Shown here: positions 1 through 30,914 of the stretch, in pieces
How positions within the stretch are numbered: the first letter of the stretch is position 1
How the letters are laid out: every line of letters starts with the position of its first letter
IMG/VR virus record: IMGVR_UViG_3300008255_000336
Span: 1-30,914 of that record
DNA: 30,914 nucleotides
Strand: one strand, 5' to 3'
Source: a virus
Lineage: Duplodnaviria; Caudoviricetes
The notes under the pieces: model-generated
The model's input: the letters and a program-made list of their open reading frames with translations, nothing else
The model's database searches: none
Told to the model about the DNA's origin: nothing
Program-made: the position numbers and the translations under genes

Positions 1-614
1 GTCTCTACGGGTGTGCCAGTTTGTACGGTACTATGGCCGTGCTGATTAGCTGTGTGTTGATGGGTTACGCTGTGAGCGTGATTAGTAGCTCCGACGTTAT
101 CGCCGGCGTCATTACCTGCTTGCGCTCCTCTTAGGTACTTACCCTCACCGGCTGTAAAGTAGGGGAGACTTCTAGTTTTATCTTGTCTCAAAACAATACC
201 GTTAAGAGGGATGAGATTATAGCCTGTTGATCTAATAAAGATTACTGTTTTTGATGGTGGCTTATGATCTACACTTGACCAGTTAGGCGATGCGTCTTGA
301 TCGTTTACTGCGGCCGGCATCGATCCAGAGTTTACCGCTCCGTGATAGTGAGCGCCGATCATATCCTCTGGTGGGTTGTCTTGATGTTGAATATCTGCGG
401 TGTGAGCGTCAGTACCAAAAGTTAAACCGTGTACATGAGCATCGACTGAGTGAGTGTGAGGGTTACTTGTATGTTGGTGAGTATCACTACCACCTTGAGC
501 ATAGGACGCACCGGCTTTAACATTGCGGTCATCCATTCTTGTCTCACGAACCCAATTAGCCGGTATGTCGGCCTCGAGTCCGTAAAATGGTAATACAAGA
601 TTAGGTACTAACAT
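1..614 (-). CDS. Tail fibre protein with tail-collar-like segments and HxH motifs (truncated at window edge; absent from ORF track)
   Basis: Hand translation from ATG 614, 3 nt after the previous stop: MLVPNLVLPFYGLEADIPANWVRETRMD...GGSDTHQHTSNPHTHSVDAHVH...HKPPSKTVIFI...GKYLRGA...GATNHAHSVTHQHTANQHGH. Open to position 1. Confidence 0.8.
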   Translation of the reverse strand, partial: MLVPNLVLPFYGLEADIPANWVRETRMDDRNVKAGASYAQGGSDTHQHTSNPHTHSVDAHVHGLTFGTDAHTADIQHQDNPPEDMIGAHYHGAVNSGSMPAAVNDQDASPNWSSVDHKPPSKTVIFIRSTGYNLIPLNGIVLRQDKTRSLPYFTAGEGKYLRGAQAGNDAGDNVGATNHAHSVTHQHTANQHGHSTVQTGTPVE

Positions 615-617
615 CGT

Positions 618-1451
618 TTAGTATTCTTTTCCGGCCAAGTATCCCTCATAAGCGCTTGTGCCAATTTTTCTAATTACAAAGGTACTGCGCTTGTTAGGAT
701 CGGTGTTGAGGGAAGTATCAGGACTTACCCAAGTGATACCGCTAAACCAAGTAGGACTATAACCACCTGTGGCGTTTTGAATGAAACTAATAGTCATCTT
801 GTCGCCGATCTGCATATTTGTAGGCGCTGTTAAAGTTGGATTGCCGGCTAAGGTTAAAACAAACTGAGAAGATTGAGAGAAGTCAATATCTACTGAGGCG
901 GCATAGATAAGAGTTTCGATCGGGTCAGGTTGTCGCATTAAAACTAATCGACGTCTATCTGTGATCTGTGCGTCTTGAATTGCTGTAGCCTGATCTGCTA
1001 CTAAGACATCACAAAGAATCTCGTAAGGATCGGAAGTACCGAGAGCGGCTTCGATTGCTGATGTAGTAGGTGCTACAGGTGAAGCGGCCGGAGTGCCATC
1101 AACTGCGATAATATCGACAATGTCTGCGGCTTGGCCGTCTGATGCTGGCGTGTTAGTAAGATCAACACGTTTGACTAGAGTAGTGATTCTAGGATTACCA
1201 GAGGTGTTATTATTGATAGGTACGTTTTCGGTAGCATCTGACCAAACAGGACGAGCTAAACTATCTCTCTCTAGGTACATATAACCAAGAGAAACATCAA
1301 CCGACATATTAGCGCCGGCGGCTCTCTCACTTGGTACGAAGTCAGTATCTAGGTTAAAGACACCACCCCTAATAACTAAGTTTGTGATGAGTTGTAAAAA
1401 AGTACCCTCTGGGTGATTTGTGACGTTTGTTTTTACTGTATATGATGACAT
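618..1451 (-). CDS. Minor tail / upper baseplate or fibre-anchoring protein
   Basis: Position in tail module; MSVDVSLG...NPRITTLV...GTPAASPVAP pattern typical of siphophage baseplate/fibre N-termini; C-terminal beta domain (LTLAGNPTL...QNATGG). Confidence 0.65.
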   Translation of the reverse strand: MSSYTVKTNVTNHPEGTFLQLITNLVIRGGVFNLDTDFVPSERAAGANMSVDVSLGYMYLERDSLARPVWSDATENVPINNNTSGNPRITTLVKRVDLTNTPASDGQAADIVDIIAVDGTPAASPVAPTTSAIEAALGTSDPYEILCDVLVADQATAIQDAQITDRRRLVLMRQPDPIETLIYAASVDIDFSQSSQFVLTLAGNPTLTAPTNMQIGDKMTISFIQNATGGYSPTWFSGITWVSPDTSLNTDPNKRSTFVIRKIGTSAYEGYLAGKEY

Positions 1452-1454
1452 GGC

Positions 1455-1694
1455 TTATACTCCCTTTATTACTTTGTCGATTACTTCTAAGTTTGCTATG
1501 TCAAGTTTAGCTTTATCTAGCATTGTTTGGAAGTCGATAACTTTGTACTCGTAGGTCTTTTTTTCTTTCAACTCTCCGGTTTCTTGATCGTAAGTATTGA
1601 AAGTAAAAATAAGTTTGCCATCTTTAACAACTAGGACGGCATGACCACCGGCTACAAGTTGGTTATATTTGGCGATAGCGGTTTCTAGCTTCAT
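1455..1694 (-). CDS. Hypothetical protein with C-terminal coiled coil
   Basis: 79 aa, tightly packed; TATACT lies 6 nt before the ATG. Confidence 0.6.
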   Translation of the reverse strand: MKLETAIAKYNQLVAGGHAVLVVKDGKLIFTFNTYDQETGELKEKKTYEYKVIDFQTMLDKAKLDIANLEVIDKVIKGV

Positions 1695-1734
1695 AGTCTC
1701 AGTATACAGTTTTTACGATATCTTAGCAATTTGC

Positions 1735-3150
1735 CTATCTGAGTTTGTCAAGGTTAGCAGTCAATGTGTGACTATTGCTACCGTTATTTAAAACGACACT
1801 CTCAGTAATAGATCCGCCTACGTAGATATTTTTAACAATCGAAGTGCCTCGCCATATTTTCACGTTGGCAATGTAACCGGTATAAGTGCCGGCCTCATCC
1901 TTCTCACAAGCAATACAGTATTGACTAATCACCTTACCGATTGCCGCACCTGTTAGAGCGATTCTTCTTGTGTGCCACTTACCCAAAGTATCGGCATTAT
2001 GAGCTACACTAGAGGTATGTACGCTCCTGCCGTTTTGATCTGTTAGTCCACTATCACGAAGCGTCCAACCGCTAGCAATAAGATCAAGGTTAATCTCTGC
2101 CCCTGAGTTATCCCAAAATAGATCGAACTCTACAAAGTCACCTGATACGATCGTGTAGTCTGAGACGTTAGTTAAATCAACATATCGGTAAGAGTTAGAA
2201 CCGGCGGCCATTGTGAAAACTCCCCTAATGACCTTATACATGAGATTCCAGATAGTACTCTCGATTTCTTCTGATAATACCTCTACCGTTGGTACTAGAG
2301 CTACATATTTTTTACACCTCAAAAATGTAGATGGTATCGGGTAAACCTTAGCAGAATTGACGGAATCCCAACCAAGCATAGCTACCGCACCGCCCCCATT
2401 TTCGTACCAGTTGTATTGAATCGACTTGATACCGTTCATGTTTACGTTAGCGCTTCTCTCTGTAGTACCCTGATCGACCCAGTTATCGACAATCAAAGAG
2501 CCACCAACGTATAGTCTTTGCCCGTCGTCAGATGAACAGTAAAAAGTAGTTGTGCCTAATCCGTCAGGCTTAACCCAACCCTGCCAATAAATAGATGTCG
2601 TATCAGTCTGATTTCCAACTCCGTTAATTGAAACAACACCACTACCCCAATTATGGCTAACGCTAGTATCGATCGTAGTACCCAAGAAGGTATTAAAACC
2701 TGTGCCGTCATAAATAAACGCCCTGAGTCCCACATCCATAACGGCGTCAATGTCGCTAGTATTGGTAGCGCTAGCAAGGCCGTAGTACATATAAATCAAC
2801 TGCTTAACGGTTGTGCTAGTAGTTGGTATCTTGACGTAGACTGTGGCTGTTGTACTAATTGTTTCGACCCAATGGGGGAGTATGTTACCTAATGGATCGG
2901 CGAATAAGAGATCGGATAGATCGCTATTCATCTTACCGGTATCGACTGTAAAAGTTACGGCTATCTGGTAGTCTGCTACTGCCTGATTTGAAACGCCGAC
3001 TAAAATAGGTCTGCGATAAGCACGACCACCAAGAAAACCGCCCCATCTACCATCGAAACTAAGCAACCACGGTACTAGGTTTTGATGGCCGATTCTGAAA
3101 CGGTCAGTTATTTTATTTCGTGATAATAGTTGTTTGCCAATTCTACCCAT
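1735..3150 (-). CDS. DUF2341 + PA14 domain virion/adhesin protein
   Basis: DUF2341-like YRRPI...DYQIAV...SDLLFAD...LPHWVE...VYVKIP...IYMYYG; PA14 signature SIYWQGWV...SDDGQRLYV...IVDNW...WYENGGGA. Confidence 0.75.
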   Translation of the reverse strand: MGRIGKQLLSRNKITDRFRIGHQNLVPWLLSFDGRWGGFLGGRAYRRPILVGVSNQAVADYQIAVTFTVDTGKMNSDLSDLLFADPLGNILPHWVETISTTATVYVKIPTTSTTVKQLIYMYYGLASATNTSDIDAVMDVGLRAFIYDGTGFNTFLGTTIDTSVSHNWGSGVVSINGVGNQTDTTSIYWQGWVKPDGLGTTTFYCSSDDGQRLYVGGSLIVDNWVDQGTTERSANVNMNGIKSIQYNWYENGGGAVAMLGWDSVNSAKVYPIPSTFLRCKKYVALVPTVEVLSEEIESTIWNLMYKVIRGVFTMAAGSNSYRYVDLTNVSDYTIVSGDFVEFDLFWDNSGAEINLDLIASGWTLRDSGLTDQNGRSVHTSSVAHNADTLGKWHTRRIALTGAAIGKVISQYCIACEKDEAGTYTGYIANVKIWRGTSIVKNIYVGGSITESVVLNNGSNSHTLTANLDKLR

Positions 3151-3151
3151 T

Positions 3152-3460
3152 TTATGCGATCTCTTTACCTGATATGTAGTAAGTAATAGCCGAAGCTGTA
3201 CCAGCTAATCCGGCTATTGTCTCACCAGCATCAAGTACTTGATCCATAAAAGGCAGAGTAATTGTGTCGTTTGCCTCTAGTGTGTGCTGATATAAAACCT
3301 CTGTGCCGGCTAGTTTAAGCGTGATAGTTGCATCTGTGCCGGTTTTATTGCACAAGGTAATAGCCTTAACTACTGCCTGAGTGCTGGCCGGAACTGTGTA
3401 CAATGTGCCTTCGGTTGCGGCTAGTGTACCTTTACAGAGTCTTTTATTAGTTACTGTCAT
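3152..3460 (-). CDS. Small beta-rich virion structural protein
   Basis: TLYTVPAS...VKAITLCN pattern common in phage tail modules; position. Confidence 0.55.
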   Translation of the reverse strand: MTVTNKRLCKGTLAATEGTLYTVPASTQAVVKAITLCNKTGTDATITLKLAGTEVLYQHTLEANDTITLPFMDQVLDAGETIAGLAGTASAITYYISGKEIA

Positions 3461-3462
3461 AA

Positions 3463-3651
3463 TTACATTGCTCCAAAGATGCTAACTTCCATCGGGTTTT
3501 TTGGTAGCCAAGCCGATGTAGCAGAATCATACTCGAGTAAGTCTCCATCTTCTATCGTACCACTAACAGATATACCACCACTAGCACCGTAGCGCTCTAG
3601 TTGATCTAGTCGCCTCTCAAGGTCTTTGATGATTTCTGTTGTTTCTTCCAT
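3463..3651 (-). CDS. Small tail-associated protein
   Basis: LERRLDQLER coiled coil then DGDLLEYDSATSAW fibre-repeat-like motif; overlaps the upstream stop. Confidence 0.55.
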   Translation of the reverse strand: MEETTEIIKDLERRLDQLERYGASGGISVSGTIEDGDLLEYDSATSAWLPKNPMEVSIFGAM

Positions 3652-4676
3652 TATTCAAACCCGATAGTAACTTGTATTGATGAACTTACCGACTTAATTG
3701 TCCTACTAATAACTCTCATTGCTTGGTCGATATCTTCTTCCTCAATTCTAACACCGACCGAATCACCCATCGAATAATCGGTTAGGTTAGGATCTCCGTC
3801 GATGTGTGTAACTGTTACGCTTCTGGTATCCTCTGGTGTGTCGTGATCTACCAAGAACTTGTCGCCACGATCGGCTAACTCTGCGGTATCTTCGACGCCT
3901 TTTTCTGAGAGAGTAGCTTCTGATAATAGCCAGTTAGGTTGATTGGTTGTGTCCTCTCGAACAGATGTAACCATGTCCTCCTCTGAACCCTTACCAAGTA
4001 CTGCTACTTTATTAAAGATGTTGCCGGCCATACTCTCGGTAACTGTCCAGTCGGTAGTATTTCGATTAGTGAAAATGACGTTAGGTTTAGATTGGCCTTT
4101 AGTTGGATAGTAAAAATTAAGTACTTTGTTTTGAGTGATCTCAAAGTCGTAGCCGTCTTTGAGTTTGTAGTTAGACATTCCTACCAGTAAATCAAGTAGG
4201 CTAGTGAATCGTAGAGTACGTTGTCGATTTTTAGTAGTTGGCTGAGTACCTAGAGTTAATCCGAAACTACCGTTAGTCTTTAATTGGCTGATGTTGATTT
4301 CATCCCAAGCAATTACGGCGCTATCTTCACTTGTGTACTTGAGGCCATCGTTACCGGTAATACGAGTATCAAGCATTGCCACGTAGTCACTAATGTAGAG
4401 AGTAACCGTACCACTTTTGCGATTCTGTTTTCTATTGAGTACTAGAGTGTGTAGTAGTGTGCCTTCTCGATAAACTTCGACCTCACGATAGACACCTTTT
4501 AACATTCCGTTGTAGGTTGATTTCAGAGCTTCGGCGTAGTCTTTGAGAGCTTGGTATGAGCAAGTAATAGAACCTTGCACACCACGGTTAAGAGCCTCGG
4601 TGAGCGTAAAATTGAGATGAGGGATATCGAAAACCTCAGTCCCGGCTAGATTCTTTAGTCTAAACTTGTACTCCAT
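3651..4676 (-). CDS. Baseplate hub / Tal-like minor tail protein
   Basis: Directly after Dit; NKVAVLGKG and DYSMGDSVGV...MRVI motifs. Confidence 0.7.
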   Translation of the reverse strand: MEYKFRLKNLAGTEVFDIPHLNFTLTEALNRGVQGSITCSYQALKDYAEALKSTYNGMLKGVYREVEVYREGTLLHTLVLNRKQNRKSGTVTLYISDYVAMLDTRITGNDGLKYTSEDSAVIAWDEINISQLKTNGSFGLTLGTQPTTKNRQRTLRFTSLLDLLVGMSNYKLKDGYDFEITQNKVLNFYYPTKGQSKPNVIFTNRNTTDWTVTESMAGNIFNKVAVLGKGSEEDMVTSVREDTTNQPNWLLSEATLSEKGVEDTAELADRGDKFLVDHDTPEDTRSVTVTHIDGDPNLTDYSMGDSVGVRIEEEDIDQAMRVISRTIKSVSSSIQVTIGFE

Positions 4677-4678
4677 AT

Positions 4679-5512
4679 TTATAGCCCTAAGTAGGCATCA
4701 AAGTAAGTGACGTCTGCGTGGGCTACTTGTGAAGTAGAAACCGTGCTAATTCTTAGCTGATTACTACCAGGCTGTAAACTCCACCAATCACCGGTGATGC
4801 TACTTAATACGTTAGTAATTCCGTTTTTAACGGCTGTCTCATTCTCAAAGTCAAAGTCGATGTAGTCACCAACTCCGAGAGACTCACTACACGATAAAGT
4901 CAAACCTAGAGTATCGTTTACTAAACCGAAACTAGACATATCGCCGTAGACTCTGATTGTTGGTTTCATCTCAGTATTACCAAGATTGACGAACTCTACA
5001 GACTGAGCGCCAGCGCCCACACTAATATCTACAGGCACACCAAAAGGCAAAGAGAAACCGCCACCGGTTGAGATGTAAACACTTTTAACTTTATCCTCAC
5101 CCTTCCAGTAGGGAGTTTTACCTTGCAATCCGATTGTTACGTAGGTGTAGCCCTTGCGATCGCCTTCATCACTTGAGGTAATAGAGGTAGTTACGACGTC
5201 AAGTTTCTTAGTTTTGCCGGCGTCTGTTACGAACTCCAACTCTTTAGTTTTCTGTGATCGATTAAGTGGCAACCTAAACAATTTAATCAAGTTATCTCTA
5301 TTGGTAGCTACTTCGGCCAAAGTATTGCCTTTAACCAAGATCTCGATAATAAGTGAGATGTTTGAGTAGTAGGGAGTGCCAAGAGATACACCGTCCTTAT
5401 TACCTGTTGAAAAGACATCGTGATCGATAGATGGGGCGTACCCCTTAGTGATTTTAGTAGGGGCGCACCAGCTAGTGAGAAAAGATGAACCGGCTATTTT
5501 TGCGCTTTGCAT
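4679..5512 (-). CDS. Distal tail protein (Dit)
   Basis: Follows tape measure; TPYWKG, NLGNTEMKPTIRVYG and WWSLQPGSNQL motifs. Confidence 0.8.
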   Translation of the reverse strand: MQSAKIAGSSFLTSWCAPTKITKGYAPSIDHDVFSTGNKDGVSLGTPYYSNISLIIEILVKGNTLAEVATNRDNLIKLFRLPLNRSQKTKELEFVTDAGKTKKLDVVTTSITSSDEGDRKGYTYVTIGLQGKTPYWKGEDKVKSVYISTGGGFSLPFGVPVDISVGAGAQSVEFVNLGNTEMKPTIRVYGDMSSFGLVNDTLGLTLSCSESLGVGDYIDFDFENETAVKNGITNVLSSITGDWWSLQPGSNQLRISTVSTSQVAHADVTYFDAYLGL

Positions 5513-5513
5513 T

Positions 5514-7499
5514 TTAGTACATTCCCCTTCTGCTTAGTGATATTGCTAACTGTTGATCGACTACTGCTAGGTCAAGATCATTATTGATCGTGTTTTGGAA
5601 AGTCACGTTATTAGTAGTCTCGTTACTTGTTTGGTTGGTTGGCGACAATGCTCTTGAGATATCAGACGAGTATTTAGGTACTACGATACTATCAAGAGTT
5701 GTTTGTACGCCGGTTTTGAGCATATCTAGGCGGTCGTTAATTGACGGTGAGTTTCTCTTATCCATGTCGAAGGCTTCGGCAATGGTAGAGCGAACTTTGT
5801 CGGCAATATCCTTAATAGTTTCCCAAGCTCTTTTAAATGGACTTGTGAGTTTGTCGTAGAGTTGATTACCAAGATCTGCGATCGAACTAACCCACCCTCT
5901 GATTTTATCGAGTACGTCATCGACCATCTTTTGAATCCACTTGATAATAGCCTCGACCATATCAGGGATAATAGAGTGACCGACCAACACATCCCAGAGG
6001 TTTTTAAAGAAGTCGATTATACCTTTGACGAAACCTTTAATAGCGTTGAGTACTGTTTGGATCATTCCACTTATTACATTCCAGATACCCTCGGCGGCTG
6101 TCTTTGTGGACTCCCAGACTTTTTTCCAATCACCGGTAAAGATACCGACGATAATACCCATAATGCCCTGTATAAACTGAGCCATACCGGTAAAGGTTTG
6201 AATGATGTAGGGGAGTGCCTCACTAAATGCGGTCATTATTGCTGAGAGTAAGCCTAGTACTAAGGTGATTACTCCGGCCAGTAAACCGGCTAAGATCTGC
6301 AAAGTATCAACCATAATCGGGCCGAGTGTTTGTAGTAACTCATCGATCATAGGCTTTGAATCTTCGAGAGCTGTTTTAAAGTTGTTGATTGCTGGCGATA
6401 GTAGTCTGAAAAATATATCTGATACACCAGTCAATAAACCTGCTAGTCTGCCCCATAGATCACCCCAATTATTTAGGCTGTCGCTATTAGCAAACATATT
6501 ATCGAAGCCCTGTTGTATCTGAGCGATGATGTCATTGAAGTTGTAGAACGTAATACTTACGTCGTCGATTCTCTCTTTAAAAGCGCCCCATTGACCGCTA
6601 ATGATTTCGAGATAACCCTTTAGAGTATCCATTGATCCGAATACACCGGTAAGTGATTCATTGACTGCCGATAGTGGAGACTCGGCGCTTTGTACCTTAC
6701 TAGCAAAGTTGCCAATTAAACCGCCCAATCTATCGAACACGTCTAGCGCTCTCTCTGCGATTGTGATAACTGCATCGAAAACAGGTTGTAGTTTTTGTAG
6801 TCCGTCGTTCTTTAGATTCTCGAGACGTGCTTTAAACTGCATTGCTTTAGCGGCTGACGATTCAATCTTACCGCCCATTTCTTCCTGCTTTTGTGCGCCC
6901 CATTCAGTAACGGCATTGAGTAGGGCAGTCTTACGCTCTGTGTCTGTTAATTCCTCGGAAGTTTTACCGAGGGCTTTAGCGGCGTTCTCGTAGACCTCGC
7001 CCATCTTTAAAGTGATACCTAAGTTATCCAAAATAAGCGGAGATGCACGACCCACACCAGTAACGATAGAGTCAAGCATATAGCCCACGTCCTCACCCAT
7101 TGCGACGGCCTGAGTCCTAGCAATTTCCATAAGTGACCCCATCTTGTCGATAGGGATACCAAGCATTGAGGCTTTAACCGATTGTTTCATAAGATCAGCG
7201 TTTGAGACTGTCTTGTCGGTCATGTTTTGGAACTGATCTAAAAAGTGCTGAGATGATTTGCCGGCGTTCTCTGATAACTTAGTAAAAGTATTTTGTACGT
7301 CGGTTAATCTACCTGCCTCCTCTGAAAACTTAACACTAGCGGCAGTTGCGGCCGCAAAACCTGCGACTGCTACACCGGCGGCCACTCCGATAGTTTTCAT
7401 ACTTAGACCGGCGTTCTCTGCTGATTTCTGCACCTTCTCAAAGCCTTTGCTGGCTTCGTCTTTTGCCTTGATGATGTATTGCAATACTTCTGTGTTCAT
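5514..7499 (-). CDS. Tape measure protein
   Basis: 661 aa Ala/Gly-rich helical protein; IKAKDEAS N-terminus, GRASPLILDNLGI motif, Trp/Phe periodic repeats, GHSIIPDMV; follows tail chaperone. Confidence 0.9.
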   Translation of the reverse strand: MNTEVLQYIIKAKDEASKGFEKVQKSAENAGLSMKTIGVAAGVAVAGFAAATAASVKFSEEAGRLTDVQNTFTKLSENAGKSSQHFLDQFQNMTDKTVSNADLMKQSVKASMLGIPIDKMGSLMEIARTQAVAMGEDVGYMLDSIVTGVGRASPLILDNLGITLKMGEVYENAAKALGKTSEELTDTERKTALLNAVTEWGAQKQEEMGGKIESSAAKAMQFKARLENLKNDGLQKLQPVFDAVITIAERALDVFDRLGGLIGNFASKVQSAESPLSAVNESLTGVFGSMDTLKGYLEIISGQWGAFKERIDDVSITFYNFNDIIAQIQQGFDNMFANSDSLNNWGDLWGRLAGLLTGVSDIFFRLLSPAINNFKTALEDSKPMIDELLQTLGPIMVDTLQILAGLLAGVITLVLGLLSAIMTAFSEALPYIIQTFTGMAQFIQGIMGIIVGIFTGDWKKVWESTKTAAEGIWNVISGMIQTVLNAIKGFVKGIIDFFKNLWDVLVGHSIIPDMVEAIIKWIQKMVDDVLDKIRGWVSSIADLGNQLYDKLTSPFKRAWETIKDIADKVRSTIAEAFDMDKRNSPSINDRLDMLKTGVQTTLDSIVVPKYSSDISRALSPTNQTSNETTNNVTFQNTINNDLDLAVVDQQLAISLSRRGMY

Positions 7500-7708
7500 T
7501 TTTTAGGTGGGGGGGTAGTTTTTACCTTGTCGGCTACCTCTCTCTGTTTTAAGTATAGCATGGTTAGATTGACAAACTCAGCCGGTAGTTTATCCAACTC
7601 GTCAGGGAAACAATTAAAAATACGGCAAAGGTGTACTTGCTCGAACTCTTGCGGAAGGGGGTAACTTTCGTAACGGAAAAACTTAAAGAGATCTACTTCT
7701 TTTTTTTT
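7496..7708 (-). CDS. Tail assembly chaperone gpT-like extension reached by -1 frameshift
   Basis: A AAA AAG slippery heptamer before the gpG stop; -1 frame reads KEVDLFKFFRYESYPLPQEFEQVHLCRIFNCFPDELDKLPAEFVNLTMLYLKQREVADKVKTTPPPKK and stops overlapping the tape measure ATG (ATGA). Confidence 0.85.
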   Translation of the reverse strand, partial: KKKEVDLFKFFRYESYPLPQEFEQVHLCRIFNCFPDELDKLPAEFVNLTMLYLKQREVADKVKTTPPPKK

Positions 7709-8064
7709 CCGGATTGCATCTTCTCTCTTGTGTCATTGTAAACTTTGACACAATAGTTAAAGATAGGCTCAAATTGATCGGCGTCTAGCTCATCGATGAT
7801 AGAGTTAATTTCGTCTTGATTCTCAACTACTGAGTCACCGCTAACGATCTTTTGAATCATCAAAGGCACGAAGTAGTCCTCAACCTTAGTCATAATATCA
7901 GCGCCAAACTCTAAGCTGGCCGCCTTTAATTCTTTATCTTCGAGACTCGCACCAATCTTACCGAACTCTTGTAATTGTCTGCGATCTGCCTCACGATAAA
8001 CACGCCACGTTAATTTTTCTCTAACGTGTATCTCATATTTGCCGATGTTGAAAACTTTAGCCAT
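7693..8064 (-). CDS. Tail assembly chaperone (gpG-like)
   Basis: Between tail tube and tape measure; ends GKKKK on an A9 run; SD-like AAAAGGA upstream. Confidence 0.85.
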   Translation of the reverse strand: MAKVFNIGKYEIHVREKLTWRVYREADRRQLQEFGKIGASLEDKELKAASLEFGADIMTKVEDYFVPLMIQKIVSGDSVVENQDEINSIIDELDADQFEPIFNYCVKVYNDTREKMQSGKKKK

Positions 8065-8101
8065 TGTGTCCTTTTGTCTATTTTGTTTTTAACTACTAAT
8101 C

Positions 8102-9055
8102 TTAGTAACTGCTTGTTTGGTTAGTCAGTTTAAACTCGTCATAGTGACTGCCTGTTTCGCTGAAAGATTCGAGAGTGATAGGCAATAAAGCCGCACCTTC
8201 GCCGACTTGAGCTAATTCGCCGGTGATAATCTTACAGTTAGGTAGTCCGATATTTAAAGCTGGGTTACTTCCAGTACCGATAGTCTCAGAGCCTACGACA
8301 TCTAAGTCGATTCTTTGAGTTGTGTTGTTTAACATTTCTTGGTACTTAGCGGCTACTGTTGCGTCTAAAATGGCCTCAATGTTGATCTTGACGGTTGAGC
8401 CATTGTTCACTAAGGTATCAGCCTCTTTACTACCGTTTAAAGTAGGGATCAAAGCTAATCCTGAGTTATGCTCTAGCTCAATCTTAGTGATTTGGTCAAA
8501 GACTGCGCTAGCAATTTGGATTGATAAGTTATCGAATACGAAGCGACCAGATGTAGGAGCAACCGGGGTGACGGGTGATGAGGTTACATTACCGGCGGCC
8601 ATTACCTCAGTCTCGAGAGAGATAGCGGCTTGACCTGCTTCTGCGATAAGTTTAAAGACGTTGAAAACTGCACCAGAGAATCGGCGAGTAAGTGATCCGA
8701 ACTTCTGCTCAATGGTGTAACTTTGTTTGGTTAATGCTTCTGCGAAGTCATGCTCGTAAACTGCTGACTCTCCGCCTTTTAGAGCGCTAGTAACGTCTCC
8801 AAGTGCTGACAAGAATACATAACCGGCTAATTCGTGGAAAAGGTCTAATTTGTAGCTACCCTCATGTTTTCTAACACCTTGTAGGATTACGTTAGTTTGA
8901 GCTTGGGTAGATCTTAATTCGCTCTTAGCTTCTGCTGATGGATCGGTAGAGATACCACCTTCACGAGCAATAGGTAATTGAATCGATGGCACAACTGCGG
9001 TGTTGTAGGTTGATTCTTTACCGATGATGACGTGATCTAAGAGTGAGCTTGACAT
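8102..9055 (-). CDS. Major tail tube protein
   Basis: GKESTYNT N-terminus, YEHDF...SYTIEQ...RRFSG motifs; size and position. Confidence 0.85.
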   Translation of the reverse strand: MSSSLLDHVIIGKESTYNTAVVPSIQLPIAREGGISTDPSAEAKSELRSTQAQTNVILQGVRKHEGSYKLDLFHELAGYVFLSALGDVTSALKGGESAVYEHDFAEALTKQSYTIEQKFGSLTRRFSGAVFNVFKLIAEAGQAAISLETEVMAAGNVTSSPVTPVAPTSGRFVFDNLSIQIASAVFDQITKIELEHNSGLALIPTLNGSKEADTLVNNGSTVKINIEAILDATVAAKYQEMLNNTTQRIDLDVVGSETIGTGSNPALNIGLPNCKIITGELAQVGEGAALLPITLESFSETGSHYDEFKLTNQTSSY

Positions 9056-9061
9056 ATATCC

Positions 9062-9250
9062 TTATTTTACGTATTCAAAGAGAGGGTTGTCAATGGTAGC
9101 GTCGGTATCGAAAGTTTCACCGGGCTTAACTACTCTCCCTAAGATTGATACATTCACCGGCATAGTGCCGATGTACTTATACTTGTGGGAGTTTCCCTCA
9201 AGTTTAGGCTTTTCGATTTTTGGTAACTTATTAGAGTTATTTTTTGCCAT
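9062..9250 (-). CDS. Small hypothetical protein preceding tail tube
   Basis: YKYIG...VKPGETFD pattern; TGnTATATT lies 6 nt before the ATG. Confidence 0.6.
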   Translation of the reverse strand: MAKNNSNKLPKIEKPKLEGNSHKYKYIGTMPVNVSILGRVVKPGETFDTDATIDNPLFEYVK

Positions 9251-9269
9251 ACTATCAATATACCATAAA

Positions 9270-9695
9270 TTAGCGGTTAGCGATAATCTCTACATCCACC
9301 TCTATAAAATCAACTCTCATATCCTCGGTGGTTAAGTCTGAGTCTCTACCTGATTTGACACAAACAGTACTGAGTACTGTACCGCCCAGAGTAGGATCTG
9401 AGTCAATGGCGTTTACGATTTCTTGAATGACAACATCTGAGTCGTTGGCCGCTTGTGCATTATCACCGCCGGCTACAAAAGTACGAATAACAAAGTGTAA
9501 TACTCGTCTATTGGCCGCAGTACTGTAAATGCCATTATCAAAACCGTTATGCTCGATACCGGCCGCCGGTTTTGGTGATACTTCGTTAGGCTCGATTGAA
9601 TCAACGACGTTTTTAAGTGCTTTGTTACTGTCGTTTTTTAGAGTAGTGAGGATTGCTGTTAGCGATGTCCTGATGTCAGTAATGAAGTCGGTCAT
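9270..9695 (-). CDS. Tail terminator/completion protein
   Basis: Position; DPTLGGTV motif. Confidence 0.7.
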   Translation of the reverse strand: MTDFITDIRTSLTAILTTLKNDSNKALKNVVDSIEPNEVSPKPAAGIEHNGFDNGIYSTAANRRVLHFVIRTFVAGGDNAQAANDSDVVIQEIVNAIDSDPTLGGTVLSTVCVKSGRDSDLTTEDMRVDFIEVDVEIIANR

Positions 9696-10078
9696 ATACT
9701 GTTCAGTATATCACGCATCGCTTGTCTAAATGAATCGGTGATATACTTACGATTTCGCTCAATAGCAGTAAGTAAGAACCTCTTAGGCTTAATGTACCTA
9801 GTACCCATTTCTTGATATTTTGCGTAGTGAACTTTAGACCCGACCTTAGCTGTTACATTGCCACCGCTACCGGTTGGCTTACCGTCAGACCTAGCATACT
9901 GAGTGATCGATCGACGTAGAGTACCGGACTTAACCGGGGCTATTTGAGTACCCTCACCAGATATTTTAATCACCGCTTTAGTTAAAACTTTAATAGCGGC
10001 CTTTTCCTGAGCCGTGCTTAGCTTCTGCATTTGACGAGCTACTTTACTCCAGTCTGGGGGAATTATATTGATGCTCAT
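9692..10078 (-). CDS. HK97 gp10-like tail component
   Basis: APVKSGTLRRSI...YAKYQEMGT...PKRFL signature. Confidence 0.85.
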   Translation of the reverse strand: MSINIIPPDWSKVARQMQKLSTAQEKAAIKVLTKAVIKISGEGTQIAPVKSGTLRRSITQYARSDGKPTGSGGNVTAKVGSKVHYAKYQEMGTRYIKPKRFLLTAIERNRKYITDSFRQAMRDILNSI

Positions 10079-10413
10079 ACCTTTATAGTATCAGGTTTTG
10101 GTTTGTAGACCGCAAGCTGATAGCTAAAAGATCCGCCGAGCTGATGCTTTTCAATAATGCTAGTAATGATGTAATAGTCTGTTGGATCGCTGGCGTTCTC
10201 AATCTTGTAGCCGTCTCTGATATCCATATCTCTAGCATCTTGAAAGTACACGTTAAAGGGAGCGCCAATACTTGCGTCAAAAGGGGCAATCGATGACATT
10301 CCGGCCGGCTCGATGTAACCCTCAATAATATAAGTGTGAGTTGCCTCGATCTTATCTTCTCTGGCCGCATCATCACGGACTCGTCGGTAAACTTTTAGTT
10401 GAGTGCTATACAT
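10075..10413 (-). CDS. Head closure protein
   Basis: Position between adaptor and gp10-like gene; size. Confidence 0.65.
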   Translation of the reverse strand: MYSTQLKVYRRVRDDAAREDKIEATHTYIIEGYIEPAGMSSIAPFDASIGAPFNVYFQDARDMDIRDGYKIENASDPTDYYIITSIIEKHQLGGSFSYQLAVYKPKPDTIKV

Positions 10414-10954
10414 AGTAGATCGTTTGAGCCTCGATAACCTGCTGGATATTGACCGGCAAGTTTTCTTTAATCATGTAGTTGTTTTGCGATGTGCCTCTAG
10501 CCTCTGAGCTAGTTTGTTTACCGTCGGTATTTCTAGCACCGTAGAGCAATAACACCCACTCGATTAAGGCTTGCTTAACGTCAGCCGGTATAGTCTCACC
10601 TTTGAAAACTACTTTATAGTAACCATGCAATGCGTAGGCAAACTTGATAAGTACACCTCTGAGCATATAGTCGGCAGAATCAATGACTGTGTAGGCTTCG
10701 CTACCAAAGTCACTCAAGTAAGATACGCTTGTGATTGATGTAGGTCTAATTGGCAGATCGATAGTGTCTTTACCTTCGATCTCCATTTCTTCGGTGAACT
10801 CAGTATTAGCATTGTCTGAGAATCGACGACCGTTAGTCATTCTCTCAAACATTTTCTCTACTGCACCACATAAGCGAGTTAGCTCTGTTTGTTGAGCCGT
10901 CTCGTAGGTTTTACCGTTGTAGGCCGAGATATCGGTATGAGCTATAAGTGACAT
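10406..10954 (-). CDS. Head-tail adaptor/connector
   Basis: LPIRPTSITSV and IPADVKQALIEWVLLLY motifs; follows capsid. Confidence 0.75.
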   Translation of the reverse strand: MSLIAHTDISAYNGKTYETAQQTELTRLCGAVEKMFERMTNGRRFSDNANTEFTEEMEIEGKDTIDLPIRPTSITSVSYLSDFGSEAYTVIDSADYMLRGVLIKFAYALHGYYKVVFKGETIPADVKQALIEWVLLLYGARNTDGKQTSSEARGTSQNNYMIKENLPVNIQQVIEAQTIYYV

Positions 10955-10970
10955 AGGTTAATAATAACAT

Positions 10971-11001
10971 AAAAAAAGGCCACCCGGTTAGAGTGGCCTT
11001 T
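10971..11001 (-). terminator. Intrinsic terminator after capsid operon
   Basis: Minus strand AAAGGCCAC-loop-GTGGCC followed by T7. Confidence 0.8.
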
Positions 11002-11021
11002 CGATTTCAAGTTAAAAAAAC

Positions 11022-11213
11022 TTATTTAATAGCTTTTGCAATTCCAGCATCAACTAATTTTTTAGCCTCTTTAGTGTTGAAACCTGCAACATCACCTACG
11101 ATGTAGGGAGCGTGAGGTTTAACGAATCTAACGGCGATCAATTTAGCCATCTGCTTAACGGTTTTAGCGCTAGCCTTAGGATCTTGTGGCTTTTGGTCTT
11201 TATTGTTTGACAT
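11022..11213 (-). CDS. Small capsid-adjacent protein
   Basis: VRFVK...GDVAGF...AKKLVDAGIA, typical of small post-capsid phage ORFs; GAAAGGA SD. Confidence 0.65.
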   Translation of the reverse strand: MSNNKDQKPQDPKASAKTVKQMAKLIAVRFVKPHAPYIVGDVAGFNTKEAKKLVDAGIAKAIK

Positions 11214-11240
11214 TGTTAATGTGTCCTTTCGTCTGTTACA

Positions 11241-11266
11241 GGGGGCGATAGGTTTCTACCGCCCCC
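11241..11266. terminator. GC-rich hairpin downstream of major capsid gene
   Basis: GGGGGCGGTAG-AAAC-CTATCGCCCCC on minus; the T-rich tail is on the plus strand only. Confidence 0.5.
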
Positions 11267-11288
11267 CTTATTTTTTACTAACTATTGA

Positions 11289-12392
11289 CTATTTTACCAG
11301 AGTCAAGAATTGAGCGGCCTCGGTCTGAGCGAGTTTACCGTCCCATCGTTTAACTGCTTTCATAGCAGTTTGATGTTTCTTGAAGGTATCACCAGCGACG
11401 TTAGAGGTTTCGACGATCATGCCTGATTTCTCAGCGATCATGTAACCGGCCAAGTCTGTGAACCATAACTCGGATGAGTCAGTACCAGCGCCCAAGTTTT
11501 CAGGGATTGAAGTAGACTCGATGATTGGACGACCAAAGAGTAAACTAACTCCGCCCTCAGTCTTAGGCATATAGAGGATTGGCTGACTGTCAGCATCTTT
11601 TAATTTAGCCAATAAGCGCATTACTGCGTTAGAGGTAATAAAGATACCATTCATACGACGATCTCTTTCGAGACTGTAGTACAAATTGACTACGTCATCG
11701 TAGACAAGGTTAACGCCAGCCATTGCGATACCAGTAATACCGGCAGATCGCAAACCGGAAGGCTGACCAAAACCAGAGCCACCGATAATCATAGTTTCAT
11801 CGTCTTTGCGGAAACCTTTAGCGAATAATTTAGAGAGGAACTCTAAGACCCCAACGCCGGCATCTTCTAGCAATTCCCTAGACATTTCTGTATAGGCAAT
11901 AGCTTTATGCACGTTGTAAGTCACTTGACCGAAAGTTGGAGAGCTACCGGTTGGAGTGGTATTTTCGCCTGGTCTTTCGATGGTTACGCCGTCGCCCTCT
12001 TTAGGCATTTCACCTTGTCCGGAGACAGTAGGTAAGACGGTACAGTACTTACGAAGGTCATTGACGTTTTCTCTCTTTTCCATGACACGAGCTTCAAACT
12101 CGGTAGGAACGAGATAGCCACCGTTGGCGTCTGTACCCTCAGAGAGAGCTTTAGCCTCGATGGTAGCGTGATCGCCAAGAACGAGAGCCTTAAAGAAGGC
12201 TGTTTCTCTTTCAACGCCTTTTAATACTTCTGAGACTTCGGCCTTAGCGTTGGTTGGCACGACATCTTTAGCTTTAGCCTTAGCGTGTTCGACTTCTTTG
12301 TCGAGCTGTTCGGCTACTGCTTTTCTGGCCGCTTCACTTGCGGCATCGGAAACGACGGCTTTCAAGTCGTCGAGAGTGATTTCTTGTGGCAT
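11289..12392 (-). CDS. HK97-fold major capsid protein
   Basis: GGYLVPTEF, MSRELLEDA, GSG..QPSGL, LKDADSQPI, LFGRPI motifs; AAGGAG SD. Confidence 0.95.
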   Translation of the reverse strand: MPQEITLDDLKAVVSDAASEAARKAVAEQLDKEVEHAKAKAKDVVPTNAKAEVSEVLKGVERETAFFKALVLGDHATIEAKALSEGTDANGGYLVPTEFEARVMEKRENVNDLRKYCTVLPTVSGQGEMPKEGDGVTIERPGENTTPTGSSPTFGQVTYNVHKAIAYTEMSRELLEDAGVGVLEFLSKLFAKGFRKDDETMIIGGSGFGQPSGLRSAGITGIAMAGVNLVYDDVVNLYYSLERDRRMNGIFITSNAVMRLLAKLKDADSQPILYMPKTEGGVSLLFGRPIIESTSIPENLGAGTDSSELWFTDLAGYMIAEKSGMIVETSNVAGDTFKKHQTAMKAVKRWDGKLAQTEAAQFLTLVK

Positions 12393-12436
12393 GGTGGTTT
12401 CTCCTTGCGCTATTTTATTACTACTGATTGCCTACT

Positions 12437-13306
12437 TTATTCGGCTTTATCAGTCTTAATCGAGATCTTGGTATCACCCTTTAGATCTCTGAGCGCAAGG
12501 CCGGCAGTCTTAGCGATGATGCGTAGTGACTGCTGGGTGGACTTGGAGCTGTCCTCTGCTTGCTTCTCTGTTGTACCGTCCTCGTCGGACTTAGTACCAG
12601 ATTGAGACTTATCTAACTTTTTATTATCAAGAGCTTTATTTAATTTGTCAAGGCCTTGTGCAATATGTTTGAGTAAACCGATTGCATCTTCTGGGAGATC
12701 TAGGCTTTTAGCTTCGTCGGCGTCTAACGATTTGTATAGACTCTTAAAAGTGTTAGCTGTTAAGGCGTCCTCGTTAGCTGGCAATGTAACTGCGCTGATT
12801 TCGTAGATCTCGATTTCGTCAAAGACGTAACCGTTAGGATCGTTTTCAGTAATAGCAGTACCCCATTTTTTAACACGGAAACCGATACTAAAAGCTCGTT
12901 GATGTTTCTTGACGTATTTTTGGAAAGTTTCCTCTGCTTGACCACCCTCTGCAAACTCAAAGGTAGCCATAGTAAAGTTTTTCTCATCGAGCCAATGTCG
13001 GATACAAGTACCGATAGAGTCCTCGTGTGATTTGTGTTGATGCAATAAAACAGGATTCTTGTCGTAACGACCCCAATCAAAACCCTTAGGATTGATTGTA
13101 TCGCCGTGACTATCCATTTCAGGGGTAGAGACTACGGCGGTAATTTGACGATTCTCAACGTCAATAGCTTTTTCTACCTGTGCCTCATCTGGGATAATGC
13201 CACGAAATAAGATAACCTCTTTATCGCTGAGGTCTTTTAACTCTGGTCGAGATTCAATAATCTTGAGGATTGGTTCAATAGATCGGATCTTGATTACTTG
13301 TGGCAT
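12437..13306 (-). CDS. HK97-family prohead protease
   Basis: DSHGDTI, NPVLLHQH, FSIGF, EISAVTLPANEDA motifs. Confidence 0.92.
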   Translation of the reverse strand: MPQVIKIRSIEPILKIIESRPELKDLSDKEVILFRGIIPDEAQVEKAIDVENRQITAVVSTPEMDSHGDTINPKGFDWGRYDKNPVLLHQHKSHEDSIGTCIRHWLDEKNFTMATFEFAEGGQAEETFQKYVKKHQRAFSIGFRVKKWGTAITENDPNGYVFDEIEIYEISAVTLPANEDALTANTFKSLYKSLDADEAKSLDLPEDAIGLLKHIAQGLDKLNKALDNKKLDKSQSGTKSDEDGTTEKQAEDSSKSTQQSLRIIAKTAGLALRDLKGDTKISIKTDKAE

Positions 13307-13334
13307 ACTAACAATATATCATCTTTTTTATTTG

Positions 13335-13958
13335 TTACGCAACTTCCGGTATAACTACGCACCTACAACGAGGGTGTCTTGGTGGTGCATCATGGCCGCT
13401 CTGGAAGCTCTTACCTAATGGAATTACACCCTGCTGTTGATTATCATAGCACCCTTGCGAAACTTTATCATCATTCGCAGTCCACCACTTTTTACCCTTT
13501 ACTACTCCCGACTCCCTGTAGCTCATCATTTCGGCCTGTGAGTAAACCTGAGCAATTTCGTTGTGAGCTATCAGTTTAGATCGAACTTTGCCAAACATAG
13601 TAAATTGATCGTTAATCTCTCTAGCAGTTTCCGGTACACCCTTACCATTTTCTACTGCCTGATCGATTATTCTTTTAATCGTTGATCTTGTAGTTTCGTC
13701 AATCTGAGTTACTTCTGAGGCGGTGTACTTATCTAGTACTGTTCTTATTTTAGGGTTGAGTAGGTCGAGATCGATACCCATTTGTAGAGTAGTCTCTGCC
13801 TCATTCTTGCCAGCGTTAAAGAAGTTAGGAACTGAAACACTAACAAGAGTCTCAAGTTTTTTGACCTGTTCTTCCCAATCACTATCGCCAAAAATGGCAT
13901 TGTAAAGATCGTCCTCAAGGCCTTTGCTCGTTGGAATGTTAGAGAGTTTACTAGCCAC
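13335..13958 (-). CDS. Head morphogenesis protein (SPP1 gp7 / Mu gpF family); frame stays open upstream into the portal 3' end
   Basis: IDETTR, RSKLIAHNE, KKWW, PPRHPRCRC motifs. The track start is a GTG with no evident SD. Confidence 0.85.
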   Translation of the reverse strand: MASKLSNIPTSKGLEDDLYNAIFGDSDWEEQVKKLETLVSVSVPNFFNAGKNEAETTLQMGIDLDLLNPKIRTVLDKYTASEVTQIDETTRSTIKRIIDQAVENGKGVPETAREINDQFTMFGKVRSKLIAHNEIAQVYSQAEMMSYRESGVVKGKKWWTANDDKVSQGCYDNQQQGVIPLGKSFQSGHDAPPRHPRCRCVVIPEVA

Positions 13959-14061
13959 TAGACTAGCTTGTTGATTAAAGTAATTTTCAAAGTCTGAGGT
14001 ATAGACTAGAGTTTGATTGTCAAGGTAGGTGAGGAATCGTTCTCGTTTTTTTGTTGCTTGG

Positions 14062-15342
14062 TTAGCTTCTTTTTTTTTCGTCGTCTGACTTTTCCTTAGT
14101 ACCGGAAACTTTGATCGTGGCTCTGGTAGCGCTCTTAGCTTTGACTGTGTCGTTAGGCATAAAGCCCATAGGTAGATAGGTTTGATCTCCGTTTTGTAGA
14201 TCTGGTAGGTCTAACTCTCCTCTGGCTTCGTTTGGAGTCATAATACCGCCACCTACATATCTAGTAAGTCTATCGACCCTAGCCGCTTCATCGGCTGGGA
14301 TCTGTTCTCTGTACATAAATACTAGATTGCGTTGATTTTTGAATTGTGGGAGTAAGTACTTGTTGATCGCATCGACGAAGTCTTGTTGCATCGGATCAAC
14401 GGTATATTTAGCAAACACGTACTCGCTAGCCTCTGCGTTTGCTCTGTTCACATCTTCGACGATACCGACGATATGTTTAGGTACACCGAAGCCGGCCAAG
14501 ATAGCGTCACGAGTGCCTTTGTCTAACTCTGGGAAGCCCATATCATTATGAGAGCTTGCCATCTGGCTAAACTTCAAACCACCATAGAGGATCGCTGTTT
14601 TATTTTGATTGCCCTTACCTAAGTGCTTAGTATCCCAATCGTTACGTAGTTTATTGTATTGCTCAGGGGTTAAGTTTTTGTCAGTACTCAAAACACCGGA
14701 TAGGATAGCGCCGTTGTAGAAAAAGTCTTTATTAAAGTCTTTACTAAACTCACTAATCTCAATGTCTTTAGCTACCGCATAAGCTGAGGCGTAACCACTA
14801 GCGATAGGATCTACCGGGTCGATGTCTCTTAGATAAATAACCTCGTCAAGATCGAGAGGGATATCTTTACCGTTGTCGTCTCTGAAAGTGTAACCCATGA
14901 TTGGCTCGAGTGGGTCTTGCTGTTTAATTGCTCTGACTCTGTGAGGCATAAGTGGCAATAAGCCAATAGGGTAGCCCGATCTGTCTTTGATAATAAAGAT
15001 AGGGGCAGTACCAGCGACCTTCAAGAAAATAGCAATCGTTTTAAGTAATTGCCTGTAGGTCATTGAGTTGTTAGGGTTGCGGAGTACTCCGATCTCTGGC
15101 GATCCTGAGTGTGTTAGATCTTCGATGATGTCGCCCTTAGAGCTACGCATCTTTAACTCGAGATCGATCTTACTAAAAGCCTTAGCGATACGATCAGAGG
15201 CTATGTACATCCAACCGGCGTAAGCCTCGAGAAACTCTACTTTTTTGCGAGTTGGTGCTGACTTTAACTGATTCCAAAGTGCCGGATTGTTAAAATCGAT
15301 GGTAGTATCTTTTTGAAAAAATGGCTCTAAAAACTTCCACAT
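14062..15342 (-). CDS. HK97-family portal protein (start reassigned to ATG 15342)
   Basis: LRNPN..MT, FFYNGA..SGVL, ILYGGLKF, FGVPKHIVG, MTPNEAR motifs; TGcTATTAT lies 6 nt before ATG 15342, and this start removes the overlap with TerL. Confidence 0.93.
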   Translation of the reverse strand: MWKFLEPFFQKDTTIDFNNPALWNQLKSAPTRKKVEFLEAYAGWMYIASDRIAKAFSKIDLELKMRSSKGDIIEDLTHSGSPEIGVLRNPNNSMTYRQLLKTIAIFLKVAGTAPIFIIKDRSGYPIGLLPLMPHRVRAIKQQDPLEPIMGYTFRDDNGKDIPLDLDEVIYLRDIDPVDPIASGYASAYAVAKDIEISEFSKDFNKDFFYNGAILSGVLSTDKNLTPEQYNKLRNDWDTKHLGKGNQNKTAILYGGLKFSQMASSHNDMGFPELDKGTRDAILAGFGVPKHIVGIVEDVNRANAEASEYVFAKYTVDPMQQDFVDAINKYLLPQFKNQRNLVFMYREQIPADEAARVDRLTRYVGGGIMTPNEARGELDLPDLQNGDQTYLPMGFMPNDTVKAKSATRATIKVSGTKEKSDDEKKRS

Positions 15343-15361
15343 AGTTAAATAATAGCATAAA

Positions 15362-16909
15362 CTAGACCCAATCGACACCAACGTCTGTAAAGCGCTCTTT
15401 AGCTATAAAGGCGTAAACTAACGCTAGCATTAAGTGGTCTGGTTTGCCATTTCTCACGAAAGTAATTGTTTTATCTTTGTCGTCTTTTGCCTCTTTGACC
15501 ACACGGATTAAGTTTTTCATGTGTTCTCTAAAATGAGTGTCTTGTATTATTTCACGTGGGAAAGTTATCTCTGCGATCCTAATTGAGTGGAAGGCTCTAT
15601 CGATCCATAGTGAGCGATTGCGGTTAAGGATGTTGTACTCGCCGTCGTCTGATTCTTGCTCGTTATCCTTTTCAGTAAAGTAACAAATTGACCCTCTGGC
15701 CGGCAACGCTGTACATATCTCGATTGACATACGTGTCTCTGGTAGTGCATCGATCACAAAAGAGAAAACGCCATACTCTTTAAACTTCCTAATTACTTCG
15801 GCCGGATCTTTAGCCCTACCCCAATCGATCACCTTACCGTCTTTATCAATGATTACCCAATCCAAGAAACTACCGACATCAACACCACCGAATAGAGTAC
15901 CGGAGTATTCGCCTCGCTCTCTGTCTTTTTGGGTTGCTTTATTGAGATCGTCGTCGGTAAGTTTTCCGCCTTTTGGTGTGTAAGCTAGGCCAAGTTTCAT
16001 ATTGTAGAAAACCTGCATATCGTACTCACCTCGGCATCTCTTAAACGCTTCGATCATCTCTTGAGGTGTAACCGTAGGACTGTAGAGCTGATTGAGTGTG
16101 TAGCCTAAACGCTTTGACTTTTTGTGGTGAATCCAACGGCCACGAGCTAAGCGATCCATAGGCGCACCGCAGTACTTACAAAAGACCCCTCGCTCTGGGT
16201 CGTTGATATCGATGTTTTTATCCCAATGTAGAGACTGCTCTTTACCGCAAGCATCACACTTGAGATAGTATTCGGCCATCGTTGAATCATTGTAGAGAGC
16301 ATCAATACCAATGTCCGGAAAAGTAGGGTTACTCAGGTATTTAAAATACTTTTGAGAGAAACCGCTAGCACGTTCTTTAACCAATGAGACGATATCGGGA
16401 TTGTCGTACTTATCGACTTCGTCGAGTACTTGCCAGTTGGCCGGCATTTCGACAAGTTTAGTATCTGACTTTGCACCACGAAAATAAATCACTTTGCCAT
16501 TGCCGAAACGCTTTAGACCCATGTTATCGACTTTAGCTTGATCGCTATTACTAAACGCCGGACTATCTTCGATGATTGGATTGAGACGAGCGTTAGTAAA
16601 ATCGTAGACCTGACCCTCAGTAGGAAAAATGTAGATAGCGTTACCGATTAGTAGGGGATTCTTGATAAACCAGAGAGTAGTATTGATGCCGTAAGTAGTA
16701 AATGCTAACTGCGCCGCTTTTTTAACCACGATATCCGGATGATGAGCCATGTTGTAAAGCTCGACCATAAAAGGGTACTTATCTAGGGTAAATGGTTGAT
16801 TGAATAAAGTTATATTCTCAGTAGACCACCACCCGGGATTAAGTACCTCAAGATGTCTCGTCGTTAGTGGTTGTAGGTTCTTTGTCTGAGTTTTCATCGT
16901 CTGAATCAT
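15362..16909 (-). CDS. terL: Terminase large subunit, lambda GpA-like
   Basis: VVKKAAQLAFT Walker A variant, VLDEVD Walker B, SNPT, two CxxC pairs, GGVDVG and PDHL nuclease motifs. Confidence 0.9.
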   Translation of the reverse strand: MIQTMKTQTKNLQPLTTRHLEVLNPGWWSTENITLFNQPFTLDKYPFMVELYNMAHHPDIVVKKAAQLAFTTYGINTTLWFIKNPLLIGNAIYIFPTEGQVYDFTNARLNPIIEDSPAFSNSDQAKVDNMGLKRFGNGKVIYFRGAKSDTKLVEMPANWQVLDEVDKYDNPDIVSLVKERASGFSQKYFKYLSNPTFPDIGIDALYNDSTMAEYYLKCDACGKEQSLHWDKNIDINDPERGVFCKYCGAPMDRLARGRWIHHKKSKRLGYTLNQLYSPTVTPQEMIEAFKRCRGEYDMQVFYNMKLGLAYTPKGGKLTDDDLNKATQKDRERGEYSGTLFGGVDVGSFLDWVIIDKDGKVIDWGRAKDPAEVIRKFKEYGVFSFVIDALPETRMSIEICTALPARGSICYFTEKDNEQESDDGEYNILNRNRSLWIDRAFHSIRIAEITFPREIIQDTHFREHMKNLIRVVKEAKDDKDKTITFVRNGKPDHLMLALVYAFIAKERFTDVGVDWV

Positions 16910-17342
16910 TATAGTCTAAACCTTCGACATCTTCTGCAAAAGTAATTTGAGTGTCGAATAATCCTCGCTCCTCAAACTCTTTACGCAACATCGCTTTAGC
17001 TTTAGCTGGATCACCGCCTGACTCTCGTTTGATTCGATCAAGTGTGCCGTCCTCGTTAATAATTCTCTGGATGGCTTTACCTTCGGTACGATCCATAACT
17101 CGCTCGATTGCTGTATTACTGCCGGCTAGCGCTTTGATTAAGTCATTGATAACGATTGCCTCTTTTAAACTGACTCCCTCTTTGATCGGGTTCTCATCGA
17201 TGTACTTAGAGACATCTTTGTTAAGGTGTCGTTTGTAAAGCATCTCAAAAGTCTCACCGTATGTCGGCGCACCTTTAGCATTACCCGATTGGCCTTTTTT
17301 CCATTTCTTGAGGTGGCGGTTTTGTGGTCGTATTTTTTTCAC
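16848..17342 (-). CDS. terS: Terminase small subunit (DUF5681-like N-terminus)
   Basis: WKKGQSGNAKGAP, AIERVMDRTEGK; immediately upstream of TerL. Confidence 0.8.
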   Translation of the reverse strand: MKKIRPQNRHLKKWKKGQSGNAKGAPTYGETFEMLYKRHLNKDVSKYIDENPIKEGVSLKEAIVINDLIKALAGSNTAIERVMDRTEGKAIQRIINEDGTLDRIKRESGGDPAKAKAMLRKEFEERGLFDTQITFAEDVEGLDYNDSDDENSDKEPTTTNDETS

Positions 17343-17371
17343 ACTGTTAATACCCTATAAAAATATCGTTG

Positions 17372-17392
17372 TTTGATAATCAGTATAGCAAA
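17372..17392 (-). promoter_or_regulatory. Extended -10 promoter upstream of terS
   Basis: TGcTATACT at 17382-17390 on minus. Confidence 0.5.
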
Positions 17393-17464
17393 AGAAACCA
17401 CTAACTGCTAAGTAGTGGGTATAGGGATTACGTTACCTATAGTTAGTTTTCACGTGGTAATTGT

Positions 17465-17980
17465 TTAGAAAACGTCGAAAGATCTATCGTAGTTAGATTG
17501 AATGAGATCGACCGGTATTGCTTTGACTGTGGACTCGTTACCGTAGAATGTTTTATCTTCACACTTTAAAACCTGTGCATGAGTCACAAAACCTATGTAA
17601 TTGTACGTAGGGAACTTTCCAACCATGAAGGCGTAAAAATCGGTCGCTTTAGATTGCCCCATTTTCGACTTTTTAACGAATAGTTGAGGGTGTAATACCT
17701 CTGTATTCTTGACGTCGATTGTCTTTTTACCCCTCGTTACCACGTCGGGGCTTCCGACCCTAACCGCTATACTGAGATCGGGATAGTAATTAAACAACTT
17801 ACAAAATGCTATCTCTGCGCCGAAGCCGTCCGTATCTATGTCTAACTGTGAGCGACCGGCATAGGGTGTATTCTTAGCACCTTTATTTCTATTGTTGCTC
17901 GTTATTCGCTTTGCTAAAAAAACGGCCAAGCGTTGCTCGGCCTCGTTTAGTTTAACTGTCTTTTTTTTGTTTACCGTCAT
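17465..17980 (-). CDS. PD-(D/E)XK-fold putative nuclease
   Basis: GAEIAF...PDVV...IDVK motif spacing. Confidence 0.55.
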   Translation of the reverse strand: MTVNKKKTVKLNEAEQRLAVFLAKRITSNNRNKGAKNTPYAGRSQLDIDTDGFGAEIAFCKLFNYYPDLSIAVRVGSPDVVTRGKKTIDVKNTEVLHPQLFVKKSKMGQSKATDFYAFMVGKFPTYNYIGFVTHAQVLKCEDKTFYGNESTVKAIPVDLIQSNYDRSFDVF

Positions 17981-18173
17981 AACCCCTTAGATAATTGTAG
18001 GGTAGGCGAACGCTCACCGATGCGATCCAAGTAAATAGTAACGCTAACCAGTTATGAGTAGTCAGCCAAACCCCAATAGCTCCTACTAAAAACATTACAA
18101 AATTAAATACGCTTAGACCTTTACTGATAGAGACGTATTGCTCGATTGTTAGTTTAGTTAATTTTTTGCTCAT
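17952..18173 (-). CDS. Small two-TM membrane protein
   Basis: Two hydrophobic segments. Confidence 0.55.
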   Translation of the reverse strand: MSKKLTKLTIEQYVSISKGLSVFNFVMFLVGAIGVWLTTHNWLALLFTWIASVSVRLPYNYLRGYDGKQKKDS

Positions 18174-18777
18174 GGCTTCCTTTCAGCATTGCGTCGAATA
18201 CCCAACGGCCAATATCAGGATATACGCAGTTTCTTAGTACCTGACGCTTATTTTTAATTTCTTTATAGCTCGCAATTTTAAGACCGTGTAACTGTTCTAA
18301 CTCTGATATTTTGAATAAGTCTCGATGATTTTTAAACTTTACCTCGAGTGGTGGTATCTCAAAATTAGACCAAAAGTTATGACGCTTAATAAAAGCGTTA
18401 GGCTCAATCAATGGTTTGTAGTATGGTTTGACGTTCTCAACCACCCATAGACCGTTAAAGTTATGTTTTAAGAAAATGATCTCTTGATAGAGTTTCATGT
18501 CCGGATAGACTGGCTTAGTACCTCTAAACCTTACGTTGATGTTTTGTCTAAAATTAGAGTGACTCTGACATGGTGGACTCGCCCATATAAAATCAAACTC
18601 GTTAAAATGATCTAGTAGGAATTGGTGAGCATCGCCTACCACTACTTGATCGTTAATAAAATTATCTTGATATGCTTTTGCGATATTCTCGTCGTGTTCA
18701 ACTGCTACAACTTCGTGATCCTCTCCCCAGAGTTTACGATTGCCACCAATACCAGCGTAAAGATTAAGTATTCTCAT
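18154..18777 (-). CDS. C5-cytosine DNA methyltransferase, short phage type
   Basis: LYAGIGG (motif I), SPPCQ (motif IV), ENV (motif VI). Confidence 0.9.
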   Translation of the reverse strand: MRILNLYAGIGGNRKLWGEDHEVVAVEHDENIAKAYQDNFINDQVVVGDAHQFLLDHFNEFDFIWASPPCQSHSNFRQNINVRFRGTKPVYPDMKLYQEIIFLKHNFNGLWVVENVKPYYKPLIEPNAFIKRHNFWSNFEIPPLEVKFKNHRDLFKISELEQLHGLKIASYKEIKNKRQVLRNCVYPDIGRWVFDAMLKGSHEQKIN

Positions 18778-19345
18778 CCTCTAACCTTCCCTCGAGTATG
18801 GCGATATACATAGCTTCGGTTATTACTGTGAAGCCCGGAGATCCTACTTTTTTATTGATAATGTAGCTTTTGGCCGTTTCTAGCGCTCGCTTACGCTCTT
18901 TGTTAATCATGGCCGGTACTCCGTCGTGAGTACATTGTAGATCTTCTCTCTCGTTAAACTCGAATCTGATACCGTAGTCCTTTAGAGTCATGTTTACTGA
19001 ATCGACTATATTTTGCACATCAGTACGATTGACTTTTTGTTTTCGTTTACTCGAGACAAAGTTAGCCTTGAGCATTAAACAAGGTACTCTAGGTACTGCA
19101 CCGTTAGGATGTTCGTCGGCGTGTTGATCGTAGGTTTTACCACACCAAACACAAGGTATTAAATTGAGATCTGGGTCGTCTTGGCCTTCGATCATTGTTT
19201 CTAACTGATACTCTCTAGGGTCGAATATCCTACCGTCTGAAAACTCTACGCCGTAGAGGTAATGACCGAAGTAGTCATCGTGCCAAGTGGCAATCTCCCA
19301 CTTGCCAGTAACCGGGTGTTTGGTTTTTCGTTTATAGGTACTCAT
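18764..19345 (-). CDS. Hypothetical phage protein
   Basis: 193 aa, overlaps both neighbours; CxxC-H cluster. Confidence 0.6.
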   Translation of the reverse strand: MSTYKRKTKHPVTGKWEIATWHDDYFGHYLYGVEFSDGRIFDPREYQLETMIEGQDDPDLNLIPCVWCGKTYDQHADEHPNGAVPRVPCLMLKANFVSSKRKQKVNRTDVQNIVDSVNMTLKDYGIRFEFNEREDLQCTHDGVPAMINKERKRALETAKSYIINKKVGSPGFTVITEAMYIAILEGRLEDENT

Positions 19346-19649
19346 AGGCTTTGATCCCCATGTCTTGATAAAAAGAGGCTTTTGTTTTATCCATAAGCCA
19401 CATATCAGACTTGTTTTTCATATACTTAGTACGCATGATTTCTACACCGAACTCGTTACAGAGATCGATCAACCACTTAGGACGACGATACCCATTTTGA
19501 CAAACTAAAACCGGAGTATGGCCTAGCGAAACAATGCCCTTAATTCCTAGTATAGCCTTTTCCTCGTTAGTCATGGCTCGAGTAGTAATGTTTTGATCGC
19601 TTAACATTGCGCTCTCTATATCGTCGAGTATGTCAATTTCTCTAGGCAT
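19332..19649 (-). CDS. Hypothetical protein
   Basis: Coupled overlaps in the operon. Confidence 0.55.
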   Translation of the reverse strand: MPREIDILDDIESAMLSDQNITTRAMTNEEKAILGIKGIVSLGHTPVLVCQNGYRRPKWLIDLCNEFGVEIMRTKYMKNKSDMWLMDKTKASFYQDMGIKAYEYL

Positions 19650-19896
19650 TTTTAACGCTGTCCTTTTCGATCTCGGCGATTGCTTCCCGAGTTTCTTCTT
19701 TATAATTTGATGCTAGGTAAACTAAGATCGCTTTAACTAATGGCTTGAGATGTTTGTTTTCTCTAGCTACTATCTTGGCAACGTACATACCGCCGGCAAT
19801 ACTGATACCAAAAACACCGTTACCGATGAGAGTGTGTTCTTTGCCGTCTGAGTCTTGTACTTTAATTACTGGCATTTTCAAACTCTCCTCTCTCAC
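19642..19896 (-). CDS. Hypothetical protein (start probably the Met of MPVIK)
   Basis: GAGGAG SD before MPVIK; coupled overlaps. Confidence 0.55.
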   Translation of the reverse strand: MREESLKMPVIKVQDSDGKEHTLIGNGVFGISIAGGMYVAKIVARENKHLKPLVKAILVYLASNYKEETREAIAEIEKDSVKNA

Positions 19897-20194
19897 AAAC
19901 CCAATTATAATAACCGACTACTGACGTCTCGATCGGTTCTTCTTGAAAAACTGGCGGTCTGAGATCATAAGTAATAAATGGTCGAGGCCTACTAAAACCA
20001 TAGATCAGTTTTGTTAAAAATGGTTTCATGCTCCACTCTAAGTCGAGTCGTTGTTCTCGTAGTTTTGCTAACTCCTGTCTCTGTACAATTCCACGATTAT
20101 AGTCTTTGACTCGCTTCTTGTTTCTGGCCTTGATTCTCTTATTCTCGGCATCTACCCAATCTTTATATTGTTTCCACAATTCGGTTTTTATCAT
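19862..20194 (-). CDS. Hypothetical protein
   Basis: AAGGAG upstream; operon packing. Confidence 0.55.
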   Translation of the reverse strand: MIKTELWKQYKDWVDAENKRIKARNKKRVKDYNRGIVQRQELAKLREQRLDLEWSMKPFLTKLIYGFSRPRPFITYDLRPPVFQEEPIETSVVGYYNWVCERGEFENASN

Positions 20195-20196
20195 AG

Positions 20197-20757
20197 CTAA
20201 TTTTTACTCCTTATTTGTTTGTGTACTTGAAGATCGTCGCCCATTTCATCGGCTAGCTTGTAGAGGGCGATCAATTCGTCTCGAGTTAGTCGCTTGCTCT
20301 TACCACCTGACCCGTCAGTAGGGTATGGATAAAATAGTTTGTGACGTTGTAGGAAGGCTCTAAAAAATAGATTGCGCTCTCGCTTTTGACGATCGAGCAT
20401 CTCTTGGCGCTGTTTATTATACTTGCGTCGGACTTCTTCGATTGCAACTAAGAAACTTTGCCACTTGCTATAAGTAGTCTCGACACCGATGTAGTATTTG
20501 TTGGTGTAGTACTCTTGCTCACCTTCGAGCATTGCGTAAGCGGCCAATACCTGCACCGCTAAGCGCTTACTGATTCTACCGTCTAACTCGTAGTTAAATC
20601 GGCGAATGAGTAGGCCTTCTAGGATGGTGTCGTAGTCTAAGTTACGCTTTTCGCAGATCTTACGCAGTAGTCGCTCGGCGTTCTCTTTTTCAAACCCTAG
20701 ACCGTTTTTAGCCATGTTAGCTAGTGATCTTAGTCTGTCGTCGATTTCTTGATTCAT
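20197..20757 (-). CDS. DUF2786-like N-terminal domain protein
   Basis: RLRSLANMAKNG.GFEKENAERLLRKI resembles the DUF2786 pattern. Confidence 0.55.
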   Translation of the reverse strand: MNQEIDDRLRSLANMAKNGLGFEKENAERLLRKICEKRNLDYDTILEGLLIRRFNYELDGRISKRLAVQVLAAYAMLEGEQEYYTNKYYIGVETTYSKWQSFLVAIEEVRRKYNKQRQEMLDRQKRERNLFFRAFLQRHKLFYPYPTDGSGGKSKRLTRDELIALYKLADEMGDDLQVHKQIRSKN

Positions 20758-20987
20758 AGCCCGGCTACCTTTAATTGCTCCTCTGTAAAGTTACTCTCAA
20801 TGAGAGTGTCGAGTGTTTGCTGGACTCCCTCAGAATCCCACTCGCTGACGCCAACTGATCCGGCCATGAGAGTAGTAAAAATAAACTCCTCATCACCACC
20901 GTTTACACAACTGTTAATCATGTCTTGGACGATTAGGTTGTTGGCTGTTTGTCTGGTTACTATTCGATTAAAAACTTTGAATGACAT
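20754..20987 (-). CDS. Hypothetical protein
   Basis: AGGAG SD; ATGA overlap with next gene. Confidence 0.55.
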   Translation of the reverse strand: MSFKVFNRIVTRQTANNLIVQDMINSCVNGGDEEFIFTTLMAGSVGVSEWDSEGVQQTLDTLIESNFTEEQLKVAGL

Positions 20988-20991
20988 AGGT

Positions 20992-21417
20992 TTATCTCCT
21001 CTTGAGTTTGTAATGCTTTTTAAGCTCTAACTCTGTGCCGTCTGGCATATCTATTACGTTATTGTGGGTGTTGGTTTGGTAGACGTCGAGGGTGGCGAAT
21101 AAACCGAGTTGAGTTTCTTTTTTCTCTGCGTTCAACTCTTTAATATCGATCTCAAGCTCTAAGATCTGTTTGTTTCTGGCTCTCGCCATTGCCTTAGCTA
21201 CTTTGAGATCTCGCTGAGCTTCTTTGACCTTAGCCTGTGCCTCTGAGTAGTCGGCGTCGTTTTCGAGAGTATCTCGCAACATTTCACGCTTTAACTTGAG
21301 GTCTTGCTTTAATTGTTCTACTTGGCCGATCTGACGAATTGCATAACCTTTTACATCAATGGCCGGTCGCTCTATTACGATTTGAGCTGTCTCTTGATTG
21401 ACTAATGGGTTTGTCAT
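20992..21417 (-). CDS. Coiled-coil protein resembling a conserved Patescibacteria hypothetical family
   Basis: REML.D.LEND..Y.E...KVKEA...DGTELE pattern, recalled rather than searched; AAAGGG SD. Confidence 0.65.
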   Translation of the reverse strand: MTNPLVNQETAQIVIERPAIDVKGYAIRQIGQVEQLKQDLKLKREMLRDTLENDADYSEAQAKVKEAQRDLKVAKAMARARNKQILELEIDIKELNAEKKETQLGLFATLDVYQTNTHNNVIDMPDGTELELKKHYKLKRR

Positions 21418-21489
21418 TTTGTTGTTTCCCTTTTTTGTGTTCTTAATAATTTTTAGTTGTGGCCGACATTGATGTCGGTCGCAAATTGA

Positions 21490-21582
21490 TTACAGTTTTT
21501 TAAACAGTCGCCAGATAATCCATAGAGGAATACCGATCGGAAAAAACATAATCAAGAAAATAAAAATGATTGCTTTTTTCAT
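21490..21582 (-). CDS. 30-aa membrane peptide (absent from ORF track)
   Basis: MKKAIIFIFLIMFFPIGIPLWIIWRLFKKL; AAAGGAG SD. Confidence 0.55.
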   Translation of the reverse strand: MKKAIIFIFLIMFFPIGIPLWIIWRLFKKL

Positions 21583-21591
21583 AGACTCCTT

Positions 21592-21714
21592 TCAATACTC
21601 AAGTAATATGTCTCTGATCCAATCTAAAAACTCTACTAATGGGTCTGGCATCCACGACTTATCACGTAAGAAAGTAACTTGCCAGTAGATCCATACCCTT
21701 AGTTTATTTAGCAT
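21592..21714 (-). CDS. 40-aa hypothetical peptide (absent from ORF track)
   Basis: MLNKLRVWIYWQVTFLRDKSWMPDPLVEFLDWIRDILLEY fills the intergenic gap. Confidence 0.45.
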   Translation of the reverse strand: MLNKLRVWIYWQVTFLRDKSWMPDPLVEFLDWIRDILLEY

Positions 21715-21961
21715 CTTCTGGATCTGGAGAATCATACTTTATAGTTACGGCTGGCAATGCTGGGGGCATTGTGCCATGTTCTACCGGCTCAAATGACTCA
21801 TGCTCAACGAACATGACCATTGAGTTAGTCATAGGGTCGAAGGTGGTAGCTACTACCCTGCTGTTTTCTGGTATCCCGTCCTTAATAACTTTGTAGCTAT
21901 ACCCTTGAGTAAAGATGTGCTTAAAGCTATCGATACCTACTAAAAATCGTTTGACTCCCAT
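21704..21961 (-). CDS. Hypothetical phage protein
   Basis: AAGGAG SD; GIPENSRVV...HESFEPVEHG. Confidence 0.6.
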   Translation of the reverse strand: MGVKRFLVGIDSFKHIFTQGYSYKVIKDGIPENSRVVATTFDPMTNSMVMFVEHESFEPVEHGTMPPALPAVTIKYDSPDPEDAK

Positions 21962-21973
21962 AGTTTTGTCTCC

Positions 21974-22303
21974 TTAATTGATCTTGGATGCTTTCAAGAT
22001 CTCTGCTGTTAGTATTGATATTACCTCTCTGGTGGCCTCTCTACGGTGTAGATCGATGTCGTTGTCGTGGCGCTTTTGTAAGGCATCCACTACGTCGGTC
22101 ATCTTGGTAATTGCGACCTCAACCTCTCTACTAAGTAGATAGATCTCTGCGCCGTTCATTGCTTGATTGAAAGTGTCGGCATCGACTTTGCCTGCCTGAA
22201 AGTTTCTTGTGGTTTGGATAATTCCGGCTATAACTTCACGTACCGACATCTCGGTAGCCTTCTTTTCCTGTTTTCTTTTTAGCTTTGCCTGTTTACCGCT
22301 CAT
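21974..22303 (-). CDS. Hypothetical protein
   Basis: GAAAGGA SD; basic N-terminus. Confidence 0.6.
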   Translation of the reverse strand: MSGKQAKLKRKQEKKATEMSVREVIAGIIQTTRNFQAGKVDADTFNQAMNGAEIYLLSREVEVAITKMTDVVDALQKRHDNDIDLHRREATREVISILTAEILKASKIN

Positions 22304-22406
22304 AGCGTCCTTTCAAGATCAAACCCGGCGGCGTTTTACCGCCGGGAATCTTAGAGAGTTTGTGTTCAGACAAACGAAAACTTGGTATAGTGATCCTTCG
22401 TCTGAT

Positions 22407-22442
22407 ACAGTAATTAAAGCACATTATTTATATGATTGTCAA
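22407..22442 (-). promoter_or_regulatory. Sigma70-type promoter, conserved phage motif copy 1
   Basis: TTGACA-18 nt-TTTAAT, within AATGTGCTTTAATTAC. Confidence 0.75.
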
Positions 22443-22443
22443 G

Positions 22444-22857
22444 CTATGCTTTATGACTCTCTTTGACTCCTAAGTTTGAGTCTACTAATGTTAGTTTTGT
22501 ACCTGCCGGCTGAGACTTTAACCAATCTTTAGCCAGCTTCCACTTGAGACGCCATGTATCGGTCGGGTATCCCTTTACTTCGACGTACTCTAACGACTCG
22601 TCTTTATGGTGGATCAAAAAGTCGAGTTTGTAACTAGCTACTCTCGTTTTGTTTATCCCGTAGAGATCGATAGCTACTTGGCGATTATAGCCTATTATGC
22701 GTTTCAGTCTAACGTCATCATCAAGAATAAGCGAGTACTCATACTCTAGTTTTGAGTCAAAAGTACCTTTGTAACTCTTTACCTTGCTAGCGTTAAACTT
22801 ATTACCTACTGAGTTTTTTCTAGTTTGATTAAACTTAGAAAACTTTAGCATTGTCAC
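22444..22857 (-). CDS. DUF1064-family PD-(D/E)XK nuclease
   Basis: NKFNA...FDSKLE...YKLDF...VEVKG...WRLKWKL signature. Confidence 0.85.
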   Translation of the reverse strand: MTMLKFSKFNQTRKNSVGNKFNASKVKSYKGTFDSKLEYEYSLILDDDVRLKRIIGYNRQVAIDLYGINKTRVASYKLDFLIHHKDESLEYVEVKGYPTDTWRLKWKLAKDWLKSQPAGTKLTLVDSNLGVKESHKA

Positions 22858-23111
22858 TTTGTACCCCTAAGCCTATCCACAACGCTAACGATGTTAGCAC
22901 CTGATATCTTACGATCTCCGGTCTTTGAGAATGGCCTAAAAAAGAGTTTGTTGTAGTCCTCGTCCTGTTGCATTTTATAATCCCATTGTCTGACCGAGTT
23001 ACGATTCCTAAAAAGCTCAAGGCTGATAAGCACATTAAAGTACTCACCGATCGTATAGAGTGAGTCGTTATTGAGATCTTTATATTTAATTGGTCTGATT
23101 ATTTTCGGCAT
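22854..23111 (-). CDS. Putative MerR/excisionase-like HTH DNA-binding protein
   Basis: YTIGE...RNSVRQWD...GDRKIS pattern. Confidence 0.45.
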   Translation of the reverse strand: MPKIIRPIKYKDLNNDSLYTIGEYFNVLISLELFRNRNSVRQWDYKMQQDEDYNKLFFRPFSKTGDRKISGANIVSVVDRLRGTK

Positions 23112-23283
23112 GGTCGATATCTCCTTCGTCGCTAATTAGTGTTTTAACTAGCTCTCTAAGGTATTTGATCTCCGAGTCCTTCTGATCGATTAGTAGAGTC
23201 ATCATCTCTACTTTAACCTCGGCCAATGACTGCTCGGTTTGTTTTGGCTTTGGGCTGGTTGGTTGTTTATCTGATTTTGCCAT
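23086..23283 (-). CDS. Small coiled-coil protein
   Basis: LIDQKDSEIKYLRELV. Confidence 0.55.
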   Translation of the reverse strand: MAKSDKQPTSPKPKQTEQSLAEVKVEMMTLLIDQKDSEIKYLRELVKTLISDEGDIDHAENNQTN

Positions 23284-23549
23284 AGATCCAAGTTCCTAAA
23301 AAGTAAACTATTATAATTACTAATAATAACACTACTGCATCGATCGGCATAAACTTATACTTGATTACAGGATAGCCGGCGTCGCTTCGAGCAATGTCTT
23401 TATATTCCCAAAAGTCGGCGGACTTCTCAATGCGACGTACTGTAGTCTCAGATACGCCGGTTTTCTTTACCGTTTGAGCAAACTGTGAGGCGATCATCCT
23501 CTAGGCAGTTTTTGACTTCATTAAATAAGGGCAGAGTTATTTTTTTCAT
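23267..23549 (-). pseudogene. HTH + C-terminal TM gene split by a 1-nt frameshift near 23480-23482
   Basis: ATG 23549 overlaps the previous stop (ATGA) and reads MKKITLPLFNEVKNCLEDDRLTV. Removing one T from GTTT joins it to AQTVKKTGVSETTVRRIEKS, completing an HTH. Confidence 0.6.
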
Positions 23550-23782
23550 TCTCTGATAGCCTTTCGTTGGTACTTTTTATAATTACGATCTATTTCAATG
23601 CTTGTAGCAGAGTGCATTTTTAGTATTTTCTTTATCTGTAAGTCGGTATCATCTACCACCTGCTCATCAACTTTGCCGATAGCTTCTAACGAGATTACTC
23701 TAGTGAGTAAGCCCGTTAGATTGCTATTAAGGTTCATTGAGTTAATTAAATGTTGAGTTAGTACGTCGCTATATTTAGACAT
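23546..23782 (-). CDS. Hypothetical protein
   Basis: Coupled to upstream gene. Confidence 0.55.
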   Translation of the reverse strand: MSKYSDVLTQHLINSMNLNSNLTGLLTRVISLEAIGKVDEQVVDDTDLQIKKILKMHSATSIEIDRNYKKYQRKAIRE

Positions 23783-25724
23783 AGTATCCTTGCGCTCTAA
23801 TTAGATCTCTCTCGCCGGGTTTCATAATCAAGCAATCACCATTACCTAACAATCGCTCTGCTCCGGTCTGATCTAACACAACCTTTGAGTCGATACTGGT
23901 TGAAACCATGTAGCAGACACGAGTAGGTAGGTTAGCTTTAAATGATCCTTTGATGACGTCTACACTTGGCCTCTGAGTAGCTAGGATTAAGTGAATACCG
24001 CTAGCCCTAGACTTCTGAGCCAATCTAACTAACATCATCTCGATTTCTTCTGCATAAGAGCGTTTGTAACTTTTCTCTTTGCCGTCGAGTTCTTGCTTTT
24101 CGACGTAGTTGTCTGGGTTCTGCAAAATGTCTGCCAACTCATCAACTACTATAACTACTCTGCTCATCTTAGTTTGTGCAATACTTTTTACTTTACGTCG
24201 TTTTAACTCGATGTAGCGTTGCTCCATGAGATCGACCATAGATGTTAATAACTTGTGGATATCTCCAATTTCAGAGTACACACCTCGTACACACTTCTCG
24301 CCCTCTAAGTGAGAAAACTCTGTGCGCTTTGGATCGACTAGGTGAAGTTGCAAACTGTTATTACTGTTCTGTTGAATTAAGGTGGTTATCATTGCCTCGA
24401 GTCCTATTGACTTACCGCTACCGGTTGCGCCGGCTACGAGTACATGAGGGGCAGACTCTAGGTTAATTGATACCTTATTCTTGTAAACGTCCTCACCTAC
24501 TGGCATTATCAACGATCGGTTATTTTCTAACTCTGGCAATTTAACAAAGTCTTGTTTTTCGTTTGAGAGTTCGATACCGACGTATTGAGTACCGGGAATT
24601 GGTGAGATTATGCGAGCTGACATACTGCCGGTAGCTTGCATCACATCAGGCTCGTGTTTTTGTAAGCTAGCCATCTTCACACCAACGCCGGGTAAGAATC
24701 GATACAATGTGGCGCTTGATCCCTTGAATTGATCGACATACTGTAGGTTTTGGCCGAAGTCTTGTAGTTTAACGATTATTTTCTCGTGAGGCTCTTTAGC
24801 TTCCATTACTGCGGTGTTAGCAATAGATGGCTCGAATTGCTTAGCCTGTACCTGCATGAGTGGTGACTTATTGACGATCTGAGGCATAACCAAGTCGTCG
24901 AGTGAGTCTTTGCGGTACTCCTCCCACACCTTACCGCCGAGCATACGATCCATAAAGTTAGGTTTAAACACTTTGTTAGGATTCGATAGATCGATGATGA
25001 TTGTGTCGTAAAGGTTTAAAAATACCTGTTTCCAGTCGTTAGTTTTCTCAAAGTCAATATAGATGAGGTTTGTTTGTTTACCGCCGTTACGATTCACGCT
25101 TGGCTTAATCTCAAAGAAGTAATAACCTCTCATCGGTCGGCCATACTTAGCCAACATAGCGAAGTAGTTAGCGGCCGCCTGTAGATTGTATTTTGCAAGT
25201 GAGACGTGATCGTCGCTTGTCTGTAGGTCTGCTTTAGTCTCTGTGAGAGATCGAGTAGTTTTCCAATCCCAACCGTAGATCTCGCCGTCAATCTCAGTAA
25301 CAAGGTCAGTAATTGCTTTAATTGGTACGGGAGACATCACACCGTCGCCGGTGTCAAAGTTGGCCGTGTTCTCTACCTCAGCGCCGATAACCTTACCGAC
25401 ACTTGGTAACTCGTTAGTGAAAAACTTAACTAGGTTTGCTAACTCTGCTTTACACTTATCACGTGATCCGGTTTTACCCCAATCGATTTTAGATGCTGGT
25501 CGCTCGTCGATTATCTGAATAGCGTCGGCCATTGCGATATCGTGGGCTACACCCTTAAACATCATCTCTGCGTATTTGTGGAAGGCAGAGCCGACTAACA
25601 TAGACGGTGTGCCTAAAAACAAGTCGTATCGGCTCTCAATGTATTTTAAAAACCAAGCATACTCATTGTTAGCATAGAGCGACATTGAGCTGTAGCTTAG
25701 GTGTTCGATTGGTAAAGTGTTCAT
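23775..25724 (-). CDS. PD-(D/E)XK (RecB/Cas4-like) nuclease fused to FtsK/SpoIIIE-type ATPase
   Basis: N-terminus LSYSS...GSAFH...E...IKAITDLV...DWKT; C-terminus ARIISPIPGTQYVGIELSN, PHVLVAGATGSGKS, LVDPKRTEF, VIVVDELADIL, RLAQKSRASGIHLILATQRPS, GAERLLGNGD. Confidence 0.9.
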   Translation of the reverse strand: MNTLPIEHLSYSSMSLYANNEYAWFLKYIESRYDLFLGTPSMLVGSAFHKYAEMMFKGVAHDIAMADAIQIIDERPASKIDWGKTGSRDKCKAELANLVKFFTNELPSVGKVIGAEVENTANFDTGDGVMSPVPIKAITDLVTEIDGEIYGWDWKTTRSLTETKADLQTSDDHVSLAKYNLQAAANYFAMLAKYGRPMRGYYFFEIKPSVNRNGGKQTNLIYIDFEKTNDWKQVFLNLYDTIIIDLSNPNKVFKPNFMDRMLGGKVWEEYRKDSLDDLVMPQIVNKSPLMQVQAKQFEPSIANTAVMEAKEPHEKIIVKLQDFGQNLQYVDQFKGSSATLYRFLPGVGVKMASLQKHEPDVMQATGSMSARIISPIPGTQYVGIELSNEKQDFVKLPELENNRSLIMPVGEDVYKNKVSINLESAPHVLVAGATGSGKSIGLEAMITTLIQQNSNNSLQLHLVDPKRTEFSHLEGEKCVRGVYSEIGDIHKLLTSMVDLMEQRYIELKRRKVKSIAQTKMSRVVIVVDELADILQNPDNYVEKQELDGKEKSYKRSYAEEIEMMLVRLAQKSRASGIHLILATQRPSVDVIKGSFKANLPTRVCYMVSTSIDSKVVLDQTGAERLLGNGDCLIMKPGERDLIRAQGYYV

Positions 25725-25758
25725 ATATCCCTTTTTTGTTTATTACTAATTTGTCTGT

Positions 25759-25793
25759 ACTGTAATTAAAGCACATTAAAATTAGCTTTGCAA
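25759..25793 (-). promoter_or_regulatory. Sigma70-type promoter, conserved phage motif copy 2
   Basis: TTGCAA-17 nt-TTTAAT, within AATGTGCTTTAATTAC. Confidence 0.75.
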
Positions 25794-26870
25794 CTGTGAT
25801 TTTAAATCGTTAATTAAGTCTAGTAACTGTTGGTCGCTTAGATCTTTAATCGACTTGATACCTAGTATTTTTTTCTGCTCCTCGTGAGTGCGTTTTAGGC
25901 TTTTGAGCATACCGAAATAGGTATTTAACATCCATTGACGATCGAATCCGCCGTTATCTTGTACACTCTTAGCTTTTGTATCTTGAGGTGTTTCGTTGAT
26001 TACTTGTGCATCTTGTACACTTTCGGCCGGTTTGTTTCGATTCATCTTTTTAGCCACAAAGTCATTGACGTTGTTTTGAGTGGCCGGTGATCCTTCCGGT
26101 GATCCGTCGATTACCACATCGTCAGGTGTGTTGTCTGGGTAGTCCAATCTATCGCCATCGACTACGGCCTGATCCGCTACTTGAGCCTTAGACATTGCAA
26201 CGCTCATCGGTGCGTACTTAGATAACAGAGTTTTTAAAACTGTTTTCTTTGCCATAGATTCAAAGTCATCAACCCATAGGCCGTAACCTTTGCGGAATGA
26301 CTTAGAGAATCGTTTACCGTGCTTTTGTAGTTGAGGGATTGATTGATAGTATTGTTTATTAAAACCGTTAGACAATTCCATATAGGCAACGTAGCCGATT
26401 GTTACTGCCTTCTCTCTAGCCTCATCCTCTAACCACTCGAAGATCATATCGCCAGTTAATCGATTGACGCCTTTAATTTCGCCCTCTTTAACATCGGTGA
26501 CGTTTAACTTAGCAAACTCACCGGATCTCATGGCTAATTGAATAAAACCCTTATAGCCGATCTGAAACTGTGCGATCTGAGTACCGCCCTGATTCTTGTC
26601 TTTGTAGGGAATGATATAAGCAAAGCCGAGGTTTTGATTGATTGGTAAATCGAGAGTTGCGGCCAATAAACAGGCAGACATTACACTCTTTTTGTCAGCC
26701 TCTTTTAAGATGTGATTGCTATTCACCAATGAAACAACCGAAGTAATAAACTGTTGGCTACGAGCGCCTAGAGTTTCCTCGATCATTTTTCTAGTAACGT
26801 CTTGGCTCATGTACTGAGCGATTGAGACTTTGGGGTCTATTGTGGCCGGGAGATTGTTATTTTTTGTCAT
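25782..26870 (-). CDS. recT: RecT-family single-strand annealing recombinase (start reassigned to ATG 26870)
   Basis: LGFAYIIPY, AQFQIGYKGFIQLAMRSG, MAKKTVLK.LLSKYAPMS; GAAAGGA SD before ATG 26870. Confidence 0.92.
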   Translation of the reverse strand: MTKNNNLPATIDPKVSIAQYMSQDVTRKMIEETLGARSQQFITSVVSLVNSNHILKEADKKSVMSACLLAATLDLPINQNLGFAYIIPYKDKNQGGTQIAQFQIGYKGFIQLAMRSGEFAKLNVTDVKEGEIKGVNRLTGDMIFEWLEDEAREKAVTIGYVAYMELSNGFNKQYYQSIPQLQKHGKRFSKSFRKGYGLWVDDFESMAKKTVLKTLLSKYAPMSVAMSKAQVADQAVVDGDRLDYPDNTPDDVVIDGSPEGSPATQNNVNDFVAKKMNRNKPAESVQDAQVINETPQDTKAKSVQDNGGFDRQWMLNTYFGMLKSLKRTHEEQKKILGIKSIKDLSDQQLLDLINDLKSQLQS

Positions 26871-26908
26871 GTGTTCCTTTCGTTTATAATTTGTCTGAAT
26901 CATAACTA

Positions 26909-26942
26909 AATGTAATTATAGACTATTATAGATCGTTGTCAA
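26909..26942 (-). promoter_or_regulatory. Sigma70-type promoter upstream of recT
   Basis: TTGACA-16 nt-TATAAT followed by TACA, as in the other early promoters. Confidence 0.6.
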
Positions 26943-27147
26943 TGATCCATGTCTCGAAGTTAAACTCATTACCCTTTTTCATAACTTCACAATTAAACTG
27001 CTCCTCACAATGACGATTTGAGCAACGAAGTTTAAACACTTCCAAGCCTTCGGGTAGTTCTTTTAAATCATCGATCATTACTTCCGGATCGTGAGCTGTA
27101 TCACAATAAGGGCAGATGATGTGTGATAGGTTAAATGTATCGACCAT
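26926..27147 (-). CDS. Small zinc-ribbon protein
   Basis: CPYC...CSNRHC; AAGGAG SD. Confidence 0.65.
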   Translation of the reverse strand: MVDTFNLSHIICPYCDTAHDPEVMIDDLKELPEGLEVFKLRCSNRHCEEQFNCEVMKKGNEFNFETWIIDNDL

Positions 27148-27159
27148 AGGTTTGTCTCC

Positions 27160-27657
27160 TTATAAATAATGACTTGGTACTTTTTCGTTAGCCAATTCAA
27201 TTAAGTGTTTTTGTACTAACTGCATCTCTGGGTTGCGCCATGATCCGATACCGTAGACTCTCGGATTGCTGTAGTGGTAGTGATTAGCGTCGATGTGAGC
27301 TTGGCAGGCTTCGGCAGTAAAGAATACGCCGCAGGTTTCTACTTCTAACTTTTGCTCTACTCTATAACTCCAAAAACACTCAGGATCGCAGTCGTCGCAA
27401 TGATCTGGCAACTCCTCGCCGTTTTCGTGAAGATCTGCGCATTTTTCGCATAGCATATCTAGGTCGTAGTAGTCGCTATCTTTTCGCTCTTGATCCTCTG
27501 CTAAATAGTCAGGGGCAGGTACTTTGACATCAACCATAACGGCGAACATTACGTTTTGAGTAGCTCGGTTGTCTTGCTTAGCCATCCTCTGACCAATGTC
27601 TACTAATTCGGCATCTTCAATTATTTGTTTTGTTACTTTGCAATTTGGGTTAGGCAT
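27160..27657 (-). CDS. Conserved phage early protein (Ead/Ea22-associated-like domain)
   Basis: QDNRAT...FFTAEACQAHIDANHYHY.NPRVY...RNPEM pattern. Confidence 0.55.
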   Translation of the reverse strand: MPNPNCKVTKQIIEDAELVDIGQRMAKQDNRATQNVMFAVMVDVKVPAPDYLAEDQERKDSDYYDLDMLCEKCADLHENGEELPDHCDDCDPECFWSYRVEQKLEVETCGVFFTAEACQAHIDANHYHYSNPRVYGIGSWRNPEMQLVQKHLIELANEKVPSHYL

Positions 27658-27659
27658 GA

Positions 27660-28271
27660 TTAGACCTCCTGATAACTTTTATACTTAGTACCCCACTTAA
27701 TAGCTTCGTCGTATGTGTTGAAAAATAAATCGAATCTGGCCTCGCCTTTAATAGATCCGCCCACATCTTCACAAGTGACGACTCCTACCCCTTCGATCTC
27801 GAATTGTTTACCGAGGTACTTAGCAGGGCAGGCTACAGTTTTTAAGTGTCTTGGAGTTGTGCCGGTAGCTGTTCTACCGTTTACTGAGTTTTTTAAGCTA
27901 GGGCAGTTCATGGCTATTTGATCCTCTGTCATCGTAGGATCGCAAGTATAAGCCGTGATTTTAGCTAACTGCTTAACCGGTGGCTCGATCGGGAGTTGCA
28001 CCACATTTTCGGACTCGTCTACTGTGACGTTAGCCCGCAAGTCACCGGTTAAACCGTCAGCGTCAGCACGTGGTAAAAATTGAGACTCGTAGTTTTCAGG
28101 TAATGGACTTAATAGCTCTACTGGTTGGTTGTAGTAAATTGAGTAAGCGATTGTCAGTCCTACTAAAAAGCCGGCAATAGAGACGCCGATTAAAATTAGT
28201 TTTCTTAGGTTGCCTACTGTGAGAATAAGTGAGTCAGTAATAAAGATTACTTGATGTTGTTCTTTTGTCAT
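27660..28271 (-). CDS. Membrane-anchored 3D-domain (MltA-like) cell-wall enzyme
   Basis: N-terminal TM; ITAY...TATG...VACP...CEDVGGSIKG..RFDLFF...AIKWG signature. Confidence 0.85.
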   Translation of the reverse strand: MTKEQHQVIFITDSLILTVGNLRKLILIGVSIAGFLVGLTIAYSIYYNQPVELLSPLPENYESQFLPRADADGLTGDLRANVTVDESENVVQLPIEPPVKQLAKITAYTCDPTMTEDQIAMNCPSLKNSVNGRTATGTTPRHLKTVACPAKYLGKQFEIEGVGVVTCEDVGGSIKGEARFDLFFNTYDEAIKWGTKYKSYQEV

Positions 28272-28306
28272 AATGTAATTAAAGCATATTATGTCGGTTG
28301 GTGCAA
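28272..28306 (-). promoter_or_regulatory. Sigma70-type promoter, conserved motif copy 3, predicted leaderless
   Basis: TTGCAC-17 nt-TTTAAT-6 nt-ATG, within AATATGCTTTAATTAC. Confidence 0.8.
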
Positions 28307-28397
28307 GTGGGTAATTTCTTGGGGTCGTTTTTTCTCTTTAATTGTTTGATTCTTTTTTTACCTTACTTTTAATACTTAGTTAAGTTTATTTAAAAAG

Positions 28398-28737
28398 CTA
28401 GATAATTCCAGAACCCAGAACCCTAGAGCTTGACTATCCGAGTCTGGGGGTGATTATTTTCCGAGCATAGGAAGATAAAGCCCTTGACAGTCGTGTCGAG
28501 CCTATGGGTCTGTTTAATGTAGCGCTACTATATTTATGCGTGTGACAATTCCGTCACCCGTCACCCTTTGCGAGTCTCTTGTAACCGGCAAATTATTTAA
28601 CGACGCTCCCGGTGGGCATGACTCACCCCTTATCCCACGTCGCTAGCGAGTGCTAGGCAGAGAGGGCGCTTAATGGTCGATCAGTTCAAAACACTTATAT
28701 AAGCGCAGATCGGTTACTCCTCTCTGCTTAACACTCG
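28398..28737 (-). ncRNA. Multi-stem structured non-coding region
   Basis: Stems 28647-28665/28719-28737, 28666-28672/28700-28706, 28598-28606/28637-28645, 28448-28453/28561-28566 plus internal hairpins; no ORF in track. Confidence 0.55.
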
Positions 28738-28793
28738 GTTAAGTTATCAATTACTGAGCGAGAGAGACAGGCCGTAGCGTCCTACGTCTGCTT

Positions 28794-28883
28794 GTCACCC
28801 TATGGGAATCGAACCCATCTCTGCCGGCTAGAGGTTAATTAGGCCTCCTGCACCGGCCGTCCTGCCGATAGACGAAAGATCAC
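28794..28883 (-). ncRNA. tRNA-like element with expanded anticodon arm
   Basis: D arm GTCT-ATCGGCA-GGAC, stem GCCGG/CCGGC around 25 nt, perfect T arm ATGGG-TTCGATT-CCCAT, imperfect acceptor stem, no CCA. Confidence 0.7.
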
Positions 28884-28915
28884 TCTCTCTTGCTCAATAA
28901 TCGATTTTTAATGTG

Positions 28916-29278
28916 CTACGATCGGAACGCATACCCATTTTGATAGGTAGTCGTGACCGGTCGATCCATGATGCCGGAGTCCTCGAAGGCCTCTTGTAGT
29001 TTGAGGTCTGCTTGTAACTCCTCTGCTCGCTTATCATCTTCGAGCTTTTGTTCTTCTAATTCTGCAATGCGTGGGATTATGTAGGTATCGTGTATGTGAG
29101 TTTTAATAGCCTTTTCCGGGTGGTTTTTCCCCTTACCTGCTATCCACTCCTTACGATTACTAGCGTCTTTTAACTCACTTAGAGTCATTTCTGAGACGCC
29201 TTTTTTGGCGCTGGGAGATCTTTTGGTGCGTAGTAGTTGCCCCGTCTCCTGCCATTTATTAAAACCTGTTTGAGTCAT
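28916..29278 (-). CDS. Hypothetical protein downstream of attenuator-like leader
   Basis: 120 aa; ATG directly follows the T7 tail of the leader hairpin. Confidence 0.6.
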   Translation of the reverse strand: MTQTGFNKWQETGQLLRTKRSPSAKKGVSEMTLSELKDASNRKEWIAGKGKNHPEKAIKTHIHDTYIIPRIAELEEQKLEDDKRAEELQADLKLQEAFEDSGIMDRPVTTTYQNGYAFRS

Positions 29279-29479
29279 AAAAAAACCGCTTTCGGCTTGG
29301 CAAAGGCTAGTAAAACTAGACTTTTGGCAAAGTGAACCTCTGCCAATGCGAAAACGGTTGTCTCCGCTAATTTTACTATACTTATCCCACTTTGGTAACT
29401 ACCGTGTAGGGATGCCGGTTATAAGCCGGACACTTTGCCAATTACAAACACAATAGCATTGAAAACATAAACTTTGCAA
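29279..29479 (-). promoter_or_regulatory. Promoter plus C4/CI-like attenuator leader
   Basis: TTGCAA-18 nt-TATTGT with TG extension; terminator-like stem 29284-29294/29349-29359 plus T7; loop sequences complementary to upstream leader boxes. Confidence 0.7.
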
Positions 29480-29483
29480 GTGG

Positions 29484-29620
29484 AAGTTTTAGAAAGGCGA
29501 GGCGTACTTCTGCGCTAAACCCATAAAAGCGACTGGCTAGGGTTAAGTGCCTCGATAGTAAAGTTAATCACACCCGTTGCTTATGGCCTTTACTACCAGC
29601 TTATGAGGTCGGGAAAACCT
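29484..29620 (-). ncRNA. ~135-nt structured RNA with its own extended -10
   Basis: TGcTATACT at 29627-29635; stems GGTAGTAAAG/CTTTACTATC, CGAGGC/GCCTCG, AACCC/GGGTT. Confidence 0.55.
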
Positions 29621-29634
29621 TAATTAAGTATAGC

Positions 29635-29701
29635 AAATAAAACACCCCCTCGATTTTTTGATTCAGACAAAAGAACACAAAAAAGGGATTGAGGGGGTGC
29701 A
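29635..29701 (-). ncRNA. Hairpin sRNA antisense to several phage ribosome-binding regions
   Basis: TATACT at 29708-29713; GCACCCCCTC/GAGGGGGTGT stem, T-rich tail; internal 13-18 nt complementarity to five leaders. Confidence 0.7.
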
Positions 29702-29823
29702 ACATCAAGTATAGAACACAAGCGACCGATGGTAAATACAAAGATCTAAACCTTTGCTATCGGTCGCCACGTGTAGCTCACAACAAACTCGCTAGAATAG
29801 CCTACGTGGTGCGTTGTGTGCTG

Positions 29824-29902
29824 TGGACATGGTGGGACTCGAACCAACGTCACAAACTCGTCGCATTGAGCGGTTTAAAGTTTGACAGTACCAATCATGC
29901 CC
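29824..29902 (-). ncRNA. Minimal tmRNA-like tRNA-like domain RNA lacking the mRNA-like domain
   Basis: Acceptor GGGCATG/CATGTCC-A with G3:U wobble, unpaired D-loop with GG, helix CAAACTT/GAGTTTG, GAC linker, T loop TTCGAGT. Confidence 0.75.
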
Positions 29903-30047
29903 TAGTTTTTAAAAGCTCGTCACTACTAACCGCAGTATTGCGATACTCAATTCCGTTCTTATGTTTTTTGAGTACCTCTTTTTTTCGACGCTCTATTTCA
30001 TCGTCGCTGAGCTTTTTGTTTGGGAGATCTTTTTTTTGATCGGCCAT
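29895..30047 (-). CDS. 50-aa charged peptide (absent from ORF track) ending inside the tmRNA-like RNA
   Basis: MADQKKDLPNKKLSDDEIERRKKEVLKKHKNGIEYRNTAVSSDELLKTRA; consensus TGcTATAAT lies 9 nt upstream. Confidence 0.6.
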   Translation of the reverse strand: MADQKKDLPNKKLSDDEIERRKKEVLKKHKNGIEYRNTAVSSDELLKTRA

Positions 30048-30067
30048 AGTACGGCCATTATAGCATT

Positions 30068-30382
30068 TTACTTTTTGCGGTTGTTTAGTTTCTTAACTAA
30101 GAAAACAAACGACCAAGCAAGCGCAGTCAAAACAAAGTTTACAAAAACACTTCGTTTATTCGCTAATGGATGCGGACTAATTAAATCAAAGAATCTAAGA
30201 GTGTAATACAGAGCGTTAAATAGTGATGCTAAAAAAATGGCAATAAACATAAAAAGTAAATTGCCTTTTGCTTCGCCATCGATTTTATTCAAATAGCGAA
30301 TCATCATCACGTCGGCCGGTAGGGCGGATAACGCAAAGAGCAAGTTAATCATGTTTAATGCGTTTACCGAGTCGATATCCAT
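30068..30382 (-). CDS. Three-TM membrane protein, possible holin
   Basis: Three hydrophobic segments and basic C-terminal tail. Confidence 0.5.
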   Translation of the reverse strand: MDIDSVNALNMINLLFALSALPADVMMIRYLNKIDGEAKGNLLFMFIAIFLASLFNALYYTLRFFDLISPHPLANKRSVFVNFVLTALAWSFVFLVKKLNNRKK

Positions 30383-30392
30383 AATGTTTATT

Positions 30393-30677
30393 TTAACCTT
30401 TTCTTAGAGTACTTACTACCACGTCTGAGAGATTGCGAGTAGCTTCTGTGTTCTTTTCGATTGTCGATTTCATTTGTTCGACGATCTTAGTATTTTGATT
30501 AAAGGCTACCAAAACTTTCTCGCTCATCGCTTCGGTCTGTTTATCCTTAGATTCGATCTTAGCTTCTTTTTCAGCCATCTTAGACTTGTGGTACTCCCAC
30601 ACCTTATTAAGTAGGTATAAAAAGACTGCTGAGAATCCGAGAGATGGCAGGAATGTTTTAAGTAGTTCAGCTTCCAT
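30393..30677 (-). CDS. BhlA/UviB-like holin-type protein (start reassigned to ATG 30677)
   Basis: Single N-terminal TM (LGFSAVFLYLL) then coiled coil; TATACT lies 6 nt before ATG 30677. Confidence 0.55.
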   Translation of the reverse strand: MEAELLKTFLPSLGFSAVFLYLLNKVWEYHKSKMAEKEAKIESKDKQTEAMSEKVLVAFNQNTKIVEQMKSTIEKNTEATRNLSDVVVSTLRKG

Positions 30678-30716
30678 ACTAAGAGTATAAAGCATATATC
30701 AGGCGATAAAAAGTGT

Positions 30717-30781
30717 TTCGGGTTTATTATTGCTATATCTTCGGGTTTATTAGTCTGGTTATTTGGTGTTGTTTCGGGTTT
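30717..30781. repeat. Three direct copies of TTCGGGTTT
   Basis: At 30717, 30740 and 30773. Confidence 0.7.
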
Positions 30782-30914
30782 TTATACCACTCCCCTACCC
30801 TACCGGGGGAGAGGTAAAACCCCTCTCTCACTCGGGTAAAAGTAGGGGCATAGGGGCGGAGTAGGGGAGAGGTGATACTAAAACAATACTACTGCAATAA
30901 TAATGCAATAATAA

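Follow-up and report, generated by a model that had tools for sequence, protein, structure and literature searches.

Recombineering builds on phage annealase pairs. In RecE-RecT (Rac), lambda Exo-Red beta, YqaJ-RecT and DUF3799-RecT, an annealase is accompanied by a PD-(D/E)XK nuclease encoded on the same strand, and the characterised pairs use a passive exonuclease (PMC8093625, in its available text); neither a translocase nor a fused nuclease is mentioned in the available main text of that paper, and the available portion of PMC13490951 makes no mention of a translocase, SpoIIIE, an ATPase or a fusion. A ring motor of the FtsK-HerA type and a nuclease also meet at DNA ends in HerA-NurA (PMC3326311, in part), a two-protein system of archaea and some bacteria that pairs the motor with NurA, an RNase H-like toroidal dimer, and has Mre11-Rad50 as its partner. 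The initial annotation of the present locus took HerA-NurA as a precedent for resection; that precedent is weaker than stated, as a 2026 study of the T. kodakarensis proteins found both strands cut and, in its accessible part, doubts a resection role (PMC12977600). In AdnAB, AddAB, RecBCD and the UvrD-PF12705 helicase-nucleases, an ATP-driven SF1 helicase carries a tethered RecB-family nuclease, whose active site lies where the DNA leaves the enzyme (available portions of PMC3321194 and PMC5704561). Finally, FtsK is the fastest known translocase, at up to 17.5 kb/s (PMC7321959).

The window analysed here is a stretch of 30,914 nucleotides, IMG/VR record IMGVR_UViG_3300008255_000336, from an uncultured phage with a siphovirus-like genome. 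It encodes a protein in which a nuclease and an FtsK motor are fused:

23775..25724, minus strand: nuclease-FtsK fusion gene, a single open frame of 649 aa
24909..25724, minus strand: RecB/RecE-type PD-(D/E)XK nuclease domain, aa 1-272, assigned by Pfam PF12705, conservation and fold searches
24810..24908, minus strand: linker, about aa 273-305, predicted flexible (pLDDT below 50 at 274-277 and 279-305)
24561..24812, minus strand: FtsK alpha domain, aa 305-388 (PF17854), equivalent to the DNA-exit ring of FtsK (PMC7321959)
23778..24560, minus strand: FtsK beta RecA-like ATPase, aa 389-649, with no gamma domain after it

Like the known annealase pairs, the locus sets an annealase beside a same-strand PD-(D/E)XK nuclease, but this nuclease is not stand-alone and carries a complete FtsK ATPase. 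Unlike HerA-NurA, it holds a RecB-type domain in cis, its motor is a true FtsK alpha-beta rather than HerA, and its partner is an annealase. Its motor is a ring-type dsDNA translocase rather than the SF1 helicase of AdnAB, AddAB and RecBCD, and its nuclease is N-terminal and without an Fe-S cluster; it would also work with RecT instead of RecA. As in those enzymes, our model would place the active site where the DNA leaves. With cellular FtsK and SpoIIIE, and with stand-alone phage FtsKs such as mycobacteriophage Omega gp203, it shares the alpha-beta motor, Walker motifs, arginine finger and loop II, but it lacks the membrane domain and gamma, has a relaxed loop I and carries an N-terminal nuclease. 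On balance, the 649-aa protein is probably an ATP-driven DNA-end resection enzyme that would supply the nuclease activity for the RecT encoded next to it.

Pfam matches to the ORF comprise PDDEXK_1 (8-241, E 5e-13), FtsK_alpha (305-388, E 2e-10) and FtsK_SpoIIIE (402-588, E 7e-30); FtsK_gamma and FtsK_4TM are absent among the 11 Pfam families reported. These boundaries agree with the initial annotation, which had read a single ORF joining a PD-(D/E)XK nuclease to FtsK alpha and RecA-like motor domains. Its other structural claims also held: the Walker A, Walker B and ATQRPS motifs are intact (432-439, D528/E529 and 582-587, respectively); a membrane anchor is lacking, since the maximum 19-residue hydropathy is 1.1 and no membrane helix is therefore expected; and the protein stops before any gamma domain, and each of 136 fusions has at most 30 residues beyond its motor, against a median of 112 in cellular FtsK. 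Its C-terminus is also where the alignment with P. aeruginosa FtsK alpha-beta ends.

The motor is 31-32% identical to FtsK alpha-beta (E 3e-31) and 12% identical to HerA, and scores 181 bits against the FtsK equivalog model, for which the cut-off is 1566. The arginine finger is R573, and the DNA loops comprise R585/K596 (loop II) and S610/K614 (loop I). The Walker A lysine, Walker B glutamate and arginine finger are each present in 118/118 fusions, and both basic residues of loop II are kept in 116. In loop I, the R661 position is basic in 58 of the 118, versus 54 of 54 cellular FtsKs; neither basic residue occurs in 34 and both occur in two, the window protein retaining K614. As read from these alignments, loop I is relaxed in the fusion family, and this relaxation could weaken the pump. 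Outright loss of the loop was rejected, as one or both of these residues survive in 84/118 fusions, the window included.

The nuclease half has a predicted model with a pLDDT of 92.7 and carries H49, E116, D140, D153-x-K155 and Q182. Specifically, E116, D140, D153 and K155 correspond to E915, D944, D961 and K963 of the AddB nuclease motifs (PMC3321194, in part), and RecB motifs I-III (E, D, D/E-x-K) are all found. E116, D140, D153, K155 and Q182 are kept in 116-117 of 118 fusions, the remainder being gaps. With respect to the Q-x3-Y motif, Q182 is present in 117/118 and is followed four residues on by tyrosine in 42 and by asparagine in 49, including the window protein, whose tyrosine falls one residue later than the motif expects. 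The domain has a single cysteine (C91) and hence no Fe-S cluster, unlike a Cas4 or iron-staple nuclease, which has four Fe-S cysteines.

In fold comparisons, the nuclease domain matched AdnA (Z 17.0, rmsd 3.7, 235 aligned), E. coli RecE (Z 16.1, rmsd 3.6, 206 aligned), AddB (Z 13.2) and lambda Exo (Z 9.7), and Foldseek placed RecE below AdnA (TM 0.37 vs 0.59). E. coli RecE is an exonuclease without a motor, and with RecE and AdnA tied on predicted fold, structure does not discriminate between a motor-free and a motor-coupled reading. The domain might then be an autonomous RecE-like exonuclease serving RecT, with a motor that adds speed, end-finding or protein stripping and is dispensable for cutting. 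Alongside the structural tie, the flexible linker is in keeping with this idea, as are motor-less copies with all catalytic residues intact (L251, with recT 1.9 kb upstream; P0269, an 80% relative of L251; and L313, in a chromosome of the phylum Patescibacteria), from which it follows that the nuclease can persist alone. Such forms are rare, however: all 80 loci in a viral scan with the nuclease as target were fused, and one of 76 evaluable metagenome loci was motor-less. L251, moreover, branches among the fused copies in a nuclease tree that has only one outgroup, which suggests motor loss rather than an ancestral state, and the ATPase is invariant in the 118 fusions. We regard a dispensable motor as unlikely, if still a serious contender.

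Among nuclease-profile matches in 401 genomes of the phylum Patescibacteria (23 with matches) and 301 of the phylum Bacteroidota (6 with matches), no copy was fused, and one was a strong motor-less copy. The ESM Atlas does contain bacterial PDDEXK-FtsK clusters. The full fusion alignment, run against one of 64 parts of GTDB, retrieved cellular FtsK only (0/80 fused), a result uninformative on prophage range, and scanning IMG/VR with a single nuclease protein gave no match. The nearest cellular sequence matches to the nuclease are C-terminal domains in proteins of 920-1120 aa, three of which have a UvrD-like motif.

The window comes from one virus record of metagenomic origin, and the fusion could in principle reflect faulty assembly or gene calling, or the gene could be dead. 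All of this is exceedingly improbable. The protein has 45 full-length relatives at 29-98% identity, and the nuclease-motor linker is bridged by contigs from two other studies (X5 record 17, 24609-26942; X9 record 21, 24582-24972); the junction is therefore real, and the assembly artefact that the initial annotation named as a possible refutation does not apply. Both halves are under purifying selection, with dN/dS of 0.01-0.21 for the nuclease (8/13 pairs estimable) and 0-0.22 for the motor (11/13). Among 50,697 records of cultured phages, no match spans 80% of the protein.

The surroundings of the fusion gene are as follows:

25782..26870, minus strand: RecT annealase, 362 aa (PF03837, E 1e-40; phrog_148; TIGR00616 above cut-off)
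25725..25781, minus strand: 57-bp gap between recT (upstream, same strand) and the fusion gene
25761-25778: copy of an 18-nt repeat within the gap, with 3 copies in the window vs 0.05 expected
26915..26942, minus strand: candidate promoter ahead of recT, TTGACA-16-TATAAT, 12/12 to the sigma-70 consensus
22444..22857, minus strand: DUF1064/Holliday-junction-resolvase-like gene in the same early region (PF06356, E 5e-9; phrog_190, E 5e-15)

The fusion gene does lie directly downstream of recT, as first described. RecT consists of a core, an acidic tail and a predicted-helical C-terminal segment; its start at 26870 is preceded by an AAGGA ribosome-site-like word, and the longest frame begins at 26903. 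The sigma-70 consensus is likely the promoter of the recT-fusion pair, although such sites show no enrichment window-wide (10 vs a shuffle mean of 15.9). Similarity to one relative's contig stops at 26942. The resolvase-like gene is a possible pathway partner. A tail motif shared by the window RecT and L003 was not accepted (shuffling z 7.2, but BLASTP E 0.32).

A survey of co-occurrence with recT, also proposed in the initial annotation, found tight linkage to annealases. The fusion is present on 105 IMG/VR contigs, and in 101 of these a RecT/Red-beta-type annealase adjoins it on the same strand (upstream in 83, directly downstream in 18); the four others have cut contig ends with at most 92 bp of upstream sequence. 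By cluster, the linkage holds in 35/36 at 70% and 11/11 at 50%. Three annealase subfamilies alternate beside the fusion (phrog_148; phrog_252/2780; phrog_561/4171), and the same three profiles matched at 0/29 viral FtsK loci without a nuclease and 0/80 cellular FtsK loci. In 30 clusters, 148 neighbouring genes on the same strand gave no YqaJ, PDDEXK or RecE-type Pfam match; most of these neighbours lack any Pfam match, so a second exonuclease may have escaped recognition.

Adjacency to the annealase persists when the annealase is replaced and when the gene order flips, although the rest of the neighbourhood varies freely. This persistence speaks against a further reading, in which the protein is a processive destroyer of both strands that breaks down the host chromosome or excludes competing elements, and adjoins an annealase merely through a shared early-gene module. 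We consider such a role improbable. T. kodakarensis HerA-NurA does cleave both strands (PMC12977600, in part), and six nuclease domains per ring could perhaps reach both. The motor also matches the SspH, MADS and HerA defence models, but coverage is limited to the generic motor, and three sampled fusion loci carry integrase genes (L011, L015 and L193); temperate phages would have to spare host DNA.

In another possible role, the motor would segregate phage DNA, resolve concatemers or migrate branches, and the nuclease would cut at junctions or forks instead of ends. This idea draws on other phage FtsKs that adjoin a tyrosine recombinase (L050, L065, L032 and L060), and the 93%-complete genome has no recognised helicase, primase or initiator. 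Those FtsKs, however, are unfused and separate in the tree (built with FastTree), the fusion has no gamma, anchor or conserved recombinase neighbour, and the resolvase-like gene is encoded separately. We give this role very little credence.

Returning to the favoured role in end resection, DNA leaves FtsK through the alpha ring, moving from beta to alpha, and FtsK alpha-beta without gamma hexamerises on DNA (PMC7321959). This direction would therefore put the N-terminal nuclease at the exit face, and the order of the domains is compatible with DNA being fed by the motor to the nuclease. The predicted mechanism begins with a ring of FtsK parts around a DNA end, presumably loaded at ends instead of KOPS sites. 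The ring would pump duplex through beta and then alpha, and so into the tethered nuclease domains. These would trim one strand, probably the 5' strand and in a manner coupled to ATP, leaving single-stranded DNA to be handed to RecT for annealing. The pathway may serve recombination-dependent replication, circularisation or the repair of cut phage DNA. More tentatively, it is possible, if doubtful, that end resection here has a further architecture, in which an FtsK ring built from a single polypeptide species with six RecB-type nucleases at its exit face and one relaxed DNA staircase tracks mainly one strand, splits the duplex and recruits any RecT/Red-beta annealase with a matching short tail motif. 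If true, phages would possess a very fast recombination module powered by ATP, and dsDNA recombineering would have a new kind of part.

No published description of the fusion was found in a search of mostly open-access papers, such that a brief earlier mention is possible; it is undescribed in the available portions of PMC10853773, PMC7824862, PMC4158269, PMC6563490, PMC5512222 and PMC5704561.

Taken as a whole, the fusion is likely a variant of the annealase-exonuclease pair, in which an ATP-powered enzyme would replace the simple exonuclease. Together, recT and the fusion make up a two-gene cassette of about 3.1 kb that is easy to express and assay, and the system is relevant to the debate over what HerA-type motor-nucleases do. 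Kept next to an annealase in at least 36 phage lineages, the fusion allows a direct test of how a dsDNA pump may have been turned into an end-processing machine.

Domain matches bear out the initial annotation's claim that a nuclease and an FtsK motor share one 649-aa ORF downstream of recT: Pfam places PDDEXK_1 at residues 8-241, FtsK_alpha at 305-388 and FtsK_SpoIIIE at 402-588. Neither a gamma domain nor a membrane domain was found in the 649-aa protein, as had also been claimed. The AlphaFold model (41 sequences; pLDDT 86.8, pTM 0.55) consists of two well-folded parts with a linker of low confidence (274-305) between them. The features of the window are as follows.

18154-18777: short C5-methylase-like ORF
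22409-22426, 25761-25778 and 28274-28291, minus strand: 18-nt intergenic repeat, three copies
23775-25724, minus strand: fusion ORF, 649 aa
25782-26870, minus strand: recT, ending 57 bp upstream of the fusion
26942-26915: perfect sigma-70 consensus
27660-28271: 3D-domain ORF

The window is an entire virus record of 30,914 bases (completeness rating 93%), best matched by metagenomes from an aquifer and activated sludge. It encodes a terminase, portal, prohead protease, HK97-type capsid, tape measure and Dit, with nearly all genes on the minus strand, and is therefore a siphovirus-like phage; across its length the 93% complete window shows no recognisable integrase, replication initiator, helicase or primase. 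The 18-nt repeat, with three copies versus 0.05 expected by chance and one of them inside the recT-fusion gap, may be a promoter or operator of the phage.

Contigs from two other studies span the nuclease-motor linker and full-length relatives exist, which speaks against an assembly artefact. These relatives form 45 full-length clusters (29-98% identity), and both domains were present in 99 of the 265 proteins stored at that stage. Two IMG/VR scans, each covering the best 80 matches, gave 151 loci (17 of them excluded as duplicate contigs) and at least 105 distinct fusion contigs in at least 36 clusters at 70% and at least 11 at 50% identity. None of 50,697 cultured-phage records covers 80% of the protein. 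In the ESM Atlas, several mostly viral clusters carry the same three domains; rows 4, 6, 8 and 12 are mostly bacterial PDDEXK-FtsK clusters (Myxococcota, Nitrospirota, Cyanobacteriota). Among the homologs, P0167 (984 aa) has its Walker A motif interrupted midway by an insertion of ~290 aa, which has intein-like ends and may be an intein. In P0181, P0187 and P0240, Trp replaces Gly at several otherwise invariant positions, the pattern that would result from translating genes reading TGA as Gly (code 25) with code 4, presumably a hint at Gracilibacteria/Absconditabacteria hosts. In the abstracts and main texts searched, no description of a PDDEXK-FtsK fusion in a phage annealase module was found; as far as could be seen, the parts are all known and the combination is undescribed.

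The strongest functional evidence on the fusion, as read from gene neighbourhoods, is its linkage to annealases. The proposed survey of co-occurrence with recT found an annealase in 101 of 105 fusion contigs (IMG/VR, best 80 matches per scan), 83 upstream and 18 abutting downstream, versus none of 29 viral loci whose motor lacks the nuclease (five cut at the 5' end, two probably truncated fusions); the four fusion contigs lacking one have at most 92 bp of upstream DNA. None was found at 80 cellular FtsK loci with the same profiles, which covered the three subfamilies below and were derived from fusion neighbours, so that the count is partly circular; family names came from independent libraries. 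The subfamilies are RecT proper (phrog_148), a Bet/Red-beta-like group (phrog_252/2780, Pfam RecT), and phrog_561/4171, assigned through PHROG matches alone (E 2e-5 to 3e-20), with no Pfam match for the one member scanned. A metagenome scan of 80 loci (75 fused, 4 cut, 1 motor-less) found an annealase at 71, the other nine having less than 1.3 kb upstream; the scan overlaps the IMG/VR set, one of its contigs being identical to the window, and is therefore not independent. Among 148 same-strand neighbours of at least 130 aa, from 30 of 36 clusters and mostly without any Pfam match, Pfam identified two DEDD exonucleases, two HNH nucleases and one endonuclease VII, and no second YqaJ, PDDEXK or RecE-type nuclease. 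Given the linkage and the lack of a second YqaJ, PDDEXK or RecE-type nuclease in this set, the fusion occupies the exonuclease slot of RecT modules as described in PMC8093625.

In X5, a relative's contig, the part similar to the window extends from 26942, where the promoter consensus begins, as far as the fusion stop at 23774-5. Because the sequence is unlike beyond these limits, this one run suggests that the recT-fusion pair may move as a cassette. At 28 loci, some from the same contig, an unnamed gene of 150-220 aa (cluster c4; e.g., L001:8940-9389, L047:8887-9552) is found near the fusion; it often begins with CxxC and has no match in the window. GroEL-like chaperonin genes lie no more than 3-5 kb from the fusion in 30-40-kb phages (cluster c29, 5 loci), for example:

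L001:10272-11855: GroEL-like gene
L077:10864-12357: GroEL-like gene

Eight RecT-type annealase tails contain an LxMGxL-like word, as do two Bet-type tails (loci L025 and L029) whose fusions fall in the same subgroup. Over 249 cross-family pairs, which are not mutually independent, tail similarity tracks the similarity of the partner (rho 0.21 for the nuclease, 0.26 for the motor) more closely than that of the annealase core (rho 0.10). The window RecT tail gives a weak signal against that of L003 (z 7.2 by shuffling, E 0.32 by BLASTP), and a tail is nearly absent from the largest Bet-type groups.

Judging from conservation across a set of 118 fusions (dereplicated at 80%), both halves of the protein look active. 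In the nuclease, E116, D140, D153, K155 and Q182 are invariant wherever aligned (116-117/118) and correspond to AddB motifs given in PMC3321194; the RecB-family Tyr is kept only partly. All 118 fusions carry Walker A K438, Walker B E529 and arginine finger R573. The dN/dS ratio lies at 0.01-0.21 in the nuclease half (estimable for 8/13 pairs) and at 0-0.22 in the motor half (11/13).

In a FastTree of 194 motors, sampled from best matches only, one split (0.89) unites 116 of the 118 fusions. The full set of 118 clusters with eight short FtsKs of phages, all unfused (0.998), and is separate from cellular FtsK. The closest cellular nuclease matches form the C-terminal domains of proteins 920-1120 aa long, three of which show a UvrD-like motif. 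One fusion event between a phage FtsK motor and a RecB-type nuclease would be the simplest account. Five of the eight unfused motors, close kin of the fusion motor, lie within ~2 kb of Mre11/Rad50-like genes (domains scanned at two loci, the other three assigned from matching gene sizes and order), just upstream of these and a primase-type gene, an order resembling HerA-Mre11-Rad50 operons. Other phage FtsKs adjoin a tyrosine recombinase, three with a ParB-like gene as well, and are likely dimer-resolution modules of plasmid-like phages.

L055, L057, L058, L079, L080, about 5800-11300: short unfused FtsK loci of larger phages
L050, L065, L032, L060, about 2600-8500: phage FtsK beside tyrosine recombinase

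According to PMC7321959, FtsK alpha-beta assembles into hexamers on DNA in the absence of gamma, DNA passes from beta to alpha and out through the alpha ring, and loop I (K657, R661) contacts one strand and loop II (R632, K643) the other. Since it is tethered to the alpha N-terminus, the nuclease would sit where DNA exits, much as AddAB nucleases are placed at their channel exits (PMC3321194). Mapped by alignment to FtsK, loop II is intact in 116/118 fusions, and the R661 position is basic in 58/118 fusions versus 54/54 cellular and 21/22 unfused phage FtsKs; of the 93 columns conserved in unfused FtsK, just two are retained less well. Both loop I residues are non-basic in 34/118 fusions versus 0/54 cellular FtsKs; the window fusion retains K614. 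This pattern fits a motor relying mainly on one strand and would also fit a merely weaker pump. In structural comparison the nuclease fold comes closest to 3L0A, an uncharacterised exonuclease (Z 17.6), AdnA (17.0) and RecE (16.1), lambda Exo scoring 9.7, and Foldseek ranks ACE1, AdnAB and MGME1 before RecE; the modelled fold does not decide whether a motor would be needed.

Motor-less copies of the nuclease, which retain every catalytic residue, count against motor-driven resection. They comprise P0269, an 80% relative of L251, and:

L251, 4435-5268: 277-aa nuclease on a 6.1-kb phage-like contig, recT 1.9 kb upstream
L313, 1459-2358 (G148:C1): nuclease in a Patescibacteria-phylum chromosome, surrounded by housekeeping genes

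The 20 kb at the L313 locus contain no annealase or motor. L251 is nested within the fused group (FastTree nuclease tree, one outgroup), which suggests that it arose by motor loss. The HerA-NurA precedent invoked for resection is less firm than the initial annotation has it: the abstract of PMC3326311 presents it as a resection complex, and that of PMC12977600 as a nuclease cutting both strands, its resection role doubtful. On balance, ATP-driven resection of DNA ends by the fusion, supplying RecT, is somewhat favoured, and it is very probable that the fusion protein cooperates with the annealase in some way.

Follow-up and report, generated by a model that had tools for sequence, protein, structure and literature searches.

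A predicted phage hairpin RNA complementary to start regions of the phage's own genes

Introduction

C4 of phages P1 and P7 (RF01695) is built, in the outline given by PMC5320573, from three stem-loops (P1-P3), and places one loop over a ribosome-binding site and another over a segment upstream. According to the literature (PMC5320573, PMC8201110, PMC2864571), it is cut from a precursor by RNase P, begins with GGW at its 5' end, and controls the immI antirepressor region. VpdS of phage VP882 and PreS of lambda are phage-encoded, trans-acting small RNAs that affect the phage life cycle, and are presented in the account of PMC12197685 as Hfq-dependent and acting largely on host RNAs. OppZ and CarZ are bacterial RNAs that come from the 3' end of an operon and repress that same operon by base pairing, a feedback on the RNA's own gene neighbourhood, as outlined in PMC7398697. 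The phage antisense regulators compared here thus act on one operon (C4) or are Hfq-based and act mostly on host RNAs. P4 CI RNA pairs with its phage's own transcript, and acts on one leader through termination. In the literature covered, which includes few subscription journals, we found no single phage RNA matching many of its own start regions, and nothing on small RNAs of Patescibacteria phages.

Here we describe a predicted hairpin RNA in a 30,914-nucleotide stretch of phage DNA (the window; IMG/VR record IMGVR_UViG_3300008255_000336), whose interior is complementary to the start regions of several of the phage's own genes. Like C4, which is ~70-80 nt long, it is phage-encoded and would act in trans on the phage's own mRNA, and its two-part sites in the recT and exonuclease-FtsK leaders resemble the ribosome-binding-site segment and upstream specificity segment described for C4. 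It differs from C4 in being a single clamped hairpin with its own -10 box and with seven predicted targets across early and assembly modules. With P4 CI RNA it shares small size and a co-directional position at the head of the early region, but its sites lie mostly over the SDs and starts of many genes. Phage origin and predicted trans action also link it to VpdS and PreS, in contrast to which it has long matches to phage starts; moreover, Hfq (PF17209) was found in 0/101 sampled genomes of the host type (control positive in 5/14), these being small, incomplete genomes of a phylum that was itself inferred. Feedback repression by base pairing would be common to it and to OppZ and CarZ, from which it differs as a separate RNA gene with phage targets genome-wide.

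Results

The record is that of a linear, small tailed phage, 93% complete, and an identical contig of 33,273 bp in the metagenome scan places ~2.4 kb of the genome outside the window. All annotated genes are on the minus strand, so that the targets discussed below exist as mRNA; PHROGs comparison gave terminase, portal, protease, capsid, tail and tape-measure genes, an exonuclease-FtsK fusion and recT. Several late genes look as if they sit behind ordinary host promoters. Among the 46 and 26 proteins scanned, with ~2.4 kb lying outside the window, no HTH protein, integrase, antirepressor, icd/ant gene or other RNA- or DNA-binding regulator was recognised.

The host probably belongs, by inference, to the Patescibacteria (ultra-small bacteria). 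Roizmanbacteria and Woesebacteria are the commonest phyla in the clusters nearest to the coiled-coil protein of gene 21417, and the closest match of the 3D protein in named genomes is a Saccharibacteria MAG. A profile of the coiled-coil protein matched 40/401 small genomes of the phylum of G039, once in each, which gives this phage-carried gene the look of a host-type gene. The gene (20992-21417, minus) follows the leader that is the strongest target of the hairpin RNA, and just upstream of it, at ~21485-21582 (minus), is an unlisted hydrophobic ORF of ~31 aa with a good SD. The PD-(D/E)XK exonuclease-FtsK fusion (23775-25724, minus) marks a family of small phages with ~45 full-length relatives, in which it often adjoins recT.

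Between 28272 and 29900 lies a largely non-coding block, where we predict, from sequence signals, a gene for a 67-nt hairpin small RNA (29701-29635, minus) with the following parts.

29708..29713, minus: -10 box TATACT, with a 6-nt spacer to a start at ~29701, the spacing seen in the phage's own genes
29635..29701, minus: predicted 67-nt hairpin small RNA, -24.7 kcal/mol, z -5.5, non-coding on the transcribed strand
29691..29700, minus: 5' arm of the 10-bp GC clamp, from the fold
29652..29690, minus: antisense interior, with AAUCCC bulge, weak inner helix and open UUUUGUCU seed loop (29665-29672)
29635..29651, minus: 3' arm of the clamp and U tail, a terminator-like end, from the fold; the plus strand has no U run after the hairpin

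The minus-strand fold has a loop of 8 nt, UUUUGUCU, on a weak inner helix of A-U pairs, together with the AAUCCC bulge, basal stem and U tail listed above; 0/200 shuffled sequences equalled it in stability, and the TATACT, 10-bp base stem and U tail of the original prediction were all confirmed. The spacing expected of the -10 box was fixed by the phage's own genes, 6/50 of which carry a TANNNT box exactly 12 nt before the start codon (~1 expected); by the position of this box, several of these genes look leaderless. A scan for terminators with short loops does not list the 3' end of the hairpin. In a look for expression, the one run compared with the window covers 30209-30509, a stretch away from the element, and weighs neither for nor against its transcription. 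We conclude that the hairpin is a real, non-random and unannotated feature. A plus-strand ORF of 116 aa across the same place (29689-30039) was rejected as a gene, having a TTG start without SD spacing and no Pfam match; its overlap with minus-strand RNA-like elements was also counted against it.

The element was compared with C4 and with RNA families in general. No Rfam family matched at gathering score, and at E <= 5 matches were at chance level only; the C4 covariance model (RF01695) gave no match at gathering score and none at E <= 5 (0/1, with control genomes also negative). The predicted fold is one clamped hairpin and not P1-P3, and the stem begins with GCA, not with the GGW of C4, 6 nt downstream of the -10 box. 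A promoter and a terminator-like end, both as sequence signals, are present on the strand antisense to the targets, as in trans-antisense small RNAs in general. The best reading is that the hairpin would work in the manner of C4, through a complementarity to the phage's own ribosome-binding regions that exceeds chance, but lies outside the C4 family by the tests of that family.

The complementary sites are given below with their net energies of binding, which include the costs of opening both strands.

21427..21444, minus: SD region of coiled-coil gene 21417, 18/18, -18.3 kcal/mol
25727..25757, minus: exonuclease-FtsK leader, 13/13 across the SD and a seed site at the transcript's predicted 5' end, -17.1 kcal/mol
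8064..8079, minus: gene 8064, 16 bp (one G:U) from the SD to the start codon, -14.6 kcal/mol
26870..26902, minus: recT leader (13/13) and SD (11 bp, one G:U), -13.8 kcal/mol
11220..11235, minus: SD of 11213, the 63-aa gene that follows the major capsid gene, 16 bp (two G:U), -12.0 kcal/mol
28258..28269, minus: 3D-domain mRNA, predicted to be leaderless, at +3 to +14, 12/12, -11.6 kcal/mol
16880..16908, minus: terL start, a tandem pair of sites that also lies over the end of the preceding ORF, -10.6 kcal/mol
22362..22405, minus: leader of gene 22303, target-like 5' end predicted to be inaccessible, -1.9 kcal/mol

All six matches from which the element had been proposed were exact at their positions: the uninterrupted ones at 21427-21444, 25727-25739 and 26890-26902, the 11 bp at 26870-26880, and the two of 16 bp at 8064-8079 and 11220-11235. 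Further sites were found at 28258-28269, 16897-16908, 16881-16889 and 25750-25757, inside genes 19875 (19833-19842) and 30695 (30444-30457), and in the 22303 leader (22394-22405). Different targets pair with different registers of the RNA, and two of the sites are within coding sequence. Gene 8064 has the position of a tail chaperone, between the tail tube and tape measure genes. The non-ORF stretch that follows it (7500-7692, minus) resembles the frameshifted second half of a tail assembly chaperone, which we assume from its position and by analogy to lambda G/GT.

Pairing strength was evaluated by an RNAup-like approximation of our own. The seed loop UUUUGUCU is fully open, opening the whole interior costs ~7.4 kcal/mol, and with opening costs included, 7/49 start regions (21417, exonuclease-FtsK, 8064, recT, 11213, 3D and terL) bind at -18.3 to -10.6 kcal/mol, the rest at -7.4 kcal/mol or weaker. 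Plain two-strand cofolding, which cannot place a duplex inside the closed clamp, put the targets at 0 to -3.3 kcal/mol and so did not set them apart from controls (+0.2 to -2.7). The leaders of genes 21961 and 27147, included originally for their AGACAAA words, bind at about background (-7.4 and -6.7 kcal/mol), and these two leaders were dropped as firm targets, together with those of 19875 (whose site was partly cut off by the stretch used in this calculation) and 22303, once opening costs were counted.

The shuffle control proposed with the original prediction came out in its favour: with a hand-curated list of starts, the interior forms four helices of at least 13 bp with at most one G:U at start regions, compared with a mean of 0.055 and a maximum of 1 for 400 dinucleotide shuffles (0/400). 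For helices of at least 12 bp, 6/7 fall in start regions, which make up 7.2% of the genome. When 20 related phages were added, with one automatic gene caller used for all genomes, helices of at least 12 bp with at most one G:U were found in 6/45 own start regions vs 5/957 foreign ones (p = 2e-6), and in 4/45 vs 1/957 when only Watson-Crick pairs were allowed. The excess in the own genome persists among regions that contain AAGGA (13 bp with up to two G:U; own 3/13 vs foreign 1/186), so it is not mere anti-SD complementarity. Every 39-nt window of the genome was also scanned as an antisense query, and the hairpin interior was the only minus-strand place that reached six start regions, the next best reaching three. 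On the plus strand, six were also reached by three sequences, namely those complementary to the recT leader, the exonuclease-FtsK leader and the 30695 site, indicating that the targets are alike and not independent of one another; the repeated promoter-leader modules common in relatives likewise mean that they should not be counted as independent events.

It had also been argued that every deviation in the matches is G:U-compatible for a minus-strand RNA. This is true of the listed sites, and transitions favour wobble by 7:0 and 11:3, but it says little about the strand, because in the A-rich target core A>G is the commonest transition, and A>G also improves the SD.

An unusual promoter-like sequence accompanies some of the sites.

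28275..28286, minus: atypical promoter-like box TGCTTTAATTAC, with identical copies also at 25773 and 22421

The boxes carry T where A is normal, and in all three cases (3/3) a complement of the seed loop comes next, no more than a few bases from the predicted start. At the third box, the 5' end of the 22303 leader folds back on an internal near-copy of the hairpin RNA's seed. This ~100-nt structured leader (22304-22421, minus) thus has its own promoter-like box, a seed near-copy, and a terminator-like hairpin before gene 22303, and, as judged from its sequence, might act as a switch or a sponge or be another small RNA. The link between TGCTTTAATTAC and the seed, together with the near-copy in the 22303 leader, fits a hairpin that arose from duplication of an early promoter-leader module and acquired its late-gene targets at a later stage, and would also be compatible with an action on nascent transcripts.

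To find relatives of the element, viral sequences were scanned with patterns of the hairpin, yielding 5 chance matches in one case and 35 in another, none related to the window; among the 97 matches of a further scan, only G005 itself had promoter and targets. No homologue of the hairpin was found by blastn against GenBank phages, in genome contigs, or among viral contigs obtained with recT, capsid and coiled-coil queries, and the metagenome scan yielded one identical contig stretch and one relative, neither of which covers the element. The closest exonuclease-FtsK proteins are 86% and 46% identical to that of the window, and in G018, the relative with the greatest synteny, the element's place holds no non-coding block.

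A blind detector of U-tailed hairpins whose interior pairs with start regions placed the window's element first among 82 overlapping hairpin calls in 40 sequences, and again first among the 58 candidates with a promoter obtained from 109 sequences, some of them redundant. What looked like hubs in other relatives turned out to be leaders of opposite-strand genes or terminal repeats, and were rejected. By this detector, 19 of the 20 relatives have no clear equivalent; the remaining one, G005, is a complete 37-kb phage that is distantly related to the window (35% identity in exonuclease-FtsK).

G005:C1:3262-3345 (L097), plus: analogous promoter-hairpin-U-tail element, antisense to the phage's own leaders

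In the G005 element, TGGTATACT and a short spacer lead into a GC-clamped hairpin with a U tail, which shares the word UUUGUCU with the window's RNA; its interior pairs with the leaders of the exonuclease-FtsK, small early, minor tail and major capsid genes, on both strands. On the orthologous exonuclease-FtsK leaders, a single pair, each RNA prefers its own, with duplex energies of -26.6 vs -13.5 and -21.3 vs -14.3 for the interiors alone, the energies becoming unspecific when the stem ends are part of the query. Enrichment at G005 starts is weak (4/54 vs 19/948 at >=10 bp, p = 0.03; 1/54 vs 8/948 at >=11 bp), and the hairpin also looks like a two-way terminator that closes a minus-strand operon. 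Homology of the two elements was rejected, a two-row alignment having shown none that is real beyond the promoter. A possible third case is a short promoter-led hairpin in L015 (~5545-5600, minus), whose loop is complementary to one gene leader at ~13566. In G014, G005, G010 and G026, promoter-plus-leader modules are repeated nearly word for word ahead of several genes on both strands.

Discussion

From these sequence comparisons, the hairpin RNA is probably a trans-acting antisense repressor of the phage's own translation. The original proposal of a multi-target translational repressor read from the minus strand stands as the best reading, given the minus-strand promoter box and U tail, the placement of sites over SDs and starts, and the genome-specificity of the matches. 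Acting in trans, the ~67-nt RNA would anneal to seven mRNAs of the phage itself at their start regions and so keep them from being translated. Geometry, and the action described for C4, suggest that first contact would be made through the open UUUUGUCU loop, which holds what we take to be a YUNR-type motif of the kind found in plasmid antisense RNAs; the weak inner helix would then unzip into a duplex of 12-18 bp while the GC clamp stays shut. Ribosome entry would be stopped by covering the SD of 21417, exonuclease-FtsK, recT, 11213 and 8064 and, for terL and the leaderless 3D gene, by covering the start. The action is probably Hfq-independent, and such long pairing would suit a host without Hfq.

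The predicted targets combine early genes (3D, recT, exonuclease-FtsK and coiled-coil) with assembly genes (terL, head and tail chaperone), and the RNA would accordingly damp early operons through their lead genes, and packaging, head and tail through a single gene each. Since late genes sit behind ordinary-looking promoters and no regulator was recognised, damping these genes would hold back the lytic programme, making timing or quiescence a likely role, although this is the least certain step. It had been suggested that the RNA stands in for a protein repressor; with the genome incomplete, we treat this as a possibility only. If the proposal is true, a single short RNA fitted to the start regions of seven genes of its phage would make a regulon run by RNA alone, and would suggest how phages of minimal, apparently Hfq-less bacteria time genes that lie behind ordinary promoters.

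Alternatively, the hairpin may be a relic that does nothing in trans: it would then be a hairpin for termination or stabilisation, its loop having come from a duplicated promoter-leader module copied in inverted orientation. This would account for the three identical boxes and similar leaders in the window, for the seed near-copy in cis in the 22303 leader and for the repeated modules in four relatives, and the G005 hairpin does close an operon. However, no one leader accounts for the whole interior, which is a mosaic; its targets use different registers; and the matches extend to two in-frame sites within coding sequence and to late genes whose upstream sequences are unrelated. The hairpin also has its own -10 box at the right spacing, and together these points make the relic explanation unlikely.

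It is quite unlikely that the sites are instead a shared leader motif bound by a protein, whether a translational repressor or one that reads a DNA operator, with the element as a sense-strand decoy or other site. The plus strand of the element folds as well as the minus strand (z -6.4), presenting the sense motif in a large loop, there is a plus-strand TATACT at 29377, and the strand of the G005 operon also reads the sense motif in a loop; the direction of the G:U pairs is weak evidence against such a reading. On the other side, the plus strand has no annotated gene, no U tail and no adjacent -10 box, tail and box being on the minus strand, and the sites do not share a single invariant word. 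Nor is the motif enriched in 401 host-type genomes (1 match vs 5 for the control), and no candidate binding protein was recognised among those scanned.

The RNA could also act on transcription, by pairing with nascent 5' ends or with the opened non-template strand at a dedicated class of promoter and so causing early termination, for which P4 CI RNA is a precedent. The seed complements behind all TGCTTTAATTAC boxes, their T at a position where A is normal, and the terminator-like hairpin of the 22303 leader are in keeping with this. We nevertheless consider it quite unlikely, as the strongest sites (21417, 8064 and 11213) cover SDs with no evident promoter, and freeing the seed site of the 22303 leader did not remove the downstream hairpin in folding. 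Chance complementarity between a pyrimidine-rich loop and A/G-rich leaders, favoured by a low-complexity core with anti-SD-like words and by the strand bias of SD words here, is largely refuted by the foreign-leader control and, with the shuffles and the antisense scan also against it, extremely improbable.

Translational repression by pairing in trans is therefore the reading we prefer. A bolder form of it, which we regard as doubtful, makes this chaperone-free 67-nt RNA a master switch in place of a protein regulator, reading the 5' ends made from a dedicated early promoter class, leaderless mRNA included, plus one bottleneck gene each in packaging, head and tail; Patescibacteria phages, with G005 as a second case, would then have evolved such hairpins to their own leader code.

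The surroundings of the element hold further structures on the minus strand. Two more stable hairpins lie directly upstream, in 29715-29830 (z -4.1 for 29715-29770, -3.5 for the whole stretch), and TG-extended -10 boxes at 29635, 29458 and 28749 suggest a putative cluster of small RNA genes around the element. At 28794-28875, ARAGORN calls a tRNA-Ile with anticodon AAT, unusual in bacteria, and with a long irregular arm, which may be a pseudo-tRNA. A tRNA-like element at 29824-29902, missed by ARAGORN and scoring 17.8 bits, below threshold, with the Rfam tRNA model, has a T arm and, in its acceptor stem, a G3:U pair, but lacks a normal D arm, and presumably resembles the tRNA-like domain of tmRNA without its coding part.

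What the first reader, a model, noticed from the sequence alone, without database searches (positions are those of the whole stretch)
29824..29902. 79-nt tmRNA mimic: alanine-type acceptor domain with the whole mRNA-like domain missing
Seen: GGGCATG-ATTGGTACTGT-CAAACTT-TAAACCGCTCAATGCGAC-GAGTTTG-TGAC-GTTGG-TTCGAGT-CCCAC-CATGTCC-A. Established: a G3:U pair with A discriminator specifies AlaRS charging, and an unpaired D loop plus a short GAC linker before the T arm mark the SmpB-binding domain of tmRNA rather than tRNA. Here helix 2 is capped by an 18-nt insert instead of pseudoknots and a tag ORF. CCA is not encoded and the T stem has one mismatch. Inference: an SmpB decoy that blocks trans-translation, a tag-free ribosome rescue RNA, or a decoy for tRNA-targeting defences.
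Basis: partly seen in the sequence, partly recalled or inferred. Interest (0 to 1): 0.85.

Follow-up and report, generated by a model that had tools for sequence, protein, structure and literature searches.

The report
Divergent phage tag-less mini-tmRNA gene
This uncultured phage carries a 79-base copy of only the tRNA-like end of the bacterial ribosome-rescue RNA (tmRNA), a form already reported from phage DS6A and common in viral metagenomes; it likely competes with the host's rescue-and-tagging system, though this copy is divergent and may be weakened.

Summary
The element has a 7-bp acceptor stem with G3·U70 and A73, an unpaired D loop, a 7-bp helix 2 capped by an A-rich linker and small hairpin, GAC and a T arm. 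It has no tag frame. It is the same form as the published 'TLD only' tmRNA of mycobacteriophage DS6A, so it is a new member of a known kind; this scan noted the type before on other genomes. Two viral pattern scans show a large covarying family. In the scan that did not specify the acceptor stem, 94 of 94 unique hits kept G3·U70, A73 and a fully paired T stem, which points to selection for alanine charging. This copy is among the most divergent: U·C at T-stem pair 51:63 (paired in 79 of 79 others), A20→U and a bulged U. A related phage has 422 other bases at this site. Best reading: a host-processed, alanylated SmpB binder that outcompetes host tmRNA and suppresses tagging. Rivals: template-free alanine donor, decaying copy, defence decoy. 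Expression and function are untested.

The parts
29824..29902 (-). Mini-tmRNA gene (tRNA-like domain only), G1 = 29902, discriminator A73 = 29824
29896..29902 (-). Acceptor stem 5' strand (G3 at 29900)
   Evidence: 7/7 pairs with 29825-29831
29885..29895 (-). Unpaired D loop: A8, GG (29892-29891), 4-nt spacer, G19 equivalent (29886), U in place of A20 (29885)
   Evidence: model alignment; positions
29878..29884 (-). Helix 2, 5' strand
   Evidence: 7 pairs with 29853-29859
29860..29877 (-). 18-nt cap in place of pseudoknots and tag frame: A-rich linker plus 3-bp hairpin (29862-29872)
   Evidence: 17-nt match in L118/L243
29853..29859 (-). Helix 2, 3' strand
29849..29852 (-). Connector: bulged U (29852) then GAC (A334 equivalent at 29850)
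   Evidence: the same extra U occurs in one L252 copy
29832..29848 (-). T arm with U·C mismatch at pair 51:63 (29846/29834)
   Evidence: same letters in contigs of runs X1 and X3
29825..29831 (-). Acceptor stem 3' strand (U70 at 29827)
29895..30047 (-). 50-codon upstream ORF whose stop codon is nt 6-8 of the RNA; 5' maturation would leave it non-stop (inferred; ORF may not be a gene)
   Evidence: no Pfam match
30057..30065 (-). Extended -10-like site (TGnTATAAT), possible promoter for the ORF and the RNA
   Evidence: only match in the window, but 1.32 expected by chance: position suggestive only

Best explanation
The element is a phage gene for a tag-less tmRNA of the DS6A type, which is likely cut out by host tRNA-processing enzymes, charged with alanine and bound by host SmpB, and so would outcompete host tmRNA and suppress tagging of proteins on stalled ribosomes during infection. 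Shown: the anatomy, the family, its covariation and its match to DS6A. Inferred: transcription with the co-oriented lysis-region genes, RNase P cleavage at G1, CCA addition, alanylation through G3·U70/A73, SmpB binding through the D loop (G19) and connector (A334), and competition with tmRNA. This copy's T-stem mismatch would weaken EF-Tu binding and T-arm folding, which fits SmpB sequestration better than efficient ribosome entry.
For: Same architecture as the DS6A element, including the A-rich linker and hairpin cap. DS6A RNA or 'a similar molecule' is reported to inhibit tmRNA, chargeable or not, perhaps by titrating SmpB (PMC4131195; PMC11915505). Family covariation: 93.4% of cells paired, 18 of 22 pairs with changes on both sides, 0 of 500 shuffles, slid controls 39-54%. 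Scan without acceptor in the pattern: G3·U70 94 of 94, A73 94 of 94. G19 and A334, named as SmpB contacts in PMC8363625, are kept here. The phage record shows no SmpB (93% complete). Mostly viral: 95 of 120 viral loci were closed short domains against 1 clear case among 120 cellular loci, and that genome also has a full tmRNA.
Against: No expression or binding data for this copy. It is divergent: 51:63 is paired in 79 of 79 and 94 of 94 other members (24 sequences shared); predicted T-arm probability 0.002 against a family median of 0.86, though 8 of 79 members are also under 0.2; the domain fold is 4 kcal/mol above the minimum. Its 47.3 bits overlap the best 3' ends of full-length tmRNAs (48.2 and 45.4). 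A related phage has 422 other bases here. Strict conservation of alanine identity is not needed by a pure SmpB sponge, which favours the first rival. The two papers differ on whether the DS6A RNA itself was tested, and Mao et al. 2009 was not held.
Confidence: 0.5

Rival explanations
1. Active tag-free alanine donor: Ala-RNA·SmpB·EF-Tu enters stalled ribosomes and, with no template to switch to, adds alanines round after round, replacing the host tag with an alanine tail or none.
For: TLD plus SmpB makes polyalanine without mRNA in vitro (Shimizu and Ueda 2006, seen through PMC3929946 and PMC2481249). Alanine tails are degrons in bacterial RQC (PMC11633108). Family keeps G3·U70, A73 and a paired T stem in 94 of 94, with G51-C63, the tightest Watson-Crick or wobble pair for EF-Tu in PMC3239215 Table 2, in 67 of 94. 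CDS-less tmRNAs are thought to work in mitochondria.
Against: No stop codon, so release needs another factor. The one reported in vivo effect is inhibition. This copy has U·C at 51:63, a pair not in that table and probably weak.
Confidence: 0.2
2. A decaying, no longer functional copy of the family gene.
For: Three departures from consensus (51:63 mismatch, A20→U, bulged U); lowest tier of family scores; Rfam tmRNA 22.1 bits against 43.2 for DS6A and 69.9 for L243; replaced by 422 other bases in a related phage.
Against: Acceptor 7/7, helix 2 7/7, cap hairpin, G3·U70, A73, G19, GAC and T loop all intact although the closest member found (L118) differs at about a quarter of positions (alignment score 58 of 79); random decay would be expected to hit these. 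The bulged U recurs in L252 and non-A position 20 in several members.
Confidence: 0.17
3. Decoy or spare substrate against defences that cleave or sense tRNA or tmRNA.
For: CoCoNuT systems carry SmpB-like domains and RNases predicted to target tmRNA (PMC11090510). Some members lie among phage tRNA genes.
Against: That targeting is a prediction. Nothing found here links the RNA to a defence system; it has no anticodon loop for anticodon nucleases.
Confidence: 0.08
4. A cis processing signal or integration remnant: the fold serves to cut the phage transcript, or is a leftover attP copy of ssrA.
For: Members sit in tight gaps of late operons; 84 of 100 flanking ORFs are co-oriented. An upstream ORF's stop overlaps the RNA 5' end here and in 11 of 91 members, against 1 of 65 full tmRNAs.
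Against: 80 of 91 lack the overlap and 4 of the 11 are one clade. Neither idea explains G3·U70 in 94 of 94. Both ends are present and joined by a conserved cap; no integrase among the 44 of 82 window ORFs scanned, and 1 of 50 loci had one next door.
Confidence: 0.05

Closest known systems
'TLD only' (standard, no CDS) tmRNA of Mycobacterium phage DS6A (tmRNA Website tmID 11587; JN698994.1 28478-28557 to A73)
   Same: 80 vs 79 nt; unpermuted order; G3·U70, A73; unpaired D loop with GG and G19; helix 2 capped by A-rich linker and 3-bp hairpin; CCA not encoded; intergenic and unannotated in a phage.
   Different: No blastn match between them. This copy has U·C at 51:63, U at position 20, a bulged U and GAC; DS6A has a paired T stem, A20 and CAC. 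Host unknown here.
Standard bacterial tmRNA (SsrA, Rfam RF00023)
   Same: Both ends match the model; the cap often holds the RCAYGY motif also seen near nt 42 of full tmRNAs (41 of 141 members, 4.3% of shuffles; 24 of 101 full tmRNAs).
   Different: About 290 nt missing: no pseudoknots, resume codon or tag frame; below gathering score.
CDS-less organelle tmRNAs (mitochondrial, mostly permuted; ~65-bp Mallomonadaceae plastid genes)
   Same: tRNA-like domain with no tag frame (PMC11915505).
   Different: Those are the cell's only tmRNA, with a nucleus-encoded SmpB in the mitochondrial case; this one is viral cargo that would meet a full host tmRNA.
tRNA-Ala (Rfam RF00005)
   Same: Acceptor stem, G3·U70, A73, T arm.
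   Different: A8 not U8, no D stem, no 7-nt anticodon loop; 17.8 bits, E 2.1; not called by ARAGORN.

Membership tests
TLD-only (standard, no CDS) tmRNA, DS6A type | 7-bp acceptor stem with G1-C72, G3·U70 and A73 | tested here: met
TLD-only (standard, no CDS) tmRNA, DS6A type | Unpaired D loop with GG and G19, A/R at position 8 | tested here: met
TLD-only (standard, no CDS) tmRNA, DS6A type | Tandem G·A junction (G19·A334, A20·G333) closing helix 2 | tested here: inconclusive
   G19, G333 and A334 equivalents kept; A20 is U and one U is bulged. Other members also vary here.
TLD-only (standard, no CDS) tmRNA, DS6A type | Helix 2 closed by a short cap, no tag frame or pseudoknots, unpermuted order | tested here: met
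   no credible other 5' partner from 1 kb upstream to 0.8 kb downstream
TLD-only (standard, no CDS) tmRNA, DS6A type | T arm with conserved loop and 5-bp stem | tested here: inconclusive
   Loop and 4 of 5 pairs present; 51:63 is U·C, against paired in 79 of 79 and 94 of 94 others
TLD-only (standard, no CDS) tmRNA, DS6A type | Scores with a family model built without it | tested here: met
   47.3 bits over all 79 positions, E about 4e-9; tRNAs up to 30.7, but two tmRNA 3' ends reach 45-48
TLD-only (standard, no CDS) tmRNA, DS6A type | Processing, alanylation, SmpB binding, inhibition of tagging | not testable with these tools
   needs bench work
Standard tmRNA (RF00023) | mRNA-like domain with resume codon and tag frame | tested here: not met
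   33 nt where the model has 324 positions; ARAGORN finds no tmRNA
Permuted two-piece tmRNA | 3' half precedes 5' half, with a separate coding piece | tested here: not met
   Order is 5' then 3'. One downstream 7-mer (29575) pairs only with three G·U and lacks the D-loop GG; no tag-like frame seen nearby.
tRNA-Ala | D stem and anticodon stem-loop | tested here: not met

The most novel reading that the evidence does not exclude
Tag-less mini-tmRNAs are a widespread phage tool that turns host trans-translation into template-free alanine addition on intact 70S ribosomes, an RNA-only counterpart of RQC alanine tailing, and phages gain, swap or shorten it as a cassette (the related phage's 422-base replacement may be a longer form).
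Probability: 0.2. Interest if true: 0.75.

Novelty: new member of a known kind. Interest (0 to 1): 0.38.

Why it matters
The 2025 tmRNA database lists 9 'standard, no CDS' genes among 97,179 and drew its viruses from RefSeq (PMC11915505), while one strict pattern gives an estimated 710 matching viral stretches, about four in five of those inspected being closed short domains. If these RNAs act on trans-translation, phage interference with ribosome rescue is common and unannotated, and a 79-nt RNA is a ready inhibitor to test. This copy adds a natural variant with a broken EF-Tu determinant, useful for separating SmpB sequestration from ribosome entry. On its own it is one more, rather divergent, member.

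Tried and rejected
Plus-strand reading: folds no better than shuffles. Ordinary tRNA and full or permuted tmRNA: rejected. In the narrower Rfam search the tmRNA model was not listed at all, only tRNA at E 2.1, so the Rfam hit depends on filters; other matches in a bacterial genome, probably tRNAs, score up to 32 bits on RF00023. Assembly error at the mismatch: contigs of runs X1 and X3 and locus L259 carry the same letters; X1 and L259 may be this DNA's source. Close homologues of intermediate divergence: none read. Split tmRNA assembled in trans with a nearby coding RNA (lead from earlier findings): no tag-like frame in six translations and no pairing above shuffles, best 9%. Conserved protein partner: none among 100 flanking ORFs of 50 loci; about 17 of 50 lie by head or packaging genes. 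Stop-codon overlap as a family trait: 11 of 91 only. Promoter: not above chance. Host: unresolved; best named cellular FtsK matches were Dojkabacteria at 37%, and 17 of 36 genes have a Shine-Dalgarno-like word. Expression: no RNA holder listed; the two possible RNA runs laid do not cover the element; this says nothing either way. Mao et al. 2009 not held; the 2025 database supplement was cut when stored and gave no DS6A row.

Full report
Setting. The window is a 30,914-base virus record, 93% complete, with nearly all genes on the minus strand: terminase, portal, HK97-type capsid, tail, RecT and an FtsK-nuclease fusion. The finding lies on the minus strand, just past a predicted lysis region (a 376-aa gene and small membrane-protein-like ORFs, read partly from the longer copy L259; their lysis role is my inference), in a stretch poor in ORFs.

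Observation. It has a 7/7 acceptor stem with G3·U70 and A73, an unpaired D loop, a 7-bp helix 2, an 18-nt cap, GAC, and a T arm with U·C at 51:63; CAG follows A73. Rfam's tmRNA model matches both ends (22.1 bits, E 6.6e-6) with 33 nt in place of 324 positions. That is under the gathering score, ARAGORN misses it, and the free fold is unremarkable (z -0.95). A descriptor as loose as this copy hit 0 of 300 shuffled windows. Contigs from two runs carry the same letters, one possibly the source.

A family. 95 of the 120 closed into a short domain with at least 6 of 7 acceptor pairs, giving 79 unique sequences of 65-94 nt, mostly 78-80; the other 25 failed that filter and include 3' ends of full tmRNAs. 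T-stem pairs 49:65, 50:64 and 51:63, not fixed by the pattern, were paired in 79 of 79 with four or five pair types each, and helix 2 averaged 7.4 pairs against 4.2 in shuffles. Most caps are an A-rich linker, a 3-bp hairpin and 1-3 nt. On a 78-sequence alignment without this copy (DS6A, 68 first-scan members of 75-81 nt and 9 others; shorter and longer variants left out; fitted by a first model, so it leans to the structure), 93.4% of cells paired, 18 of 22 pairs changed on both sides, 0 of 500 shuffles reached this, and slid controls gave 39-54%. Because the first pattern imposed G3·U70, I ran a second that named no acceptor base: of 120 loci, 94 unique sequences, with U70 and A73 in 94 of 94, G3·U70 in 94 of 94, a 7/7 acceptor in 93, a 5/5 T stem in 94, and CCA encoded in 27; 24 were shared with the first set. 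Alanine identity is therefore under selection in the family. In cellular genomes a similar pattern gave 120 loci from 2 of 64 parts; 105 were full tmRNAs and 1 was a clear short domain (L151), in a genome that also has a full tmRNA. Neighbours vary: about 17 of 50 loci lie by head or packaging genes, others by lysis, replication or tRNA genes.

This copy. A model built without it scores it 47.3 bits over all 79 positions, above tRNAs (up to 30.7) and most tmRNA 3' ends (up to 37.4), but two such ends reach 48.2 and 45.4, so the score alone does not settle membership; the closed acceptor, D loop and shared cap do. It keeps the G19 and A334 equivalents that contact SmpB in E. coli (PMC8363625, passages; numbering by alignment, E. 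coli positions partly recalled). It departs at A20→U, a bulged U and the 51:63 mismatch. The 51:63 pair is one of three that set EF-Tu affinity (PMC3239215, passages; U·C is not in its table). Predicted T-arm probability is 0.002 against a median of 0.86, though 8 of 79 members are also below 0.2. The nearest member, L118/L243, shares 17 nt of the cap and has a paired T stem. A related phage in run X11 aligns on both sides (29443-29829 and 29944-30154) but has 422 other bases for 29830-29943. The 308-base excess is close to the size of an mRNA-like domain, but the letters were not shown, so this is open. A 50-codon ORF ends at nt 6-8 of the RNA, so 5' maturation would leave it non-stop, as described for Carsonella smpB (PMC4131195); only 11 of 91 members share such an overlap.

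Mechanism. Inferred path: co-transcription, RNase P and 3' trimming, CCA addition, alanylation and SmpB binding, all known for tmRNA (PMC3929946, passages; the G3·U70 rule and CCA addition are established knowledge). The record shows no SmpB, so the host's would be used. Without a template the RNA cannot tag, so it would either hold SmpB away from tmRNA or enter stalled ribosomes and donate alanine; TLD plus SmpB makes polyalanine in vitro (Shimizu and Ueda 2006, seen only as cited in PMC3929946 and PMC2481249). I put competition with tmRNA at 0.5, active alanine donation at 0.2, decay at 0.17, defence decoy at 0.08 (PMC11090510, passages) and a cis or integration role at 0.05. Family-wide alanine identity argues for charging; this copy's T stem argues against efficient EF-Tu delivery.

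Comparison with what is known. Earlier findings of this scan pointed to DS6A, and I checked it. PMC4131195 (passages) lists DS6A as 'TLD only' and says a similar molecule, chargeable or not, strongly inhibits tmRNA, perhaps by titrating SmpB. PMC11915505 (passages and part 1 of 2 of Results) says the DS6A form was shown to inhibit endogenous tmRNA in E. coli, and counts 9 standard no-CDS genes among 97,179. The source, Mao et al. 2009, was not held, so which RNA was tested is unresolved; that paper's Table S2 and the bioRxiv supplements, which I could not see, may list more phage examples. The DS6A element has the same layout and cap and scores 66.2 bits in the family model, of which it is a training member. 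Searches (listings and abstracts) showed no paper describing a widespread viral family; the library lacks most subscription journals.

Verdict. A real feature and a new, divergent member of a known but little-studied kind, noted before by this scan on other genomes. Interest 0.38: the family's size and the open choice between SmpB sequestration and alanine donation are worth testing, but this locus is not a new kind of system.

Noticed in passing
window 28390-28920, minus strand: About 530 ORF-free bases that fold far better than shuffles (z -5.35, 0 of 100), with an internal four-way tRNA-like cloverleaf (ARAGORN 'tRNA-Ile' 28794-28875; weak tRNA-Sec match 16.1 bits) inside a 22-nt long-range inverted repeat. 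Largely conserved in the X11 relative: of 10 differences mapped, one predicted pair changes on both sides (28523/28915), two go G·U to A-U, three are unpaired and three adjacent pairs break. Candidate unknown large phage RNA.
   Followed up: partly
window 29280-29820, minus strand: Second ORF-poor structured stretch: hairpins right after the mini-tmRNA (29700-29830, z -2.42) and a ~370-nt region ending in a terminator-like site at 29298-29283 (z -1.75). 29443-29829 is kept, with many indels, in the X11 relative. No tag-like frame seen.
   Followed up: partly
run X11 record 4, against window 29830-29943: A related phage has 422 other bases in place of these 114; the alignment still includes the last 6 nt of the RNA. 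Could be a longer tmRNA form, another cassette or loss.
   Followed up: no
L252 2501-2585 and 2814-2916: One 65-kb phage carries two tag-less tmRNA-like genes about 230 bases apart, of 85 and 103 nt.
   Followed up: partly
L019, L039, L063, L120: In one clade the stop codon of the upstream gene (an exonuclease-family gene in the three scanned) ends on G1 of the RNA, so 5' maturation would leave that mRNA non-stop.
   Followed up: partly
window 23775-25724, minus strand: 649-aa PD-(D/E)XK nuclease fused to an FtsK motor, next to RecT; a full-length family in uncultured sequences at 30-98% identity.
   Followed up: no
L032, L064, L065, L069: Shorter family variants of 62-67 nt in which helix 2 closes with a plain loop and no hairpin cap.
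   Followed up: no
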